This document shows positions 1 to 57,672 of a stretch of 57,672 nt of DNA, piece after piece. A program made the translations under genes and the position numbers. The DNA is taken from assembly GCA_018813505.1 (NCBI GenBank), contig JAHJBM010000056.1, positions 1 to 57,672 of the forward strand. Reading direction: 5' to 3'. Source of the stretch: Candidatus Micrarchaeota archaeon. Its GTDB lineage: Archaea > Micrarchaeota > Micrarchaeia > Anstonellales > Bilamarchaeaceae. Numbering within the stretch: the first letter of the stretch is position 1; the number at the start of each line of letters is the position of its first letter. Below the pieces are notes generated by a model. It made no database searches and was not told the origin of the DNA. It was given only the letters and a program-made list of their open reading frames with translations.

Positions 1-21
1 AAAAAATTAATATTTCAAGAA

Positions 22-555
22 ATGCTTCCACCTGCAATTATTGATATTAAATCAAGAAAAGTGTGGACTGCACTGCCAGCAACTCCTTTATATGATTTAT
101 ATCATCAGTACGACAAAAGTGGTGACACGAGAAGACTAAATCCTCTCGTGCATTTTTGCAAAGAATTCGACCAATCGCCATATCTGGCAAGCATATTTCA
201 TCCATTGTTGGCTACTCATGCGGCAATGGGCGCGTTAAGCCAGGCAAAATGTCGTATGGCTATCTGGGAAAAGTTTCACAATGAATCGACCGGGCCATCT
301 TGTATTGAAGAATTAGTTAACACATCTATGAGAACTCGGATATGGGCCCATTCAGTCACATTCACGGTTGGGATGATTATAGGGGCATCGCAGGAATTGA
401 TGGGTCTGGCAATTGGTGGTTTTGATGGTGATATTGTTGGTTCGGTTAAGAGAATGTCAGTTTACGCAGTATCTACGTTGATCTTTAGTTCACCAATTTT
501 GAGAATCATAATAAGAATAAGGGAAGAAATAGAAAAATATAAAAATAAAGAATAA
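22..555 (+). CDS. hypothetical protein (177 aa) with hydrophobic C-terminal third
   Basis: Only long ORF in the interval, convergent with the next gene. No motif I recognise. Confidence 0.35.
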   Translation: MLPPAIIDIKSRKVWTALPATPLYDLYHQYDKSGDTRRLNPLVHFCKEFDQSPYLASIFHPLLATHAAMGALSQAKCRMAIWEKFHNESTGPSCIEELVNTSMRTRIWAHSVTFTVGMIIGASQELMGLAIGGFDGDIVGSVKRMSVYAVSTLIFSSPILRIIIRIREEIEKYKNKE

Positions 556-557
556 AA

Positions 558-2453
558 TTATTTCAGTCTTAAGGCTTCAAGATCTGCAAGCGATCTGGCT
601 TCTTTTCTTAACATCGCTCCACCTGCCCTTGCGAAATCATCTGTTTTACCCCAGTCACCGTGCATTGTAAGTATTCTTTCTGGTTTTGGGTAAAGATTCT
701 TAAGATATGCCATGAGCTGTGCCCTATCACTGTGGCCGGAAAACCCTTCTGCTACTTCAACACGCATATTTATCTTCAGGTTTTTCATCTTGCCATCGTC
801 ACCAAGTATGGGGATCTCAGTCATGCCCTTTTGTATCTTACTACCTAGAGAAAGTGCGCTCTGATAACCTACAAATACCAGTGAATTCTTAGCATCTTCC
901 GCCATCAGCTTCAGGTATTCAAATGATGGTCCTCCTGTAAGCATACCAGACGGTGCAAGTATTACTGAAGGTTCACCATTGATTATTTCTTCTCTGGATG
1001 TACCTCTGGCAACTTTTATAAGTGGTGATTCAAACGGACTTCTGTCAGATAAAATGCGTCTCTGGAGTTGTTCCCTGAGATATTCTGGATAGGCCGTATG
1101 TATTGCAGATGCTTCTAGGATCATACCATCGATATATATCGGCATATTAAATTCTGGATTTCTTCTTGTATATTCCTCAAGCACCAGCATAAGTTCCTGT
1201 GATCGTCCAACTGCAAAGACTGGGATAAGGACATGGCCTCTCTTATCCATGGTCTCTTTTATGATGCTCATAAGCCGTCTTTCGCTTTCAAAACGATTTA
1301 CTGATATATCATTCCTACCACCATAAGTACTCTCTATAAATAATGTTTCCAGTCTTGGGAATTTTGTGGTTGCAGGATCAAACAGCCTAGTAAATCCGAA
1401 TTTAAGATCACCACTATAAACAAGATTGTGTGCACCTTCACCTATGTGAAGATGGACACTTGCGCTTCCAAGTATATGCCCGGCATTATAAAGCGTCATT
1501 TTTATCTCTGGGGTTATATCAACAACTTCCTCATAATTCACAGTGATAACATTTCTAAGTTCTCTGTAAATGTCTCTTTTCGTATATGGGGCATCAACAT
1601 TGAACACCTTGTTACAAAGGTTCAGGTAATCTTGCTGCAAAAGAATCATGAAATCTCTTGTGGGTGGGGTACAATAAACTGGGCCATCATATCCATATGC
1701 AAAAAGATACGGGAGGAATCCCATGTGGTCCATGTGTCCATGGCTTATCACGACCGCATCTATATCTTTCAGTGAAAATCCTGCCATGTTAAGATATGGG
1801 TATGCCTTTGTTGGATCAGATGTTGCGGTGTTCACTCCAACATCAATAAGCACCTTACTATTCGGTGTTTGTACAAGAAGGCATGATCTACCTACTTCAC
1901 GAAAACCACCCAACATCACTGTTCTTATCCATTCGCTTGGGGGGGATGATTGACATATTTTTTTCCCTATATTTATCAGGAACTTCTTTCTATCGGCAGC
2001 TTCAACCACTGAGATCTTGCGTACACCCTCAAGAGTTACTGATGGCATGGTTGGTGCTCTTAATGTCACTGGGGCCCATCTTGTATTAAGCATGATTTGT
2101 TTTAGTATCGAGCCACCCTTACCTATTACCAAGCCTGGTTTTATGGCTTCAATACGAACTTCACATACCTCTGGCACGAATGTAATGTTTTTTATTTCTG
2201 CACCTGAAGGTATAAGTTCTTCTATGATTTTCTTTGCCTTGTCGATTGGCATAAGATTAGCCGGGTCTACCCTTATGGTGACCTTCTTTTTCAGCGCACT
2301 TGCAAGTTCTTTTATGAGTCTTTCGTTTGAGTAAAATGCCTCAATATCCTTTATGTAAATAACTGTGGACAAACCTTCTGGTTCTACTTTCGTAACCTCG
2401 CAATTGCTAGGCATTATTTCATTGATTCTTTTTACTATATCCTTATAATGCAA
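558..2453 (-). CDS. fttA: aCPSF1/FttA-type beta-CASP ribonuclease (two KH domains + metallo-beta-lactamase + beta-CASP); archaeal transcription termination factor
   Basis: KH GxxG motif (VIGKGGSILK), MBL signature VISHGHMDHMG, C-terminal GFSGHSD and MHGD motifs. The 631-aa length is typical of archaeal CPSF1. Confidence 0.93.
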   Translation of the reverse strand: MHYKDIVKRINEIMPSNCEVTKVEPEGLSTVIYIKDIEAFYSNERLIKELASALKKKVTIRVDPANLMPIDKAKKIIEELIPSGAEIKNITFVPEVCEVRIEAIKPGLVIGKGGSILKQIMLNTRWAPVTLRAPTMPSVTLEGVRKISVVEAADRKKFLINIGKKICQSSPPSEWIRTVMLGGFREVGRSCLLVQTPNSKVLIDVGVNTATSDPTKAYPYLNMAGFSLKDIDAVVISHGHMDHMGFLPYLFAYGYDGPVYCTPPTRDFMILLQQDYLNLCNKVFNVDAPYTKRDIYRELRNVITVNYEEVVDITPEIKMTLYNAGHILGSASVHLHIGEGAHNLVYSGDLKFGFTRLFDPATTKFPRLETLFIESTYGGRNDISVNRFESERRLMSIIKETMDKRGHVLIPVFAVGRSQELMLVLEEYTRRNPEFNMPIYIDGMILEASAIHTAYPEYLREQLQRRILSDRSPFESPLIKVARGTSREEIINGEPSVILAPSGMLTGGPSFEYLKLMAEDAKNSLVFVGYQSALSLGSKIQKGMTEIPILGDDGKMKNLKINMRVEVAEGFSGHSDRAQLMAYLKNLYPKPERILTMHGDWGKTDDFARAGGAMLRKEARSLADLEALRLK

Positions 2454-2514
2454 TTAAACACCTCAATAAGTATTAGGGAAAATTTAGATCTAATGAAAAA
2501 AAAAGAAATTTATC

Positions 2515-3153
2515 TTAGGAGCCCAAAAGTTTTTTCACATCTTCTTTACTCATTCTTTGGAAACCATCTTTTGTTACTGTTGTCAGGTCTACTCGTTCAC
2601 CGCTTGCAGCATCTCTTTTCATGGCTGCACTAACTGCCTTTGCGGCGATAGGAAGATTAACCGAGATACTTTTTCCTTCAACATACATTTCTTCAAGTAC
2701 ACCATATGCTATCGGTGAGCCGCTTCCTGTTGAAGTGAGGTTTTCTTCTGTAATTCCTCCAAGCATATCGACGGAGAACAATCTCGCTCTTTCATCCATA
2801 CCTCCTATAAGGAGTTGGACAAAGAACGGGAAAAACTTATATTGTGAAAGTATGTTACTGAGAAGCGTTGCTGCTGCACTAACACTCGCTCGTTTTCCAT
2901 GCTTGAGCTCATAGAGTTTAAGTTCAGATGTCATCCATCTAACTAATGTTTGTGCATCGCCAACACTACCTGCAATGGTCATTGCGATATTATCACTTAT
3001 CTGATATATCTTATCAATATCCTTGCATGCAATGAGGTAACCCATTGTCGCTCTTCTATCCGAAGCCAATACTATTCCGTCGGTGCATACTAGACCAACT
3101 GTTGTAGTACCTGTCTGTTTTGCTTCTTGACTATATTTGACACTACTTTCCAT
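2515..3153 (-). CDS. psmB: proteasome subunit beta
   Basis: Short propeptide followed by G/TTTVGL (Thr1 nucleophile), then DRRAT and GSVGDAQ motifs. 212 aa. Confidence 0.93.
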   Translation of the reverse strand: MESSVKYSQEAKQTGTTTVGLVCTDGIVLASDRRATMGYLIACKDIDKIYQISDNIAMTIAGSVGDAQTLVRWMTSELKLYELKHGKRASVSAAATLLSNILSQYKFFPFFVQLLIGGMDERARLFSVDMLGGITEENLTSTGSGSPIAYGVLEEMYVEGKSISVNLPIAAKAVSAAMKRDAASGERVDLTTVTKDGFQRMSKEDVKKLLGS

Positions 3154-3233
3154 TTATATCACGTGGGAGAACAAGTTATATCTTATACTCAAGGGTAAAA
3201 TTTTTAAATGAATATGTGTGGTTTGAAGGGGGG

Positions 3234-4295
3234 CTATTTTCTGCAAGTTCTTATTTTCTTACAATTTCCTGCATTTGGTATGTTGTTTCCAAGTTTCCCT
3301 GAGACTCTCAGATATTCGCTAACCATAACGTCCAGCTCATGTTTCGGAATCGAAGGCCCGCCATTTTGTTCCTGTCGAAATGCGCTTCTGAGTGTTTCCC
3401 TGAGCATTCTAATCCAAATACCGTCATGTTCAATGCCGATGCCAGCTTTCTCGATTGGTGTCTTTATATGATACTTTGGATTTGCTATTATGTGTATGAA
3501 TTTGGCCAACAATTCATGGTCTATACACTTCTGCCTATTATCCCTGCTCTCAAAAAACTCACGTATCTTCGGTATAAGTAGGTATTCATCTCCCTTATTG
3601 ATGATGGCAACGCCATCCATCTTCTCTAAGTATACTTCCAACCATCCTCTGGCCACATATGAAGCATTGCTAAAAACTATGCATTGATACCCACTATCAA
3701 TTACATTCTCAACAAATTCTGCAAAAGTTGTATTATCATTTCTGAAAACCACATCCGTAATCACAATGTCAATATGTCTTGTTTCAAGGATCTCAAGCGC
3801 ATCATCAGGGTCGTTTGCAGTAGTAACAAAAAATCCTTCACCAAAAAGTTTTTGTTTTGTTGTTTCGCGCGATTCATAATCGTCTTCAACAAGGAGGATT
3901 TGAGGAATCGCTTTATCTCCAAGTGCTCTTAGGACCGCAGCTGCAATTTCTTTCTGCCGTGCTGGCTTCATGACTACATGCTCTGTGATACGGTCTGGTA
4001 TATCTTCCCACTCTGCTCCTGTTACAAACACGACTGGTAATTTTTGTTTTGTTATCTCCTTCAAGAATGTCTTAAAAAGCGTTCTTTCCTTTTTGGTTTC
4101 CCAATAAACATCAGTGACAACCATATCTATGCTTCCTGATCTTGATAAAAGTGTAGTGGTGGCTTCTTGAACACTGGCACAACTAATAATTTCAAGACCA
4201 TATTTTTGCAAGCTTTTGGTTGTGAAATCGTTATGTAATTTTGTATCTTCAAGATATAGTACTGTGGGTTTGCTGAGTTGGACAGACTCTGCCAT
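3234..4295 (-). CDS. response-regulator-like protein with two receiver (REC) domains and an unassigned ~120-aa C-terminal domain
   Basis: Two CheY-like modules: VLYLEDT...MVVTDVYW...VVFVTG and ILLVEDDYESRE...IDIVITDVVF. No histidine kinase in the window. Confidence 0.6.
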   Translation of the reverse strand: MAESVQLSKPTVLYLEDTKLHNDFTTKSLQKYGLEIISCASVQEATTTLLSRSGSIDMVVTDVYWETKKERTLFKTFLKEITKQKLPVVFVTGAEWEDIPDRITEHVVMKPARQKEIAAAVLRALGDKAIPQILLVEDDYESRETTKQKLFGEGFFVTTANDPDDALEILETRHIDIVITDVVFRNDNTTFAEFVENVIDSGYQCIVFSNASYVARGWLEVYLEKMDGVAIINKGDEYLLIPKIREFFESRDNRQKCIDHELLAKFIHIIANPKYHIKTPIEKAGIGIEHDGIWIRMLRETLRSAFRQEQNGGPSIPKHELDVMVSEYLRVSGKLGNNIPNAGNCKKIRTCRK

Positions 4296-4352
4296 AATCG
4301 AGTTGTGTTAAGAGGCATATTTAAATGGCTATGTTGTTGTGCAACGGTTGGC

Positions 4353-5159
4353 TTATACTTTCACAGAAAGCTTTTCTTCACCGTCAAATTCAGTCAACAG
4401 TCCGTCCTGTTCCTTGAGAAGTTCGAGATATTCCTTTTGAAGTGAGTTGAACTCATTCTCCTCTTCATCGCTAAAGATCTTCACATGCCGTTGCGCGTTC
4501 TTCAGCTGTATCGGTGGAGTAATCTCGGTTATTCTTTTCAAATTCAACTCAAGTTTTTCCTTTATCTCTTGATTAACCCACACATGCCTGGTTCTTAGTT
4601 CGACTCTTGTTTCTTCATCATTGCCATTATCTGGTGCAAGTTGATTGTCAGTTAATCTGCAGTGTATTCCGCATCTATTCAGGAATCGTGCAAGGTTTTT
4701 GCGGTTGATTTCAGAAAGTGAATCAATTATCATTGGTTCATTGAGTTTACCTGCACGCACTGCGGTTGTGATCATTTTCTGTTCGCTCTCACCAGTCTTT
4801 GCGATCATTAATACTACTTTTGCAATTTCGAGGCGATTTATAAAATTCTCTTTTACTATCTCTCCCTTTTCAATTAATGTTTCATAGATCTGTCCTTCTT
4901 TTGCCATTATGGCTTCCTTGATCTGCGGATGGGTATGTTCATTAAGTTGGTTACTAAGATTTTCCAGTTTATTCTGATTTGGATATATTATCTCTATATT
5001 GCATGATCTGAGCTTTGCTTCAAGTTCTTTTGCATTATTATTCATGCGGTCAAGTTCCTTTTGACAGTCTGCGTTAAGGACCTTTATTTTGAATTCTGCC
5101 TCAGCCTTTCTTTTTCTTAGTACGATTAGTTTTGTTATGTCTGTTACCGTGACCTCCAT
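4353..5159 (-). CDS. hypothetical coiled-coil protein (268 aa)
   Basis: Lys/Glu-rich heptad-like sequence. The annotated start overlaps the upstream gene by 59 nt, so the true start may be an internal Met (about 5048). Confidence 0.4.
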   Translation of the reverse strand: MEVTVTDITKLIVLRKRKAEAEFKIKVLNADCQKELDRMNNNAKELEAKLRSCNIEIIYPNQNKLENLSNQLNEHTHPQIKEAIMAKEGQIYETLIEKGEIVKENFINRLEIAKVVLMIAKTGESEQKMITTAVRAGKLNEPMIIDSLSEINRKNLARFLNRCGIHCRLTDNQLAPDNGNDEETRVELRTRHVWVNQEIKEKLELNLKRITEITPPIQLKNAQRHVKIFSDEEENEFNSLQKEYLELLKEQDGLLTEFDGEEKLSVKV

Positions 5160-6849
5160 AAATTTTCCCCTTTAGTGTATACAGTATAATGAATAGAATA
5201 AATAAAAAGATTGAGATAATCACAATTATGCCATAATAATATGAATTATCAAAATTATCCTCGGTTTTCGTAGGTATTTCTACAGTTTTTATCTCCTGCG
5301 TCATGTTTTCTGTTGCCCTATCAAGTTCCTGTGCGAGCCTAAAAATCTTATATGCGGTATTTGTTTCGTTCATATGATAAAGAAATGCTGCATGTGATTG
5401 GTATATTCCGCCCCACAGCGAGGTTCTATTCTCGTCTATCATTTGCACAACCTCTATGGCAACCGATCTATTTGATATATCTCTATCTGCATTTTCCATT
5501 GCAATAACATATGCACTATCATATATGGCGGCACCATATCTTCCTTTGTCATAGGAATCCTGTGCAATAATAAGTCGTGATGCTGTTTCTGGTAGCATGG
5601 TACCTGTTGCCTCGGCATTTTCTAGCATGTCTTGTGCAAGTTGTTTCCATGCGCTTTCGTTGATCACATTCCCGTCATCAGGTGTGGATTTTATGGTCTC
5701 TTTGGCAACCATACACCATGCTTCTGCATACACAAGCTCATTATATCTTACGAATTTTTCATCTGCAAGCAGGTCATTTACCTCTGTTGTCTGTAGTCTG
5801 TCATATGCCCATGCCTGTCTAAGGTCTGAACCAACAACCCATTCAAAATTTGTGTCTGTTATATTTGGTCTCACTATGCTGGTCAGACATTTGCCTATCT
5901 CTCCTTTCTTACGTGGCAGGTCTACATCGCCTGATAATAGTGTATTTATTGTCGATATATCTATGTAATTCAGGAATGCCTCGTTTGCGGCTGTGAAAAT
6001 ATATCCCTGTCCAAGTATTCCTTCCTGTCTCTGGATCTCATTGCTGAAATACTCATATATCTGTAGGCTTTCATTGTCTCTGGTCTGTATTGTTTCTATC
6101 AGACTTTGTTCTAGTGTTATCATTCTTCCTGCAACTTCCCTGAAATTTGCAATTCCTTGGCCCTGATAATCATATTCAGGTAATGCTGGGATTTCCCTTT
6201 TTCTTGATGTTAGGGGATTTTGTTCAATACTTCTGTTTTCTGTCATAAACCCTATGACATCGTTGACTGTGGATGCCTCAAACACTATTATACTATGCTC
6301 TTTTTCAAGTTTTTTGAGGATAAGGTGCTCATAAAGGCTCTGTGGTGGAGTGATAAAATAATCTGCACCGACCAGTATCGCTCCTTTTGCTTTTTCATAC
6401 AATCCGCCAACAATCCCTACATTGCCATTATTATCTACTGTGCCGGTTATTACCGTATCATTCCTCATGGTCTTATTGGTCATTACACTATACATCATGA
6501 CTGCGAGTGCAGTGCCTGCACTTGGTCCATCTATGAAAGCAGTATCTTGAACAGGTTTGAATGTTATAATAAGATCGCATTTCCGTTCTTCACCTGAAAT
6601 TTCATATGCATAATCAGATGCATGTATTATTGATTCCTGAGTCATCAGACCAGTATTTGGGTAGATGCTGACATATACTCCTCCTCGATCCATCTGCGTA
6701 TCAATCATGGCTATTGTTACATTTACCATTGCACCATTGTTTCCGACAACCGCGGGGATATAATGTGTTACCTGCCCTCCGCATGTATAAGAAACAGATA
6801 TAATCGTTAGTATCAGAATTAGGAAAACAAAAAAAGTCCTCATAGTCAT
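5101..6849 (-). CDS. extracytoplasmic Lon-like (peptidase S16 fold) serine protease domain protein with signal peptide, helical middle region and C-terminal TM anchor
   Basis: N-terminal signal peptide MTMRTFFVFLILILTIISVSYTCGG. Lon proteolytic-domain signatures DGPSAGTALAV (Ser) and GGLYEKAKGA (Lys). C-terminal TM YYYGIIVIISIFLFILFIILY followed by a basic tail. No AAA+ module. Confidence 0.65.
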   Translation of the reverse strand: MTMRTFFVFLILILTIISVSYTCGGQVTHYIPAVVGNNGAMVNVTIAMIDTQMDRGGVYVSIYPNTGLMTQESIIHASDYAYEISGEERKCDLIITFKPVQDTAFIDGPSAGTALAVMMYSVMTNKTMRNDTVITGTVDNNGNVGIVGGLYEKAKGAILVGADYFITPPQSLYEHLILKKLEKEHSIIVFEASTVNDVIGFMTENRSIEQNPLTSRKREIPALPEYDYQGQGIANFREVAGRMITLEQSLIETIQTRDNESLQIYEYFSNEIQRQEGILGQGYIFTAANEAFLNYIDISTINTLLSGDVDLPRKKGEIGKCLTSIVRPNITDTNFEWVVGSDLRQAWAYDRLQTTEVNDLLADEKFVRYNELVYAEAWCMVAKETIKSTPDDGNVINESAWKQLAQDMLENAEATGTMLPETASRLIIAQDSYDKGRYGAAIYDSAYVIAMENADRDISNRSVAIEVVQMIDENRTSLWGGIYQSHAAFLYHMNETNTAYKIFRLAQELDRATENMTQEIKTVEIPTKTEDNFDNSYYYGIIVIISIFLFILFIILYTLKGKIYGGHGNRHNKTNRTKKKKG

Positions 6850-6892
6850 TTTTCTTCACATTCGTTTAAATATTTACCTAAGAAATCTATTC

Positions 6893-7417
6893 ATGGCGAA
6901 TATGCTGGACAGCTTTCAAGAAAGACTTCAGAAAGTCCGCGCAGGTATGCGAAAGATCGAGGATCTAGCATTTAACATCTACGAAGAATTTGATGAACAA
7001 TTTCTTACCCGTATTTACAGGGATGAACTCGGAGAGGTCTCTGTTCATGTGTTGTCAAATGATCTTAACAAGGATATCTCAACCATAGATCAGATATTTG
7101 ATCTGATCGCAAATCCGCCTGCTTCTGATTTCTACCGCGTTAAAATGCATACTTGCTCATGTTCAAAATTAAAACACCTGCAGCCAAAAGGCAAGATCCT
7201 GCTTAAAACAGTCAGAAATCTAAAAAAGCTCACAGCCGCAAAAAAATGCCTTCAAAATGATTTTTCATTAAGGCAGGTAGTGCTAAGGCAAAACGGCAAT
7301 GCACTTGAGATCCATGCAAAAGGGAAGGAACTTTCTATAATCGGTCGTTCACTAAACCAAATAAAGAAAAAGATTCGGGTTGTTGGTTTTTCTTCTATTC
7401 TTATCAGAGTTTCTTGA
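6893..7417 (+). CDS. hypothetical protein (174 aa)
   Basis: Only long ORF in the interval. No recognisable motif. Confidence 0.35.
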   Translation: MANMLDSFQERLQKVRAGMRKIEDLAFNIYEEFDEQFLTRIYRDELGEVSVHVLSNDLNKDISTIDQIFDLIANPPASDFYRVKMHTCSCSKLKHLQPKGKILLKTVRNLKKLTAAKKCLQNDFSLRQVVLRQNGNALEIHAKGKELSIIGRSLNQIKKKIRVVGFSSILIRVS

Positions 7418-8006
7418 ATGCAAGAATACCTTTTTCTGTTCTGAAAAAAGTGTATCCTTCTGACAAATAAAGTTTTTCAAGTTGGTTTCCTGCTTCTGTT
7501 ATGTAGTCAGCAATGCTACCTTTGGGTATGTCTTCATATAAATACCCGATTCCATATTGGAGTTTTTGTTCAACTACTTCTTTTTCCCGCTCTTTTAGTA
7601 ATATACGCCGTACTCCTCTGCCTTCATAAGCCAACAATACTGCTGGATCTTCCATATAAAGTGCATTTGCCTCACCACCTGTGATCGTTTTACTCTCAAT
7701 ATCTAGTTTGGCCGGCCATGCTAGTCCAACACCGATTATCATCCTGTTTACTGTTGCACCGAAACTTCTTCCATAATCAATTATGCTTTTTACCTCTGCT
7801 TCGGTGACATCAAACGCACATTTACGCATTACCTTAACACATTCATCTACGTCTTCATCTGTTAATCGTTGTATCTCTATTTCTTCCTCATCAAGAAGGT
7901 TAAGAAATTTTATTTTGTTCTCTTCTTTTTCATTTGCATCTTTTTTCGTTTCTTGTTTAAAAGATTCCATATTTCTCACATAAATCGTGTGCCACATGAA
8001 GGGCAT
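7404..8006 (-). CDS. GNAT-family acetyltransferase-like protein
   Basis: Acetyl-CoA motif-A-like LLAYEGRGVRRILL. An alternative start at MESFK (7970) would reduce the overlap with the upstream gene to 7 nt. Confidence 0.5.
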   Translation of the reverse strand: MPFMWHTIYVRNMESFKQETKKDANEKEENKIKFLNLLDEEEIEIQRLTDEDVDECVKVMRKCAFDVTEAEVKSIIDYGRSFGATVNRMIIGVGLAWPAKLDIESKTITGGEANALYMEDPAVLLAYEGRGVRRILLKEREKEVVEQKLQYGIGYLYEDIPKGSIADYITEAGNQLEKLYLSEGYTFFRTEKGILAFKKL

Positions 8007-8314
8007 TTAGTATACAGAAATTCCATTCTATATCCACATATAGGACATATATAATAAGTCTTTTTAGCCCTTTCTAATTCGGCTTCAAATTCATAATAAC
8101 ATTTTAAGCATTTTTTTATGTCAAGTTCATTCAGTGCATTGCATCTCGGGCACTTTCTTCTGAACATGCTTTTTATGCGTATTCCACATTTGGGGCATCT
8201 TTCCATACTCAGGTTTACTGTCTCACCGCAATTTGGACAGCTCTGCGAGTGGTTCTTTCCATGGTGCGCATCCCTGCCTTTTACCATCCCGCTGATAATA
8301 TCTCCAAGTCCCAT
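7976..8314 (-). CDS. small protein with three tandem zinc-ribbons
   Basis: Three CxxC-N(9-13)-CxxC units: CPNCG..CPKCG, CPRCN..CLKCY, CPICG..CPSCG. Confidence 0.65.
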   Translation of the reverse strand: MGLGDIISGMVKGRDAHHGKNHSQSCPNCGETVNLSMERCPKCGIRIKSMFRRKCPRCNALNELDIKKCLKCYYEFEAELERAKKTYYICPICGYRMEFLYTKCPSCGTRFM

Positions 8315-8355
8315 GTTAATTGTCCATCCAAATCATTGCTCCTCGTTAACCCTGG

Positions 8356-11300
8356 TCAATCAATTATAGTGCAATTTATATCATACTCTCTTATATTTAC
8401 GACCTGCATTCCACAGAAGCTTGATATCGTTTGTATATCTGAGAAATCTCCACCTATACTGCAATCTGCGTTCGGATCCCCTGTTTTTGGGAATACTATT
8501 GGTTTGTTTATGGGATGTATCGATGATTTTTTTGAATAGCTATATGTTATTCCTGTGGTTTCATCGAGTAGGCAGCATTTATCTGGCTTTGAAAGCCCGC
8601 CAACGACGTCAAGATAAAGCTCAGAACCTACATCTGCCATTGATCCGGATATCGTTTCAGTTGTACTGTTCAAATATGTTTTCGTACATACATAATTTCC
8701 AGGTATCTCATTGCACAATCTGCACGGTTCCAATATTGTATTGTCAGGACATTTATACTGTACTCCTGCCTCAACACTATCAGGTAGTGTACAAAGTTCT
8801 CCATTCTCACAGGTCATTTCACAACTGCCCGGAGTTTCTACCTCGAGGCTATTGCATCGTGTGCAGTTTATCGATGTAAGTGCTGGTATTTCAGCAAACA
8901 TCGCCATTGGTGGACTTGCAGACATCATTCCCATTGCCTGTTGGAATGCACAGAACTTTTCATCTTTTATGCCCACGCCAGCATCAACATCCACCAATCC
9001 TGTTGATCCACTACCACTTTCATCGGTTGTCCTGACTGGTGAATATATTATCCCTATTATCCCTGACTTGATGAAGTCATCTTGTTTAAGTATCATATTT
9101 ACAAATATGTTCTCATAGTCTGCCCTATCAAAAACAGGGTAATTCTCAAGATTGAATCCTACTACCATTGTCGGTTTTCCTTTTGTTTGCAGTGCTATTC
9201 GGCCATATGATTCAAGATCCTCAGCAATCGCATTACCTCCGAAAAAAATTACCGGGCGTTCAGATGCCCTATAATCAAACGTTACAAGATCGATGTTGAA
9301 ATAGATTCTTGGGTCAGCTAGCACCGATACTACTGAATCTCTGAAGCTTTCATTTGTTAATGGGTTATCAACGTGGAATGCAACAAGACACCCAACACAT
9401 TTGCTTCTTACAATTGCAGATCGTTGTGCGATTTGTTCTATATCCTCAGCAGTTGCCTCACCTTTTATATGGTCTACAATGACTACTGTTGCACCCATAT
9501 TACCGAACAACTTTTCAAAATCATAGTCAAGATATTCATCAGATGCCTCAGTATAAAACAATGAATAGAACCATCCATATTCTTCATAATCCGGATTTTT
9601 CAGATTCCAATTAGTTTCATTACTTATATCAAGAACCGGCATAACTCCTGATTTCATATAGTTGCCCAGTCTCATCTTCATAACTGCGGCATCTGGTGCA
9701 GTTCTTGGCGATCCTTTGCTTCCTATCGAATCCATATATTCATCAATATCTGTGATATGGGGATTATAGCATGAGACACTATCGCTAACTTCTGTACCAT
9801 CTGACCAGCTCCAGTCTGCACTGTACTCTGCATCACATATCAATTCTTCATTCCTGTATTCACTGTCCTGTATGTTTGCAGTAATACCTGGCATGTAAAC
9901 ATCATCCTCTGCCTTTATCTCCTGATATGCGAGTGTTGATGTTGTACATGGATTACACCAGCCATATGTTTTCATCGTTGGCAGATATGTGGCATCATCA
10001 ACTGCGCAGCTGCCAATTCTGCCTGAGGTAGGGTTATATTTGAACAAATAAATGTACTTGCTGAAGAGCATGTTATACTCGGTTTCATAATCGCCGAAAG
10101 CTAATGTATAAATCCACGATCTCCTAAGTTCGCAACTACGTGTGTCTTTCCAATCATTTTCCATTATCCAGTCATATACATTTCTTTCACTTAACGATTG
10201 GGGGGCGAGAGAGCTGACAAATAAACTTCGCCTTCCTTCCCATGAAAAAATGTCCGTTACTCCCTTGCTATAGCTCACCACCCACGGGATCGAAGCGATT
10301 ATTGGATCATAAACATTCATGATCCCTCCGCATCCATCGCTGAATCCATTTTGCGTCATTCCTTCGACATTATCAAGGAAATATGGTGCAAATGCTTCCA
10401 TGAGGGTATCCCATGTCTGGTCTCCTTGAGAGTTTATTTGTAATCTTATGTAATCATCTGTATTGATTGTTCCAGTATCCGCGGCACTGCATGGTGCTGG
10501 TCCGGTGGCAGTACAATAAGCACTACATTCTTCTGCAAGTACATCTCCTTCATCATCATCATATGCTGGTGCACATGTATCTGCACATCCTGTGTCACAT
10601 TCCCAGCTACCATCCTGTTCAGGAAGCGAGAACGTGCTGGTGTGATCCATATCACAGTTTTTCACCACATACATATCCTCAAATTCATCAGGGCTTGCTA
10701 TTGCATATCCTATTATCGTATCGCCCATGTAAGTTACTGTATCCTGCCCTATTCTTCCAAAGAACACTGCACCACCTATTGGTGGTTGGTATGTGGATTC
10801 ATCAACCATTGAACACACTACAAAATCTTCACCATCATTTTCGCCATAGTCTTGCGGGCAGTCCCTTCTTTGTGTCAGATACGTATCAATATTGTATGGG
10901 GTGTGACTGATAATTCTTGTTGAGAATACTGTGCTTCTTGGTCCTGTTACCCAATCACTATCAGTAAATTCGTTCCAGTATCCTTCAAGTTCTTCCATCT
11001 TGTCATCGTCCATGAAATCCTCAAGCTCATACAATGGATTTCTGCCGCCTTCAACATGTGCAAACCCAACATCGACTTCAGCATAATCTATTGTTGGCGG
11101 CATTGTAGGATTTGGCTGGATAATATTTGTGGTTGGTGCACAGACTATTCTTGTCCTTCCATTTACATCCGTAATTTTGTTGCAATCAACCACCACTTCG
11201 GTTAGTGTTTCTCCCTCATCTGCACTATATCTTACGAATACTCCTCTGTTATATATACTCACATCACAGTTTCCAGAATAACACTCTGATTTACCGGCAT

Positions 11301-12312
11301 CACACTCAAAAGGTGCTCTTGTTGTTTCACCGCCAATGCCATAAATATCTCTTGCGTGTGCAACTGCAAGATTTCGTTTATAAAATCCAATGTCCAGTTC
11401 CTTATAAACGCTTTCAGGATTGAAATATTCATCACTATATGTGTAAAATCCCCCATCGTCAGCTACCCATTCTGCTTGATAATCAACATTTCCATGATGC
11501 GATAGATTGTAGCTTGACTGATCTGGCATTAATGTATCATACGTTATATCTCCAACCTCTGGCAGCGTACTTGACCTCTCGCCAGAGCTTTCAGAAAATT
11601 CAAAAGGTGCGGGTATATCGGAGTCATCAAGGCAATTTTCATCTATGTCAGATATCGGATCGAATTCGAGTCTGTCTGCACCTATATAATTCATATATCT
11701 ATCAACCCTTAGATCGTCTTCACTTCTTGGTGGATTGATATTGCAGAATTTGTCAGACATCGGGAAGTAATATTTATACTGGTCATATTCATTGAATGAG
11801 CCACCAACTCCCATTCTGAATACATTTATCGCTGATTTTGAATTTTTCATTACCTGCCTTAATTTTGCATCCATAGGAAGGAATCTGCACTGTGCCTTGT
11901 AGAACTGTGTTGTTATTCCTTCTTCAGTATCGGGCGGAATATCACCTGAAGAATCCTCTACACTTATGAATCCTGGTGCAACTCTTGGAGTGTATTTGTA
12001 GTCCCCACAAACCATGGCAGTACACTCTGGTGCTATGCAGGTTACAAGATCATCCTGTGTACATATCGGTATAAGATATTCGGTGCCTTCTATATCTACC
12101 TTGCAGTTGTCCGTCGTATCCTGTTCCTCATTGTCACATTCGCCTATTGTTGAACCAGTATAATCATATTCTAGGAAGTCTGTGGTGTTATAAAGTACAC
12201 ATCCATCCTCTATATTGTCTTTTAGACAACATCCCAATTTTGTTACTGGTTTTATGCATCCGGCGGCAATAATCAGCACAACAACCAGAATTGCAAATGT
12301 GAGTTTTTTCAT
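8356..12312 (-). CDS. giant (1318 aa) acidic, cysteine-rich secreted/lipoprotein-like protein, function unknown
   Basis: Signal peptide with lipobox-like end (MKKLTFAILVVVLIIAAG-C). I counted about 51 Cys. No further TM segment. An alternating beta/alpha-looking central segment (ATVVIVDH..CLVAFHV..LVTFDY..TMVVGFNL..IIGIIYSP). C-terminal CxxC-rich module. Confidence 0.85.
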   Translation of the reverse strand: MKKLTFAILVVVLIIAAGCIKPVTKLGCCLKDNIEDGCVLYNTTDFLEYDYTGSTIGECDNEEQDTTDNCKVDIEGTEYLIPICTQDDLVTCIAPECTAMVCGDYKYTPRVAPGFISVEDSSGDIPPDTEEGITTQFYKAQCRFLPMDAKLRQVMKNSKSAINVFRMGVGGSFNEYDQYKYYFPMSDKFCNINPPRSEDDLRVDRYMNYIGADRLEFDPISDIDENCLDDSDIPAPFEFSESSGERSSTLPEVGDITYDTLMPDQSSYNLSHHGNVDYQAEWVADDGGFYTYSDEYFNPESVYKELDIGFYKRNLAVAHARDIYGIGGETTRAPFECDAGKSECYSGNCDVSIYNRGVFVRYSADEGETLTEVVVDCNKITDVNGRTRIVCAPTTNIIQPNPTMPPTIDYAEVDVGFAHVEGGRNPLYELEDFMDDDKMEELEGYWNEFTDSDWVTGPRSTVFSTRIISHTPYNIDTYLTQRRDCPQDYGENDGEDFVVCSMVDESTYQPPIGGAVFFGRIGQDTVTYMGDTIIGYAIASPDEFEDMYVVKNCDMDHTSTFSLPEQDGSWECDTGCADTCAPAYDDDEGDVLAEECSAYCTATGPAPCSAADTGTINTDDYIRLQINSQGDQTWDTLMEAFAPYFLDNVEGMTQNGFSDGCGGIMNVYDPIIASIPWVVSYSKGVTDIFSWEGRRSLFVSSLAPQSLSERNVYDWIMENDWKDTRSCELRRSWIYTLAFGDYETEYNMLFSKYIYLFKYNPTSGRIGSCAVDDATYLPTMKTYGWCNPCTTSTLAYQEIKAEDDVYMPGITANIQDSEYRNEELICDAEYSADWSWSDGTEVSDSVSCYNPHITDIDEYMDSIGSKGSPRTAPDAAVMKMRLGNYMKSGVMPVLDISNETNWNLKNPDYEEYGWFYSLFYTEASDEYLDYDFEKLFGNMGATVVIVDHIKGEATAEDIEQIAQRSAIVRSKCVGCLVAFHVDNPLTNESFRDSVVSVLADPRIYFNIDLVTFDYRASERPVIFFGGNAIAEDLESYGRIALQTKGKPTMVVGFNLENYPVFDRADYENIFVNMILKQDDFIKSGIIGIIYSPVRTTDESGSGSTGLVDVDAGVGIKDEKFCAFQQAMGMMSASPPMAMFAEIPALTSINCTRCNSLEVETPGSCEMTCENGELCTLPDSVEAGVQYKCPDNTILEPCRLCNEIPGNYVCTKTYLNSTTETISGSMADVGSELYLDVVGGLSKPDKCCLLDETTGITYSYSKKSSIHPINKPIVFPKTGDPNADCSIGGDFSDIQTISSFCGMQVVNIREYDINCTIID

Positions 12313-12407
12313 TATATCCCTTTTTCGATCATCAATTCATTCCTTTGATATCAGCGCATTTCTTATCTATTTTCTTTCTTCACTCAATTCATCATTACAT
12401 CCCTTGC

Positions 12408-13457
12408 TCATACTACCTTACTAACCATTCTTGTGAGCTCATATGTATCTCCTCCAAGTATTGTCATCATGTATTTTACAAAAACCATTGTAAGGAAAAA
12501 TGCTATAAGTGGATGCATTATGAGTGCAATATAGGATTTTGATAAGCCCTCACGCGAGGCCGAAAGCGAGAGTCCGACATTGCTTCCGAGTCCTGCACTC
12601 TCTACTGTCTTTAGTATTGTTACTGCATTTGACATTGTTGCATAACAGAATGGTTGCTGTTGTGGTTCTGCAGTTGCTGGTGGGGGTGGTGAAGCTACAA
12701 ATCCCGGATCAAGCAGCACAAAAAATATTGGAAAAATGAAATACATTCCTATTCCTAGGGCAAGGAACAACGCGCCCGGACCACGTGTGAAATAAAAACT
12801 CCGCAACAATATGCCAATAGGTATGAAGATACTGAGCATATTTGTTTGCAGATACTGCAGAAGTATCGATTGTGCATTCAATGCTATCAATAGAACAGTT
12901 GAAAGGTTATTTATTATTCTATTTATCTCTGTTTTTTTGTATAGTGTTGGAAGCCAGTCTCCTTTGAAAACAGTTATGCCAAAAAGACTTACTGCAAGAT
13001 TAAGTGAAAAATAATCCCAATATGTATCTGTATTTACTCTATCCTGTATTGCTGCCACTGCAACTGCTCTTTCCTGTAATCTGCATCTTATGGCATCATA
13101 TGCATCATCCATTGTTGTTTCCGGGTGATCTATGTCTTCGCCTATATGTATTGGTGTTGTTCCGCAATCAACTGTACCGCCTATAAACTGCTGTGACAAA
13201 ACCATAGTGCCTTCAACAATTCCTACAAGGAATATTGCCATAAAAGCAGTTGCCATAGTCTGAAGCATTTCTGATTTTGCAAATGCCTCAACTTCTCTAA
13301 GTGAAAATGCCCTTGCAATCATCAGGAAAATATTGTAAATTATCAGTGCTGTGATGACTGCCATAATACACAATGGCAACCAACCGGCCATCCATGTGGC
13401 ACCGTTATCGCCAAAGAAACTTTGGATTGAAATTATCGGGACGACAGCATCGATCAT
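12408..13457 (-). CDS. paralogous 5-TM membrane protein MP1 (349 aa), unknown family
   Basis: Shares family motifs EAFAKSE, FIPIGILLRSFYFTRGPGALFLALGIGMYFIFP and the C-terminal tail LGGDTYELTRMVSKVV. Confidence 0.85.
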   Translation of the reverse strand: MIDAVVPIISIQSFFGDNGATWMAGWLPLCIMAVITALIIYNIFLMIARAFSLREVEAFAKSEMLQTMATAFMAIFLVGIVEGTMVLSQQFIGGTVDCGTTPIHIGEDIDHPETTMDDAYDAIRCRLQERAVAVAAIQDRVNTDTYWDYFSLNLAVSLFGITVFKGDWLPTLYKKTEINRIINNLSTVLLIALNAQSILLQYLQTNMLSIFIPIGILLRSFYFTRGPGALFLALGIGMYFIFPIFFVLLDPGFVASPPPPATAEPQQQPFCYATMSNAVTILKTVESAGLGSNVGLSLSASREGLSKSYIALIMHPLIAFFLTMVFVKYMMTILGGDTYELTRMVSKVV

Positions 13458-13482
13458 GTCATCATCCTCGCCATTATAATCA

Positions 13483-14544
13483 TCATATCATCCTCGTTAT
13501 TCTGCTCAAATCTATCTCCTCGCCGTACAATCTTGCTATGTAGGATATGCTTGCTATTGTAGCGAGCATTGCCACGCTTGGCATAAATACTGCGGCTATG
13601 AATGCGTATGCAGCAAAACTTATGGCTTCAATATATCTGTCTTCACCTGGGAAATACTTCTCATATATATAATCTGCGCCTGCAAATGCGGCTCCTGTGC
13701 TTGAACCTGCTGCGCCTGATTCAGCTTCATCAGGGAAGACCTTTTCATTATAATTCATAGATGGATCAGAGAGATAATCCCCTTCTCTATTGACGAGTAC
13801 GTCTCCCATCAGATAAAATATGGAAAGCATAACAGGATAAACAACCAGGAAACATATCGCCATTGTTATAAGGAGCGATCCAAATGATCTCATGTATGGC
13901 ATTGCTCTCAGGAAGACTCCAAGCGGAAGGAATAGAAACACAAATCCTTTGTAAACAAATATGAGAATAAAAAGAAAGTTTAGTGCAGAGAAATACGATA
14001 TTATTGATGAATTGAAAAAGATGTTAAGTGCAGCTACTTTTGCACCATAACCTCCAAGTGGTTGTTGGTTCTCGCCAGAATACCCAAACAAACAACCCCA
14101 TCCTATTGATCCTGTGCTGAAATCGCAGATAAAGGCATTCAGGTAACCGAGCACTGTGTAGGCCTGAAGGTGATATCTTGTGGCAATCAGGGCATTGTGA
14201 GAATATATTGCAGCTTCTTCCAGATAGGTGGATGCGGCATCATAAACATCAACATGTTCTGTTGGCGCGCTTGTTGTTATGTCAAAAATGCCTGCAACTT
14301 CATTCATATTTATTGAACAAAGCGTATTTATGATTGTGATAAGAAAAAATATTGTGAATAATGATACTACTATTTGAATTGATTCTGTCTTTGCCCACAA
14401 TGTTAGTTTTGGATTTGAAATGGCCCTGCCTACCATGAATGAAAGCGCTATGATTATTGCGGTTGTTATGCTGGCATATGCTATTAGAGGTAGTATAGTA
14501 TCATTGAAAAAATTTGTGAAAATTATGTTACATACGTCTGCCAT
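13483..14544 (-). CDS. paralogous 5-TM membrane protein MP2 (353 aa), unknown family
   Basis: Motifs ISNPKLTLWAKTE, FLPLGVFLRAMPYMRSFGSLLITMAICFLVVYP and tail YGEEIDLSRITRMI. Its start overlaps the MP3 stop (TAATG). Confidence 0.85.
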   Translation of the reverse strand: MADVCNIIFTNFFNDTILPLIAYASITTAIIIALSFMVGRAISNPKLTLWAKTESIQIVVSLFTIFFLITIINTLCSINMNEVAGIFDITTSAPTEHVDVYDAASTYLEEAAIYSHNALIATRYHLQAYTVLGYLNAFICDFSTGSIGWGCLFGYSGENQQPLGGYGAKVAALNIFFNSSIISYFSALNFLFILIFVYKGFVFLFLPLGVFLRAMPYMRSFGSLLITMAICFLVVYPVMLSIFYLMGDVLVNREGDYLSDPSMNYNEKVFPDEAESGAAGSSTGAAFAGADYIYEKYFPGEDRYIEAISFAAYAFIAAVFMPSVAMLATIASISYIARLYGEEIDLSRITRMI

Positions 14545-15548
14545 TATACGAACCTCGATATTGCGCTTATATCTATTTCTGCACCTGCCAAGGATGTGAT
14601 TGCCTTTATGCTTGCAGCAACAAGCAGTAGTGATATTACTGGTCCAAGTGTTGCCCTCACCAGGGCAGTGTAGATATACTTACGTATGTCTGACCGTAAG
14701 CCTCGATATGCTTCTTTTGCATTGTCCTCATTTCCAGTTGTTGTTAGTGATGCGGCATCTCCTGCATTACACTCCGCTATATTTGCTGTTGGTGCTGCTG
14801 GTCCATATACTAATTCTGCATCAAACTCATCATCGTCATCAAGGAATGTTGCGGCCATCATTTCATTGAATATGATACCTGCCGGAAGCATTATGTATAA
14901 TGCAACCCCTAGTGCAATAAGCAATCCACCAGCTCCCCTCGTGAATTTCACCGTCCTTAATACTATGCCTAACGGAAGGAGCAGATTAAGTGCAAACTCT
15001 TTTGTTATCTGGATAAGTCTCTTCATTGCACTCAATTCCCCAATTGAAAATCCTACAATATTACCTGCGATTGAAAGTGGAGCAGCTAGTACAGTATAAC
15101 CCCCACAACCGCTGACAGTATATCCCATTCCCATTATGCTACATTGTGATGACTTAGATGCTTCCCTTGATATCTGTAAATCATAAGAACTTATCTGATC
15201 CATTATTTCTCCACTATCGTCTATAATATCATCAATAATTAGTGTTGCTGCATCCTGCATTGTTGCGGATCCTTGTGCGAGTCCTTCGTTTGTTGAGATG
15301 CTGTTTAGGATACTGTCACCGCCTACTAATGTTGCAAGAAGGAGTCCAAAAACAATTAGCTGTACTAGTTCTTCCTTTGCCATCATTTGCATTTCATTTA
15401 ATCCAAAGCCAAATCCTACCATATATATAACTGCAAGTAATCCTGCTGATATGCCAAATGCAAGAAGTGCAATGTTCTGCCATGCTGCAAATGCCATTGG
15501 CACCATGAACAAAAATATCAATAAAAACAACATCGTGCGCTTCATCAA
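14544..15548 (-). CDS. paralogous 5-TM membrane protein MP3 (334 aa) with signal peptide, unknown family
   Basis: Signal-peptide-like N-terminus ending MAFA-AW. Motifs MQMMAKEE, LLPLGIVLRTVKFTRGAGGLLIALGVALYIMLP and tail AGAEIDISAISRFV. 4-nt overlap with MP4. Confidence 0.85.
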   Translation of the reverse strand: MMKRTMLFLLIFLFMVPMAFAAWQNIALLAFGISAGLLAVIYMVGFGFGLNEMQMMAKEELVQLIVFGLLLATLVGGDSILNSISTNEGLAQGSATMQDAATLIIDDIIDDSGEIMDQISSYDLQISREASKSSQCSIMGMGYTVSGCGGYTVLAAPLSIAGNIVGFSIGELSAMKRLIQITKEFALNLLLPLGIVLRTVKFTRGAGGLLIALGVALYIMLPAGIIFNEMMAATFLDDDDEFDAELVYGPAAPTANIAECNAGDAASLTTTGNEDNAKEAYRGLRSDIRKYIYTALVRATLGPVISLLLVAASIKAITSLAGAEIDISAISRFV

Positions 15549-17662
15549 AACACCTTAGATATTCCTGGGATTTCTATGTCCCCTCCGAGTATGGTTGAAA
15601 GTCCTTTGATAAATACCAATGTCGCTACAATATTGAACAATGGAAGCAGGTATATTGGAAGTATCAATTTAGCGATGTTCTTTATTCCCTCTCTACCAAC
15701 CAAGCCATCTTCACCTATGTTCATATAACTTCCAGCATCCTTTATGGGTGCATTATCCGGTGGTTTGCAGATATCTGCGCATTGGGTTTGGATTGGTGGA
15801 TCATATGCATATGATTCTTCAGCAAACAAACACATTTCGCACGAGCTTCTTGGAACTACTACTCTATACTCGCCAGGACACAAATCAAGTGAGCACCCAT
15901 CTGTTGTGTATTCTTCTGGTAATGATGGGGTTACAATTCGTTTTTCAGCTGGGCAAGCACTACACATTCCTTCAGGCACGGTAATCTCAAGTATGTCATG
16001 TTTCCTTACCTTACAACTGTTAGGGCAGTTCATACATGCTTCTGAAAACACTGTTCCTGTTTCGTCCTTGCAATCATCAGGTAGTTGATCAAAATCTACT
16101 TGGTCTTCTTCAGTATAATTTGGGTTGTTATCTATCCTGCAATAGGCCGGGCAATTCCCGCATATTGCCTCGTCATTGCATGTGCCTATTTCAGGTATCA
16201 CATATGCACATGATTGTTCTGCAACTAGGTTCACTGGGCAATTCTGTGCAATTAAACATTCATGATAATTTCCTGCATCTTCATTTGGCGTAGGCCACCA
16301 TGTGAGCGAACTACCCAATTCGCTTCCAGTTCTTTTGTATACTCTGCAATCATATCTTGACTCAAGGCAGTCATCAACATCACAATTACTTCTTAATGGT
16401 GGAACTACCTTGCACATTGATGGGCATTTATTATAGGTATCATTGTCAAAACTTGAAGCTTCAGTATTCACATAACGCACAACTTTGCAGTTCTCGTTTA
16501 AGTGTGCACAATCCCTTTCAACTGTCGAAGTATTAAGGCACACTACTGCATTATATGGATAAGGTAGTGCTCTGCACACTGATGGGCAATCCTCTTCACT
16601 ATATTCATAATAACACGAGAAGACTAATGTGCCATCGCGGCCAGCTGTCGATTCCAGGCTGCCTTCTATTAGTTCTTTTGCTGCAGCTGCGTTATCCTCA
16701 GGTAATGCGGCATATATCTCTTGTACGGTTTCAAGTTTTTCTCCATCTGCTTTATACGCAAGTGGTGGGGCTGCTTTGCATTCATCAGGACAATAGACAT
16801 TTTCATCTTCCATTGCCTTATCACCTGTCATGGCCATATCAAGTGTAACCCAGTCAAAAATGTACATGCCAGGTAAGAAGAACATTATGCCTGCTGCAAC
16901 TGCAATAAGAAGTCCGCCTAGTTTTCTTGTAAAATAAAATGTTCTGGCAATAATGCCCAAGGCAAGTATTATCGGTCCCATCTTAAACGATATCTGGTTT
17001 ACAAAGAACCGTTGCGCTTCCATGAAAGATAATAGGTTTGTATAGTACTCAAACATTATGGCATACATATCCATGTCCAGCACATACTGCCCTGCCATCG
17101 TAGTTGTGAGTCCGAGTTGTAAACAATATATTGTCAGGCAGTTAAGTCCCATCCTTCTGTTTGCCCATGAGGCCGCATCGATATTGTTTATTAGAACACT
17201 TCTTGCTCCTGTTTTTGCAGTTTCAATATAATCATACAAATACGCATCTGTGACATTTCTTAGACAGCTTCCTCCAGGTACACTACATTCAGGTATATTT
17301 AGCCCGCTTGTCATTACCATTGCAGAAACTATGGTATCTACAAATCCTATGGCAACTATGAACATCAGGATTATTACAGCATTTGCAAATATCTGGCCAA
17401 GTTCATTTCCTGCCCATGCTTTTATTTCAGGCATTTCCATTCCAGTTCCTACTGCATATGCAATAGCAACCAATATGCACGATATAATCAGTGCAATCAC
17501 AGCAAGCGCTTGCCAGTTTTTTATTATTTCAAGTGGTGATCCTTCGGTCTCACCTTCTATTCCAGAAGTCGCATTCTGAAACTGCGTTTGAGTATATGTG
17601 TTTGCAAAGCAGAGCGTTATGAACAACGTCAGGAATATAAGAAGCAGTATTGGTTTTTTCAT
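15545..17662 (-). CDS. paralogous membrane protein MP4 (705 aa) carrying a ~370-aa, 32-Cys ectodomain insertion
   Basis: Signal peptide MKKPILLLIFLTLFITLCFA. Motifs MPEIKAWAGNE, IILALGIIARTFYFTRKLGGLLIAVAAGIMFFLP and tail LGGDIEIPGISKVF. The Cys-rich insert lies in the loop after TM4. Confidence 0.85.
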   Translation of the reverse strand: MKKPILLLIFLTLFITLCFANTYTQTQFQNATSGIEGETEGSPLEIIKNWQALAVIALIISCILVAIAYAVGTGMEMPEIKAWAGNELGQIFANAVIILMFIVAIGFVDTIVSAMVMTSGLNIPECSVPGGSCLRNVTDAYLYDYIETAKTGARSVLINNIDAASWANRRMGLNCLTIYCLQLGLTTTMAGQYVLDMDMYAIMFEYYTNLLSFMEAQRFFVNQISFKMGPIILALGIIARTFYFTRKLGGLLIAVAAGIMFFLPGMYIFDWVTLDMAMTGDKAMEDENVYCPDECKAAPPLAYKADGEKLETVQEIYAALPEDNAAAAKELIEGSLESTAGRDGTLVFSCYYEYSEEDCPSVCRALPYPYNAVVCLNTSTVERDCAHLNENCKVVRYVNTEASSFDNDTYNKCPSMCKVVPPLRSNCDVDDCLESRYDCRVYKRTGSELGSSLTWWPTPNEDAGNYHECLIAQNCPVNLVAEQSCAYVIPEIGTCNDEAICGNCPAYCRIDNNPNYTEEDQVDFDQLPDDCKDETGTVFSEACMNCPNSCKVRKHDILEITVPEGMCSACPAEKRIVTPSLPEEYTTDGCSLDLCPGEYRVVVPRSSCEMCLFAEESYAYDPPIQTQCADICKPPDNAPIKDAGSYMNIGEDGLVGREGIKNIAKLILPIYLLPLFNIVATLVFIKGLSTILGGDIEIPGISKVF

Positions 17663-18660
17663 CCTAACACCTTCATCGCCTTATTCATCCCACTTAGGAA
17701 CGTTATCAGTACCGCAATAGTTAAATTTGGCAAGAAGAATGCCTGTGGTATAAGTCTTGCAACATTCCAAAAGCTGTTCGGGTTTGTGCATGTGGCTATC
17801 GGATCATCTGAGCAACCATAGCTGTCTATGGTGTTGTCACATGCAACATGCGCATATTCTTCACAGTCATACATCACTAATTCATACATAGTAAGCGTGA
17901 ACACATACATAAACGGTACGAGTATATAAAGTCCGAGTGCCAGGGCAATCATAATATTTCCCATTTGTCGTGTTGGTGGGAATACACGCAATACAAATGC
18001 TACTGGCAATATCCATCTTACCGTATTATCTGTGATAAATCTCAGCGCAAGTTTCTGCATGCTTATACTCATAAGTGAGGGCACAATGAACGTATTGAGT
18101 ATCATATCATATTGGTTTGAGATTATTCTTTTGTATGCCCCACCGCTTACTGTGTATGCATTGAACAGAGGTATTTGTATACTATATGAAAATGTTGAAT
18201 CCATAAGGTATCCAATATAATTGTCTATATATCTTTCAGCCAATCTCTTTGAATCACGATCTATCATATTCATGTAGCACATGGAAACAGAATTCATTTG
18301 AGAGCCTGCATTATAACATGTGGATTCCGCGTCAAAATGTGTGAATATCGATTCATAAAACATGCTCATAGTACTACATGTAAAAAGCACTATTCCGCTA
18401 AAAGCAACCAGCATCAAAAGCGAAAATCCGAGGTGGTAAAGTTCGTCTTTTGCAAAAACAATGTATTTTGGGTCGCTTATAACGTTTCCTAGCATGTAAG
18501 TTCCTGCAATTACAAGTACTGTGAGCATGATCGCTGCAACAATGTTTACTCCTTCTTCGCTTAGCACAATTTCTGTGGCATTATTGATACAACTGCCTGG
18601 GAATACTACTGCGGTTAGAAACAGAACAGCTATTATGATCCTGCATATGGGAATCATCAT
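17659..18660 (-). CDS. paralogous 5-TM membrane protein MP5 (~333 aa) with signal peptide, unknown family
   Basis: Motifs ISDPKYIVFAKDE and ILPVAFVLRVFPPTRQMGNIMIALALGLYILVP. I prefer the start at MMIPICRII (18660), which forms an ATGA overlap with the MP6 stop. The ORF track extends to 18690. Confidence 0.8.
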   Translation of the reverse strand: MMIPICRIIIAVLFLTAVVFPGSCINNATEIVLSEEGVNIVAAIMLTVLVIAGTYMLGNVISDPKYIVFAKDELYHLGFSLLMLVAFSGIVLFTCSTMSMFYESIFTHFDAESTCYNAGSQMNSVSMCYMNMIDRDSKRLAERYIDNYIGYLMDSTFSYSIQIPLFNAYTVSGGAYKRIISNQYDMILNTFIVPSLMSISMQKLALRFITDNTVRWILPVAFVLRVFPPTRQMGNIMIALALGLYILVPFMYVFTLTMYELVMYDCEEYAHVACDNTIDSYGCSDDPIATCTNPNSFWNVARLIPQAFFLPNLTIAVLITFLSGMNKAMKVLG

Positions 18661-19856
18661 ATCAGCCTCTGTATTCCTGCCATATACCACTCGCCTCCCA
18701 GCGCCCCGGAAATACTTCTAGCCCCTGCAATCGTTATGATTCCTATAAGTATAATGTCAAGATAACCTAGAAAAACAAGGTTGCCCACATCCCTCAGGAA
18801 CGGGTAAAGTGCATTGAATACCTGATTTGCATAATCATCTGATCCTGCGCTATAAACCGCTTCCCATATTATAAGCACTGCCATTATCACGAGCTGGAAA
18901 ATCATATTTATAAGAGGATAAACAACTTCTTTTACGAGGTTATAACAGGCCGTGTATAATCCAACGCCGATAACTGGTACAAGCAGCATTGGCAGGCATA
19001 CGATAAGTGCGAATCCAATATCAGTTGAAAGTAGCAGTGTCCTCATTACAGTTGATTCGCATAATGGTTCCATCATTACCATTGCCCATGGCCTTGCTTC
19101 AAGTTCTGAAAGATCGATGCTTGGTTCAGGTCTATCTATTGTTTGGTTCATTGATTCTGCAAGTATCACTGAAAACGGGAGCAATACTATACCTGCAACT
19201 GCAAGCGCTATAAGTGTGTTGCCTGTTTTTCTTGTGAATGGTATAATCCTAAGGCAAAGTGCAAGTGGGAGAAGTATTTTTGGTGCTGTTATTTTGATAA
19301 ATGAAAGTAACATACGTACTCCTTCTGTTACAAATATTACGTTCGCAAGATTTTGGGCTGCAATATTCATGCTTCCGAGTACTATGCCCACACCAGCTAT
19401 TGGTGATGTTGAATAGCTAATTGATACATACCATAATGGCAGGCTCATGTATGGTGAATAGGTAGCTGATGCGCGAATCCTTGTTGCAGCACCAACTATT
19501 TTTTCAAATGCATTGTCATAATCTTCAAGCCATTGATCTGCGATATTCTCTGCACCCTGAATATAATTCACATCTCCAGTAAGTGCAATACTTATGCTGT
19601 TTGATGTTACTGTAAAAAACAATCCCATGATAATCGCGATCAATAAAAGTGCTGCAACAAATTCCCGTGTTTCAATCTTGATCCATGCGTCAAGCTTTGG
19701 ATCAGAAATCGCATGTGAGAGCATTCCTGCAGTAGCAAGAAATATCCCTACTATGATTGCAACTGCCGGTACTGCAAAAGTAAGGTCTATGGGATTTACT
19801 GAAAATATTGTGGTTGTTAAGACAAATAGTAATAATATAGGGCGCCACAATTGCAT
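18657..19856 (-). CDS. paralogous 5-TM membrane protein MP6 (399 aa), first gene of the operon, unknown family
   Basis: Signal-peptide-like N-terminus. Motifs ISDPKLDAWIKIE, LLPLALCLRIIPFTRKTGNTLIALAVAGIVLLP and tail LGGEWYMAGIQRLI. Confidence 0.85.
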   Translation of the reverse strand: MQLWRPILLLFVLTTTIFSVNPIDLTFAVPAVAIIVGIFLATAGMLSHAISDPKLDAWIKIETREFVAALLLIAIIMGLFFTVTSNSISIALTGDVNYIQGAENIADQWLEDYDNAFEKIVGAATRIRASATYSPYMSLPLWYVSISYSTSPIAGVGIVLGSMNIAAQNLANVIFVTEGVRMLLSFIKITAPKILLPLALCLRIIPFTRKTGNTLIALAVAGIVLLPFSVILAESMNQTIDRPEPSIDLSELEARPWAMVMMEPLCESTVMRTLLLSTDIGFALIVCLPMLLVPVIGVGLYTACYNLVKEVVYPLINMIFQLVIMAVLIIWEAVYSAGSDDYANQVFNALYPFLRDVGNLVFLGYLDIILIGIITIAGARSISGALGGEWYMAGIQRLI

Positions 19857-19950
19857 AGCTAGATTTCTTACTTATACATTTAAATGTTTCGTGTTTTTGG
19901 AATCGTGCATGATGCATCATGTTTATAAATTTACTAAAATAATTCCCATC
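19857..19950. promoter_or_regulatory. divergent promoter region with two TATA-like boxes
   Basis: ATTTAAAT (19878-19885) is centred ~25 nt from the MP6 ATG (19856, minus). TTTATAAAT (19922-19930) is centred ~25 nt from the ATG at 19951 (plus). This spacing fits leaderless archaeal transcripts. Confidence 0.4.
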
Positions 19951-22900
19951 ATGAGGCTTATTCCAGCTTTTCTCTGCATTGTGCTCTTTGTTCTTATCAC
20001 ATCTGTCGCTTTTGTCTTTGCCAGTAACCCACCTCCGTGTATCACATGTAACGAGCTTGCAGATTCATTCCAGGTACATCTATTGTCTGAGTTGCACGAG
20101 CCGGAAAACCAGTTTGAGGTTTGGGCATACTATGAAGATACTTCCATAAGTCCTCCAAGGCAACCTGTAAATGATTCCATACTTATTGTTGAAATAAGAA
20201 ATGTTGATGGACTAAGTGAAATCTATAAAATATACACCGATGATGCTGGGAATGCAATTTTTGATTACGAGGACTGGAATGACGCTTGCATAAATTTCAA
20301 AGTTCTTTATTGTCCTTTTTGTTTGCCAGATTCCGAGGAATGCGGTTTCCGTGAATGCCTTGAATATTCGAGCATAAGCACAGATTCTGGTACATACACC
20401 AACATTATCGGAGCTGTTGAAACTATTGATAGTATTCCTGCTGCACCTGGGGCATCGCCGCCTGTTGAGTTGGATTCGCGGAGATTTCTTCCAGAATTCG
20501 TAACAACAACCTATTGTCCCCCTCCTGCTCCACTTTCAGGTACTCCGGCAATGTGTCTTCCATTATTAGTTATTTTTTCAATGCTTGCAGGTTCACTTTA
20601 TATGACCGGGCGAAATCCGTTTGCAGGATTTAGTATGGGTGGTGCAAAGATTGGGAGGCACATCAGATACCAGGCACGGGGTCGCGGTTTCCATTTCTCT
20701 GGAATGGCTGCACTTTCTGCAATTAGTACTGTCACGCGTGCCAGTAAGACTGGAATGACTAAAGACAAAAAAACTGGTGAACGTGGTGGTTCCAAGGCAC
20801 TCGGAAAACAAGAAAAAGCGCAGGCAAACAATCGCGGTTTCCTTGGCATGGGTGGCCTTAGCAGTAAAACAAGCAGATTTTCTGCACTCTCAAACCGCGG
20901 GGGGCAGATAAAACGACTCATGAAAGATAGTTTAAAAGGAAAAACAGATAGCAAAGGCAAAGCTCTAAGTTTCAATGAAAGACTCAAGCGCGGTAACAAA
21001 TGGATTGAATCAACTGCTTCTGGGGCTGGTAGGGATACCGCAACATCAGTTGCTGTAAAACCTGGGGAATCCCAATTCCTTCCAGGTTCAAGTGGTATGT
21101 CACCCCGTTTAAGCGAGCTCGGGAGTCATGCCGGCCTAGGACTTGTAGTTTATCTTCTTAGTGCCACAACAATCGGTGGTATTGTCGATAGCATTTATCG
21201 ATCTGCCACTGGGCAATCTATATTCGAGGCTCTTTTTGTCGACCATGAAAGACGTGCAGTTCAGGATGCAACCTCCTTTGATGAAATCGCAGAGCAAAGA
21301 TGCGTGCGTAATGCAGATGGACGCATAATTGCATTGAACATTGACATAGATGGCCGTGAAAGAGTTACTGTCATTGGCTCAAGGCCTGGTGAGGAAGAGG
21401 GTACAACTGTTTACACTGTCAATGTACCTGTAAGTTCAGAATTTGCAGGTGAGGAAACAGTTGTTGTTGATGAACATGGGACAGCTGTTCCAACTCCCTC
21501 TGGACAGACAAATCGCGGGACATTTGAAGTTACTACTGATTCCAGAAATCGCGTAATTCAGATAGCTTATCAAGCGCCTTCATCAATTAATCTTTCTGGT
21601 CCTAATGCGTCTCCATGGGTTGCAGGTGCTGCACCAGCAGATCTTATTGCTGGAACAGAGCGTGTGGTAGTGCGTGTCGGGGCTGATGGCTCTCCGCAAT
21701 TTACTGTGGAATATCAGATTCGCGGTAGCGATGGTCGTGCTGAGACACGCACTTCACCAATTACCGCGCCTGTTGCAGGCACTGATATTGAAGGTTTGGG
21801 TGACCGCATGAACTTTGCAGGTGTGAATGCAACCTATGGTGGTATAGTTGCCGAGTCTGGGTTTAGTCTTGGTTCAAACGCATCTGACTTTACTAATGCC
21901 TATAGTGGAGGTCTTGAGGATCTCAGGGCTGCTGCGGCTTCATCTTCAGAAAACACTCAACGGGCACAACAGGAAAATCAACATGATCTTAACAGGGCAT
22001 TGCGCGATGTTGATCCAAATTATGTGAGATCTGTAAGGGCCGAGTATGCAGACAATCTAGTCGGATTCCTAGTAGCTGGTACCTCTGGTTCCACTGCAGG
22101 TGTTGATCTTCGTGAGACTAGTTTTGAAGGTCAGCCGGCTGGTCCTGGATATGATGTAAGTTATGCAGGTTCAAGAGGTCGGGTTGAAGGAGGCAGACCT
22201 AATGATCGGATGGATCCTTCTTCTTCAATTGCGTTAAACATTGGCCAAGCTTGGGGTCGGACAATTGGTGACTCTGATTTTGCAGGTCAGGTTGCAGAGG
22301 CATCTGGTCTTGAAGGTTCAGGTAGGGTTCAATTTACCCGCGTTTTAGGCATTGCATTGGCCAGAAGTGATCACAGTCCTGAGGATTTCAGAAGCATGAC
22401 TCTTGATGAATTCCAGGGGGTGCTTAGAGACAATGGTCTGAGTGAGGATGTTGCCCGTGATGTTGGAGCCGGTGCGCTTGCAAGAGTACAAGATGGTTTC
22501 GCTGATCTTGAACGTGAACTGACAAGGGAAGGAAACAGAATCGGCGCAGATGCAACAGATCGTCTTATGGGGTCCAGTGTAGCACAAGTTAGTGGGGTGG
22601 TGCAGGGTGCAGGGTCTCTTTTTGATGATAATGTAGGTTCATTATTACAGGATCGTTTGACTGATCCACAACTTGCGGAAGTTGCCCCCCAGTTAAGAGA
22701 ACAGGCTTTCCTTGATGGTATGGGTGATTCAGTGGGTGGGGCACAGGCCTCTTTGGGAGTTAATGCTGGGTCTGGCCCTAATAGTAATATTGTAGGTTTC
22801 GAACAATTTGGCGGTAATATGGCTTCGCTTAGGGAAAATACTGAAGACTATGTACAACAGGTTGCAATTGATCGTGCTCATCGTAGCGGTCATCTGAGTG

Positions 22901-23460
22901 ATGAAGATTATCAAGAATCAAATCGTGCATTCGATGAATTCATAAGAGCAAGAAGGATCGAAGAAAGTGGGGCAATGGATCCTGGTCAAGAATTCCGGGC
23001 AAGAGAAAATACCGAACGTTACATAATGGATGGTAACTACACTGGCGCTATCTATGAGCTGGATCGCAGGCGTGTGGCGTATGAACAGGCAGAAGATACG
23101 GCTACTGCAGAAAGATATGCCGAGGCCAGACGTTTAGTGGCAGGACATGCTGGCGAATCTGGTTTTTCAGCATCTCAGGCACAGGAACATGTTGATGAGT
23201 ATCGTGCTGCAATTGGCATCCCTGAAGAACGAGAACAGGCTAGGCAGGAGGCAACACTACGTAATCATGTGTATCATACACCAATGCCTAGTGATTCGGA
23301 ATTAAATGATAATGCAGAGAGACGAAGAGCCAATCGTTTGGCATCTGAAGCATATGGTCATAACACGCAAGCAAGAGCAAATGGTTCAGAGATTCTTATT
23401 GGTGTTCGTGAACATCTTATTGAAGCCAATCCGACTTTCAGCAAAGATAAAAAGAATTGA
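19951..23460 (+). CDS. large (1169 aa) membrane protein: Cys-containing N-terminal ectodomain, TM segments, basic Gly/Ser/Lys/Arg linker and ~770-aa Cys-free Gly/Ala/Arg/Asp/Glu-rich tail; unknown function
   Basis: The ORF-track start (19594) lies inside MP6 on the other strand. MRLIPAFLCIVLFVLITSVAFVFA at 19951 is a signal/TM start behind a TATA box (alternative ATG at 19909). TMs: AMCLPLLVIFSMLAGSLYMTG and GLGLVVYLLSATTIGGIVDSIY. Confidence 0.8.
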   Translation: MRLIPAFLCIVLFVLITSVAFVFASNPPPCITCNELADSFQVHLLSELHEPENQFEVWAYYEDTSISPPRQPVNDSILIVEIRNVDGLSEIYKIYTDDAGNAIFDYEDWNDACINFKVLYCPFCLPDSEECGFRECLEYSSISTDSGTYTNIIGAVETIDSIPAAPGASPPVELDSRRFLPEFVTTTYCPPPAPLSGTPAMCLPLLVIFSMLAGSLYMTGRNPFAGFSMGGAKIGRHIRYQARGRGFHFSGMAALSAISTVTRASKTGMTKDKKTGERGGSKALGKQEKAQANNRGFLGMGGLSSKTSRFSALSNRGGQIKRLMKDSLKGKTDSKGKALSFNERLKRGNKWIESTASGAGRDTATSVAVKPGESQFLPGSSGMSPRLSELGSHAGLGLVVYLLSATTIGGIVDSIYRSATGQSIFEALFVDHERRAVQDATSFDEIAEQRCVRNADGRIIALNIDIDGRERVTVIGSRPGEEEGTTVYTVNVPVSSEFAGEETVVVDEHGTAVPTPSGQTNRGTFEVTTDSRNRVIQIAYQAPSSINLSGPNASPWVAGAAPADLIAGTERVVVRVGADGSPQFTVEYQIRGSDGRAETRTSPITAPVAGTDIEGLGDRMNFAGVNATYGGIVAESGFSLGSNASDFTNAYSGGLEDLRAAAASSSENTQRAQQENQHDLNRALRDVDPNYVRSVRAEYADNLVGFLVAGTSGSTAGVDLRETSFEGQPAGPGYDVSYAGSRGRVEGGRPNDRMDPSSSIALNIGQAWGRTIGDSDFAGQVAEASGLEGSGRVQFTRVLGIALARSDHSPEDFRSMTLDEFQGVLRDNGLSEDVARDVGAGALARVQDGFADLERELTREGNRIGADATDRLMGSSVAQVSGVVQGAGSLFDDNVGSLLQDRLTDPQLAEVAPQLREQAFLDGMGDSVGGAQASLGVNAGSGPNSNIVGFEQFGGNMASLRENTEDYVQQVAIDRAHRSGHLSDEDYQESNRAFDEFIRARRIEESGAMDPGQEFRARENTERYIMDGNYTGAIYELDRRRVAYEQAEDTATAERYAEARRLVAGHAGESGFSASQAQEHVDEYRAAIGIPEEREQARQEATLRNHVYHTPMPSDSELNDNAERRRANRLASEAYGHNTQARANGSEILIGVREHLIEANPTFSKDKKN

Positions 23461-23484
23461 AATTCACAAAGAATTTCAAAAATT

Positions 23485-23510
23485 TTATTGTACTATTTAC
23501 AGTACAATAA
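23485..23510. promoter_or_regulatory. perfect 10-bp inverted repeat (TTATTGTACT-ATTTAC-AGTACAATAA): terminator hairpin and/or PadR operator
   Basis: Read directly. It lies 25 nt after the stop of the 1169-aa gene and 25 nt before the padR-like ATG. Confidence 0.35.
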
Positions 23511-23534
23511 AAAAGAGCAGAAATAGATGGTCAA

Positions 23535-23864
23535 ATGAAATCTCCGCATGATTCAAAAGATTCAAAGCCAATAAAACGCCTAACGCGTTTGCTTACTTCA
23601 GAGAATCTATGGCTTTATCTGCTTTCACTTATCAGGAAAAACAAAAAACTCTATGCATACGAACTTGACAAACAGATAGAAAAGAGATTCAATTTCAAGC
23701 CAAACAAAGTTATGGTTTATGTTGTACTCTACAGAATCGAGAACGAGGGGCTTATCAGTTCTGAATTTGAAGAAAGAAGGAAATATTACAAGCTAACAAA
23801 AAAAGGAAACGAGACGCTCGAGCTTGCAAGAAAGCATTTCAAGATGCTATCTGATAAACTATAG
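23535..23864 (+). CDS. PadR-family winged-helix transcriptional regulator
   Basis: LWLYLLSLI..LYAYEL..I...F..KPNKVMVYVVLYRIENEGLISS...RKYYKLTKKG pattern. 109 aa. Confidence 0.7.
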   Translation: MKSPHDSKDSKPIKRLTRLLTSENLWLYLLSLIRKNKKLYAYELDKQIEKRFNFKPNKVMVYVVLYRIENEGLISSEFEERRKYYKLTKKGNETLELARKHFKMLSDKL

Positions 23865-23905
23865 TCGTCTCATTTGAAAAACCCAAACTGGTTATGGTTG
23901 GTTTT

Positions 23906-24454
23906 ATGCGCATTATTATCACAGGGTCTCCAGGAACAGGGAAATCGAGCATTGCGCTTAAACTATCAAAATTACTCAAAATTCCTATTATCGATCTGAA
24001 ATCCATTGTCAAAAAACACAGGCTCGCCAAAGGCAAAGAGAGTGAGGTAGATATTCCAAAACTCAGGAAATTCCTCCTATCTGATAATGGCCCGGTCTCA
24101 AAGAGCCGAAATTATATTATCGAAGGGCACCTTGCCTGTGAAATGAAAATTCCCGCAGATTTCATAATTGTGCTTCGTACCAATCCTACTGTTCTGAAGG
24201 GAAGACTTACAAAGCGAGGATATAAAAAATTCAAGATCGAAGAAAATCTTATGGCAGAAATGCTCGACTATTGCAGTCAAAGAGTCTGCATTGTCTATAA
24301 TAAGAAACACCTTGAACTCGATACTTCAAAACTCACTCCAGTAAAAGCTGCCAAGATAATACAAAAAGCAATAAAGCAAAAAAAGAAAAAGCTTGATATA
24401 ATAGATTATACAAAGGAACTTAAGAAAACATTAAGTTTAGGGTATTCCAGATGA
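23906..24454 (+). CDS. Fap7/AK6-type adenylate kinase-like NTPase
   Basis: [16 protein letters not shown]-loop. VLRTNP..L..RL..RGY...KI.EN..AE pattern typical of archaeal Fap7. The ORF track starts 12 nt earlier (23894). Confidence 0.7.
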   Translation: MRIIITGSPGTGKSSIALKLSKLLKIPIIDLKSIVKKHRLAKGKESEVDIPKLRKFLLSDNGPVSKSRNYIIEGHLACEMKIPADFIIVLRTNPTVLKGRLTKRGYKKFKIEENLMAEMLDYCSQRVCIVYNKKHLELDTSKLTPVKAAKIIQKAIKQKKKKLDIIDYTKELKKTLSLGYSR

Positions 24455-24906
24455 CCGAAGAGAAAAAATTAATCGAAGCTGCGCTTTTCATTAGTGGCAG
24501 AGCAATGTCGCTTGAGGAACTGCGTACACTTACTGGCATTGGCGCCCTTGGTTATCTGAAGAATACTGTCGATCTTCTTAAGAATGATTATATTGAAAAG
24601 GACAGTGCACTTGAGATCATGGAAGCCGATGGGAAATACATGTTGCGCGTTCGTAATGAGCATCTTGGCAGGGTAAAACAATTTGCACAGGATACAGAAA
24701 TAAACAAAGGTGCTCTGAGAACCCTTGCATACCTTTCAAAAAATGACGGGATTCTAAAATCGTCATTGGTAAAAAAGCTCGGGACAAGAATATATGCGGA
24801 TGTGAAAGAACTTGTTGGTTCTGGTTTCATAAAACCCCAAAAAGCAGGTAGAACATCAAAATTGTGGTTAACCGAGAAGTTTAAGAAGTATTTTGTACAA
24901 GAATAA
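24451..24906 (+). CDS. scpB: segregation and condensation protein B-like (ScpB)
   Basis: N-terminal LIEAALFISGRAMSLEELRTLTG motif and two winged-helix-sized halves. 4-nt overlap with the upstream gene. Confidence 0.65.
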   Translation: MTEEKKLIEAALFISGRAMSLEELRTLTGIGALGYLKNTVDLLKNDYIEKDSALEIMEADGKYMLRVRNEHLGRVKQFAQDTEINKGALRTLAYLSKNDGILKSSLVKKLGTRIYADVKELVGSGFIKPQKAGRTSKLWLTEKFKKYFVQE

Positions 24907-24943
24907 AAGTTACTGACGTTCAATACCAGATTCGTTTGTTGAT

Positions 24944-25087
24944 TTGAAAATGTCCTCGCAAACTTCTTCCTTTAGGTTGAAGCAAGGGACATTTTCAAAA
25001 CTTTTGCTCTTCGGCCAACAAACCACAAGTCGCCTGCAGGCGACCAAAACGCTGAAGGCGTTTTGCCTTTAGGTTGTGGTGGCCGAA
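24944..25087. ncRNA. candidate structured RNA elements (12-bp hairpin plus 78-nt three-way-junction fold)
   Basis: TTGAAAATGTCC (24944-55) pairs with GGACATTTTCAA (24987-98). An outer stem TTCGGCCA..CCACAA (25010-28) / TTGTGG-TGGCCGAA (25074-87) encloses hairpins GTCGCC-TGCA-GGCGAC and CAAAACGC-TGAAG-GCGTTTTG. There is no ORF here, and the region is GC-rich relative to its surroundings. Confidence 0.3.
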
Positions 25088-25225
25088 TGAGCAAATGATA
25101 TATTTATGCCGGGGTTAAGCTTGAACTGTGCTTTGCTTGTTCAAGTCTCTCAGCTCATATTCATTTGCCGAGGTACTGATGAACATTCGTTCATTGTGCC
25201 TTGTCATTTTCACTTACGTTCAAAT

Positions 25226-25387
25226 GCCGAGGTCGCATAATCTGGTAGTGCGCCGGTCTTGAAGCGTTTTGTGTTTTGTTCTTTTGGTTTTGAGTTGGGG
25301 TTTTTTTCCCAAAACCGGAAACTAAAAACCCAAAACGCAATTCAACCGGTCCCTCTGGGATTACAGGTTCAAATCCTGTTCTCGGCG
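25226..25387 (+). tRNA. tRNA-Ser(UGA) with an 80-nt intron at the canonical 37/38 position
   Basis: Cloverleaf read by eye. Acceptor GCCGAGG/TCTCGGC. D arm GCAT-AATCTGGTA-GTGC. Anticodon stem CCGGT/ACCGG with loop CT-TGA-A[intron 25264-25343]A. Long variable arm TCCCTCTGGGATT. T arm ACAGG-TTCAAAT-CCTGT. Discriminator G. No encoded CCA. Confidence 0.85.
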
Positions 25388-25608
25388 ATTTTTCCAAAAA
25401 ATTGTCGGCCAAGAACGTTTCGACCAACAAAACGACCGATTGAAGCATTTGCTTCAATGGTCCATAAAATGCAGTTGTGTTTTATCGGACAAATAGCTTT
25501 GTGGTCCATTATTCAATGCGTCCGATGGAACGTCGGAACTTTCCATGGACCATAAATCTGCGTGTCGATTTATTGGTTGAACAATTGGACGTTCTTGCAA
25601 CGGCGATT

Positions 25609-26133
25609 TTATTCTTTTCCACTAGAAATATCTTCAAATTTTTGGTGTGCAGTAACTGCCTTTTCAATTACATTAGTGTAATCTCTTTTTAGCATTCTAT
25701 CTATCCACGTTGTCCTGTAGTTTCCGTATGCGATCTTCTCAACCAATGCGCGTATCTTTTGTGCTGTTTCATGTTCTGGTTTTTGTTTTATGATGTATGC
25801 TGCAATATTCAAAAAAAGCGTATATGTATGATGATCGCGCGTTGTGAAATATGCGTTCATCAAAGGTTCAAGTGCGTTAATTCCTTTATTCATTATGGCT
25901 ATTCCGGATGCTTTTATGTTCCTATCAGCATTCATTGGATCTTTCAATGCATTTACATTCGTTTCTCTACCTGTTAATGATTTCATTCCCTCTTTTATCT
26001 GATCAATGAAAACCATTAACATGCGTAGTTCGGTTTCTTCGCTAGTGTACTCCATTGGCGTCATCACAGTTCTCATTTTTTCGCCAATTTTTCTGTTTTC
26101 GTTCCATGCCCCTATTCTTCTCCGATTTTTCAC
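25609..26133 (-). CDS. hypothetical all-helical protein (174 aa)
   Basis: Only credible ORF in the interval. No recognisable motif. Confidence 0.4.
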   Translation of the reverse strand: MKNRRRIGAWNENRKIGEKMRTVMTPMEYTSEETELRMLMVFIDQIKEGMKSLTGRETNVNALKDPMNADRNIKASGIAIMNKGINALEPLMNAYFTTRDHHTYTLFLNIAAYIIKQKPEHETAQKIRALVEKIAYGNYRTTWIDRMLKRDYTNVIEKAVTAHQKFEDISSGKE

Positions 26134-26487
26134 TACTAATCACCATCAATTATATACACTTTTGAACACACTATCTTAAAAACAGAACTGATCTAGCTCT
26201 ATGCTGAAAGTTTTATCTCATCTCAAAATTTTTGCAATAAAATTCTGGTCTTTACTATTCTGCCAGAATCCCCTCTCATAACTACTAAAATTAGAAGTAT
26301 TTTGTTTATCCGTGGGATCCACAACTAGTCCATTCTTCTTGGGGGATGAATGAGCAAGCTTGACTGATCCCACTTTAGACATTATCACTACACAGAAAAG
26401 ATATAAATATCTATTTCTCTTCCTCTTAAAAACCGGTACATTTTAATACATATAGCACTCCAATTACCTAAATCAAGGGTTGGGGTT

Positions 26488-26883
26488 ATGGAAAAAACAC
26501 GTATCGTAACGGAAATATTCTTGGAAAAACCTAATTTTGAAGATGTAAGTCGGGTGGCAAGTTCGCTTGAGCAATCGGGTATAAAAGTTATAAAATTACC
26601 TATGGAAGATTTAGGGATAAATACTCATCTCGTTATAGAGAAATCTGACGTCGGAAAAGCAAATGTTATACTCAATAAAATCGGTGTGTCTGCACGTGAG
26701 CTTGACGTGGTAATTGCGAATCTGAAAAATGTTCCAGGTACCATGGCAGACACGGCAAAAAAAGTATCTGATAAAGGGGTGAATTTGAGATATGCCTTTT
26801 CGGTTTCAGTGACTTCTGACCTGTCATACGTGCTTTTATCTTCGGATAACAACAATGCAATAATCGAGGCACTTTCTTCATAG
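26488..26883 (+). CDS. ACT-domain-like small-molecule-binding protein
   Basis: Two beta-alpha-beta-beta-alpha-beta-sized halves. VVIANLKNVPGTMADTAKKVSDKGVNL resembles the ACT ligand-loop region. Confidence 0.45.
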   Translation: MEKTRIVTEIFLEKPNFEDVSRVASSLEQSGIKVIKLPMEDLGINTHLVIEKSDVGKANVILNKIGVSARELDVVIANLKNVPGTMADTAKKVSDKGVNLRYAFSVSVTSDLSYVLLSSDNNNAIIEALSS

Positions 26884-26923
26884 CATATTTCTATTTTTAT
26901 TCTCTTCCTTTTATTCATCTATT

Positions 26924-28189
26924 ATGACAGTTTCTTTAATTTTAGGTCTTCAGTGGGGAGACGAAGGAAAAGGCAAGATTGTTGATTTAATTGCAAAAGA
27001 TTATGATTACATTGTAAGGTTCAACGGTGGTAATAATGCTGGCCACACTATTGTAAACGGGAAAGAAGAATTCAAACTTCATTTGGTTCCTTCAGGCGTT
27101 TTTTATCCAGAAAAAATAAAGGTTATCGCCAATGGTGTTGTCATAGATCCTGGTGCACTTATCAAAGAACTTGATGAAATCGAAGCCCGTGGATATTCAA
27201 TGGAAAACCTTATCATAAGTTCAAATGCCCATTTGATTCTACAATGGCACAAAATTATGGATGGTGCGCTTGATGATTCTGGCAAGATAGGTACAACAAA
27301 AAAAGGTATTGGTCCTGCATACTCTGATAAGGCATCAAGAACTTTTGCACTTCGTGCATGTGATCTTCTTTTACCTGAAGTAGACCTAACAAAAAAGATC
27401 GAAGAATTGGCAACCTACAAAAAGCCATTGTTCGAGGCCTTTGATTTCCCTGTTTTCAATGTGTCTGATATTGTGGAAGAAACACTTGCATGTGCAAAAA
27501 GACTCAAACCACACATTCAAGACACCCAGTTCATTCTTAATAATGCAATTTCGAAAAATAAGAAAATAATGCTTGAGGGTGCAAATGGTGCGCTTTTGGA
27601 TATTGATCACGGTACATTTCCATATGTAACCTCATCCAGTGTATCTGCTGGTGGGGCGTGTACAGGTACTGGTATTCCACCGACAAAACTTGGTAATATA
27701 ATTGGCATTGTAAAGGCATACACTACAAGAGTTGGTTCAGGTCCATTTCCAACAGAGCTTAATGATGCGGATGGTGAAAAATTACGTGAAGTTGGTCATG
27801 AAGTTGGCACAACTACCGGAAGACCTAGGAGATGTGGTTGGCTTGATTTGGTTTTGCTCAAATACACCTGTATGATAAATGGAGCAACTGAAATCGCGCT
27901 AACAAAAATCGATGTGCTCGACGGCTTTGACGAAATAAAAATATGCACCTCCTATGAAATAGGTGGCAAGAAAGTTTCTGATTTTCCACTACAACCTGAA
28001 AAACTTGAAAAGGCAAAACCAGTTTATGAGAAACTTCCTGGATGGAAATCAGACATTTCCAATTGCAAAAAATTCGAGGATTTGCCTCCAAATGCCAAGA
28101 ACTACATAAAACATATTGAGAAATTCGTTGGTGTTCCTATAAAATTAGTTTCTGTTGGGCCAAAGCGAGATGAAACTATAATTCTTTGA
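26924..28189 (+). CDS. purA: adenylosuccinate synthetase
   Basis: GLQWGDEGKGKIVD P-loop, GGNNAGHT, TTKKGIGPAY, GTTTGRPRRCGW motifs. 421 aa. Confidence 0.95.
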   Translation: MTVSLILGLQWGDEGKGKIVDLIAKDYDYIVRFNGGNNAGHTIVNGKEEFKLHLVPSGVFYPEKIKVIANGVVIDPGALIKELDEIEARGYSMENLIISSNAHLILQWHKIMDGALDDSGKIGTTKKGIGPAYSDKASRTFALRACDLLLPEVDLTKKIEELATYKKPLFEAFDFPVFNVSDIVEETLACAKRLKPHIQDTQFILNNAISKNKKIMLEGANGALLDIDHGTFPYVTSSSVSAGGACTGTGIPPTKLGNIIGIVKAYTTRVGSGPFPTELNDADGEKLREVGHEVGTTTGRPRRCGWLDLVLLKYTCMINGATEIALTKIDVLDGFDEIKICTSYEIGGKKVSDFPLQPEKLEKAKPVYEKLPGWKSDISNCKKFEDLPPNAKNYIKHIEKFVGVPIKLVSVGPKRDETIIL

Positions 28190-28305
28190 AATTTTCAATT
28201 TCCCTCTCTTTTTTCTTATGTTTCTTGTTTTTATGCTAGTCGTGGTGATAAATGGTATTATAGGTATATTTAAAAACACTATTAACTATAATTCCTTTGA
28301 TATTT

Positions 28306-29871
28306 ATGGCAGATCCAAAAATTAAAGATAAATCTGGGCGTGCATTATGTGTGGTTGGTTTAGATGCCAATCAGTCAAGACCCCCCAAATCTGCTTTTGG
28401 AGGTAGATCACAACCCGAAGGAGATCTTGGTGAAGCAAGGACACAGTTATTCCAATCAAATGCGGCAAATGGGCAATCTCCTTTTGCACAACCGAATTCG
28501 TTACCTCCCCGTGTTCTTGATGGCAATAATGGTGATTATCAAAGCGCTTTGAATAATCCCCCAACAGTTATTTTCGGTACCTTCACTCGTGACTGGCATC
28601 CTTTGGAAACAGAGCCTATTCCTGCTGCTATGGCACAACCAACCTGGGTCCAGGGAAATGGTCTTCCACAGGGTGGCGCTTTAGCAACACAAACCGTATT
28701 AGTGCAACCTACTTCGGGAAATATTCCTTTAGAACCAACTCATGTTCAATTTGGTGGTGAGGCTCCATTATCACCAACTATGTTTGTACAAGATACTCCT
28801 GGATATGTTGGGGATGAATCAACAAGAGCTCGTACTCCAGAAGAACAAGGTGTGGCACTTGCACAATGTGCGGCAGCTGCAGCTGCTTTAAGAGACTCTG
28901 ATGCTCCCAAACCACCAAGACGTTCCATCGGACAAGTTGTTGATGATTTAGTTGCTAGTGTTAAGAGAGGTTTGTCATCTGTTGTAGCATCAATAAAAGC
29001 TATTGCTGTTGCCTGTTTGATGTGCATTCCAAGAATCAAACTTGAGTCAAGAAACCATGAACCACAATTACCAGAGCCAAAAGTTGAGCCTTTAATACCC
29101 CGCTCCAAAAAAACTCCAAGCCCGCTTCTTAAACGTCAAATATTTGAACCTGGCGATAATCCTGCCAGTCTTCTTCTTGCACCCAATGGGTTAAACGCAG
29201 GTGGTTCACCTATTGAGGATGAAGATTACGGAACAGATCCATTGCTTTTGGGTACTCATGAGCTATCTGATGAACCTTGCATGATATATCCGTCTGAAGA
29301 TGCAAATCGATTGTTCCTGGATCAAGAAGGTTTAGAACCTGATGGTCAGGATGTAGATCCTAGTTTCTCGAATCCGCCTGCCTTAAGATCTGACGATTTG
29401 GGTGAGGATGAAAGTGTAGATGAAGAAACAGCGACCCTGGTATTTGATGACTTATCTTCATTGCCATCTGGTTCAGGTTCCGATCTTGATGAAGCTGCAA
29501 CAGTTGCCTTTTCAGATAATGTACATGAATTCCGTGTTTTGTTTGATTGTGCTGCGGAATCCAGTAAAACTACTAATCGGGTTGGTGTGCAGTTGATCAA
29601 AGCAGTAAAAGGAAATGGTGGTACTGTAACATGTCAACTCAGTATTTATCCTGTTAAAACTAATGCCGGATATAATTATGGGGTCTATAATGCTGCCGAG
29701 GCACAATACAGGAACAGATCAGATGTACACGTTACCCCTCAAACAAATCCAGCAGATAAATCACAGTCTTATCTGGTAGTTGAAGGTACATACTCTGCTT
29801 TGCGTGACGGCAATAATAATGATGTCGTTGGCCAATTATTGAACAGAGTAAAAATTCGTTTTACTTTTTGA
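28306..29871 (+). CDS. orphan protein: long Pro/Gly/Gln/Asp-rich low-complexity region, one hydrophobic segment, ~130-aa beta-rich C-terminal domain
   Basis: ATG at 28306 (the track's TTG is at 28297), ~30 nt after TATATTTAAAAA. Hydrophobic segment VVASIKAIAVACLMCIP. G+C visibly elevated. Confidence 0.6.
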   Translation: MADPKIKDKSGRALCVVGLDANQSRPPKSAFGGRSQPEGDLGEARTQLFQSNAANGQSPFAQPNSLPPRVLDGNNGDYQSALNNPPTVIFGTFTRDWHPLETEPIPAAMAQPTWVQGNGLPQGGALATQTVLVQPTSGNIPLEPTHVQFGGEAPLSPTMFVQDTPGYVGDESTRARTPEEQGVALAQCAAAAAALRDSDAPKPPRRSIGQVVDDLVASVKRGLSSVVASIKAIAVACLMCIPRIKLESRNHEPQLPEPKVEPLIPRSKKTPSPLLKRQIFEPGDNPASLLLAPNGLNAGGSPIEDEDYGTDPLLLGTHELSDEPCMIYPSEDANRLFLDQEGLEPDGQDVDPSFSNPPALRSDDLGEDESVDEETATLVFDDLSSLPSGSGSDLDEAATVAFSDNVHEFRVLFDCAAESSKTTNRVGVQLIKAVKGNGGTVTCQLSIYPVKTNAGYNYGVYNAAEAQYRNRSDVHVTPQTNPADKSQSYLVVEGTYSALRDGNNNDVVGQLLNRVKIRFTF

Positions 29872-29924
29872 TTTTTTTATAAGATGATGATAAATTATTT
29901 AATTTGCATCCGCATATTATTCGT

Positions 29925-30533
29925 ATGAAAAAACGTAGATTTAATATTGATCTCAAAGCTCAAATGGAAAAACAAGCGAACGAAGCACAATGTAGGCAAT
30001 CTGCCCTTCAAAAACGCATCGAAAGATTTGGAGGACAAAAAAGATTATTGCTAGAAACAATTAGACCTATCGCAGATGAATATGCTGGAGAAACAAGGAC
30101 AGTTATTGTGGAAACTTCACGAACTGGATATAGTTCCGAACACTACCATTTATTCAAGTTCTTTCGGGCAAATCAGGAAACTCATCATGATCAATCTGGG
30201 GTGGCCAGATTCTTAGGGATAAAAACCACTGTGCTTTATATGGTTGGAGGAATTCATCTTCACTGGTCTACAGATAGTAATGGCATACCTGGAGATATTA
30301 ATGTAAAAGTTGAACGGGATCTTAATTATACAAAAATGCCTGGCCGTGTGATTTCAGCTACAAATGCAGAGGTAGAAGATCGCTATAGTCGTTGGCTTGA
30401 GGGCGCTAATTATACTGTTCAAAGCTGCAAGCTTGATCTCGAACAAGACCAACGTTTAGATGGAGACTGGTTGGTAAGAAGTTTGGAAGCAATGACTGAG
30501 GGCATACAATGGGCTAACGTTAATTTTAGTTGA
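29925..30533 (+). CDS. orphan protein (~202 aa)
   Basis: ORF directly after the previous orphan; ATG at 29925 (the track's TTG is at 29904). No recognisable motif. Confidence 0.5.
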   Translation: MKKRRFNIDLKAQMEKQANEAQCRQSALQKRIERFGGQKRLLLETIRPIADEYAGETRTVIVETSRTGYSSEHYHLFKFFRANQETHHDQSGVARFLGIKTTVLYMVGGIHLHWSTDSNGIPGDINVKVERDLNYTKMPGRVISATNAEVEDRYSRWLEGANYTVQSCKLDLEQDQRLDGDWLVRSLEAMTEGIQWANVNFS

Positions 30534-30670
30534 TTGCTTACACCTCTATGCTATCGGTGATTTTTCGATTGTATCATTTATAATCAAAAACAATTTTATT
30601 CAATTCAGTCAGCTTCACAACATCAACATTCTTGTTTAATAAGCAGTAGTTCCTCATGACGGCCAAGAAG

Positions 30671-30690
30671 CCCCGTCCTTTAGGGCGGGG
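30671..30690. terminator. GC-rich 8-bp hairpin between convergent genes
   Basis: CCCCGTCC-TTTA-GGGCGGGG (one G-U pair), 7 nt beyond the DHH-gene stop. No adjacent T-tract, so its role as a terminator is uncertain. Confidence 0.3.
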
Positions 30691-30696
30691 AGCATG

Positions 30697-31674
30697 TCAC
30701 TCATACTTTTTTTGCTTTTCCACATACCTAATAAAAATATCAATGCATTTTTGCAAAGCTTCATCAGTATGCACAGGCACTGCCAATCCTGCGGCTTTTG
30801 GGTGACCTCCACCGACTCCTCCCAATTCTCTTCCTACTTCTGCCATTACTGTATTCAAATGAATGTCAGTGCTTTTCATTGCCCTTGCGGATATCCGTGT
30901 TTCCTGCTCCCTGTCTTTCCATTTTGCTACAAATGCAACATCTGCGGCTTCTGTTATAAGTGATGCGACATCACTTTCATTGCTTTCTGTTTCTGTGGTT
31001 GCTATCACATGGCCTGCAGCATAAATATAATTCACTTTTTTCATTGCACTTAGCATGGCTATTTTTGCTTCTTGTTTTGGTTCTGGTTCTGCAAAAGACA
31101 GGAGTTCAGAATATTCTGCTTTTGATATTTTCATAAGCTTTGCAAGTGTTTCAAACGTGTTTGTCCTTGCAGATTTGAATCGTGCAGCATCTGCTATTAT
31201 TGCTATTGCAAGAGCGAATGCTGTTTCCTTACCAATATTACCATCGTCTAATATCCCGGTAATTATCTCTGCTGTAGATGGAGATTCGTGATCTATAATC
31301 TCAAATTCGCCGTGCATATCCTTTCCGTCTGACCTGTGATGGTCTATCATACAGAGTATTTCCCATCCTTTTGCTTCTGGCACTAAGGTATACGCACTCG
31401 TGTCAACAACAACAATTCCTTCAAAATCAGTTTTTTTTAAATTGCGGAGATCTTTGACTTTGATATCCAGCTTTTCACAAAGTAATCTCGCGCCTTCGCG
31501 CATTTCTTCTGATGTGCAAATTATGCTGTTTGGTAATATTTTATTCATGGCATAGGCAGATCCTATGGCATCAACATCTGCCCTGCTATGAGTTACTATG
31601 GCAATTTTGGCGCTGCCGTATTTTGCCAAGAATTTTTCAAATGTCTTTTTGAGCGTTTCCATTTCATTCTTCAT
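30697..31674 (-). CDS. DHH/DHHA1-family phosphoesterase (NrnA/RecJ-like)
   Basis: Motifs HSRADVDAIGS, VVVDTS, DHHRSDG and GGGHPKAAG. Confidence 0.85.
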   Translation of the reverse strand: MKNEMETLKKTFEKFLAKYGSAKIAIVTHSRADVDAIGSAYAMNKILPNSIICTSEEMREGARLLCEKLDIKVKDLRNLKKTDFEGIVVVDTSAYTLVPEAKGWEILCMIDHHRSDGKDMHGEFEIIDHESPSTAEIITGILDDGNIGKETAFALAIAIIADAARFKSARTNTFETLAKLMKISKAEYSELLSFAEPEPKQEAKIAMLSAMKKVNYIYAAGHVIATTETESNESDVASLITEAADVAFVAKWKDREQETRISARAMKSTDIHLNTVMAEVGRELGGVGGGHPKAAGLAVPVHTDEALQKCIDIFIRYVEKQKKYE

Positions 31675-32011
31675 GTGGTTTCAGTCTCTCTTGGAGTTTT
31701 TTCTGGCTATCCATAACTGTTGTGCGGAGTTTCTCCTCCTGTTTTGCAATAGCGTTTATTTTGACATCCAAAAGATCTCGTCTTTCCTTAAGCTCATGCT
31801 CTGCCTCTTCCTTTGTTGTGCTCATCACTATTGATCCAACTGATCTGTAAACAGCTCCGTTTGCTTTTTTCAGTTCATCAAGAGCATGTTTTACTTCATT
31901 CAATTGTATCTGAAGTTGATGTTTTTGTATCAATACAACTTCGAGTTGCTTTTCCATGTTCTCATATTCCATGAGATTTTTACTCAGATCGCTATCCATT
32001 TCTCTTTTCAT
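31664..32011 (-). CDS. pfdB: prefoldin subunit beta
   Basis: 115-aa coiled coil - beta hairpin (VYRSVGSIVMSTTKEE) - coiled coil. Conserved position in the exosome superoperon. Confidence 0.8.
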   Translation of the reverse strand: MKREMDSDLSKNLMEYENMEKQLEVVLIQKHQLQIQLNEVKHALDELKKANGAVYRSVGSIVMSTTKEEAEHELKERRDLLDVKINAIAKQEEKLRTTVMDSQKKLQERLKPHEE

Positions 32012-32012
32012 T

Positions 32013-32261
32013 TTATAACCCCGTATTTATCTCAATATTCTCAAAGATCTGCAGAGATCTTAAATAAGTGTTTGCAGTTGCCCTCATGGCAACAACATCA
32101 TCTGCGATTATCTCAATTACAATTGCATTTTCGTTTTTATCTATCTTTACTTTTGATCTACCATTGGCGTTTCCTTCATGCGAAAGTGCTTTAACAGCAG
32201 CATCTGCTTTTTTACTATCTGGAAATTCCATCTCTATCAGGCATTTCATGATAATATTCAA
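32013..32261 (-). CDS. pcc1: KEOPS complex subunit Pcc1-like
   Basis: 82 aa. Pattern A.AVKALSHEG....S.V.I....AIVIEIIADDVVAMRATANTYLRSLQ is typical of Pcc1. Adjacent to pfdB. Confidence 0.7.
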   Translation of the reverse strand: MNIIMKCLIEMEFPDSKKADAAVKALSHEGNANGRSKVKIDKNENAIVIEIIADDVVAMRATANTYLRSLQIFENIEINTGL

Positions 32262-32328
32262 CTGCGTTGTCTTTTATTCCTATTGTAAATAACATGTCTG
32301 CCAAGGATCAATACTGTTATTGCAATTA

Positions 32329-32604
32329 TTATTTGGTATTGGGATCTTTTTGTTTGGCACCATGTTCGGCCGGTTTTTTTATGCCGGATTCGTCTGTGAT
32401 CGGACCGTAGATTCGATGAAGTAGAACCGGTCTATTAGGTAACTGATTATTATAATGTCCTGGTGCAGTAGCCCAACATGGCAAGCGTTTCTCTTTTTTG
32501 CGATACATATATTCCGCGCAATTTGCTCTAGATTCCCATACCATGTCATTTACTCCTGCTTTTTTCACATGAAATTTTGGTTTTATCCCATCTCCATCCG
32601 CCAT
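32329..32604 (-). CDS. ORF of 91 aa overlapping the Brix ORF end; possibly the displaced C-terminal half of Brix
   Basis: Different frame, with a 59-nt overlap with the Brix N-terminal ORF and no Shine-Dalgarno sequence. The summed length of ~160 aa equals a normal archaeal Brix protein. Confidence 0.3.
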   Translation of the reverse strand: MADGDGIKPKFHVKKAGVNDMVWESRANCAEYMYRKKEKRLPCWATAPGHYNNQLPNRPVLLHRIYGPITDESGIKKPAEHGAKQKDPNTK

Positions 32605-32821
32605 TGCTGTTAATCAATATCTCAGAGATGGTTGAAGGGATTCCTTTTCTCTCTCTTATGATATAAATATGTTCATCGCCAGATGTCCTCGCAATCTCTA
32701 CCATTTCATTTATTGTTTTTTTGTTCCTGTTCAAAAAGCGTTCTTTTTTTCGTTCTGCCATCAGTTGTGCAAAGCGAATTGTTTCTTTTGACGCATATCT
32801 GCTTGTAGTATACATTCTCAA
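32546..32821 (-). CDS. Brix/Imp4-domain ribosome biogenesis protein, N-terminal part only
   Basis: MRMYTTSRYASKETIRFAQLMA...INR.KK....V.IA...G.EHIYIIRERKGIPS matches the archaeal Brix N-terminal pattern (ITTSR.PS..TR.F). The frame terminates at 91 aa. Confidence 0.6.
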   Translation of the reverse strand: MRMYTTSRYASKETIRFAQLMAERKKERFLNRNKKTINEMVEIARTSGDEHIYIIRERKGIPSTISEILINSNGGWRWDKTKISCEKSRSK

Positions 32822-32907
32822 GTTCCCTGTTTCCAGTATGCCTGTTTCCAGTTTTTGAAGGTGTTCAGGATCCCGGGCTCTTGGTTTTATGGATTCTATA
32901 CAATAGC

Positions 32908-33036
32908 TTACTCTGTTGAGACTTCTATAGCTATCGGCGGTCTTTTTTTGATCACTATCCTATTTCCGGTATTCGGGAAGGCAATGCTTGCATCTTTGGA
33001 TTTTGTTGAAGTTTCATTCTTATCATTATCTGTCAT
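32908..33036 (-). CDS. rpoP: 42-aa ORF resembling RNA polymerase subunit P (RpoP/Rpb12) but lacking all four zinc-ligand cysteines
   Basis: My own translation: MTDNDKNETSTKSKDASIAFPNTGNRIVIKKRPPIAIEVSTE. FPNTGNRIVIKKRPPI aligns with the RpoP core CP.CG.KIL.K.RP. It occupies the canonical slot between rpl37ae and brix. Confidence 0.4.
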   Translation of the reverse strand: MTDNDKNETSTKSKDASIAFPNTGNRIVIKKRPPIAIEVSTE

Positions 33037-33048
33037 TTACCTTCACCT

Positions 33049-33285
33049 CTATGCTTTTGTGGAATACTCCGTTATGTTCCGCTTTGCTAGCTGTCCTGTT
33101 TTGCTTTCAAAGCTGTAGGTTGCTCCTGCAAGCTTTGCACCGCATGATTTGCATACCCATACTGCATTGCTCTTTCTTTTCAATGCTAGTTTTCTGCATT
33201 TTGGGCATTCATGTCTGCGATCCTTTGATTCCATTGCTTTGTCTACTTGTTTTCTGATTGAGGCTCCATATCTAGAACTGCGCAT
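33049..33285 (-). CDS. rpl37ae: 50S ribosomal protein L37Ae (eL43)
   Basis: RYGASIRK...ECPKC....KR....W.C..CG.K.AG zinc-ribbon pattern. 78 aa. Confidence 0.92.
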   Translation of the reverse strand: MRSSRYGASIRKQVDKAMESKDRRHECPKCRKLALKRKSNAVWVCKSCGAKLAGATYSFESKTGQLAKRNITEYSTKA

Positions 33286-33286
33286 C

Positions 33287-34099
33287 TTATTCTACCTCTT
33301 TGAGTATTTTTCTTAGGTCATTTCCTCTTTTAAATGCAATATCAATGGCATCAAGAAGCTCTGTTTTTGATAGGGATCCTCTGCCTTTTTGCATTGCACA
33401 AACATGTTTTTCTGTTGTTCCTATCGTAAGCACGGTTTCTGCCACATTTTCTTCATCTCTCATAGGATCAACTAGCCAGTAGTTTTTATCTACCTTTATC
33501 ATAGATGTGGTCACTGGTCTGGATGTCATCTCAAGTGGACCTTCATATTCTCCACGAATTATCTTTACGTTTTCTACTCTTGGCATTTTTGTGTTAATGA
33601 GTGCCGCAGTACCTGCGAGGGTTGCAGCGTCAGTATAATTGCCAGAATGGTTTAGTACATAGAGATCAAGATAAATTCCAAGTACCTTTCCTTCTTCAAT
33701 AAAAAACGAATTCAGGTCTATACACTCTGCACTTCTTATTGCCCGATCAACCACCCTTGCTGCTTCTATGGACTTTTCGCCTGGTGGGCCCGGTTCAAAC
33801 GTTGGAGACGCCATTGGCAGTAGTTCTGCATTTGTTATCATAACTCCTTGTGTTGGTCTGTCCTGGAATGGAGTAACTACATCAAACTTTATTGCAGCAA
33901 GTACGGTTGTTTCTCCTATCTTGGCGATTGCAGATCCTTCTGCAGTTTTGATGACATTGGTCTGTATTTCTACAGTTCGGTATTCATCAAATGCTCTTCC
34001 ATCGTATCGTGTTCCTTTTACGAGTGTCTTTTCCATGACGTTTCTTCTTATATGCGCCATTATCGTGTCTTTTACTTCGTCTCCCATGAATATCACCAC
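33287..34099 (-). CDS. rrp42: exosome complex component Rrp42 (RNase PH-like, non-catalytic)
   Basis: RNase PH fold pattern (DGR..DEYR...I......A.GSA). Position after rrp41. Confidence 0.88.
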   Translation of the reverse strand: MVIFMGDEVKDTIMAHIRRNVMEKTLVKGTRYDGRAFDEYRTVEIQTNVIKTAEGSAIAKIGETTVLAAIKFDVVTPFQDRPTQGVMITNAELLPMASPTFEPGPPGEKSIEAARVVDRAIRSAECIDLNSFFIEEGKVLGIYLDLYVLNHSGNYTDAATLAGTAALINTKMPRVENVKIIRGEYEGPLEMTSRPVTTSMIKVDKNYWLVDPMRDEENVAETVLTIGTTEKHVCAMQKGRGSLSKTELLDAIDIAFKRGNDLRKILKEVE

Positions 34100-34857
34100 C
34101 TAAAAGGTTCCTTTTGTTCGGTTTTATAGATCCTTCTTAATGCATCTGCCTGCACTTCATGTATCTCATCGCAGCTCTTCTCAACCATATCAAGCATTCT
34201 TGAGATTTCTTCCTTTGTCAGAAGTCCATCCATTTGCACAAGTAATAAATTCTTATCTCTATGTGACATAGCAATTGGCATATCTGACTGGCCTAGGTTG
34301 TCCTCTGGTTTGTTGAGGTCAACCACAAGAGTTTCACTTGCTTTTCCTACTGCCACTGCAGCCACCATATCCTTCATTGGTATTCCGGCATTTGCAAGTG
34401 CAACTGCCGCTGCAGTTAGTGATGCTGTTCGTGTTCCTCCGTCTGCCTGCAACACATCTATGTATATCTCTATTTGTGTGTTTGGGAATTTCCCTAATAA
34501 TAGAACATTTTCCAATGCCTCTCTTATTACCTTTGATAGTTCATTGCTCCTTCTTGATGGTCCGCTTCTGCTATGTTCTTCAAGCGAGGAAAATGGGGAC
34601 ATCATGTACCTACATTTAAGTGTGGCGCCATAAGGACTTGCACCATGTCTTGGTATACATTCCCTTGGTCCATAAACACCACAAACTATTTTGTTGTTAC
34701 CCCATTCAATATAAGAAGATCCATCTGCTTCAGGTATAACTCCTGCTTCTATCCTTATTGCCCTTAATTCATCCAGAGTTCTTCCATCTGTTCTTTTTCC
34801 ATCTATTATAAGTTGTACATCTTTTGTTCCGCCCAAACTAATCACCCACTCCGTCAT
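34093..34857 (-). CDS. rrp41: exosome complex exonuclease Rrp41 (RNase PH)
   Basis: DGRTLDELRAIRIEAGV...ADGSSYIEWGNNKI..GVYGPRE and DGGTRTASLTAA motifs. Confidence 0.92.
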   Translation of the reverse strand: MTEWVISLGGTKDVQLIIDGKRTDGRTLDELRAIRIEAGVIPEADGSSYIEWGNNKIVCGVYGPRECIPRHGASPYGATLKCRYMMSPFSSLEEHSRSGPSRRSNELSKVIREALENVLLLGKFPNTQIEIYIDVLQADGGTRTASLTAAAVALANAGIPMKDMVAAVAVGKASETLVVDLNKPEDNLGQSDMPIAMSHRDKNLLLVQMDGLLTKEEISRMLDMVEKSCDEIHEVQADALRRIYKTEQKEPFRW

Positions 34858-35449
34858 GTTTCAAGAAGTTCGTTATTTCGTCAGTAAGTCCTGACCTGTG
34901 TGCATTTTCCTTTATCATACCTATTGCCTTAAGGATAATGGGCATATTGTTCTTCTCACTTATCCAAACATATCCATTGTTACCTACCATTATGTCGCCG
35001 TTGCCATATTTTTTTAGGACCTCTATCATACTGCTTTTACGGCCTATCAGTCTTGGTATTTTTGATGGTGGATACCTAAGAACCTTACCTATCGGTAATC
35101 TTCTAACTTCGCCCAGATCAACATCTCCAACTTCGTTCACAAGTTTTATCTTGCACAATACAAAGTCCCCTAGCTGCAGGGTTATTCTCACATTCCTTGT
35201 AGGTATAAATCCCGAGTTTGGCAAATTCAGATCAACTTCGTATCCGGCATGCCGTACATCAGTTATTACCCCTACTACTGTGTCCTCAACAACTGGTTTA
35301 TATGGGCTTTCAAGTGCCATATATCTATCAGTGGTATCCAAAGTCCCTATTGCAGTTGCGTAGGTGTCCTTTCCGTCAAAAAACGTGTTGGCAGCATTAA
35401 TTCTACCTTCGGCTATTTTTTCTCCTGGTAAGATAATTCTTTTTTCCAT
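34838..35449 (-). CDS. rrp4: exosome RNA-binding subunit Rrp4 (S1 + KH)
   Basis: ILPGEKIA N-terminus, S1-like core (VVGVITDV....YEVDL), KH-like C-terminus. Operon position before rrp41. Confidence 0.85.
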   Translation of the reverse strand: MEKRIILPGEKIAEGRINAANTFFDGKDTYATAIGTLDTTDRYMALESPYKPVVEDTVVGVITDVRHAGYEVDLNLPNSGFIPTRNVRITLQLGDFVLCKIKLVNEVGDVDLGEVRRLPIGKVLRYPPSKIPRLIGRKSSMIEVLKKYGNGDIMVGNNGYVWISEKNNMPIILKAIGMIKENAHRSGLTDEITNFLKHDGVGD

Positions 35450-35649
35450 TTCAAAACCCCACTAAAAAAGGTTCATTTAACTTATTTTAGTATAATAACA
35501 AATAACCAGAACTAAGTACATTTTCTTCCGGTTGATCTCTCTATCCGTATTATTGTATATTAAAAAGATTTTTATAAGCTTCTTAATGACCATTTTCGCG
35601 TTTTTGGCCTTTTTTATCATCTTTCTTCTTCTTGTTGTACACCATTTCT

Positions 35650-36345
35650 TTATGTTTCTATTATCTTTGTCTCGACCTGGCCGTTTGTCATTTTATTCAC
35701 TTTATCGTAGAACTCACCTTGCATACCTGCAAATATTTCTACCATAACTACAAGATCCCCTTCCTTTGTCCATTGTTCCTGTCTTATCCCATAGCTCTTG
35801 ATAGTTCCATAGCATCTGTGTGCAAACGCTGCGGGTATTTTTACTGCTATTGTCTTTTTCTCAAATTTCATAGGTAAGATCGGTCTCAGTTTCTTTACAA
35901 TCTCTTCTATTTGTTCTCGGGCATCCTTGAAAGGATCAACATGTATACGCGCTTCCTCCAATGCATTTTCTAATCTTATTTGCGTGTGTGGGGCCTTTGT
36001 CCTGGGGTCTATTGCCTCTCTGAGTAATATGGCAATTATCTGTTTTCTCCGTTCTTCAGTCTTTTTTCTTTTTTGTTCTGTGGTAAGTTGTACCTCTCCA
36101 TTTTTAAGTATAAAATCAAGAATTGTATTTACGTCGGATGTGCCGAAAACTGCTTCAACATCTGTGCCCTTTGCCCGTTCTCCTTTTTTTGCATCGGCAT
36201 AAACTTCCTCTGCCACGAGCATGTTTTTTGTATCTGTTTTTCTTTTTTCTAAATATGCGTATGCAGCATCTGGATCGACATAAAGTTCGAATCGTTTTCC
36301 TCCTTTTTCGTATGATGCAATTATTGCCTTATCAAGTGATACCAT
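35650..36345 (-). CDS. SBDS/Sdo1-family ribosome maturation protein
   Basis: N-terminal FYSH pattern AIIASYEKGGKRFELYVDPD.AY. 231 aa. Canonical position upstream of rrp4. Confidence 0.88.
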   Translation of the reverse strand: MVSLDKAIIASYEKGGKRFELYVDPDAAYAYLEKRKTDTKNMLVAEEVYADAKKGERAKGTDVEAVFGTSDVNTILDFILKNGEVQLTTEQKRKKTEERRKQIIAILLREAIDPRTKAPHTQIRLENALEEARIHVDPFKDAREQIEEIVKKLRPILPMKFEKKTIAVKIPAAFAHRCYGTIKSYGIRQEQWTKEGDLVVMVEIFAGMQGEFYDKVNKMTNGQVETKIIET

Positions 36346-36497
36346 AAAATCCGTTATATTTATTCTTCTACAAATCTTATAATGTTTGCTATACTCATAT
36401 CAATATCCAGATATGTTCATTTCCCGCAATAATTCAAAACATTTAAATAAAAAGCAGTCCATAATATTAATTACTAACTATTCTATTAGGTGATCTA

Positions 36498-37427
36498 TTG
36501 GTAGATAAAAATTCATCAAATAGCAGTTCAAACAGTGGCAATGCCCTGAACTCAGTTACTCTAAGTAAGGATACTCTTTACGGTGGTACGATTGTTGTTC
36601 TTGTTGCATTGTTGGTAGTTTCAGTCTTTACTCAGGGTTTCGGGGTTATAAAAACCGAATGCACTGCACAGGATGGAAGCACTACATGTGATGCTGCTGG
36701 AAATAACAATGGAAACGCTGCTGCGGATAATTCTGCACAGGCAGCTTCTGATCAGGGCAATGCTCTTCCTACACTCCAGGAAATTACTCTGGATTTCGGA
36801 AGTTATCCAGCGCGTGGCGATGCAAATGCAGTTGTGTCGATAGTGGAATTCTCAGAATTCCAATGTCCATATTGTGAAAGACTTTATACACAGACAGAAA
36901 AATTGCTTGAATCAAATTATATCGATACGGGAAAAGTCAAGTTTTATTTTAGAGACTATCCACTTCCACCTCAATACCATCCACAGGCCGGACCTGCTGC
37001 AATCGCGGCGAGATGTGCAAATGACCAAGATAAGTTCTGGGAAATGCATGATCAGCTTTTTGATTCGCGTGATGAGTGGAGTGGATCAAGTGATACAGAC
37101 TCGCTTTTCAAAGGATATGCCACAACTCTTGGCATTAGCAGTGCTGAATTCGATGCATGTTATGATGCTCAAGAACACTCTTCTGAAATTTCGGCAGATC
37201 TTGCTGCAGGGCAATTATATGGTGTTGGCGGAACTCCGAACAGTTTCATCATAATACCTAAGAACAAGGTAGATGAAACTACACTCAGATCATTGGTGGA
37301 TTCGATAAATAGTCAATATGGTGGTTCGCTCGAGCTTTACCAGAACGACAATGAATACACTGTGCTGATTCCGGGAGCATATCCATACCAGGTATTCCAG
37401 GCAATACTTGATGAAGTTGATTACTAA
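36498..37427 (+). CDS. membrane-anchored DsbA/thioredoxin-fold thiol:disulfide oxidoreductase
   Basis: TTG start 4 nt after AGGTGA. N-terminal TM GTIVVLVALLVVSVF, low-complexity linker, active site FSEFQCPYCERLY, later GTPNSFII (cis-Pro loop region). Confidence 0.75.
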   Translation: MVDKNSSNSSSNSGNALNSVTLSKDTLYGGTIVVLVALLVVSVFTQGFGVIKTECTAQDGSTTCDAAGNNNGNAAADNSAQAASDQGNALPTLQEITLDFGSYPARGDANAVVSIVEFSEFQCPYCERLYTQTEKLLESNYIDTGKVKFYFRDYPLPPQYHPQAGPAAIAARCANDQDKFWEMHDQLFDSRDEWSGSSDTDSLFKGYATTLGISSAEFDACYDAQEHSSEISADLAAGQLYGVGGTPNSFIIIPKNKVDETTLRSLVDSINSQYGGSLELYQNDNEYTVLIPGAYPYQVFQAILDEVDY

Positions 37428-37503
37428 TCTCTTTTTTTCTTTTATCTTTATTTTATTCCACATCTGTTTTTTCTGCATCTGCACAATACAAAATTATTTA
37501 TCT

Positions 37504-38346
37504 CTAGAAAAGTAGTATCGCTATCAAACCGATCGCTATCAAAACTATTGCTATATATTTGTACAATGGCAGTTTCTCCCCGACTAAAATCCGTGCACTT
37601 ATGGTATTTATTATGGGTGATCCAGCTGATATTGCTGCAGTTAACGCTGCTCCTATGGCTCCAACGGATAGACTGTACAAAACGGTTCCAAAGAAACACA
37701 TGATTCCAGATACAATTGCAAATCCCATTTTGTTAGGTGATTCTATAGAAAGGTCCCTTCCACGCAATAAATGGAATCCAATAACACATACTGCCACCCC
37801 TATCTCAAGCATCATTGTTGTCTGATATGCTCCCATTACAACTACGAATGTCTTTATGAAAGTGTAATAATATGCCCTGCACAAAATCGAGATAAAAAGA
37901 TAGATCATCCATTTTTCAAGTTTGAATTGCATCTTGTCATTTACCGAAAGTAGGATTGCCGCTACAACAATTATTACTGATCCCATCACCTGTCCTGTAG
38001 AAAGTGTTTCGCCTAGCAGCAAAATCCCTCCGGCTACAACGAGTAAAACATACAATTTCGAAACTGGGGAGGTTATGCTTACTTTTCCATATTCTATTGC
38101 TTTGAATGCTGCTATGACTCCTAGTGCTCCTATCACGATTTCGGCAATATAATCAGGTACCAGTTCTAATGGAAGTTCTATCTTAATATTGAGCAGCATT
38201 GCACCTAAGACAAGCAGAGTGATCAGTGTTAGGTACATATATGTTATTGATTTGTGCCGTCCGATGTCAGTTATGGATTTTTTAATAATCGAACTATTAC
38301 ATCCAAATGAAAACAAAGAACCTAAGGCATAAATAAATTCAAACAT
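37504..38346 (-). CDS. EamA/DMT-superfamily transporter
   Basis: About ten TM segments in two similar halves. 280 aa. Confidence 0.7.
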   Translation of the reverse strand: MFEFIYALGSLFSFGCNSSIIKKSITDIGRHKSITYMYLTLITLLVLGAMLLNIKIELPLELVPDYIAEIVIGALGVIAAFKAIEYGKVSITSPVSKLYVLLVVAGGILLLGETLSTGQVMGSVIIVVAAILLSVNDKMQFKLEKWMIYLFISILCRAYYYTFIKTFVVVMGAYQTTMMLEIGVAVCVIGFHLLRGRDLSIESPNKMGFAIVSGIMCFFGTVLYSLSVGAIGAALTAAISAGSPIINTISARILVGEKLPLYKYIAIVLIAIGLIAILLF

Positions 38347-38406
38347 ATTTTGTTATCTCCTCACAATTTATATCATTATACACGTACGCGTTTTTTCTTC
38401 TATTTC

Positions 38407-38949
38407 CTATCTTTCTTTATTCATCAGACCAAAGCTCGTAATTATGAAATGTGCTGGTCCATCCCTTCCGAGTCTGCTTTCCACAAGATTGAAACACGTT
38501 ACTTCAAAACGTCCGAATTCTTTGTCTTTGTATTTTTCAAGGAACGTTTGCATACCCTTGCCCGTCTTGCGTTTCACTCTTGCAATTGTTATGTGTGCTG
38601 AAAAAGTATCTAATTTTCCATAACCATTCAAAGCACTGATGACCTGGGTTGCCAGTTCTTCGAGTTTTCCATTACTTTCAATACCTGCCCATACAACCTT
38701 TACATAATCCTGATTTGGGAAAACGCCGACTCCATTAACTTTACATAAAAATCTGCTGAATTTTATCTCGCCAAGTAGTTTCTCTATCTCAACTACCTGA
38801 TGTTCTTGCATTTCTCCAATAAATTTTAGTGTTGCGTGCATGTTTACAGGTTTTACTGGCGTTATGGTCTCTCCAGAAATTTCTTTTCCAACCCTTACAA
38901 GTCCCTTTTTCATGTTTTCAGGTATAGGTACTTCAACAAAAAGCCTCAT
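38407..38949 (-). CDS. thpR: RNA 2',3'-cyclic phosphodiesterase (2H family, ThpR/LigT)
   Basis: Two HxT/S motifs: MHATLKF and AHITIAR. Confidence 0.85.
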   Translation of the reverse strand: MRLFVEVPIPENMKKGLVRVGKEISGETITPVKPVNMHATLKFIGEMQEHQVVEIEKLLGEIKFSRFLCKVNGVGVFPNQDYVKVVWAGIESNGKLEELATQVISALNGYGKLDTFSAHITIARVKRKTGKGMQTFLEKYKDKEFGRFEVTCFNLVESRLGRDGPAHFIITSFGLMNKER

Positions 38950-38982
38950 AACTTTTAAATGGAGTCTTCAAATTAAAATAAT

Positions 38983-40224
38983 ATGTTTACCGACAAAACA
39001 GCTGAACACGAAATTTTCTTTTGTAGGATGAATTCAACTTCACTCAATTATTCTGGTGGCGACCTTAAAGTCAAGGAAACCGACAGTTCATCCGGCTATG
39101 GTATAAGAGTTTTGAAAGACAAAAAAATCGGGTTTGCATACTGTCAAAAAGAGGGCAAGTTAAATAGCGCAATTTCTGAGGCACAGAATCTTTCACGATT
39201 TTCCGTAAGTTCGTCGTTTTCCTTTGCAGGTAAATCAGAATTCACTATGCCAGACATTGTTGACAAATCTATTGATCCTTTTGATTATGATACGATTCGT
39301 GAATATATTGACCAGGCAAGGGATGGTGCTGAGTCTGCTGGCGGCAAAGCACGCATAATCGCTTCAGTTGGCATCACAGAATTAAAATTGGAGAATACCT
39401 CTGGTTTTTCAGGGAGTTATCAAAAGACTGATTCTTCATTATATACCGAATGTATTCATGGTGACGGATTTGGTATTTCCTATTCTGCATCAAACAAAAA
39501 ACCCAAAGACGTGTATGCTCTTGGGAAAAAAGCAGCAACAATGGCAAAGGATATGCAGAATGCAAAAAAACCAGAAGACGGTAGTTACATTGTATCATTT
39601 GAGCTTGAAACTTTTGACAGTGTTCTTGGTGTGCTATTATCATCATTCTCCGGTGATTGGAAACGAAGGGGAATATCCAAGCTTAAACAAAATGAAAAAA
39701 TGTTTTCTGAAGATTTAACGATAATTGATGATGGGCTTGCCAATGGTACTAGTGCAAGGCCATTTGATGACGAGGGCATTCCGTCAAAAAAGCGCATGCT
39801 TGTGGATCGTGGTCTGGTATGTTCTTTTCTATATGATCGTGAAACTGCAGCACTTGCAGGCGTGGCTGACTATGGCTCATGTTCCAGATCATCATTTGAC
39901 AGTCATCCTTCTATTACATCATCAAACCTCTGCATAAAGCCCGGTACATGCTCTGATCTTAATGAGCTTGACAAATATCTTGAGATCCATTATGCACACG
40001 GTGCGCATACCTCAAATCCTATCAATGGTGATATTGGGCTCGAGGTGAGTGGCGGGTTTTTGGTTGAGCGCGGAAAACGAACTCCTGTAAAAGGTTTCAT
40101 GCTGACTGGTAATGTTTATGATTGGTTTGCCAATATCAAGGCAATTGAAAAGAAAACACAGACGCTTGGGGATCTTATATCGCCAAAAATTGCATTTAAT
40201 AATGTGCGAGTTGTTTCTTCATGA
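38983..40224 (+). CDS. TldD/PmbA-family metalloprotease-like protein
   Basis: GYGIRVLKDKKIGFAY, later GNVYD.F..I and ...P.I.F..V.V pattern at the C-terminus. 413 aa. Confidence 0.75.
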   Translation: MFTDKTAEHEIFFCRMNSTSLNYSGGDLKVKETDSSSGYGIRVLKDKKIGFAYCQKEGKLNSAISEAQNLSRFSVSSSFSFAGKSEFTMPDIVDKSIDPFDYDTIREYIDQARDGAESAGGKARIIASVGITELKLENTSGFSGSYQKTDSSLYTECIHGDGFGISYSASNKKPKDVYALGKKAATMAKDMQNAKKPEDGSYIVSFELETFDSVLGVLLSSFSGDWKRRGISKLKQNEKMFSEDLTIIDDGLANGTSARPFDDEGIPSKKRMLVDRGLVCSFLYDRETAALAGVADYGSCSRSSFDSHPSITSSNLCIKPGTCSDLNELDKYLEIHYAHGAHTSNPINGDIGLEVSGGFLVERGKRTPVKGFMLTGNVYDWFANIKAIEKKTQTLGDLISPKIAFNNVRVVSS

Positions 40225-41162
40225 TAAAATCGGTTCTTACACTCCACAATATTTCAAAATCATTTTCAACCGATGGTCAGCATATAAAAGCTGTTGATTC
40301 TGTTACTCTTAATATCGGAAAAGGTGAGATCTTTGGCCTTCTTGGTCCAAATGGCGCAGGTAAGACAACACTGATTTCGATATTATGTGGCTTTCTTATT
40401 CCTGATACTGGTAGGGCAGAAATTTTCGGAATGGACTGCACAAAACAAAGCCAGAAAATTCATAAACGAATGAATTTTGCATCAGGCTTTAGTGGTATCT
40501 CAGAATTTTTCAATGCAGAAGAACTACTGAATTTTTACTGCATGGTCTATAATCTGGACAACAGAAAAAAGCGCATAGAAACAGCATTAAAACTCACTGG
40601 TCTTTACGAACACAGAAAAAGAAGGCCATCTGATTTTTCATCAGGTCTTGGAAGGCGTTTTCTTATTTCAAAAGCAATCCTCAATGATCCGGAACTTCTG
40701 CTGCTTGATGAACCCACTGTAGGTCTTGATGTAGAGTCTGCAGGAAAACTTCGTTTACTTATAAAAGATATGAAAAAACAAGGCAAGACTATTTTGCTTA
40801 CCACGCACAACATGCGTGAGGCAGAGGAACTTTGTGATCGCATTGGCCTGATCAAAGATGGAAAAATAATTGCATGCGGAAAATTCCAAGATCTGAAAAA
40901 GAAATTCTTTCCTTTTGAGGTTATTGAAGTTTCATGCACAGAACCAAAAAAAATCGAGAAAATCATTTCAAAGATGAAATCAATAGTACGAATTGAAAAA
41001 TCAGAAACAAACCTCAAACTATATATCAATGGTGATAGTGAACTTGCAAAAATATTTGATGCAATTATCAGTTCAAAAGCAGGCATAAGAAGCATGAATA
41101 TGGTCGAACCTGAACTGGAAGATCTTTACACTAAATTAATGCGGGTGAACAAACATGAATGA
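40221..41162 (+). CDS. ABC transporter ATP-binding protein
   Basis: Walker A GPNGAGKTT, signature-like FSSGLGRR, Walker B LLLLDEPTVGLD, H-loop TTHNM. Confidence 0.9.
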   Translation: MIKSVLTLHNISKSFSTDGQHIKAVDSVTLNIGKGEIFGLLGPNGAGKTTLISILCGFLIPDTGRAEIFGMDCTKQSQKIHKRMNFASGFSGISEFFNAEELLNFYCMVYNLDNRKKRIETALKLTGLYEHRKRRPSDFSSGLGRRFLISKAILNDPELLLLDEPTVGLDVESAGKLRLLIKDMKKQGKTILLTTHNMREAEELCDRIGLIKDGKIIACGKFQDLKKKFFPFEVIEVSCTEPKKIEKIISKMKSIVRIEKSETNLKLYINGDSELAKIFDAIISSKAGIRSMNMVEPELEDLYTKLMRVNKHE

Positions 41163-41931
41163 AACTATTCAGCAAATCATGGCTGTTCTTTACAGAAATA
41201 TCATCTGGTCTTACCGCAGTCCATTCAGGCTTGCAGATGTTTTCATTTGGCCGCTTTTGTTATTATTTACATTTACCTTTTTCCTTCTTCTTGTTGGTTA
41301 TGATGTACAATATATTGGCATAATCGTGCTTGCAGTTATTGCATGGAAAGGCATGTTTTTTGTGACATTTGAAATCAGCACTATTTTTGTTGAAGAGCAT
41401 TGGGATGATTCATTGCCAAATCTTCTTGTGTCTCCAATCACCGCATTTACTCTTGCCATGGGTGGAGCAATTACTGGTTTGTTGAAATCGTTACTCGTAC
41501 TCATCATTTGCCTTGCTGTTAGTTTTCTAGCATATGGTTTTGTGCTTACAGATCTATTGACATTTGCCATTGGTATTTTTTTCATATTCCTTTCAAGCTT
41601 TTCAATCGGGTTCGCATTATTTGGGCTGGCGTGCTGTTATGATAAACGAAACATATTTACCTTAGGATTTGTACTTCCAGAAGTTCTTGGTCTGTTGTGC
41701 GGTCCTTATTTCAATGTCGAGCAAGTCTTTCCACAATGGTTTGTTTCCATTGTTAATCTATTTCCAATGACCCATGCATTTAATGTTATCAAATCTGTGT
41801 TTGGGCTTGCACAGCCTGATTATTTTATGCTGATAATAACTACGGTCATTTGGCTTGGGCTTTCGATTGTTATCCATCACACATTTTACGATATGGGAAG
41901 AAGAAAAGGGACTTTGGTTAAGGTTGGGTAG
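41155..41931 (+). CDS. ABC-2-type transporter permease
   Basis: Six TM segments. 8-nt overlap with the ATPase gene. Confidence 0.8.
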   Translation: MNETIQQIMAVLYRNIIWSYRSPFRLADVFIWPLLLLFTFTFFLLLVGYDVQYIGIIVLAVIAWKGMFFVTFEISTIFVEEHWDDSLPNLLVSPITAFTLAMGGAITGLLKSLLVLIICLAVSFLAYGFVLTDLLTFAIGIFFIFLSSFSIGFALFGLACCYDKRNIFTLGFVLPEVLGLLCGPYFNVEQVFPQWFVSIVNLFPMTHAFNVIKSVFGLAQPDYFMLIITTVIWLGLSIVIHHTFYDMGRRKGTLVKVG

Positions 41932-41937
41932 ATAATA

Positions 41938-42375
41938 GTGCAGGATCTAAAAATAAGATTAGTAAAAAACAAAAAAGAACTTGAAAAAGTTTTTAAGATC
42001 AGAATGACTGTTTTTGTTGATGAACAAAAAGTCCCACCTGAGTTGGAATTGGATGAATTTGATATTCTTTCTAAAGCCAAACATGTAATCGCATTATACA
42101 AAGGCAAACCTGCCGGTGCAGCAAGGATTCGTTTTCCTGGAAATAAAGCCAAATTAGAACGGCTGGCGTTACTTAAGAAATATCGTGGAAACGGATTTGG
42201 GAAGATGATCATCGAATATATGGTCAAATATTGTAAAAAGAAAAACCCAAAAGAAATTCTTCTCCATAGTCAATGTTATGCTGAAAAGTTCTATCGCAAA
42301 TGCGGTTTTATTCCAAGAGGAAAAATATTTCTGGATGCCGGAATTAGACATATTGAGATGTATCTCAAATCCTAG
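41938..42375 (+). CDS. GNAT-family N-acetyltransferase
   Basis: KKYRGNGFGKMII motif A. 145 aa. Confidence 0.8.
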   Translation: MQDLKIRLVKNKKELEKVFKIRMTVFVDEQKVPPELELDEFDILSKAKHVIALYKGKPAGAARIRFPGNKAKLERLALLKKYRGNGFGKMIIEYMVKYCKKKNPKEILLHSQCYAEKFYRKCGFIPRGKIFLDAGIRHIEMYLKS

Positions 42376-42379
42376 GTTG

Positions 42380-43393
42380 CTATTTTTTCTCCAAATATTC
42401 CTTTAAAGGATTCAACATCCTTTCTTCAACAATTGAAATCGAATAATGTTTTCCGATAACATTCCCAAATTTTGTTTTCACATCACGTATAAAATTATGA
42501 AGTTCGCGATTATTTCTCACGATAACATCGACTTCAATATCCCAGCTTCCAATGGTTTTGTTGATGAATACGACATCGTCATGTTCACTGCAGTATTGTA
42601 CAAACTCGTTTTCCTTTTCGCTTGTGATATTTCTGAACCCTATGAGAAGTTTGTAATAGTCAAATCCAAGCATTCGCGAATCATACCATGCAGTGTAGCC
42701 AAGTATGAATTTTCGTTCGCTCAGTTTTTTCATGCGATACTGAACAGCATCTGGAGTTAGACCAACTGCATTGGCAATGTTTACTGTTGTTTCGCGTGCA
42801 TTGCCATAAAGCGCTGTAAGTATTTTTCTATCTGTTTCATCAATTTCTTCTGGTGTATCCATTTTCTCTACTGGTAGGGCTGGTCGCCTTTCTGTTTCAA
42901 ATGCTTTGTTCCATGAAAGATATGCATGATATGTGGTAGTGGTAATAGTTTTTTCTGAAATCGTTTCACCAAATTTTGAAAGCACTAGTTCTATAACCTC
43001 CTGCACTTCAAATTCGTCAGCTGCTACAAATCGGAATAAGACATCATATTCGCCTTCGCATATCGTTCCCCACAGTGTTCGCGGGTAATTCTCGAAAAAC
43101 GTTATGAGCTCCTGTTCTGTTTTCTTGTCCATCACATCAAATTTTATGTACATCCTGTATGATTTGAGACCCAGTTTGGCAATGTTTACATCTGCAAAAA
43201 GAAGCATGATTATTCCCGCTTTCTGTAGTTTTGCAAGTCGTCGTTCCACCGATGCACTGCCGAGTTTCATCTTTTTTCCAAGCTGGACAAAGCTCATTCT
43301 TGAATCCAGGTAAATAAGATCAAGCAGCTGTTTGTCTTTTGAGTCGATTTTTATATTGCTGGTATGGGGGAGGGTCTGGCGATTCCTTGCCAT
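42380..43393 (-). CDS. tandem Lrp/AsnC-type transcriptional regulator (two HTH + ligand-domain modules)
   Basis: Two HTH_AsnC-like segments: DSKDKQLLDLI..DSRMSFVQLGKKMKLGSASVERRLAKLQKAGII and DETDRKILTALYGNARETTVNIANAVGLTPDAVQYRMKKL. Confidence 0.7.
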   Translation of the reverse strand: MARNRQTLPHTSNIKIDSKDKQLLDLIYLDSRMSFVQLGKKMKLGSASVERRLAKLQKAGIIMLLFADVNIAKLGLKSYRMYIKFDVMDKKTEQELITFFENYPRTLWGTICEGEYDVLFRFVAADEFEVQEVIELVLSKFGETISEKTITTTTYHAYLSWNKAFETERRPALPVEKMDTPEEIDETDRKILTALYGNARETTVNIANAVGLTPDAVQYRMKKLSERKFILGYTAWYDSRMLGFDYYKLLIGFRNITSEKENEFVQYCSEHDDVVFINKTIGSWDIEVDVIVRNNRELHNFIRDVKTKFGNVIGKHYSISIVEERMLNPLKEYLEKK

Positions 43394-43515
43394 TATTGCA
43401 AATTTACTAATTATCCTTATATATCTTTCGGTTTCTTTGCATTTTTCTTTGAAATGTAATAAATATACTAATTGAGAGTTATAGTTCGGTGATAATGGTG
43501 GTTAGACAAGAGATA

Positions 43516-44259
43516 ATGATGAAACAAAATCGTGAAATGACTTCATTCAGTAGATGCAAATGTGCATTCAGGAAAGCTGCTGTTGTCGGTGCATTGGCGG
43601 TTGCTTCACTAATGCCGTTGAAATCAGCAACTGCTGAGGATGGAAGAAGAAATGAACCAGTACCTGATACTCCAACCGCAGTAGAGGAACCAGAAGAAAG
43701 CGGAAGCGCATGGATGACAGTGCGTCCTGGTTACGTGATTGGGGACAATCAATTGCTGATAAGGGCCGAAGGGGGAGCATCTTCTGTTCATGGCACGCGT
43801 TTCTATGGCTTTGTTGATATACAACCATCAGAGCATGATTCTGCAGCTATCGATTCGTTTTATGGCGAGTTGAGACTTTCACAGGATATATTCCATGGAC
43901 TTGCGATTTACGGTGAACTGAATGCAGGTACTGGCATGGATCCAGTATTTCGTCCTGGTGTTCTGTACAACCTAAGCGCAGGTGGGTGGAACATGCAATT
44001 AAGACTCTCGCCAATAAGCCTTGGTGGGGTACAAGAAGTGCAACTTGCGTTCTACACCAATACAACATTTGCAGGTCGAATTTCCTTTGAAGCACTATTT
44101 GATGTCAACTTCAAGGCAGGGTCAATTTATTACGAAACCGCAACTGATGTGGACATTGGTGCTGGGTTTTCAGTTGGTCTGCAAATTCGCGGGTTTTCTG
44201 TTTTGGAAGATCGAACAACAGATATCCAGCCTCTATTAAGAGTAAGTTTCAGTCATTGA
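43516..44259 (+). CDS. secreted beta-strand-rich protein resembling a small bacterial outer-membrane beta-barrel
   Basis: Signal peptide AAVVGALAVASLMPLKSATA-ED, then alternating hydrophobic/polar strands (FYGFVDI, FYGELRLS, LAIYGELNAG, MQLRLSPI, VQLAFYTN, ISFEALFDV, FSVGLQIRGF, LLRVSFSH). Start uncertain (43489, 43516 or 43537). Confidence 0.55.
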   Translation: MMKQNREMTSFSRCKCAFRKAAVVGALAVASLMPLKSATAEDGRRNEPVPDTPTAVEEPEESGSAWMTVRPGYVIGDNQLLIRAEGGASSVHGTRFYGFVDIQPSEHDSAAIDSFYGELRLSQDIFHGLAIYGELNAGTGMDPVFRPGVLYNLSAGGWNMQLRLSPISLGGVQEVQLAFYTNTTFAGRISFEALFDVNFKAGSIYYETATDVDIGAGFSVGLQIRGFSVLEDRTTDIQPLLRVSFSH

Positions 44260-44375
44260 TTTTTTTTCTTTTTTTCCATTTTTTCTTCAAAACCAAATAT
44301 CAAAAAATCCACACCATTTATAAACATTTTTATCCACTTATTATATCATCAGTTCGTACAACGTGAGTGTTTTTG

Positions 44376-45629
44376 ATGAAGTTGAAATATAAGACGAGTT
44401 TGGGACCGGATGCCGGTATGCATGGTCGCAGTAATCCAACTACAGGATCCACATTCAAAACCTCTCTTGCCAAACCTCTAAATGGTCATGATACTTTAAG
44501 CGCTGGGTCAAAACACAGTTTAAATGGTCATTATGGTTGCTTTTCACTTCCTTCCAAAGTTGCTCCTAATGATCGAATTGTCTGGGTATCAGATACTAAT
44601 CCAACTAGACAAACTAGTGATGGATTACCAGAACCAAAGTCTGGATCCCATGTCCTGAATGTTATCTTGGTATCACCATCATGCTTAAATGAATTCGCCA
44701 TTTCGACTTCGTTAAATACCTGCCATCGTGAACCTCCAGATCTTATTATCGAAACGTTAGATGGTTTATCTAAATTATTTGGGATGATTGGTGGTTTGAC
44801 TGCTGCTCTTTCTGGTGCATTATACATTGCAGAGTATGTTTTTGTATCATGCAATCCTGAGGGCGATTATTACATGCCTCCAATCACCAATATATTGAAT
44901 CCGCCTACTCTGCTTGCCATTGCATCATTAGAATGTTTTTCAACTGCAGGTATTTTTCTGACTGCATTAAAATCATACGACATCGCATCATGGTTTGGTT
45001 CTGCAAAGGATAAGATAAATTCGTTTGGGCGTTCTCTTGATAATCTCACGGACCGATGCATTGATATCCTTGCATATCCTGTCAAATCAATCAAAGGGCT
45101 GGAAGCCTATCTTGATGTATGGGGCGAAAACGTTCTTCAGGATACAAAATCGATTTTATCTGCGTTCCGGATCAAATTGTCTGCTGGAAAAATTAAATCT
45201 GGGAAACCCATTGAGCAGATTAGATTTACTTATGATTTTGCCGGATATACATCAGCGGAATTGGAGCAGGAAGTCCAGCCAATGCCAAAGAAGAGGCTCA
45301 TTGACCGTGTTCTTCATAGTGTTTCATCAGCTCTTGTAAATACTATCGGTAAAATTCCTTCTTCAGTTGTGGCTTCTATTGGTGGCACACTCTCTGCGTT
45401 GATTTTCATTGCTCCATGGTATTTGTCAGGCTGGGATGAGTTTGTAGTAAATCATTCGATTAGTCATAAAATCTACTATGGTTGTGGTGTGGTTATGTCA
45501 TTTGCAACCACGTTGCTTATCATTCCTTTGTTTATCAATTTATATTATACATCTAAGGATTGGTTTGATCCATTAGCTTCAAAAATTGACAACAGGACAA
45601 AAAGCATCCGTGCTAAATTCGATGTATAA
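44376..45629 (+). CDS. hypothetical polytopic membrane protein with ~130-aa soluble N-terminal region
   Basis: Several TM segments ([78 protein letters not shown]). No recognisable family. Confidence 0.55.
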
Positions 45630-45682
45630 AACAACGAAAAACCTACAAAATCTTTATATACAGCATCCTGTCTATATCTTTT

Positions 45683-47656
45683 ATGAAAAATTTCAAAACT
45701 ACCGCTGAAATCAAGGTTCCGGTAAAACTCATAGACCAGCTAATCGGGCAGGATAAAGCAGTCGAAATAATAAGAAAAGCAGCAAAACAGAAAAGAAACG
45801 TTCTTCTTATAGGTTCTCCAGGTACGGGAAAAAGTATGATGGCTCAGGCAATGGCAGAGCTCATGCCAACTGAACAGCTTGAAGACATTCTGGTTTATTC
45901 AAACAAAGACAACGAAAATCAGCCATTGGTAAGAATTTTGAAAACCTATCCTGATTTTCAATATCTTACAAAGCACAAATATCTCATGAAATATTTCCAT
46001 CCAAAAGAACTGGAATCATTGAAAAATGAAACTCAAAAATCATTTTCAATCAATGGACTAGGAAAACGAATTGTCACGTTCAAGAAACCCCAAGAGGACG
46101 AGCGCAAGATCTCACCACTTCTTATCGTGGGTATTCTTGCAGTCATACTTATTGCAATAATCTTTTTTACCGACGTTGAAGACAATATAAAATGGTTTGT
46201 TATTGTGGCAGCACTTGGTCTTGGTCTACTTTATGTAATTTCCAATGCAACTGCTGGCCTAGGAAGAAGGCTTATGCCAATGCAAGAAGGCAATACCCCC
46301 AAACTACTTATTGATAACAGCCAGAAACACACTGCGCCTTTTGTTGATGCAACTGGTTCAAGGGCAGGTTCCTTGCTTGGTGATGTACGTCATGATCCTC
46401 TTCAAACAGGTGGTCTTGGAACCCCTGCACATCTGCGTGTTGAAGCAGGTGCAATCCATCAGGCAAACAAAGGTGTTCTTTTCATTGATGAAATCGCTTC
46501 ATTAAAACTAAACTGGCAACAGGAACTTCTTACTGCCATGCAGGAAAAGAAATATGCAATAACCGGACAAAGCGAAATGAGTTCAGGTGCGCTTGTAAAA
46601 ACACAACCTGTTCCAACTGATTTTGTTCTTGTGGCCGCAGGTAATCTTCCTGATATGCAACACATCCATCCAGCACTGCGATCAAGGATTCGTGGCGGTG
46701 GCTATGAAGTTTATGTTGAGGATACAATGGAAGACACACCAGAAAATGAAGAACGGCTTGTCCAATTCATTGCACAGGAAGTGAAGCGAGACGGGAAAAT
46801 CCCACAGTTTACTAAGGAAGCTGCAATGGAGATTATAGAAGAAGCAAGACGAATGTCTGGAAGGCGAAAGAGTTTCACGCTTAATCTAAGAGAGCTTGGC
46901 GGTCTTGTAAGAGCTGCTGGTGATGTTGCTCGTGAAGGTAGTGCTGAGTTTGTCACCAAGGCACATGTGACTGAAGGAAAAAAGGTTTTCAAATCAATAG
47001 AAACCCAGCTCGGTGCAAAGATGATAGAAAGAAAACGCGAGTATCAGACCATAATAACCAAAGGTGCTGAAATCGGTCGTGTCAATGGTCTTGCGGTTTT
47101 AGGAAATTCAATGGCAGGTCTTGTATTACCAATAGTTGCAGAAGCCACTCCAGCATCATCAAAAAGCGAAGGTAGAGTAATAGCCACAGGAAAACTTGGT
47201 GTAATCGCAAAAGAAGCAGTGGATAATGTTTCTGCAATATTCAAGAAATATATTGGAACTGCAATAGCCAAAACAGATCTCCACATTCAATTTATACAAA
47301 CTTATGAAGGTGTGGAAGGTGACAGCGCTTCAATATCAACGGCAGTTGCAGTCATTTCAGCAATTGCAAACATTCCTGTTTACCAGGGTGTTGCCATGAC
47401 CGGCTCGCTTGATGTTCGTGGCAGGGTAATGCCTGTGGGCGGAGTTACATCCAAAATAGAAGCAGCAATTGAAGCTGGCATAAAAAAGGTGTTGATTCCA
47501 AAGGCCAATGGTCCGGATGTTTACCTAAAGGATAACAAGGGTAAGGTCGAGGTTGTAGAAGTTAGTAATCTTGTTGAAGTGCTGAGCCATGCGCTTGAAG
47601 ATGGTCCTAAAAAGTCTGCACTTCTCAAAAAGATGGGGATTAAGGAAGGGGGGTAG
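45683..47656 (+). CDS. lonB: archaeal membrane-bound Lon protease (LonB)
   Basis: Walker [12 protein letters not shown] insert ([17 protein letters not shown] / [15 protein letters not shown]) inside the AAA+ module. Walker B VLFIDEI. Protease domain [10 protein letters not shown]...MTGSL...G.V.PVGG...KIEAA. Confidence 0.95.
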
Positions 47657-47724
47657 TTGCAGTATACGTTTTGCCTACAACGGAACCTTTATAACCTCTT
47701 TTATATACTTATTATAACGTTATT

Positions 47725-49725
47725 ATGCCTAAAGACTATTCTAAAATAGATGCAGAAATACTTCTAGCTATCCAGTCTTACGCGGGTATTCCGACTGCAC
47801 ACACCCTTAGCAAGGTTGGGGGTGGTCCTGTTGTTCTAAAAGGAGAAACTATAAAATCCAGATTGACTTCTAACCCTGCTCTTTCTGATGCCTTGGAATT
47901 ACACAGTATTGAATTTGTTATCGGGTGTGATGATGCAGTATTCGCTGATAATCTCGCACGTCATGCATGGGTCACTGCATCTGGCGTTGTTCTCGAGGCC
48001 ATCCATAATCGTTTAGATGAACAACTTCTTGTTGCAATATCCTTTTATGAAGGGGTTCCAACTGCATTTAATCTATCCAAAATCCGCGGTGGTAATGTTC
48101 CGCAGGATGGTGCAACAATACTAAAAAGATTAAATGCAAATCCACGTCTTCAACAAGCTTTAGAATCCAGAGGCATTGAATTTATTACTACGTGTACGGT
48201 AGAAACATTTGATCTATATCTTAACCAGGGTCGATTTGATAAGGTGACTGGTGAAATTCTTGAAGTTAGGAATAAGCGCATTGATCAACGTATATTGGAC
48301 GCGATTAATTTCCATCCAGATATTCCGACTGCAGGTAATCTAAGTAAATACGGTGACAACCATCTTCCATACTGCAATAATCTCATATTAAATCGGCTCA
48401 ACACCAACGCGGCTCTTCAACAAGCGTTGGAATCCAGAGGCATTAACTTTGTTTCTACCTGCAGTGACGAAGCGTTTATACAAATCATCTCAAAGATTCG
48501 AGTTCTTAAACTAACATCCCCGTCTGTTTATACTGCAGTGTGCAAACGTTTAGATGCACAAATATTAGATGCAATTATAAATTATCCTGGGATTCCAACT
48601 GGTGCTAACTTAGCTAAAAAGAATGGTGGTCCAATACATCATTCAACAAATCTTATTTATGGTCGATTAAAAGAAAATCCAGATCTTAGAAAAGCACTAT
48701 ATGCAAAGAAAGGCCTAACAGAAGACCAAATCAATGTCCATGACGCAGAACTTGATAATCCTTCTCCTGCGATTGTTGCCAGTGTGCAACGCAGATTGAC
48801 TCACACACGTATCTTCAGGGAAGCTATTGGCCTGCTTAAACAGTTCAAAGAACTTTTCACTGAAAAGAAAATCCTCCAAATCTCTCTTTATCCTGAGCCG
48901 CTTTTACGGGCAGCCGAAATGCTCGGTATTGATATTCACCCATCTTATATGCGGGCACACGGACTTAAGAATGGCGAATTCAAACTTGATACTAAAATTG
49001 ATACTGATCATAAATACGATACAATTGCTCTAATGCAATTTTGTCATCGTATCGGTAATGAGGCGTTAATCAATGCACTAAACGAAGCAAATAAAATTCT
49101 TGTAGATAATGGTGCATTACTGATTTCAATACCTGAAGAATTTTCCAGAACTTCAAGATTTGAGGATCAGATAAAGGAATTTGGCTTTGAACTACAAACC
49201 GAAGGAACGCTTATCATCAGAACACACAGTTTGGCTGAACTTTCAACCTCGGGTATTCTAGATGCAGAACGGGTTAAGGCAAAAGTAGATCAGGCAACAA
49301 ATATTTTCATTCTTAGAAAGACCTTTGATCTAAATGGAACAGCAGTAGATTCATTTGTCCGCACAGAAGTCAAAGGAGATAACGGGCAGTTTCATCCATC
49401 ATTGGGAGAGATTAATGTTCCGGATTCTATCAATCGCGAACTTTCATCTGCTTTCCAGGAAAGAGTTTCAGGTATGGATGGCGGATTTATTCTTGAAATG
49501 CATGCTGACCACAATCCAAAGCCTGATTTGATTGGTTTTGATGTCGATCCAAAAAATCCACTAACAACTGAAATATCGACCAATGATTCTTCAGATCTTG
49601 GAGTTGGAGCACTTAGCGCAGTTGCAAGAAGATTAGCGAGACGAGAATTCAGAAAAGATTTGCTTGTTAGACCTGGTCACATTACAAAACTATCTATAAA
49701 ACTCGTGCGCCAAGCATTGTCATAA
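47725..49725 (+). CDS. protein with four tandem ~90-aa helical repeats and a C-terminal degenerate class-I-methyltransferase-like region
   Basis: Repeats listed in the repeat feature. The C-terminal YDTIALMQFCHRIGNEALINALNEANKILVDNGALLISIPEE resembles the post-motif-II/III part of SAM methyltransferases, but I see no GxGxG loop. Confidence 0.7.
   Translation: MPKDYSKIDAEILLAIQSYAGIPTAHTLSKVGGGPVVLKGETIKSRLTSNPALSDALELHSIEFVIGCDDAVFADNLARHAWVTASGVVLEAIHNRLDEQLLVAISFYEGVPTAFNLSKIRGGNVPQDGATILKRLNANPRLQQALESRGIEFITTCTVETFDLYLNQGRFDKVTGEILEVRNKRIDQRILDAINFHPDIPTAGNLSKYGDNHLPYCNNLILNRLNTNAALQQALESRGINFVSTCSDEAFIQIISKIRVLKLTSPSVYTAVCKRLDAQILDAIINYPGIPTGANLAKKNGGPIHHSTNLIYGRLKENPDLRKALYAKKGLTEDQINVHDAELDNPSPAIVASVQRRLTHTRIFREAIGLLKQFKELFTEKKILQISLYPEPLLRAAEMLGIDIHPSYMRAHGLKNGEFKLDTKIDTDHKYDTIALMQFCHRIGNEALINALNEANKILVDNGALLISIPEEFSRTSRFEDQIKEFGFELQTEGTLIIRTHSLAELSTSGILDAERVKAKVDQATNIFILRKTFDLNGTAVDSFVRTEVKGDNGQFHPSLGEINVPDSINRELSSAFQERVSGMDGGFILEMHADHNPKPDLIGFDVDPKNPLTTEISTNDSSDLGVGALSAVARRLARREFRKDLLVRPGHITKLSIKLVRQALS
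47743..48798 (+). repeat. four tandem protein-level repeats of 84-90 aa (267-270 nt each)
   Basis: Repeat starts: KIDAEILLAIQSYAGIPTAHTLSK, RLDEQLLVAISFYEGVPTAFNLSK, RIDQRILDAINFHPDIPTAGNLSK, RLDAQILDAIINYPGIPTGANLAK. Each continues with RL..NP.L..ALE.RGI.F...C. Confidence 0.8.
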
Positions 49726-49768
49726 TTCGGATGCCCATTGCGCGTTGGATATCCTTTTATCAATCACT

Positions 49769-50056
49769 TCATTCTTTTTCCAAATCAATAATATGGGGTA
49801 TTATTTCTTCAATATATGTCTCTTGAACTAGATTCCAAACTATTCTCTTCGCACCATTGAAACTCTTGATAATCATTCCAATATTCAATTGTTCAAGTGC
49901 TTTCTTATCATGTTCCAGTTCAATTATTATATATCAGCGTCGGTACTACAATTCGTCTATCTTTTCAGGAGAAAGTTTTCTAATCTGTTTTGTAATCTCA
50001 GTTATATCGCGATCTGTTACTATCTCGCCAAATTCATTATTTTGGGATGCTTTCAT
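49769..50056 (-). pseudogene. small reading frame (96 codons) interrupted by in-frame TAG and TGA
   Basis: My own translation: MKASQNNEFGEIVTDRDITEITKQIRKLSPEKIDEL*YRR*YIIIELEHDKKALEQLNIGMIIKSFNGAKRIVWNLVQETYIEEIIPHIIDLEKE*. The ATG is 5 nt after the upstream gene's stop. Confidence 0.3.
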
Positions 50057-50060
50057 CTAA

Positions 50061-51299
50061 TCAATCCGACTTCACGATCACGTTTTCATCAACTGATGCT
50101 ATGGCCGATATCGGAAGCGAATATCTTTTTTCAAATATCGTCTGTATGATTATCTTGCCCTTACGTACGTCTATGCCAACTATCTTTCCAAGATATGTGC
50201 CGTGCTCTGATATGGCCTCTTTGCCTTCTATTTTCATTTCAACGAGTATCTCCTTACGATACCAGCTTATGATCATAGTTACCACATACCCTAGGAACAG
50301 AGCCAGTATTATACTCCCAAGGAACGTGCCAAAATCCACATATGGTTCATTCAGATTCACTATCCACATGCTGCCTATCAGGATTACAAATGTTGCAAGC
50401 GCGGCTGCGGCAGAATAGAGTATATAATTCGTTACTGTATATTTTCTCTTCTCCATTATCGCATCTATACCCTTGCTCACCATAATTAGCAATAGTCCTA
50501 TAAAAGCAACCCATATGGTGTTGCCAGTTACGTATGATACGAGTTTTTCATTTGAAAGATTCATTATCAGTCCTTTTTGGGCTGTCTGGTACCCGACAAA
50601 AAGTGCTATGCCAAAGATGGCAAAAGCACCTATATAACCTATCCAGCTTGTACGTTCAAACGAAAACCTAAAGTCCTTTATCATTTTCATCAGGGCTTCT
50701 TCGACTCCAAACATTCTTAGCATCAGATATATGCCGATTACTATTCCAACTGGTTGCCATCCAAGTCCAAGATAACTAGAAAGCGATATAAGAAGTATCA
50801 GCGCTGCCGGTATTCCTATTAGGATCTTTGCAAAATACGGGTCGCGTAATTTTTCCAGAAGGACAAAATATGTCTGTTCGAGTTCCTTTGCCTGTTTTAT
50901 GTAGACTATCTTTGTCGAATTTATCTTGACCCTTGATTTGACTATTGGTATTATTTCTTCATCAGATGCTCCGTCTGATATAAGTATGCATGATTCTGGG
51001 TTTATTTCAACCATTATCTTATCAAGCTGTGCACTTATCTCCTTATCTGCAGTATATCCAAGGTTTTTGTGTCCTGTGAGTGTGGCAACTTCTACATTAT
51101 AGCCATCCTTTCTCATTTGGTCATATGCCTTTACTGCATAATATATTGCGTTTGAGTCAGGATCTTCAGGATCTGCGAGGGACAATGCGAGTGCGCCTTT
51201 GATGTTTCTATCACGACCTATGAGTGGGCCACTAACCGCTGCCTTTTCGTAAAGGTCATTATCCCTGTCTATACACAGTACTAATATCGGTCTTTTCAC
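50061..51299 (-). CDS. DUF373-like archaeal integral membrane protein
   Basis: Soluble N-terminal domain starting ILVLCIDRDNDL...GPLIGR...ALADPEDPDSN, followed by about 7 TM segments and a small C-terminal domain. Confidence 0.55.
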   Translation of the reverse strand: MKRPILVLCIDRDNDLYEKAAVSGPLIGRDRNIKGALALSLADPEDPDSNAIYYAVKAYDQMRKDGYNVEVATLTGHKNLGYTADKEISAQLDKIMVEINPESCILISDGASDEEIIPIVKSRVKINSTKIVYIKQAKELEQTYFVLLEKLRDPYFAKILIGIPAALILLISLSSYLGLGWQPVGIVIGIYLMLRMFGVEEALMKMIKDFRFSFERTSWIGYIGAFAIFGIALFVGYQTAQKGLIMNLSNEKLVSYVTGNTIWVAFIGLLLIMVSKGIDAIMEKRKYTVTNYILYSAAAALATFVILIGSMWIVNLNEPYVDFGTFLGSIILALFLGYVVTMIISWYRKEILVEMKIEGKEAISEHGTYLGKIVGIDVRKGKIIIQTIFEKRYSLPISAIASVDENVIVKSD

Positions 51300-51408
51300 G
51301 CAATTTTATGCGTCGGCGTTATTTAAAAACTCTTCTCCTTATAGTTTTGTTGCAGTTTAATACCGAGTAATATCACTGCAATCCTGTTTACGAGTGAGTT
51401 GATTTATA

Positions 51409-51966
51409 ATGACAAACCAAAAACTAGTTTTCCCTGGAGACTACCTTTTCAGTTGTGAAGAGATCGAATCCGGTGACAACACCTATGTTAATAATGACGA
51501 TATTTTTTCTGCAGTTGTTGGTGAAAATGAAATCTCCAGTGGTAAGATTTCAGTGAAAAAGGACCGACATTTCACACAACCTAAGGTTGGCATGGAAGTT
51601 TACTGCATTGTGATAAAAACCATGCCAATGAAGGCGATTGCAGTTTGCATTCCTATAAAACAGGCGGAAGTTTTAGGTAGCTCTATGGAGTTTACTTCTG
51701 TGCTTCATGTACGGGAGCTTGGAAAAAAAGGATTTGTAGAGGATCTTAGACACGAGGTCAAGATAGGTGATATCATCCGTGCTCAAATCGTGGGGTTATC
51801 AGAGACAGATATCGACATCAGTATTAAAGGTCCACAATACGGATTTTTAGCAGTATTCTGTCCTCGCTGCAGGAAGAGAATGGATTTAAAAGGAGCGGTA
51901 TTCATTTGTAGTACTTGCGAATGGAAGGAAAACCGGAAAATTCCTGCCGAGGAATATACGTCATAG
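51409..51966 (+). CDS. csl4: exosome RNA-binding subunit Csl4 (S1 + zinc ribbon)
   Basis: VFPGD N-terminus, S1-like core, C-terminal CPRC...CSTC zinc ribbon. Conserved adjacency to rpoL. Confidence 0.82.
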   Translation: MTNQKLVFPGDYLFSCEEIESGDNTYVNNDDIFSAVVGENEISSGKISVKKDRHFTQPKVGMEVYCIVIKTMPMKAIAVCIPIKQAEVLGSSMEFTSVLHVRELGKKGFVEDLRHEVKIGDIIRAQIVGLSETDIDISIKGPQYGFLAVFCPRCRKRMDLKGAVFICSTCEWKENRKIPAEEYTS

Positions 51967-51975
51967 GTTTGGTTG

Positions 51976-52257
51976 ATGATTATGGAAGTTAATATTATAG
52001 TTAATGAGAAGAATATGCTGGAATTGGAATTTGTTAATGGCGATTCATCATTGCCACAGATGCTAGTTGAAAAACTGAACAGCGATAAAAACGTTGAATT
52101 CGCTGCATATAAGGTTGAACATCCACTTATAGCACATCCAAAACTGATTCTGAAGACAAAAAGTGTAGATGCTAGCAAATTATTACTCGAAAAATTACAA
52201 GATGTCAAAAAAGACGTTTCTGATTTCAAGGATCAATTCATGAGCATTGTAAAATAA
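51976..52257 (+). CDS. rpoL: DNA-directed RNA polymerase subunit L (Rpb11 homologue)
   Basis: LELEFVNGDSSLPQMLVEKL......VEFAAYKVEHPL...P.L.LKT pattern. About 93 aa. Confidence 0.8.
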   Translation: MIMEVNIIVNEKNMLELEFVNGDSSLPQMLVEKLNSDKNVEFAAYKVEHPLIAHPKLILKTKSVDASKLLLEKLQDVKKDVSDFKDQFMSIVK

Positions 52258-52270
52258 CTGGTTTGGTATC

Positions 52271-53299
52271 ATGCTCAAACAGTTGCAACTTCCTGATTTC
52301 AAAGATTTCAAGAAACTTCCAAATCAACTGATCATTCTATTTGCGACACTAGCACTTTATCTTATAACAAATGCATTACTTGGCAATCCGAACAATCCAT
52401 ATTCATTCGTACCGTTGTTAATCGGTCTTTTTGTTGTGGTTGAGATATTCTTTTTTGTGGGTCTGGAGGTCAAGGATGGCGCACAAAAACATGGGTGGAA
52501 ACACGAGATTGTTGATACTGTTATTGCACTTGCAGTTGCAGTAGCACTTTGGTATGTGGCGTCATTTCTTCTCAATACCAGTTCTCCGATTTCAGCAGTT
52601 GTCTCGTGTAGTATGCTTCCAAATCTACAGCGGGGTGATTTTGTAATTATCCAAGGAGCACCTGCAGTTGCCTATGAAATCGATATGACTCGTCAAGAAC
52701 TTGATTCTCTTAATAATAATGCGATTATTACATATCCAGATGGCGAAATTTCGATCAACGGATCGTTATTTTCCTATTGTTTGTATAACAAAATGAAGGG
52801 TCTTCAGTCTGACGTATGTACGTCATTTATGGAAACCCCTGATCAGGTTACAGAGAAAAAGGGTGCGTTCACCTATCAATATCAATACTGTCCTATAACT
52901 ATTGATACCCAACAGCTCTACCAACCTTGTGTAAGCTCGATTTGGTTCAGGGGAAATCAATATTTTACAAATTTCTCTCACGACACCATTGTTTATTCTG
53001 CACCAAAATCAGATTACTATTCGATGGTTGGCGACATTGTTCACCGGGCATTATTTAGGATAAACGTGGTGAGTGAAGACAAATCCTATTACCTTACGCG
53101 CGGTGACAATAATCCGATACTTGATCTGCAGGTCTATGATTATAATTTGAAGATGACAAACCATCCAATACCAGAAGAACTCGTGAAAGGCAGGGTGATT
53201 ATGAGGATTCCGATTCTTGGTTATTTCAAATTGCTGCTTTCAGGTTTTGTGCAGGAAGATCCTCAGTGCAGAACCCAGCTTGAGTTCGAGCATGTATGA
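52271..53299 (+). CDS. signal peptidase I (S26B, archaeal/ER type) with enlarged Cys-containing insert
   Basis: N-terminal TMs, catalytic-Ser box VVSCSMLPNLQRGDFVIIQG, late TRGDNNP box. About 175 aa lie between these boxes. Confidence 0.65.
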   Translation: MLKQLQLPDFKDFKKLPNQLIILFATLALYLITNALLGNPNNPYSFVPLLIGLFVVVEIFFFVGLEVKDGAQKHGWKHEIVDTVIALAVAVALWYVASFLLNTSSPISAVVSCSMLPNLQRGDFVIIQGAPAVAYEIDMTRQELDSLNNNAIITYPDGEISINGSLFSYCLYNKMKGLQSDVCTSFMETPDQVTEKKGAFTYQYQYCPITIDTQQLYQPCVSSIWFRGNQYFTNFSHDTIVYSAPKSDYYSMVGDIVHRALFRINVVSEDKSYYLTRGDNNPILDLQVYDYNLKMTNHPIPEELVKGRVIMRIPILGYFKLLLSGFVQEDPQCRTQLEFEHV

Positions 53300-53430
53300 T
53301 AAAACATCTCTTCTAAAAGCGAATCAATATGCTAAAGTTTCATTATTATACTATCAACATATTTACCTTTGTGGAGAAACCATTTTGGATATCTTGCAAA
53401 CTCTTTGAATCCGAGTTTTTTGTAAAGTTT

Positions 53431-54003
53431 CTATGCCGGTTTATTGTTTGCAAATACGCTAAGGTAAATATTTTTTGGTTTGAATAATTTTTTGACAATT
53501 TGTATATTCAGACTTAGCAATTCTTTTCCAAGTCCGATCCCTCGAAATTCTTTTGATATTGCAATTCCAAGTACTACATTTCCTCTTTCTTTGTATTTGC
53601 CTTTTTGTGCCGTGGTTGTACCTACTATGTTTCCATTAATTCTAGCTACGAGTTCAATCCCGCATTTCTTCTTTTGTAGTTCTAACCTCTTTTTTTTCCA
53701 TTTCCTCTCTTCTTCTATTGTAAATTTTTTATCATATATAATATGCACCTGCTCGGCAATCATACTATTGATGAACGTGAGCAGTTCCTTTGTATTATCA
53801 TTTTTGTTAAGAAAAGTTACATTTGCGATTTTTCCATTTTTAAGTTTAATATCATTTCCATTCAAAACCGAAAACTCAGAACTAGAAACCGATTGCCGGG
53901 AACTGGAAACCGGAAACTGCAAACGCCCCCTATCCATAATGACTCCTGCTTCCGGTAAATTCTCGGGTAACAACTTCCTTAAGCTTTGCTTTGAGTTCTT
54001 CAC
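53431..54003 (-). CDS. GNAT-family N-acetyltransferase
   Basis: FRGIGLGKELL motif A. The start is possibly the internal MDRG (53937), which would reduce the overlap with the upstream gene. Confidence 0.7.
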   Translation of the reverse strand: MKNSKQSLRKLLPENLPEAGVIMDRGRLQFPVSSSRQSVSSSEFSVLNGNDIKLKNGKIANVTFLNKNDNTKELLTFINSMIAEQVHIIYDKKFTIEEERKWKKKRLELQKKKCGIELVARINGNIVGTTTAQKGKYKERGNVVLGIAISKEFRGIGLGKELLSLNIQIVKKLFKPKNIYLSVFANNKPA

Positions 54004-54739
54004 GTTCTGGTTTTTTCATTTTAACTGAATCAAGTTTACCTTCCCATTCTGTTAGCGCACTAACTATCCTATGATACGTTTTCTCAGTATCGGTATACCG
54101 TGCATACTCGAGAAGTGCGTCGAGTGCATATTTCGAATCGCATTTACCAAGTGCCTCTACTATCGCTGCCCGTATAATATGGGTTGCTTCATTTTCATAG
54201 AATGAAAGATGGGAGAAATGATAAGTAAGCAGTTTTGCTGCATCATCACTGCCTTTCAGCTCACCAAGGAATCTTATAAGTGCAATTATGCCTTCTATGG
54301 ATGTGGTATAATTGAACATCGCTCTGTAAACACTCATTCTTACTTCTGCAGCCTCTGCCTTTGGCTTCTTAAAGCGGAAATACTCACTGTTATGCATCAT
54401 TTTCAGATTTAGGCTTTCAGTAAGGTTCTCATGTATCATAAAAAGCATGAGTTGTCTTATGGTTTCATTTCCTTTTTCATACATTTTTGTAAGTTTTTCA
54501 ATCGCTTCGTTCTTTGTTTTTTTGTCTACTGCAACTGGATAAAATTTTATTGCAAATATCGCTTTTTCTAATTCCTTAATTGCATCTGACATTGCATTAT
54601 CTGGTTTACCTTGTTTTTCAGCTTGCGGTTGCTCCATTTGTTTATCCTCAGTCTTCGTTTCATTTTCTTCTAGTTTATCTTTCAATTCAACACCCTGTAC
54701 AAAATAATTTGACATTATTACTATTGTTATAATCCACAA
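53930..54739 (-). CDS. HEAT-repeat-like helical protein
   Basis: IRAAIVEALGKCDSKYALDALLEY resembles PBS-lyase-type HEAT repeats. Otherwise unassigned. Confidence 0.4.
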   Translation of the reverse strand: MWIITIVIMSNYFVQGVELKDKLEENETKTEDKQMEQPQAEKQGKPDNAMSDAIKELEKAIFAIKFYPVAVDKKTKNEAIEKLTKMYEKGNETIRQLMLFMIHENLTESLNLKMMHNSEYFRFKKPKAEAAEVRMSVYRAMFNYTTSIEGIIALIRFLGELKGSDDAAKLLTYHFSHLSFYENEATHIIRAAIVEALGKCDSKYALDALLEYARYTDTEKTYHRIVSALTEWEGKLDSVKMKKPEREELKAKLKEVVTREFTGSRSHYG

Positions 54740-54876
54740 TATTCTATAATGAACTAGGGATTATAATTCAATCTAAAGTGTTTTATAGCAAACTACAAAA
54801 GTTTTTGTATTAGGCATACCATGCGCTACTAACGTTTCTCAGGTAACTATTTAAGCACTCTTTCTCTATCTTTTAC

Positions 54877-55428
54877 ATGGAGATTTTCTTTGCAACTACT
54901 AATTTGGGGAAACTTGGTGAGGCAACCAAGATATTGAAAGAAATCGGAATAAAGGTAAAACATTTTCCGTTTGTTTATAACGAAATTCGGTCAGATAGCA
55001 TAGAGGAAGTTGCGAGGGATGCGGTAAAATTTGCCTATAAGCGACTCAAAGAACCTGTTTTTGTCGAAGATACTGGTCTATTTATTGAAAAATGGAATGG
55101 CTTTCCAGGTACATATTCTGCAGTTATGCTGAAAAAGCTTGGAAATGAAGGCATAATTAAGCTCATGGAAGGTGAACCAAACAGAGCGGCCTTATTTGAT
55201 ACGTGTATAGCTTATCATGACACCAACGGTACCACTGTGGCTCATGGGAAATGTTATGGTCGCATTTCAGAGAGTATTCGAGGTAAATCTGGGTTTGGTT
55301 TTGATTCGATTTTTATTCCTGACGGCGGAGAACAGACATTTGCTGAAAGCATAGAATTAAAAAACAAGCTATCTCATAGATATAAATCACTTCTTGAATT
55401 CTCTAAGAGTTTAAAACTCAGAAGGTAA
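54877..55428 (+). CDS. non-canonical purine NTP pyrophosphatase (Ham1/RdgB/ITPase)
   Basis: FATTNLGKLGE, VEDTGL....NGFPGTYS, GFGFDSIFIP motifs. Confidence 0.9.
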   Translation: MEIFFATTNLGKLGEATKILKEIGIKVKHFPFVYNEIRSDSIEEVARDAVKFAYKRLKEPVFVEDTGLFIEKWNGFPGTYSAVMLKKLGNEGIIKLMEGEPNRAALFDTCIAYHDTNGTTVAHGKCYGRISESIRGKSGFGFDSIFIPDGGEQTFAESIELKNKLSHRYKSLLEFSKSLKLRR

Positions 55429-55448
55429 TCTATGTATAAGGTGTATTA

Positions 55449-55904
55449 ATGGCAAGATTGCACTCAAAGAAAAAAGGCAAATCAGGTACAAAAAGGCCAA
55501 AAAGTAAAACTGCCCCGAAATGGGTAGATAAAAAGAAGGCCGAAGTAACGGAAGTCATATTGAAAATGGCACGTGAAGGTGTACAATCAGCAAAAATTGG
55601 TGCTATACTTAGAGACCAATATGGAGTTCCTAACCTAAGGGCAGTTTTAGGTGCGTCTCTTGTTGTCTTTCTCAAATCCGAAGGTATAAATTATGAATAT
55701 CCTGACGATCTTCTTGATCTTATCAAGAAGGCCGTTCGTATTAACGGACATCTAAAGAATATTAAGAATGATACTCATAATGAGGTAAAACTCGGTCATG
55801 TAGAATCCAAGATACACAGGTTGACTAAGTATTACGCATCAAAAGGGAAAATCCCAACTGGTTGGAGATACAACCGTGAAAAAGCAACACTACTTGTAAA
55901 GTGA
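55449..55904 (+). CDS. rps15: 30S ribosomal protein S15 (uS15)
   Basis: MARLHSKKKGKSGTKRP N-terminus and a C-terminal H....D.....L...ESKI.RL..YY pattern. Confidence 0.93.
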   Translation: MARLHSKKKGKSGTKRPKSKTAPKWVDKKKAEVTEVILKMAREGVQSAKIGAILRDQYGVPNLRAVLGASLVVFLKSEGINYEYPDDLLDLIKKAVRINGHLKNIKNDTHNEVKLGHVESKIHRLTKYYASKGKIPTGWRYNREKATLLVK

Positions 55905-55914
55905 TGGTGATTAT

Positions 55915-56511
55915 CTGGCAGGAAAGAAAGTTAAAACAGTCGATAAATGGAAATCAAAAAAATGGTATAATGTCTTGGCTCCTGCGATTTTTGAATCCAG
56001 GAAGCTCTGCGAAGTTATTGCTTCTGATGATAAACTGCTCATGGACAGAATTGTTAGGGTAAGTTTACACGAAGTTGGTATTTCTGGTGGGTCATCGCAA
56101 CTCAGTATGTTTACAACTCTACGTTTCAGGATCAAAGGCGTTTCTGGTACGGAAGCCAATAGTGTTCTTCTTGGTCATGAAATCTCATCATCATTTATGA
56201 GAACATTCGCCAGACGGGGCAAGTCTTTGATACATCAGGTTGTAGATGGTGAAACAAAAGATAATGAAGGCATTCGTCTGAAGATCATTGCAGTTACTGG
56301 TGCGGGTGTCAGTGCAAATACTAAAAGAAATCTCAGAGCACTTATAGTAGAAGAATGCAAAAATTATATTGCATCAAAAGGCTTTGATGAAGCAATTCAG
56401 GATGTTATTTACGGAAGATTATCATCAAAAGTGTTCTCAAGATTAAAACAAATTACTAAGATGCGACGTGTTGAAGTAAGAAAATCCGAGAGAACTGAAA
56501 CATTTAAGTGA
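55915..56511 (+). CDS. rps3ae: 30S ribosomal protein S3Ae (eS1); start codon unresolved (CTG at 55915 proposed)
   Basis: The conserved N-terminus (M)AGKKVKTVDKWKSKKWYNVLAP is in frame upstream of the track's TTG (55975). There is no in-frame ATG/GTG/TTG after the stop at 55897. GGTGA lies 4 nt upstream of the CTG. Confidence 0.85.
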   Translation: MAGKKVKTVDKWKSKKWYNVLAPAIFESRKLCEVIASDDKLLMDRIVRVSLHEVGISGGSSQLSMFTTLRFRIKGVSGTEANSVLLGHEISSSFMRTFARRGKSLIHQVVDGETKDNEGIRLKIIAVTGAGVSANTKRNLRALIVEECKNYIASKGFDEAIQDVIYGRLSSKVFSRLKQITKMRRVEVRKSERTETFK

Positions 56512-56516
56512 TCTAC

Positions 56517-56852
56517 ATGATTCCCGGTGGGGTAGATCCCCGAAAGATGGAAGCAATGATGCGACAGATGGGCATCAAATCTGAAAATATGGGTGCCATC
56601 AGTGTAATTATCGAAACTCCTACTGAACGATTTATAGTATCAGATCCTCAGGTTACTAAGATTACTATGCAAGGTCAGATCTCCTTTCAGGTGGCTGGTG
56701 AAATTAGCAAAGAGGAAAAATCATCAGAGAATGACATAAAAATGATTATTGAGCAGACTGGTTGTTCAGAAGAAGGGGCCAAGGCTGCATTAATTGCATC
56801 CGACGGGGATATAGCCCAAGCTATTCTCTCGTTTTCCCAAGATAAGGAATAA
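56517..56852 (+). CDS. nac: nascent polypeptide-associated complex protein (NAC + UBA)
   Basis: MIPGGVDPRKMEAMMRQMGI N-terminus. UBA-like DIKMIIEQTGCSEEGAKAALIASDGDIAQAIL. A GTG at 56508 is an alternative start. Confidence 0.9.
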   Translation: MIPGGVDPRKMEAMMRQMGIKSENMGAISVIIETPTERFIVSDPQVTKITMQGQISFQVAGEISKEEKSSENDIKMIIEQTGCSEEGAKAALIASDGDIAQAILSFSQDKE

Positions 56853-56876
56853 AAATCTTGGCTGGGTAATAAAGAC

Positions 56877-57458
56877 ATGGCCATTAGGCGCGAAATTCTC
56901 CTGATCATTTTACTTGTACTTGTTATAGCAGTGTTAGTTAAGCTGGTCGAGTTCTTTCATGTTGATATTGAAGAAGCCGATGCCAGCAACTTTGTGATCG
57001 AGGATCTAAGAGCTAAATATCCATCTGCTGATCTAGAAATAATGTCTATTCTTGAGGAACATAATGAATTCGGATCAAAGTATTTTGAATTAAAGACAAA
57101 GGTTACTCAGGATCAGGATACCGCATGCCCGAGAAGATCACACATTTTCTATAATTATCCTGCTCAAAACTTTGTTCCACAGACACCAGAAGTTATAACA
57201 AATCATTGTGAAGTTTGCACTGCTGGGTTATGTACCATTGCGTTCCCTGAAGAAGCGATTATTGCGTCGCACACATTCAAAGGGACTGGGGATGTAAATT
57301 CCTACCTTGCATTGTATGCCAATGCAATTTCGACATTAACTGAAGATGCAAATTCCTGGACCGTGAAATGGAATTCGAATAGCGCAGATCATTATTATGT
57401 GGTAAAAATACATCGGACTGGCGTTCTGATGAATGTCAGCTATGTCGAGAAATCTTGA
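56877..57458 (+). CDS. hypothetical N-terminally anchored extracytoplasmic protein with four Cys
   Basis: N-terminal TM ILLIILLVLVIAVLVKLV. Cys residues at CPRR and CEVCTAGLC. Confidence 0.5.
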   Translation: MAIRREILLIILLVLVIAVLVKLVEFFHVDIEEADASNFVIEDLRAKYPSADLEIMSILEEHNEFGSKYFELKTKVTQDQDTACPRRSHIFYNYPAQNFVPQTPEVITNHCEVCTAGLCTIAFPEEAIIASHTFKGTGDVNSYLALYANAISTLTEDANSWTVKWNSNSADHYYVVKIHRTGVLMNVSYVEKS

Positions 57459-57672
57459 TAAATAAAGTGTTGAGATTTGATTCCAAATAACTATCAAAGA
57501 CCAAGCTAGATGTACATCTTCACGAGAAAATAGCAGAAAATTATATAAAGCAGAACAACAGCATACCGGTGGGGGGTGGACTAATTATGAATAAAATGGC
57601 ATTGGCAGGTCAACAAAGGTTAAACCAAGACGATAGCATGACAAAGGTCAATGATAAGCCAAGAAAAACCTC

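Follow-up and report, generated by a model that had tools for sequence, protein, structure and literature searches.

The 1318-residue protein studied here, which we call GIANT, is probably an extracellular, N-terminally lipid-anchored subunit of an undescribed envelope complex, so far found in Micrarchaeota only. Its gene lies within the 57,672-nt stretch of DNA that was analyzed (hereafter the window), where comparative genomics shows it to close a compact putative operon with the gene order MP6-MP5-MP4-MP3-MP2-MP1-GIANT. With a divergently oriented gene, this operon makes up an eight-gene module that recurs in all the related Micrarchaeota genome stretches that we examined, among core chromosomal genes, and none of its eight products is from a described family. 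Conservation of the operon suggests that GIANT may physically associate with the MP proteins, and a role in glycan binding or host contact may be proposed for it.

The GIANT gene and its conserved neighborhood

The coding sequence of GIANT (positions 8356–12312, minus strand) specifies 1318 aa followed by a stop codon, as seen in the ORF list and the translation. The first-pass annotation had reported this ORF without its strand, and we could confirm it, with an ATG start. It had also been described as highly acidic with some 51 Cys; the translation contains exactly 51 Cys and has a computed pI of 4.15, with 220 D+E versus 91 K+R. D, S, T, G, E, and Y account for 5.8–9.6% of the residues each and N for 4.9%, while Met occurs 38 times and there are seven N-glycosylation sequons. 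GIANT is not a chance ORF since a first search identified 69 clusters of full-length homologs (~1100–1760 aa, 31–51% identity), among which ~35 Cys are invariant. All the named homologs in these 69 clusters are from Micrarchaeota. An exhaustive profile search of 1.84 billion proteins then yielded 271 representatives at E ≤ 1e-3, the best 150 of which were inspected for distant relatives. Among the matches listed, these relatives match best at profile positions ~590–1144 (β-sandwich, barrel, and C-terminal domain), and the sole name among ten distant matches is Micrarchaeia. Searches of Pfam, NCBIfam, and PHROG with GIANT, the six MPs, and the divergent gene returned nothing meaningful.

As for the array of six paralogs predicted upstream of GIANT, all six ORFs are mutually homologous (hhalign probability 97–99.9%). 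They are encoded on the minus strand: MP6, the first gene of the operon (18657–19856, 399 aa), MP5 (17659–18690, 343 aa), MP4 (15545–17662, 705 aa), MP3 (14544–15548, 334 aa, although translation probably starts internally to give 320 aa, with 116 orthologue clusters), MP2 (13483–14544, 353 aa), and MP1 (12408–13457, 349 aa), a polytopic membrane paralogue. In MP4, which contains 38 Cys in total, a predicted extracellular loop carries a Cys-rich insert of ~400 aa. A Cys-rich module common to this insert and GIANT was considered and rejected, no similarity being detected by hhalign.

The six MP genes precede GIANT in a fixed order in 45/45 related loci (i.e., the relatives with enough upstream DNA), and the distance from the MP1 stop to the GIANT start is 0–1 nt in most of them (median ~0–1 nt). 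The same architecture is recovered when starting from MP3 homologs. Co-occurrence with the MP genes, the absence of which the first-pass annotation would have held against its proposal, is thus seen in both search directions, from GIANT and from MP3. This synteny supports the earlier view that GIANT and the MP genes belong to one transcription unit. In the window, MP1 ends at 12408 and the distance to GIANT is, as previously stated, exactly 95 nt. This spacer (12313–12407, minus strand) is purine-rich, with an AAGGGA 4 nt ahead of the ATG, and a scan for terminator-like sites, with a bacterial model that is uninformative for an archaeon, found none in it. The gap is shorter in 42/45 relatives (≤35 nt), and the long spacer of the window could harbor an internal promoter.

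The eighth member of the module is a gene on the plus strand (19909–23460, start uncertain). Its predicted product starts with a signal/TM segment, followed by an ectodomain that contains Cys, then a TM segment, and finally ~950 aa of low complexity for which a cytoplasmic location is predicted; the protein would be bitopic, with a long tail in the cytoplasm. A homolog is found divergently upstream in 37/45 loci, and downstream on the same strand in 3/45. The neighbors of the module are housekeeping genes (FttA, proteasome, ScpB, exosome, and LonB). With these neighbors, a window-like GC content, and no PHROG match, a mobile or viral origin of the module was rejected. In two relatives, a DUF87 ATPase is encoded ~7 kb away; none was seen among the window ORFs scanned.

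Predicted export and domain architecture, and proposed place in the envelope

GIANT starts with a signal peptide and lipobox (12256–12312, minus strand; residues 1–19, MKKLTFAILVVVLIIAAG-C19). Its only hydrophobic segment spans residues 5–23, with an A-A-G-C19 motif, which agrees with the earlier statement that there is no other TM segment. The lipobox-like nature of this signal, also proposed from the sequence, is strengthened by the homologs, since G18 and C19 are invariant in 69/69 and kept in the most distant relatives. Across the 69 homologs, positions −3/−2 are [LIVFA][ASF], and the signal peptides display a K/R n-region and a hydrophobic core of ~10–25 residues. The family fits the lipobox pattern [LVI][ASTVI][GAS]-C, as do those distant members that were examined, although one has just F-G-C. 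Moreover, Cys counts are odd in 60/69 homologs, as expected from one lipidated Cys plus disulfide-paired Cys, which backs lipidation of C19, if only indirectly. We predict that GIANT is exported by means of a Sec-type signal peptide and its lipobox, after which Cys19 would be lipidated, presumably via an archaeal AliA-type pathway. Lipoproteins and AliA are reported to be prevalent in DPANN, with gaps in the presence of AliA (arCOG02177) (PMC12462473).

Outside the membrane, the ~1300-residue chain is predicted to fold into five or six domains with ~25 disulfides. An AlphaFold2 model of 1200 residues, from which N-terminal residues 20–118 were left out, has a mean pLDDT of 86.7 and a pTM of 0.85, and consists of β-rich domains, a β-sandwich, a TIM barrel, and a Cys-rich C-terminal domain. 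The omitted N-terminal region (11959–12255, minus strand) is Cys-rich, with an invariant G27-C28-C29 and nine other Cys in alignment A1. The β-rich N-terminal domains follow (10699–11580, minus strand; residues ~245–538, model residues 127–420, mostly with pLDDT >85), and then a variable acidic insert (10453–10647, minus strand; residues ~556–620) with CX3CX3C...CX3C...C motifs, which is predicted to form a helical hairpin and has a column occupancy of only 0.23–0.45 in A1. Directly ahead of the barrel is a β-sandwich (9769–10086, minus strand; residues ~743–848, with strands at model residues 625–730), and after it the C-terminal Cys-rich β domain (8359–8910, minus strand; residues ~1135–1318, model residues 1017–1200), in which 14 Cys are mostly invariant or nearly so. 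The C-terminus had been called CxxC-rich. While CxxC motifs are indeed present (972/975, 1150/1153, and 1197/1200), there are only these three among the 15 Cys of residues 970–1318.

A large, acidic, exported protein with seven N-glycosylation sequons, encoded across the sampled phylum among housekeeping genes, might also belong to the S-layer or be an envelope protein that stands on its own; its location behind the MPs would then reflect mere gene-order conservation in a compact genome. We find this unlikely. The identified S-layer protein of Micrarchaeota, SLP_Mh, is a different protein of 101 kDa, with a PF05123 domain and almost no sulfur amino acids (10.1101/2021.04.28.441871), whereas GIANT has its 51 Cys and 38 Met and no S-layer domain in Pfam; on this ground, GIANT as the S-layer protein was rejected. 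Mere gene-order conservation fits poorly with start and stop codons that abut or overlap in most genomes, or with ancient duplications that have copied the whole module but not the flanking g200 and Lon genes. These duplicates keep every comparable gene: one pair comprises all seven operon genes, and the other was compared without MP1.

A glycosidase-like barrel

The structural prediction strengthens the first-pass proposal of an internal α/β (TIM-barrel- or hydrolase-like) region. In the AlphaFold2 model, and by Foldseek, residues ~863–1131 (8920–9726, minus strand), including all the strands listed earlier, form a GH-A-like TIM barrel of alternating β/α units. Foldseek identified 196 matches in the PDB at E ≤ 1e-3, the top ones being GH2, GH10, GH53, GH5, GH30, and GH51, and the matches of clan GH-A to the barrel have E values of 6e-7 to 1e-4 with a probability of 1.0. 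In a viral library, phage GH5 proteins rank first. The GH2 matches span 520–600 columns, which by column count (query ranges are not given) is enough for β-rich sequence beyond the barrel.

The GH-A matches, the β-sandwich directly before the barrel, and the length of the GH2 alignments would all suit an active extracellular glycoside hydrolase for host or environmental polysaccharide, tethered beside a membrane uptake platform. However, we consider this improbable in view of the catalytic positions, which were examined in an alignment of 40 sequences (A3) at barrel strand ends assigned from predicted secondary structure, rather than from structural superposition or coordinate inspection. There is no conserved Glu/Glu pair at the ends examined. 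Neither catalytic Glu of clan GH-A is conserved there. For the acid/base Glu (Asn-Glu, expected where strand 4 ends), the candidate strands finish in a variable H-V-D or F-D-Y; for the nucleophile Glu (end of strand 7), they finish in I-I-Y-S-P and L-V-D, with an Asp that is present, by eye, in ~60% of members. Other members have S, N, T, K, G, or W in place of the candidate acidic residues. The invariant residues of the barrel are Cys, Gly, Pro, Ala, and Arg964. In agreement with this, GIANT has no match in Pfam or NCBIfam at E ≤ 0.1, GH families included, and none by sequence in the PDB even at E ≤ 10, whether with the single protein, the full-length profile, or a barrel-only profile. In favor of a hydrolase, Asp1013 and Asp1108 lie at two strand ends in the window's own subfamily, and the barrel may have some noncanonical activity there.

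Since D895 is the only acidic residue conserved family-wide at the strand ends examined, GIANT is probably not a GH-A glycosidase, and the "enzyme" alternative of the first-pass annotation is not borne out in that form. The barrel would rather be one that lacks the two catalytic glutamates and keeps Asp895, Asn901, Trp902, Tyr1014, and Tyr1090 at its predicted strand ends. The missing conserved Glu, together with these retained polar and aromatic residues, makes it more likely that the barrel binds a ligand (glycan) or is structural than that it hydrolyzes. GIANT would thus illustrate how a glycosidase fold can apparently be reused in the absence of the catalytic residues.

A candidate envelope machine and known systems

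The six ancient paralogous 5-TM proteins may form a hetero-oligomeric platform, plausibly with one copy of each. Helical, disulfide-stapled MP ectodomains and the Cys-rich ectodomain of MP4 would hold GIANT between the membrane and the S-layer and, more speculatively, the assembly could serve envelope architecture and/or host-surface contact. GIANT may also act as an adhesin, one of the two roles put forward in the first-pass annotation. The AlphaFold2 model of MP3 (pLDDT 88.7) is all-helical apart from one disulfide-flanked hairpin, with five TM helices and long helices outside the membrane.

The best two PDB matches of this MP3 model are TrwI/VirB6 of R388 (E 0.037 and 0.12, probability 0.89 and 0.72, ~318 columns). 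MP3 is predicted to cross the membrane five times, from N-out to C-in, and to expose a large central loop on the outside; this arrangement reportedly agrees with the published topology of Agrobacterium VirB6. The module could then be a type-IV-secretion-like or Ced-like conduit, with the MPs as a VirB6/TrbL-type platform and GIANT as an outer cap or adhesin, and episymbiotic Micrarchaeota do exchange material with their hosts (10.1101/2024.05.20.594898). Nevertheless, we think there is little chance of this. The Foldseek match is not significant, with none at E ≤ 1e-3 and TM-scores of 0.25–0.28. TrbL (PF04610) is matched by 0/110 MP3 orthologues at E ≤ 1 and by no MP of the window, and when the six MP families were compared by hhalign to 117 VirB6 sequences, which cover the Agrobacterium-type branch only, the probability was ≤2.7%, equal to that of the reversed control. 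Furthermore, no gene for an ATPase of the VirB4/VirB11/VirD4 type, for a pilin, or for any other T4SS component is present in the module. VirB6 is the only structural lead for the MPs, and a weak one.

Cryo-ET of the Micrarchaeon ARM-1 has revealed, between membrane and S-layer, a 21-nm barrel docking host nanotubes, as well as multi-domain densities that link the S-layer to the membrane, neither of which has been assigned to a protein (10.1101/2024.05.20.594898). At its most ambitious, our proposal would be that the module is a phylum-specific envelope-spanning machine, with a hetero-hexameric VirB6-like ring, a glycan-binding GIANT cap, and the divergent product tying it to the cytoplasm, and that it is the docking or bridging complex, for example the ARM-1 barrel, by which Micrarchaeota connect to hosts; we see only a slim chance for this. 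Micrarchaeota are tiny archaea with reduced genomes that depend on other archaea, and their proteins for host contact and exchange are essentially unknown. With its predicted cell-surface location, the module provides concrete candidates for cryo-ET densities without an assigned protein, and its products are targets for antibodies, proteomics, and heterologous expression. Were the VirB6 resemblance confirmed, a DPANN envelope complex would be linked to conjugation-type machinery.

How does GIANT compare with known systems? It shares its (β/α)8 barrel with clan GH-A hydrolases (GH2 β-glucuronidase, GH5, GH10 xylanase, and GH53 galactanase). In GH2 enzymes, a β-sandwich comes before the barrel, and GIANT likewise has a β-sandwich ahead of its barrel. 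It differs from these enzymes in sequence, with an identity of 8–15% and no similarity at the HMM level, and its family has conserved neither the Asn-Glu acid/base nor the Glu nucleophile. Moreover, its barrel sits within a 1318-aa disulfide-rich lipoprotein. Catalytically inactive binders with a glycosidase fold (chitinase-like lectins, narbonin, and concanavalin B) are also TIM barrels without catalytic acids that retain aromatic and polar residues in the pocket. However, these proteins are GH18-derived, small, soluble, and outside membrane complexes, whereas GIANT is clan GH-A-like and its ligand binding putative.

Tandem arrays of VirB6 paralogs are found in Rickettsiales, and the MPs resemble VirB6/TrbL platform proteins in being tandem polytopic paralogs that have some five TM helices and expose a large loop on the outside, but they show no sequence or profile similarity to them, and T4SS have no counterpart for six fixed paralogs plus a giant lipoprotein. 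As in bacterial and archaeal lipobox lipoproteins (AliA/AliB pathway, Haloferax; PMC12462473), GIANT has a K/R n-region, a hydrophobic core, [LIVFA][ASF]-G-C, and an invariant Cys, its lipidation being predicted; it is far larger and far richer in Cys than typical substrate-binding lipoproteins. Finally, the module comes from the same phylum as the ARM-1 envelope structures and, as proposed, would similarly be a large complex between the membrane and the S-layer.

The GIANT protein and its family

The gene for GIANT, the cysteine-rich protein of 1318 residues considered here, has an ATG start and occupies 8356-12312 on the minus strand. Its product contains 51 Cys residues and seven N-x-S/T sequons, and is highly acidic, with a pI of 4.15 (127 Asp and 93 Glu vs 46 Lys and 45 Arg). 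The sole hydrophobic segment spans residues 5-23 and leads into A-A-G-C19. The next upstream gene on the same strand, MP1 (12408-13457), which belongs to a set of six membrane-protein genes (MP1-MP6), stops 95 nt before the GIANT ATG. The first-pass annotation was accurate on the ORF, Cys number, acidity, signal/lipobox and 95-nt spacing, leaving out the strand, which is minus. Its description of the C-terminus as CxxC-rich is somewhat overstated, since such motifs are present but there are only three.

A search of 5.8 billion proteins identified 69 clusters of GIANT homologues at 31-51% identity, nearly all of them full length at ~1100-1760 aa, with one apparently frameshifted. Those with names are all Micrarchaeota, Bilamarchaeum or ainarchaeum, and are annotated as hypothetical throughout. 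An exhaustive HMMER search of 1.84 billion representatives with the GIANT profile detected 271 proteins at E <= 1e-3, 181 of them at E <= 1e-30. The best-matching stretch in the distant members listed consists of the β-sandwich, barrel and C-terminal domain, and the sole name found for ten distant hits that were looked up was "Candidatus Micrarchaeia." Scanning one genome per GTDB species recovered 54 loci, in Micrarchaeota only, while neither protein nor profile gave a match in Pfam, NCBIfam, PHROG or PDB sequences. GIANT represents a genuine, conserved family that appears to be restricted to Micrarchaeota. The window is ordinary archaeal chromosome, with genes for FttA, a proteasome beta subunit, ScpB, adenylosuccinate synthetase, an exosome subunit, LonB and a tRNA that probably carries an intron.

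As for export, G18 and C19 of the lipobox are invariant in the 69-sequence alignment. They follow [LIVFA][ASF], a hydrophobic core ~10-25 residues long and N-terminal K/R, so that the N-terminus is predicted to form a classical lipobox signal peptide. The lipobox is kept in the most distant relatives (25-30% identity), where a conserved G-C-C motif follows it. The Cys count is odd in 60 of 69 homologues (mode 47), consistent with a single lipidated Cys while all the others pair up in disulfides. Both lipobox proteins and AliA, the enzyme responsible for lipidation, are reportedly prevalent among DPANN archaea (PMC12462473). Because of the invariant lipobox, the odd Cys counts and this prevalence, lipid anchoring of GIANT is well supported as a prediction.

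A predicted glycosidase-like barrel

The AlphaFold2 model of GIANT, which covers residues 119-1318 and was produced from 68 input sequences, has a mean pLDDT of 86.7 and a pTM of 0.85. It is composed of β-rich domains (residues ~245-538), a variable helical hairpin with CX3C motifs (~556-620) found in only about 25-45% of homologues, an α/β region (~621-740), a β-sandwich (~743-848), alternating β/α units (~863-1131) and a Cys-rich β domain (~1135-1318). The predicted hairpin is an acidic insert (window 10453-10647, minus strand) with the pattern C572x3C576x3C580 ... C596x3C600 ... C608, which resembles a twin-CX3C disulfide-stapled motif. When compared with the PDB using Foldseek, the model yields 196 matches at E <= 1e-3, headed by GH2 beta-glucuronidases (E 6e-7, alignments of 520-600 columns) and followed by GH10 xylanases, GH53 galactanase, GH5, GH30 and GH51, with TM-scores of 0.45-0.49 when normalised to the ~300-residue GH10/GH53 targets. 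The first matches in a viral structure library are phage GH5 proteins. The β/α units and these glycoside hydrolase matches therefore bear out the earlier suggestion of a TIM barrel, including the strands listed for it, and the barrel is predicted to be of the clan GH-A type.

An enzyme had been one of the options in the first-pass annotation. An alignment of the barrel from 40 sequences, among them the most distant members, with strand ends assigned from predicted secondary structure, showed no conserved Glu at any strand end, which argues against this option in the form of a GH-A glycosidase. The strand-end residues D947, H980/D982, D1013, N1054 and D1108 of the window protein correspond to unrelated residues in other members. 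GIANT is thus probably not a GH-A glycosidase. Invariant positions are P892, G940, R964, C972, C975, A978, G1084, G1087 and C1121. At strand ends or directly following them, D895, N901, W902, Y1014 and Y1090 are conserved, and such a set is more suggestive of a pocket that binds sugar than of a catalytic center. Most likely, the predicted barrel is a non-catalytic, binding or structural derivative of the glycosidase fold.

An eight-gene module with six membrane paralogues

Using tblastn with the proteins of the window as queries, we found all six MP genes in identical order in 45 of 45 loci where the DNA upstream of GIANT extends for 7.6 kb or more, each MP having its positional counterpart as best match in the loci checked (25-60% identity). 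The MP1 stop is 0-1 nt from the GIANT start in most loci and <= 35 nt away in 42/45, so that the 95-nt gap in the window lies at the long end of the range; the gene calls for two relatives put the pair 0 nt apart in one case and overlapping by 1 nt in the other. When MP3 homologues (one at 30% identity) are taken as the starting point, the identical array is found, ending in a gene of 1150-1279 aa whose products both have 49 Cys, with a lipobox in the one N-terminus examined. The co-occurrence on which the first-pass annotation had made the partnership of GIANT and the MPs depend thus holds from both sides. A homologue of the divergently transcribed eighth gene lies upstream in 37 loci, and downstream of GIANT on the same strand in three distant lineages.

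The module is present twice in three genomes (locus pairs L032/L038, L008/L019 and L044/L046), one pair being 17 kb apart on a single contig. Two of the pairs were compared; identity is 36-40% between their GIANT copies and 42-55% between their MP copies, which marks these duplicates as ancient and GIANT as the fastest-evolving part of the module in them. The duplicates in these pairs retain every comparable module gene, without the flanking g200 (encoding a 200-aa protein) and Lon genes. Together, the fixed MP order, the divergent-gene homologues and the joint duplication point to a unit of eight genes.

The MP genes overlap or nearly abut, and encode proteins of 349, 353, 334, 705, 343 and 399 aa (MP1 to MP6). 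All six are mutually homologous, with profile-profile hhalign probabilities of 97-99.9%, as expected for the six-paralogue array proposed earlier. MP3 orthologues form 116 clusters, the named ones all from Micrarchaeota, and MP3 contains no Pfam domain. Its AlphaFold2 model (pLDDT 88.7) is nearly all helical, with very long helices and one β-hairpin flanked by the invariant C122 and C134. Hydropathy, a positive loop (R-x5-R) and disulfides imply a topology with a cleaved signal peptide, an N-terminus outside, five TM helices and a cytoplasmic C-terminal tail. They also imply a helical TM2-TM3 ectodomain of ~100 residues and, between TM4 and TM5, another loop on the outside that would reach ~400 Cys-rich residues in MP4. 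MP4 (15545-17662, minus strand; 38 Cys in the whole protein) has this insert where the loop of other paralogues is short, and no similarity to GIANT was detected in this insert. Three motifs map to the predicted cytoplasmic face of the MPs (12408-19856, minus strand): AKxExxQ before TM2 in all six, degenerate in MP5 and MP6; P-x-G-x3-R-x5-R-x2-G between TM3 and TM4 in the six; and GG[DE]x[DE][IL]xxx[IL][ST][RK][FVM][VI] in the C-terminal tail, which MP5 lacks. Such sharing may point to a partner in the cytoplasm that all six have in common, or to an interface within a ring.

With Foldseek, the MP3 model has no significant match in the PDB. The two best matches, both below significance, come from TrwI/VirB6 in the type IV secretion system of R388 (E 0.037 and 0.12, TM-scores 0.25-0.28). 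VirB6-family membership of the MPs is unsupported, since Pfam TrbL matches none of the 110 MP3 orthologues scanned, each MP family scores an hhalign probability of <= 2.7% against a 117-sequence VirB6 alignment of the Agrobacterium-type branch, equal to the reversed control, and the module contains no secretion ATPase or pilin gene. The MPs and VirB6 may still be distantly related in structure.

The product of the divergent gene (~19909-23460, plus strand) comprises a signal/TM segment, an ectodomain with Cys residues, a further TM segment and a region of ~950 residues rich in Gly/Ser/Ala/Arg/Glu, and it has no family match. GC is raised in this region (0.43-0.46 vs ~0.39). With its listed start, 19594, the ORF would overlap MP6, and the true start is probably further downstream. 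Three conserved downstream neighbors lie outside the module (7404-8006, 7976-8314 and 5101-6849, all minus strand). They encode the 200-aa protein (54-81% identical across most related loci and 42% in a distant one; weak GNAT match only), a 112-aa protein with several zinc ribbons and a membrane-anchored Lon protease domain without ATPase domain. A HerA-like ATPase (HAS-barrel + DUF87) is encoded in two related loci (L001, 20344-21828; L003, 21077-22588), ~7 kb downstream of the module, and is probably unrelated to it because none was seen among the window ORFs scanned. A tRNA gene (25226-25387, plus strand; Rfam match of 41.6 bits, missed by ARAGORN) probably contains a long intron since it spans 162 nt.

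Proposed role and relation to known systems

Taken together, the evidence best supports GIANT as the outer subunit, lipid-anchored and rich in disulfides, of an envelope complex specific to Micrarchaeota. In this complex the six ancient MP paralogues would make up the membrane portion, and the eighth protein would reach into the cytoplasm. The six-paralogue set does not vary across the Micrarchaeota sampled, which suggests that each paralogue contributes one copy to a hetero-oligomer. We favor a role in glycan binding and envelope or host-contact architecture because the glycosidase fold without catalytic pair keeps pocket residues, GIANT diverges fastest in the duplicated copies compared, variable inserts fall in exposed chain, and the lineage is episymbiotic, galactose and mannose being displayed on the cell surface of the one host examined (PMC8975820).

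Our literature search found no description of the module, nor of VirB6-like proteins linked to DPANN archaea. All eight products appear to be without a described family, and the one domain with a recognizable fold is apparently degenerate. The module matters to DPANN biology and to archaeal cell-envelope research. Cryo-ET of the micrarchaeon ARM-1 revealed a 21-nm barrel-like complex beneath the S-layer, which docks host nanotubes, and multi-domain densities connecting S-layer and membrane, with no protein assigned to either (10.1101/2024.05.20.594898). The eight-gene module is a speculative candidate for such structures. GIANT differs from the Micrarchaeota S-layer protein, which is a sulfur-poor PF05123 protein (10.1101/2021.04.28.441871), and, judged by computation, we rate the module as falling outside the known kinds of system.

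Follow-up and report, generated by a model that had tools for sequence, protein, structure and literature searches.

Six tandem membrane protein genes on a Micrarchaeota chromosome probably encode the membrane part of an envelope transport machine, because a fixed set of six recurs across the phylum and a motor ATPase stands beside the array in related genomes. With a probability of roughly 60%, I take the six proteins (MP1 to MP6) to make up the membrane platform of an envelope machine that is encoded on the chromosome, driven by an ATPase and working in the manner of the Ced and type IV secretion systems (T4SS); the platform is probably a hetero-hexamer. The fixed set of six and the ATPase adjacency in relatives are among the points that are new here, and no published description of the six-paralog array was found in the literature. 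The whole stretch analysed (57.7 kb, hereafter the window) is Micrarchaeota chromosome of the Anstonellales/Bilamarchaeaceae clade, so that the DPANN host proposed in the initial annotation is borne out; the host is described as a tiny symbiotic archaeon.

The ORF listing gives six co-directional, mostly overlapping genes at 12408-19856 on the minus strand (Table 1), in agreement with the initial annotation, which had also described ATGA overlaps at three junctions and TAATG at MP3/MP2. The ATGA overlaps stand at MP6/MP5 and MP5/MP4, as does TAATG, and a small correction is needed only at MP4/MP3, which reads TGATG, a 1-nt overlap with an ATG start (4 nt only with a TTG start); MP2 and MP1 are separated by a 25-nt gap with GAGG inside. 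Translational coupling within the array counts in favour of the joint machine proposed here. MP5 has an alternative GTG start at 18690 and position-specific orthologs at other loci, MP6 (P0118, 100% match; NCBI KKF81_01280, 'hypothetical protein') carries additional hydrophobic helices in its second ecto-loop region, and MP1 corresponds to P0117 (100% match; KKF81_01305). The 32 cysteines of MP4 fall at residues 291-632, within the TM4-TM5 interval and thus in a predicted outside loop, as had been claimed, and the gene in this third position is large (600-900 aa) in nearly all loci. From a reading of the sequence, the divergent region upstream of MP6 is presumed to be a bidirectional promoter.

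Table 1. The MP array and its flanking features, in window coordinates.
Feature	Position	Strand	Description
Giant Cys-rich protein	8356..12312	-	1318 aa, 51 Cys; lipoprotein-type signal (…IIAAGC); seventh gene of the unit in the window's clade
MP1	12408..13457	-	349 aa; final array member
MP2	13483..14544	-	353 aa; no cleavable-looking signal; overlaps MP3 at TAATG
MP3	14544..15545	-	~333 aa from ATG at 15545; signal peptide-like N-terminus
MP4	15545..17662	-	705 aa; core plus ~390-aa insert between TM4 and TM5, predicted extracellular
MP5	17659..18660	-	~333 aa from ATG at 18660; without GG(D/E) C-tail
MP6	18657..19856	-	399 aa; heads the array; signal-like N-terminal helix plus family core
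Divergent intergenic region	19857..19950	.	94 bp; AT-rich TATA-like boxes ~25-30 nt upstream of both start codons
Large bitopic protein	19951..23460	+	divergently transcribed; signal peptide, Cys-containing ectodomain, TM near ORF residues 314-338

That the six belong together as true paralogs, in a family without annotation, is clear from the all-versus-all comparison, in which 15 of the 15 pairs align (21-27% identity; BLASTP 31-56 bits, phmmer 12-48 bits), and from a family profile search of 1.84 billion representative proteins, which recovered 3137 clusters at E<=1e-3, so that the similarity reflects neither chance nor mere transmembrane composition. No Pfam, NCBIfam or PDB match was obtained for MP1 to MP6, as the earlier statement of no recognisable family implied. 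Conservation was measured over 383 family members with MP3 as the reference for numbering, and it upholds the LPxGxxLRxxxFTRxxG...P hairpin of TM3-TM4 (R198 98%, R204 98%, G207 97%, P222 100%), the juxtamembrane AKxE motif (E60 91%) and the C-terminal GG(D/E) tail (G322 79%), the last being missing in MP5 as originally noted. A D-x-Y/W signature that had been read in an ectodomain helix is not kept family-wide, the mean column identity of that region being 17-26%. Across the same 383 members, all invariants lie on the predicted cytoplasmic side or in the TM3-TM4 hairpin, and ectodomain columns have a mean identity of 14-26%.

Every one of the complete related loci (~60) holds exactly six members on the same strand, and this number recurs across the phylum. 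The order MP6-5-4-3-2-1 is clearly kept in the window's own clade, where orthology is position-wise (e.g. 329 versus 32 bits for the best and second type), and was recovered for part of the Fermentimicrarchaeales-type loci (position-specific HMMs, five loci), while the most distant lineages leave it ambiguous. All orthologs of MP3 (n=116) belong to Micrarchaeota. As the GC content of the array equals that of its flanks and its neighbours are housekeeping genes, the array is not a recent mobile element. Since exactly six recur in every complete locus, with order clear in the nearer clades, the hetero-oligomeric platform suggested from the initial reading is much more plausible now.

The N-out/C-in topology with five transmembrane segments and variable ecto-loops, originally deduced from signal peptides and basic residues, agrees with the hydropathy profile and with AlphaFold models of MP3 (pLDDT 85.1, pTM 0.80) and MP1 (pLDDT 81.7, pTM 0.73). 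Neither model returned a significant fold match in Foldseek, and for both the top match was the non-significant TTYH2 (E 0.25-0.31, TM 0.17-0.22), a Tweety-type protein that likewise has five transmembrane segments, N-out/C-in, and an extracellular bundle of helices. DPANN archaea depend on their hosts for lipids and metabolites, and with TTYH2 heading both lists the MPs could be conceived as independent small channels, transporters or TTYH-type lipid handlers, that is, tandem duplicates without a joint complex; this is highly improbable, however, as Pfam and NCBIfam gave no transporter family match and all six genes are strictly retained phylum-wide, overlapping and in an order that is fixed wherever it is resolvable, which argues for co-assembly rather than redundancy.

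The proposed link to a motor comes from other Micrarchaeota orders, where genes for two 2-TM proteins and a highly conserved VirB4/CedB/HerA-type ATPase follow immediately downstream of the array. The gene string is fuller in Fermentimicrarchaeales, Micrarchaeaceae and many metagenomic lineages, with intergenic gaps of -4 to 55 nt, and comprises the six MP paralogs, two paralogous 2-TM hairpin proteins (m) that each have a ~200-aa soluble domain and are possibly adaptors in the proposed machine, a P-loop ATPase of the VirB4/CedB/CedD/HerA type (~500 aa), a coiled-coil protein ending in a winged helix (c257) and a bitopic protein of ~800 aa (p811). An independent retrieval, a metagenome scan with the ATPase alone as query, gave the layout [6 x MP]-m-m-ATPase-c257-p811 at most loci with 8-10 kb of upstream flank (ten loci), and the same layout is present at nine loci of GTDB genomes and in a named Micrarchaeaceae MAG. 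A minimal operon on one metagenomic contig, flanked by unrelated genes, consists of a single MP, a single m, the ATPase and the coiled-coil protein, spaced 1-3 nt apart. The ATPase matches AAA_10 (3.6e-13), DUF87 (6e-13) and P-loop_TraG (6e-10) in Pfam, its best NCBIfam matches are CedD, CedB and VirB4-like CD1110 with the whole P-loop domain aligned, and in the PDB it matches VirB4 4ag5 (2e-10, residues 59-335).

The linkage is not obligatory and could partly be inherited synteny, because four ATPase loci have no array within 10 kb. One of them, L059, is an Anstonellales MAG, the order of the window, in which the six-gene array is separated from the ATPase module: neither ATPase nor m, c257 or p811 homologs were found in the 57.7 kb. 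Since L059 holds the module without an adjacent array and the ATPase is near-universal, the source genome presumably encodes the module elsewhere. The initial annotation saw no secretion-type ATPase in the window and could not call a known system; the first point stands, and the second is altered by the occurrence of the same array in one tight string with a VirB4/CedB/HerA-type ATPase in other orders.

The ATPase belongs to the FtsK/HerA/VirB4 superfamily and has more than 1170 homologs, with identities of 57-100% among the 120 matches listed, which suggests an essential role. Such extreme conservation, together with weak CdvB_HTH and ZapB matches of c257 and a chromosomal context that places ScpB beside the array, would also be compatible with a housekeeping function in cell division or DNA segregation, with the whole module, MPs included, acting as a split, FtsK-like, membrane-anchored DNA pump for segregation or septum closure and having no part in secretion or host contact. 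I regard this as quite unlikely, as the CdvB and ZapB matches fall below Pfam thresholds, over its full length the ATPase resembles VirB4/TraC/CedD rather than FtsK, and large, fast-evolving Cys-rich ectodomains linked to extracellular giants are hard to square with a purely internal division device.

These giants are two. A homolog of the Cys-rich lipoprotein, without a Pfam or NCBIfam domain, directly follows MP1 at ~40 loci, often with its start codon overlapping the MP1 stop codon, and keeps its lipobox, an 'LGCC' motif and mostly odd cysteine counts. The bitopic giant (likely start 19951), which ends in a ~900-aa low-complexity C-terminal region, is a clade-specific partner, always adjacent in the window's clade, where its homolog lies divergently upstream; at nine loci it is on the same strand directly after the lipoprotein. 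A DsbA-like gene also lies inside the window. This neighbourhood and the variable Cys-rich ectodomains, as well as the DsbA-like gene, would suit an extracellular structural role in which the MPs anchor and assemble the two giants, independently of any ATPase, as a surface scaffold or adhesin stalk. I consider such a role unlikely, given that the giants occur in one clade only (HMMs of both find none at loci with the ATPase beside the array), that the six MPs have a far greater age and spread and are conserved most strongly on the cytoplasmic face rather than outside, and that the ancestral-looking partner is the ATPase module.

The topology reported for VirB6 (N-out, five transmembrane segments, a large loop after TM2, C-in) matches that predicted for the MPs, and the MPs might be highly diverged but bona fide VirB6/TrbL/CedA proteins of an archaeal T4SS or conjugation system with a Rickettsiales-like VirB6 paralog array. 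The VirB4-type ATPase neighbour in related genomes agrees with this, as does the rank of TrwI/VirB6 for the MP3 model (6th of 350,542 chains), although the match is non-significant (E=0.59, TM 0.19-0.22) and TrwI is not among the best 50 for MP1; moreover, archaeal VirB6-like proteins are undetectable by sequence (PMC9905601). Membership is nevertheless not supported: PF04610 (TrbL/VirB6) gave no match at E<=1, hhalign of the 383-sequence profile with A. tumefaciens VirB6 gave a probability below 1%, and no pilin, VirB2, VirB3, VirB5, VirB8, coupling protein or relaxase was recognised. With no homology to VirB6, CedA or any known channel detected by sequence profiles, hhalign or Foldseek, the earlier VirB6 comparison finds no support as homology, and a bona fide VirB6/TrbL/CedA identity is distinctly improbable. 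As a functional analogy, the comparison with VirB6 and type IV secretion gains real contextual support all the same, because related arrays are fused in one string with an ATPase module.

In the ATPase-driven machine that I favour, one copy of each of the six paralogs (1:1:1:1:1:1) would assemble into a ring or platform of pseudo-sixfold symmetry. The AKxE motif, the GG(D/E) tail and both invariant arginines in the turn between TM3 and TM4 would make up its conserved cytoplasmic face, which could dock the hexameric ATPase, with the 2-TM proteins as possible adaptors. Motors of the FtsK/HerA/VirB4 superfamily are established hexamers, and the subunit counts across versions (six MPs, two or one m, one ATPase) fit such a motor in that all divide six. 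The ectodomains, which are helical and divergent and include the Cys-rich MP4 insert, would form an asymmetric extracellular stalk that may hold or present giant surface proteins; in Anstonellales the array has parted from the ATPase module and is joined to the disulfide-rich lipoprotein and the second, bitopic protein. The cargo that the machine carries across the membrane would be a macromolecule, which the analogy with Ced, Ted and type IV secretion suggests to be DNA or protein, and the site of transfer would probably be the contact with the host cell. Ced and Ted are themselves minimal derivatives of the T4SS, encoded on the chromosome, with VirB6-like parts that escape detection by sequence (PMC9905601, PMC11868833), giant surface proteins of nanohaloarchaea carry VirB4-like domains (PMC10266531), and Patescibacteria possess a near-universal chromosomal T4SS that is essential for epibiosis (PMC12102498).

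The six tandem minus-strand open reading frames (MP6, MP5, MP4, MP3, MP2 and MP1, in the order of transcription) described in the initial annotation are present exactly where it placed them in the ORF listing, and the paralogy claimed for them is borne out by 15 of 15 pairwise comparisons, all significant at 21-27% identity (BLASTP 31-56 bits, phmmer 12-48 bits), with seven invariant columns in a multiple alignment of the six. The ATGA overlaps reported at MP6/MP5 and MP5/MP4 and the TAATG overlap at MP3/MP2 are all seen at the junctions; at MP4/MP3 the coupling itself stands, but with the conserved ATG it is a 1-nt TGATG overlap, and the 4-nt overlap first reported appears only with an upstream TTG. 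MP2 and MP1 are 25 nt apart with a GAGG inside the gap, and another 95 nt separate MP1 from the next gene. The cysteine-rich insert of MP4 was also read correctly (32 cysteines, residues 291-632, between the fourth and fifth hydrophobic helices), and the GC content of the array (0.39-0.41) is that of the window, which is an archaeal chromosome because it carries FttA/aCPSF1, a proteasome subunit, exosome subunits, SBDS, ScpB and a tRNA with a long intron (a gene that ARAGORN missed). MP1 and MP6 are identical to KKF81_01305 and KKF81_01280 of 'Candidatus Micrarchaeota archaeon' in NCBI, both annotated as hypothetical, and the nearest named relatives are Candidatus Bilamarchaeum and Bilamarchaeaceae, which fall in the order Anstonellales and a phylum now called Microcaldota. 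Conservation was measured over 383 members covering all six MP types, in MP3 numbering, and the most conserved positions are given in the table; across these members mean column identity is 0.40-0.58 in the conserved segments versus 0.14-0.26 in the two ecto-regions. The N-out/C-in orientation proposed earlier agrees with the prediction made here from signal-like N-termini, three basic residues that give the TM3-TM4 turn a +3 charge, and the Cys-rich loops, and it implies that the residues common to all six proteins would be cytoplasmic or intramembrane, whereas the parts in which they differ would face outward.

Searched against 1.84 billion representative proteins, the MP family HMM retrieves 3137 clusters at E<=1e-3 (the best 150 of which were inspected) and 736 at E<=1e-30. 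A scan of one genome per GTDB species with MP3 orthologs as the query gave 53 loci, and all of those with a phylum-level name are Micrarchaeota, including the complete genome of Ca. Fermentimicrarchaeum limneticum. Scoring of the ORFs with the family HMM shows exactly six tandem members on one strand in every locus whose flank is long enough. Classified against the window proteins, the members stand in the order MP6-5-4-3-2-1 in all of the window's clade, by wide margins (for example, 329 vs 32 bits), and position-specific HMMs recover the same order in loci L044, L045, L050, L061 and L064; among the most distant loci, a clear assignment is limited to the third position (MP4-like) and the last (MP1-like). 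These sets of six and the recovered order therefore place the six-fold duplication before much of the phylum's radiation, and probably before all of it. Two MAGs, JAKEGJ01 (L007 and L027) and JBNLBN01 (L023 and L030), each have two complete arrays of six genes with giants, on different contigs, reflecting either a duplicated system or mixed bins.

The partner that gives the array a context is found in related genomes. In distant GTDB loci (L046-L052, L054 and L057) three genes come after the array, spaced by 4-10 nt, the first two of which encode ~270-aa paralogs, each with a 2-TM hairpin and a ~200-aa soluble domain, and the third a ~500-aa protein matching AAA_10, DUF87/HerA, TraG P-loop, TrwB and FtsK domains. 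This linked ATPase scores above the Pfam cut-offs (AAA_10 49.8 bits against 27.5, DUF87 49.8 against 23.2, P-loop_TraG 38.7 against 25.8) and belongs by Pfam to the FtsK/HerA/VirB4 P-loop superfamily, with a match to the PDB VirB4 structure 4ag5 at 2e-10 over the full domain. Its best NCBIfam models are CedD, CedB, VirB4-like CD1110, HerA and TraC, none of which reaches its family cut-off (CedD 68 bits with a cut-off of 600, CedB 65 with a cut-off of 700), and the alignments to VirB4, TraC and CedD cover the whole P-loop domain while those to HerA span ~100 residues only. Public databases label the MPs 'hypothetical protein' and the ATPase 'ATP-binding protein', 'DUF87' or 'HerA repair helicase', the last of which is probably wrong.

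As an independent test, metagenomes were searched with the ATPase alone and the upstream genes were then examined. Most ATPase loci with 8-10 kb of flank read six MPs, two 2-TM proteins, ATPase, a small ORF, a coiled-coil/winged-helix protein and a ~800-aa bitopic protein (the full string is in L061, L065, L073, L078, L085, L088, L095, L096, L101 and L115), four or five MPs being seen in several loci where flank was limiting, and the same full string occurs with gaps of -4 to 55 nt in L141, from a MAG named Candidatus Micrarchaeaceae. More than 1170 ATPase homologs were found; all 120 listed are 57-100% identical, and the source names among them are nearly all Micrarchaeota lineages. No MP gene lies near the more distant VirB4-like ATPases (26-30% identity) of L118-L140. 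A minimal operon on metagenomic contig L105 has a single MP, nearest among the six types to MP1, followed by one 2-TM protein, an ATPase with 44% identity to that of Micrarchaeota and a coiled-coil protein; the gaps are 1-3 nt and the flanking genes unrelated, and the operon may represent an ancestral or a reduced homo-oligomeric state. The ATPase of L054 contains a LAGLIDADG intein, and similarly oversized versions (~1050-1170 aa) are present in L063, L064 and L102; inteins are usual in essential, highly conserved genes. The coiled-coil protein after the ATPase ends in a winged-helix-like segment and has weak to faint Pfam matches to CdvB_HTH and ZapB, which may hint that it is connected with cell division or binds DNA. 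These matches, together with the very high conservation of the ATPase, would fit a module that acts as a housekeeping DNA-segregation or division pump, a reading that I consider unlikely.

The window itself belongs to a clade in which this arrangement has been rearranged. The initial annotation noted the absence of a secretion-type ATPase, and this holds: no VirB4-family ATPase is found in the 57.7 kb, nor any homolog of the 2-TM proteins and their partners. A second architecture exists in which a single 2-TM protein accompanies the ATPase and its partners, with no array within 10 kb (L059, L068, L069, L072 and L104), and because L059 belongs to a MAG that bears the name of the window's own order, Candidatus Anstonellales, I infer that the window's genome encodes its ATPase module elsewhere; none of the 120 listed ATPase matches lies on a contig that also bears a window-type array. 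What accompanies the array in this clade is a giant Cys-rich protein, found directly after MP1 in ~40 loci, and a second giant, which is either divergent and upstream, as in the window, or on the same strand right after the first (L031 and L036-L043). The first giant has an N-terminus with an n-region, an h-region and a [LAS][AS]GC lipobox (the window protein begins MKKLTFAILVVVLIIAAGC), and the lipobox and following LGCC are kept in ~35 orthologs, with mostly odd cysteine counts (45, 47, 49, 51, 53, 61 and 63) that fit one lipidated cysteine plus disulfide pairs, the lipidation being predicted. In its distant orthologs, conservation is confined to ~200 aa at the N-terminus and ~290 aa at the C-terminus. 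The second giant lifts local GC to 0.43-0.46 versus ~0.39 for the window, has no domain that could be found, and is conserved among orthologs only at ORF residues ~125-600.

That the MPs are a scaffold for these giant surface proteins is an unlikely explanation; the giants adjoin the array throughout those ~40 loci, and HMMs of both match nothing in the loci where the array adjoins the ATPase, which rules them out as universal partners and argues that they are later, lineage-specific ones. Other clades have different very Cys-rich secreted proteins after the array or module (see the table), none detectably homologous to the window's giant. The idea that the giant is an S-layer protein was also ruled out, since the Micrarchaeota S-layer protein of Ca. 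Micrarchaeum harzensis is defined by PF05123 (bioRxiv 10.1101/2021.04.28.441871) and the 1318 residues of the giant contain neither this nor any other Pfam domain at E<=1. Just downstream of the giant, genes for a Lon_C-domain membrane protein and a protein with a weak GNAT match stay at this place in the majority of loci from the window's clade. Elsewhere in the window a DsbA/thioredoxin-like gene fits extracytoplasmic disulfide formation in this organism's many Cys-rich surface proteins, and three further sizeable ORFs lack a Pfam match at the thresholds in the table.

Features of the window and of related loci, with conserved MP residues (MP3 numbering; conservation over 383 members)
Feature	Location	Strand	Description
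Lon_C-domain membrane protein	window 5101-6849	-	582 aa
GNAT-like protein	window 7404-8006	-	200 aa, weak GNAT match
Giant	window 8356-12312	-	1318 aa, 51 Cys, lipoprotein-type signal …IIAAGC, then LGCC
Six-gene array	window 12408-19856	-	MP6 to MP1
Second giant	window 19951-23460	+	bitopic; ~900-aa low-complexity C-terminal region rich in G, S, A, R, E
tRNA with long intron	window 25226-25387	+	162 nt total; Rfam 41.6 bits
ORF	window 28297-29871	+	524 aa, no Pfam match at E<=0.001-0.01
DsbA/thioredoxin-like protein	window 36498-37427	+	Thioredoxin_4 3.9e-26
ORF	window 44367-45629	+	420 aa, no Pfam match at E<=0.001-0.01
ORF	window 47725-49725	+	666 aa, no Pfam match at E<=0.001-0.01
Cys-rich secreted proteins	L044:5864-13802		1995 aa with 75 Cys and 392 aa with 69 Cys
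Cys-rich secreted protein	L045:13233-15686		817 aa, 35 Cys
Cys-rich secreted protein	L046:18483-20936		817 aa, 50 Cys
Coiled-coil protein	L050:14781-15554		after ATPase
Coiled-coil protein	L059:12200-12811		after ATPase
Coiled-coil protein	L141:12262-12981		after ATPase
ATPase with intein	L054:12597-15740		1047 aa
Minimal operon	L105:8243-12151		one MP
VirB6 of A. tumefaciens C58 (pTiC58)	L060:48454-49341		hhalign template
E60	start of TM2		91%
R198	TM3-TM4 turn		98%
R204	TM3-TM4 turn		98%
G207	TM3-TM4 turn		97%
P222	TM4		100%
G322	C-tail		79%

What kind of protein the MPs are was approached through both family and fold. Neither the six MPs nor the two flanking giants give anything above noise in Pfam-A (hmmscan, E<=1) or NCBIfam, and PDB sequences contain no match to the MP family profile. 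Confident AlphaFold models built on deep ortholog alignments (MP3 pLDDT 85.1, pTM 0.80; MP1 pLDDT 81.7, pTM 0.73) both have a TM hairpin and long helices leaving the membrane into a helical ectodomain, to which MP1 adds two small beta-hairpins, and further on a second TM hairpin bearing the conserved motif. After this come a second ecto-loop with little order and, at the end, a long TM helix with a short tail. Foldseek searches of the two models against 350,542 PDB chains returned no match at E<=0.001, the best being TTYH2, ExbB, de novo helical bundles and BAR domains, all with a TM-score <0.3. The TTYH fold was the top match for both, but at E 0.25 and 0.31 and TM-scores of 0.17-0.22 it is non-significant and was rejected; TTYH1-3 do share five TM helices, an N-out/C-in orientation and helices extended into an extracellular helical bundle with the MPs, yet they are eukaryotic, have no ATPase partner and resemble the MPs in architecture only; independent TTYH-like channels are a highly improbable identity for the array.

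The initial annotation had pointed instead to the topology of VirB6/TrbL and named PF04610 as the family to check. That family gives no match to any of the six MPs in Pfam-A (E<=1), nor does NCBIfam, and hhalign against the A. tumefaciens VirB6, with the single pTiC58 sequence as template, which limits sensitivity, reached probabilities of 0.13% with a 32-sequence profile and 0.3% with a 383-sequence profile. Profiles of the MPs and 2-TM proteins stayed below 2% throughout against A. tumefaciens VirB1-VirB6, and VirB1, B2, B3 and B5 showed no similarity to either. In Foldseek, the VirB6 homolog TrwI (7o3v) ranked sixth for MP3 (E 0.59, TM-scores 0.19/0.22) and was absent from the MP1 top 50, so that neither model gave a significant match. 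The topological part of the proposal fared better, since hydropathy and the two AlphaFold models fit at least five TM helices, an N-terminus outside, a large loop after TM2 and a C-terminus inside, all of it predicted, and the tandem VirB6 arrays of Rickettsiales provide a parallel in their paralogs, some of them hugely extended, and in their association with a VirB4-type ATPase (seen for the MPs in related genomes). VirB6 systems nevertheless differ in having further VirB components, none recognized here, and the R388 VirB6 is a homopentamer (7o3v), versus the six-membered heteromer proposed for the MPs; no HMM, profile or significant structural similarity joins the two. Judged by sequence, VirB6/TrbL membership thus fails every homology test run, and true VirB6 homology is improbable. 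Because those tests fail while the topology and the genomic partner in related genomes match, the array is better compared in its working to the channel or platform component, likewise polytopic, of a minimal type IV or Ced-like system than counted as a VirB6 family member.

The interpretation with the best support makes the six proteins the membrane subunits of an envelope machine driven by an ATPase. Three things argue for co-assembly: their fixed number, the overlap between their genes and, among the nearer clades, the order they keep. Since the shared residues would be cytoplasmic and FtsK/HerA/VirB4 motors are hexameric, a pseudo-sixfold ring onto which the ATPase motor would dock is suggested; the subunit counts across versions (6, 2 or 1, and 1) all divide six. 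With its divergent ectodomains, the ring would then be asymmetric on its outer face, where it could hold surface proteins. Carried to its full form, this becomes a tentative proposal to which I would assign a probability of roughly one in five: that a hetero-hexameric MP ring pairs 1:1 with a hexameric VirB4/HerA-type motor as an envelope translocon, with a fold new to the PDB, for the uptake or exchange of macromolecules (DNA, proteins, lipids) at host contact. I would rate the whole as an envelope machine with a VirB4/HerA motor whose membrane family is new and comes, without precedent, as a fixed set of six paralogs; the possibility that its membrane part is new in kind is a real one.

Attached to their host cells, DPANN archaea do without most biosynthesis; no DPANN-encoded transfer apparatus is known to have been identified in Micrarchaeota. 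Here is a concrete, phylum-wide and strongly conserved gene set, consisting of six 5-TM paralogs, 2-TM adaptors, a VirB4/CedB/HerA-type motor and lineage-specific giants, and if it is also carried by the cultured Ca. Micrarchaeum harzensis, a member of the Micrarchaeaceae, the family to which the L141 MAG is assigned, the hypothesis becomes open to experiment. The one-gene L105 operon set against the six-gene arrays would be a clean case for the evolution of an obligate hetero-oligomer from a homo-oligomer. It would be speculation to equate the system with the unassigned 21-nm barrel seen by cryo-ET in the symbiont envelope of cultured Microcaldus ARM-1 (PMC11329633). Published literature on Micrarchaeota or DPANN in connection with VirB4, VirB6, CedB, HerA, secretion, S-layer or gene clusters yielded no description of the array or the module.

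By analogy, the transfer of DNA or protein at host contact is the most likely class of function, on three precedents: Ced/Ted, the nanohaloarchaeal giants with a VirB4-like domain (PMC10266531) and the type IV secretion systems (T4SS) of CPR bacteria (PMC12102498). Ced/Ted of Crenarchaeota (CedA/CedE/TedA with CedB/CedD/TedB) are DNA importers derived from type IV secretion, chromosomal and 'domesticated', whose VirB6-like parts are undetectable by sequence (PMC9905601, PMC11868833); like the array system they lie off mobile elements and combine an ATPase of the VirB4/HerA clade with polytopic membrane proteins (5-7 TM) lacking sequence similarity to bacterial VirB6, and it is their CedD and CedB that best match the array-linked ATPase in NCBIfam. 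CedB and CedD carry TM, N-terminal and ATPase domains in one protein (PMC11868833), so that separate 2-TM-plus-domain proteins and a bare ATPase could possibly be a split version of that layout. In contrast, Ced/Ted have one or two membrane proteins rather than six obligatory paralogs, their NCBIfam models find no match among the MPs, and no CedA1/TedC-type pilin was recognized among the genes examined at array loci, whereas the array system adds the coiled-coil/wHTH protein, the 800-aa bitopic protein and the giant lipoprotein, resides in a DPANN symbiont instead of a crenarchaeon and has a putative function. The SPEARE-type giants of Nanohaloarchaeota, with their VirB4/TraG-like domain, likewise are giant membrane-anchored extracellular proteins of DPANN tied genetically to VirB4-family ATPases and, like the window-type giants, proposed host-interaction conduits; however, their ATPase is fused to a giant with an Ig-like repeat ectodomain and no six-paralog array is described for them (PMC10266531), while the window-type giants are Cys-rich, carry no ATPase domain and occur in the one clade where the ATPase is not adjacent. 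The closest ecological analogue is the T4SS of Patescibacteria/CPR, near-universal, chromosomal and VirB4-based in ultrasmall episymbionts, where virB6 is essential for growth of the cultured strain ML1 and PrgI (VirB3-like) for its epibiotic growth (PMC12102498), although that system is bacterial, of the MPF-FATA class, and has recognizable VirB6, VirB3, VirB8 and pilins, none of which can be recognized at the array. The parallel with this CPR system, essential for epibiosis, and with Ced/Ted suggests that ultrasmall symbionts in both domains have made convergent or shared use of VirB4-type machines.

Follow-up and report, generated by a model that had tools for sequence, protein, structure and literature searches.

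We found that a membrane protein of a Micrarchaeota archaeon (DPANN; an archaeon of symbiotic type) carries an insert of about 360 residues with 32 conserved Cys, and that this insert probably (at a probability of about 0.6) forms a compact, acidic, disulfide-held outer domain that would act as a head on one position of a putative envelope complex of six paralogues. The protein, MP4 in the initial annotation and MP4/D hereafter, has 705 aa and, by translation of its open reading frame (ORF), 38 Cys in total. It is encoded at positions 15545-17662 (minus strand) of the window, i.e. the whole analysed stretch of 57,672 nucleotides, and in a tandem series of six paralogous membrane proteins it comes fourth.

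The paralogues E (343 aa, with four Cys in a short loop 2) and F (399 aa) are encoded upstream (17659-19856), and the paralogues C (334 aa), B (353 aa) and A (349 aa) downstream (12408-15548), all on the minus strand. The start of MP4/D overlaps the stop of its upstream neighbour (ATGA), and its stop overlaps the ATG of its downstream neighbour (TGATG). The operon ends with a co-oriented gene for a secreted giant protein of 1318 aa with 51 Cys (8356-12312, minus strand). The order F-E-D-C-B-A-giant, with MP4/D at the fourth place, was the same in three genomes of the same genus, four genomes of other families and four genomes of other orders. The fixed gene order, the 1:1 orthology and the overlap at the two junctions that were read suggest that the six paralogues would assemble into a single hetero-oligomeric envelope complex, in which the six positions are not equivalent. 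The D-position proteins of the other orders share two sequence marks with MP4/D, namely the turn R-x3-F-T-R-K-L-G-G before transmembrane helix 4 (TM4; RTFYFTRKLGG in MP4/D) and the C-terminal tail L-G-G-D-x-E-I-x-G (LGGDIEIPGISKVF in MP4/D). Pfam and NCBIfam scans of all eight operon proteins returned nothing meaningful, and neither the operon nor the Cys-rich domain was found described in literature searches.

MP4/D has a membrane core in common with its five paralogues, which spans residues 45-285 of MP4/D (16808-17530, minus strand) and consists of TM1, TM2, outer loop 1 with the Cys pairs 126/133 and 175/180, TM3, the basic turn and TM4. The last TM helix and the conserved tail follow at residues 658-705 (15548-15691, minus strand), and the ectodomain is inserted between TM4 and TM5 (residues 286-645; 15728-16807, minus strand). 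The loop from the basic R-x3-F-T-R turn to the last TM helix measures ~390 aa in MP4/D versus ~40-60 aa in A, B, C and E, which are the paralogues covered by this comparison (F is set apart by additional hydrophobic segments), and total lengths are only 334-399 aa in the five sister proteins. Hence, as proposed earlier, MP4 is the only expanded member.

All 32 Cys counted in the initial annotation are present between residues 291 and 632 (15767-16792, minus strand), as are the five quoted copies of CPxxC[KR] (at residues 291, 359, 413, 504 and 546), the variant CADICKPPDNAPI at residue 628 and the CSAC-P at residues 567-571. The statement that three copies continue with xxPP was exact for two of them (AAPP and VVPP), while the third reads ALPYP. 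In 20,000 shuffles of residues 286-645 the motif CPxxC[KR] occurred 0.017 times on average, at most twice and never five times. Plain CxxC was not enriched (4 observed versus 2.8 in the shuffles), CxxxC was enriched only mildly (6 observed versus 2.7; 833 of the 20,000 shuffles), and a Cys spacing of two (C-x-C) is found nowhere in the domain. Of the 2952 ORFs of the genome, MP4/D alone has CPxxC[KR] more than once. A sequence search gave only 45 matches among 1.84 billion representatives; in those of at least about 530 aa the module is present from about residue 260-500, and the shorter ones look like fragments. The module is thus confined to one position of one protein family.

The motif is part of a short unit, here called the CP-turn unit, in which Cys-Pro is followed by one helical turn that usually closes with a second Cys, by an invariant or near-invariant Arg or Lys, and by a strand of two residues. 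The ectodomain contains eight such units, six of which give the same DSSP pattern in the AlphaFold2 model. On the minus strand these are unit 1, CPDECKAAPP, with a variant geometry (residues 291-300; 16763-16792); unit 2, CPSVCRALPY, in which R364 is invariant (359-368; 16559-16588); unit 3, CPSMCKVVPP (413-422; 16397-16426); unit 4, (CGN)CPAYCRIDNN, with an invariant R509 and the fuller form CxxCPxxCR (504-513; 16124-16153); unit 5, (CMN)CPNSCKVRKH (546-555; 15998-16027); unit 6, (CSA)CPAEKRIVTP (570-579; 15926-15955); unit 7, CPGEYRVVVP (595-604; 15851-15880); and the variant unit 8, CADICKPPDN (628-637; 15752-15781). Units 6 and 7 lack the second Cys and show the same predicted turn-plus-strand; unit 7 had not been listed in the initial annotation. 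hhalign of six domain segments gave only motif-level matches of 8-16 columns, so the domain is not made of long repeats in tandem. In distant proteins a 15-residue HMM of the unit was too weak, and motifs were therefore counted there by regular expression.

Modelled alone with AlphaFold2, residues 283-645 gave a compact fold (pLDDT 93.5, pTM 0.88). An N-terminal lobe (residues 289-440; 16343-16798, minus strand) contains 13 of the Cys and a C-terminal lobe (residues 469-632; 15767-16258, minus strand) the other 19. No named domain had been recognised initially, and the searches agreed with this. The isolated domain matched no Pfam family at E <= 10 and no NCBIfam family, PDB searches with its sequence and profile gave no match, and Foldseek of the domain model returned nothing significant (best E = 8 in PDB and E = 1 in BFVD). 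Furin-like, EGF, TNFR and VSP domains and the Myxococcus Cys-rich repeat showed no profile or fold match. The thioredoxin family likewise gave no profile match and no such fold by Foldseek, and the units are C-x3-C rather than C-x-x-C. The predicted structure may possibly represent a new disulfide-rich fold.

The ectodomains of 80 orthologues are 38-54% identical to that of the window. All 32 Cys are invariant in 44 orthologues, and in the alignment of 81 sequences 31 Cys are invariant and the remaining one shows alignment shifts only; several Arg and Pro of the domain are invariant as well. The number of Cys is exactly 32 in 61 of the 80 orthologues and even in 78, and the extra Cys (totals of 34, 36, 38 and 40) are local pairs 5-19 residues apart within one loop or insertion. 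Mean pairwise identity at non-Cys positions was 37% in the domain, 55% in the core and 73%, the highest value, in TM5 and the tail, which implies that the Cys scaffold is fixed and the surface on it evolves faster. The N-terminal lobe, best conserved at residues 356-432, is kept even in a divergent subgroup and in the other families of the order. In the divergent subgroup most of the C-terminal lobe cannot be aligned to the profile, and only a few of its first Cys align. Since this half is replaced as a block in divergent homologues, the co-loss of Cys does not reveal how they pair.

In the other families of the order, the D-position proteins have 664-1380 aa, 45-106 Cys and 4-11 motifs, and the domain ranges from ~290 to ~1050 aa across families. 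The C-terminal lobe is multiplied in the larger versions, which would have grown by multiplying the CP-turn unit. In four genomes of other orders of the class, the operon is kept and the D-position orthologues have only 405-449 aa, with a Cys-free loop of ~70-100 aa at the position of the insert. The earlier idea of a module grafted onto one subunit thus holds at the level of the order, and the graft is old (order-wide) rather than recent. Cys-rich extracellular mass also occurs on other paralogues, at the N-terminus of F in other orders and at the N-termini of B and C in one family.

We placed the insert outside the cell because strongly basic stretches (30 Lys plus Arg per 100 aa) lie at the N-terminus and in the TM3-TM4 turn, the insert is acidic (net charge -37), and the N-termini of four of the six paralogues resemble signal peptides. 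On these grounds the 'surface module' of the initial annotation appears to be correctly located, and the ectodomain is predicted to be extracellular. An inverted topology, with the Cys-rich loop in the cytoplasm, seems highly improbable. It gains some room from the fact that the assignment was read from hydropathy and charge alone and that the TM1-TM2 loop, which is assigned to the inside, is net acidic. Besides the signal-like N-termini, however, the two other paralogues have short N-terminal tails without basic residues, and the TM3-TM4 turn has three Lys/Arg and no Asp/Glu in all orthologues. Moreover, conserved Cys pairs occur in outer loop 1 of paralogues A-E, on the same side as the insert, the lineage-specific Cys-rich additions at N-termini would lie outside in the same topology, and most orthologues contain N-x-S/T sequons (4.4 on average).

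The conserved and almost always even number of Cys, their gain in pairs, the lack of any invariant His or Asp in the orthologue alignment, and the genes for thiol-disulfide oxidoreductases in the genome point to a disulfide-knotted domain, as initially suggested, most likely held by about 16 disulfide bonds. The genome contains three DsbA-like genes. The copy in the window (36498-37427, plus strand) encodes a membrane-anchored protein with a thioredoxin fold and a CPYC active site, a candidate for catalysing the formation of disulfides outside the cytoplasm. Furthermore, the genome has two CcdA/DsbD-TM genes, one of which has a DsbA-like gene ~700 bases away in the same orientation. Exported-like proteins of this genome are richer in Cys than cytoplasmic-like ones, and according to a crude classifier they more often have an even Cys count (56% versus 44%; Fisher p = 0.019).

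Alternatively, the Cys could be ligands of Zn(Cys)4 sites or Fe-S clusters in a metal-stabilised or electron-transfer module, which we judge to be quite improbable. The number 32 equals 8 x 4, and three CxxCPxxC triads (501-508, 543-550, and 567-570 with the following unit) recall cluster-binding spacings; distant orthologues often have the fuller form CxxCPxxC[KR]. Many Micrarchaeota stem from habitats poor in oxygen, and genome searches found neither DsbB nor VKOR for the re-oxidation of DsbA (the metagenome-assembled genome is ~91% complete). The domain resembles 4Fe-4S ferredoxins in its Cys-Pro dipeptides, its CxxC spacings and a Cys count that is a multiple of four. In contrast to ferredoxins, its spacing is CxxCPxxC, the canonical CxxCxxCxxxCP is absent from the sequence, and profiles of Fer4, zinc fingers and other metal domains gave no match even at E <= 10. 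The extra Cys come in twos rather than fours and always as local pairs, the absence of invariant His or Asp speaks against metal sites, units 6 and 7 keep the predicted geometry without a second Cys, and the domain is predicted to lie outside the cell. These features favour disulfide bonds.

Under the preferred reading, the domain would be anchored at both ends in the membrane core, between TM4 and TM5, so that it may form a rigid and chemically tough outer head on just one of the six positions. Through such a head the complex would present an asymmetric surface to which a partner cell, the S-layer or the co-encoded Cys-rich giant protein could dock. A docking or structural role is speculative, and nothing obvious links the size of the D insert to that of the giant protein across genomes. 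Another possibility, on balance somewhat unlikely, is that the domain is primarily an adhesin or receptor-binding head, in which the N-terminal lobe is a scaffold and the variable, multipliable C-terminal lobe carries a specificity that changes between lineages. The surface that evolves faster than the core, the mostly unalignable C-terminal half of the divergent subgroup, the wide range of domain sizes and the presence of Cys-rich extracellular mass on different subunits in different lineages are consistent with recognition, as is the attachment of cultured Micrarchaeota to hosts (PMC8784108, PMC11329633). Within the genus, however, the domain is not hypervariable, with 38-54% identity and all Cys and several Arg and Pro invariant; no known adhesin fold or family matches it, and Anstonellales, if this is the order of the archaeon as the names Bilamarchaeum and Bilamarchaeaceae on some matches suggest, are described as relatively host-independent (PMC12892359). 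A further and unlikely proposal is that disulfide-stapled CP-turn units build a previously unseen fold, with which a hetero-oligomeric six-paralogue machine specific to Micrarchaeota docks to partner cells or to the envelope during cell-cell contact or exchange, with lineage-specific growth of the domain tuning what is bound.

The initial annotation had also likened the domain to other Cys-rich proteins nearby. The strings on which this was based exist, SCEMTC in the giant protein and PPPCITC and YCPFCLPDSEECGFREC in a divergent protein, but we found no statistical relation. A module common to the three proteins was rejected, because the domain profile gave E = 8 with the giant protein and no match with the divergent one. 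The motif CPxxC[KR] was absent from every giant-protein orthologue examined.

The domain has a confidently predicted fold, belongs to a conserved operon that is completely unannotated, and may be expressible alone. This makes it a practical starting point for raising antibodies, for pull-downs, and for determining structure and location, with bearing on the way in which DPANN archaea, Micrarchaeota among them, build their envelopes and touch other cells, and on structures seen by cryo-tomography. Taken alone, a Cys-rich ectodomain of an undescribed family is not surprising in its mechanism. It does illustrate clearly how one subunit of a paralogous membrane complex can gain an extracellular module that then expands.

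Among known systems, furin-like, Giardia VSP-type CXXC-rich and EGF/TNFR-type ectodomains share with MP4/D the dense and strictly conserved extracellular Cys, the short irregular units, the fixed Cys scaffold with a faster surface, and growth by multiplication of units. In contrast, the unit C-P-x-x-C-[K/R] of MP4/D is a CX3C that requires a Pro and includes a basic residue, and the domain is archaeal and forms a loop of a polytopic membrane protein instead of a type I ectodomain. CS-alpha/beta defensins, scorpion toxins and twin CX3C proteins similarly have Cys i and i+4 on a helical turn followed by a strand, and in the known CX3C helices each Cys bonds to a different partner elsewhere. MP4/D differs from these in lacking the C-x-C partner strand and in holding eight units within one domain of 360 aa, to which they show no sequence or Foldseek similarity.

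VirB6/TrbL proteins offer an analogy for the membrane scaffold and not for the insert. The scaffold gave no match to VirB6/TrbL (PF04610), and the Pfam scans, which covered 26 ORFs of the window (about half of the ORFs), revealed no type IV secretion ATPase family. Foldseek of the full-length model returned non-significant helical-bundle matches only, including a weak one to TrwI/VirB6 (7o3v_F; E 3.3, TM 0.14/0.27). The likeness lies in the multiple TM helices, the very long helices that project from the membrane, the large outer loop, and the multiplied paralogues of some systems.

The Cys-rich insert belongs to D (15545-17662, reverse strand; 705 residues), the fourth of six tandem membrane-protein paralogues. 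The other five are A (12408-13457), B (13483-14544), C (14544-15548), E (17659-18690, reverse strand) and F (18657-19856). Most pairs share 21-27% identity, with best pairwise E-values of ~1e-9 to 1e-13, and a basic turn R-x3-(F/P)-T-R and a tail LGG(D/E)..I..IS are common to the paralogues. The stop codon of E overlaps the start codon of D (ATGA), and the stop of D overlaps the start of C (TGATG). Among the six, only in D are TM4 and the last TM segment, TM5, separated by a long loop, as the initial annotation had claimed for its second ecto-loop. Paralogue E has four cysteines in its short loop 2 (residues 276-301; YDCEEYAHVACDNTIDSYGCSDDPIATC), a miniature Cys-stapled loop where D has the big insert.

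D contains 38 cysteines, of which 32 lie within residues 291-632, corresponding exactly to positions 15767-16792; translation thus gave the same count and span as had been annotated initially. The motif CPxxC[KR], also described there as recurrent, was found at residues 291, 359, 413, 504 and 546. When residues 286-645 were shuffled 20,000 times, it occurred on average 0.017 times and at most twice. CxxxC was mildly enriched over such shuffles (6 observed vs 2.7) and CxxC was not (4 vs 2.8). Across the genome, D is the only one of 2952 ORFs with more than one CPxxC[KR].

DSSP assignments of the predicted domain model were projected onto the sequence to compare the units. The units at residues 359, 413, 504, 546, 570 and 595 adopt one local shape in the model, consisting of Cys-Pro, a three-residue helical turn, Lys or Arg and a two-residue strand, while those at 291 and 628 are variants of it. 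CPAEKRIV and CPGEYRVVV lack the second cysteine and retain the modelled shape, so that the five annotated units become eight. The spacing within this CP-turn is CX3C, in contrast to the CXXC of redox-type motifs. A long tandem repeat was rejected, because segment-against-segment comparison with hhalign gave matches of only 8-16 columns (the best, with a probability of 92.5, was between units 1 and 3); what recurs is a short element. A fuller form, CxxCPxxC[K/R], occurs in many copies in other families of the order.

All 32 cysteines are invariant columns among 44 orthologues. Among 81 sequences 31 are invariant, and both apparent losses of the remaining one, C531, are alignment shifts. The domain contains exactly 32 cysteines in 61 of the 80 orthologues, 34, 36, 38 or 40 in 17 and 33 in two; extra cysteines are always grouped in a single loop or insertion, at distances of 5-19 residues. 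Apart from cysteines, only a few prolines, Arg364, Arg440, Arg509, Ser435, Ala481 and Gly493 are invariant. Pairwise identity averages 55% in the membrane core, 73% in TM5 and the tail, and 43% in the insert, falling to 37% without the Cys columns. Invariant cysteines, paired extras and low identity elsewhere together point to a fixed disulfide scaffold beneath a freer surface. A divergent subgroup retains the first 13 cysteines (291-439) and not the C-terminal half, and residues 356-432 are the best-conserved stretch; hence the domain divides into an N-lobe that is conserved and a C-lobe that varies.

The N-termini of C, D, E and F resemble signal peptides, and A and B have a short N-tail without basic residues directly before TM1. 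In 44 orthologues of D, Lys and Arg number ~30 per 100 residues both at the very N-terminus and in the turn that joins TM3 to TM4; three basic residues and no acidic one occur in this turn. The insert carries an excess of acidic residues, with a net charge of -37 in the D protein of this window. From these features the insert would be outside. In the deduced topology, the chain would start outside after the signal segment, enter through TM1, leave through TM2, form loop 1 outside, enter again through TM3, make the basic turn inside and leave through TM4 to form the outer insert, before TM5 leads back inside. Loop 1, which contains a Cys pair in each of paralogues A-E, would then face the same side as the insert. 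The TM1-TM2 loop, which is net acidic, fits this topology least well, and a cytoplasmic domain is very improbable given the signal-like N-termini, the basic turn and the acidic insert.

The full-length model of D (mean pLDDT 81.9, with the insert well scored) has very long helices at residues 78-119, 133-168, 190-241, 243-285 and 658-691. The insert modelled alone (residues 283-645, 81 sequences) reached pLDDT 93.5 and pTM 0.88. Foldseek searches with the domain model returned three PDB chains only, all with E >= 8, and a best BFVD match of E = 1; the full-length model gave only insignificant helical matches, including TrwI/VirB6 (E 3.3). At this sensitivity, the predicted domain appears to match no known fold. 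Sequence and profile searches of the PDB and of Pfam (E <= 10) were also empty, which agrees with the initial remark that the repeat was not recognised as a named domain.

We estimate a probability of roughly 0.6 that the insert is an extracellular domain with ~16 disulfides, which would form a rigid outer head on a single subunit of an undescribed envelope complex with six non-equivalent subunits. That the domain serves mainly to recognise a partner, as might suit a freer surface over a fixed scaffold, is possible but rather doubtful. Metal binding by so many cysteines is unlikely; the alignment of 44 orthologues contains no invariant His in the domain. The capacity for extracellular disulfides can be judged from the genome, which encodes three Thioredoxin_4/DsbA-like proteins. 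One of these (36498-37427, forward strand), whose active site is CPYC, is anchored by an N-terminal TM segment and contains a low-complexity linker rich in Asn, Ser and Ala. There are also two CcdA/DsbD-TM genes; on contig C60, ~700 bases separate one of them from a DsbA-like gene in the same orientation. Neither VKOR nor DsbB was found in the genome despite the three DsbA-like genes. When proteins were sorted by a crude classifier, Cys content was 2.0% in the exported-like set and 1.25% in the cytoplasmic-like set, and even Cys numbers were more frequent in the former (63 of 112) than in the latter (308 of 699; Fisher p = 0.019), which weakly supports extracytoplasmic disulfides. Neither the operon nor the domain is mentioned in papers on cultured Micrarchaeota or on Micrarchaeota genomics. 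A barrel-like complex has been seen beneath the ARM-1 S-layer, without assigned genes; a link to this operon would be pure speculation.

The paralogue family was present in all 41 sampled relatives, with one A-type orthologue in most genomes across the class. The gene order F-E-D-C-B-A-giant, ending with the 1318-aa Cys-rich protein, is shared by the genus, by further families of its order and by further orders of its class. None of the 94 homologues has a protein name; those with an organism label came from Candidatus Micrarchaeota, Bilamarchaeum or similar MAGs, and orthologues of 680-740 aa with 41-60% identity were common. A phmmer search of 1.84 billion representative proteins with the isolated domain gave only 45 hits; in those of at least ~530 aa the module starts at about residue 260-500, and shorter hits resemble fragments. 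Neighbouring genes in the window are archaeal (FttA, a proteasome subunit, exosome subunits and an intron-containing tRNA), and the source assembly comprises 95 contigs (1.54 Mb). The Rfam tRNA match (25226-25387, forward strand) covers 162 nt, which indicates a long intron.

In other families of the order, D-position proteins of 664, 1143, 1352 and 1380 aa contain 45, 86, 75 and 106 cysteines and 4, 11, 8 and 9 copies of CPxxC[KR], respectively. Against such proteins the domain profile gave E-values between 1e-6 and 1e-19, and several partial repeats were matched in the large ones. In four genomes of other orders, the D-position protein (405-449 aa) has a loop 2 of ~70-100 aa with no cysteines and no CPxxC[KR]. 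Their FTRKLGG turn and LGGDxEIAGLTRIL tail identify them as true D orthologues. Hence, on sequence comparison, the insert appears to be an order-level acquisition on one subunit that later grew by unit multiplication.

In other orders the extracellular Cys-rich mass is on F rather than D: F-position paralogues of 584-762 aa have N-terminal Cys-rich extensions (23-38 Cys; L018 6632-8404, L019 11955-13709, L021 6409-8697). One family of the order has large Cys-rich N-terminal extensions on the C-position protein (733 aa, 57 Cys) and B-position proteins (442 and 1062 aa; L012 10119-12320 and 12322-13650, L013 3419-6607), none containing CPxxC[KR].

Similar CxxC-rich stretches had been pointed out in the giant protein and in the divergent 1169-aa protein. 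The quoted strings are present in both, but the domain profile did not support kinship: it gave E = 8 with negative bits for the giant protein and no match for the divergent one. Every giant-protein orthologue examined lacked CPxxC[KR]. A module of common descent in the three proteins is thereby not supported; they are likely Cys-rich for the same reason, exposure. Three other very Cys-rich ORFs of this genome, C3:7024-9687 (forward; 887 aa, 76 Cys), C55:14083-14919 (reverse; 278 aa, 41 Cys) and C55:3881-5824 (forward; 647 aa, 39 Cys), have no CPxxC[KR], and some of these frames may be spurious.

The large divergent membrane protein (19594-23460, forward strand) has counterparts at L012 18851-20002 and L014 19580-20002. 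In other families its gene follows that of the giant protein in the same orientation, and therefore belongs to the same conserved module; its orientation varies between lineages. Another genome of the genus has two full copies each of D and A on contigs C6 (16706-18781) and C2 (14878-16893), with an in-frame TGA in one A copy on each contig. The operon may have been duplicated, with one copy now decaying, or the doubling may come from a mixture in assembly or binning. The window also encodes a 582-aa protein (5101-6849, reverse strand) with a Lon_C proteolytic domain without an AAA+ module and a weak ABC-2-type membrane region. Two relatives in the genus (L009, L010) have ORFs of 562-563 aa and then 263-266 aa at the corresponding place by the operon, matched by position and length only.
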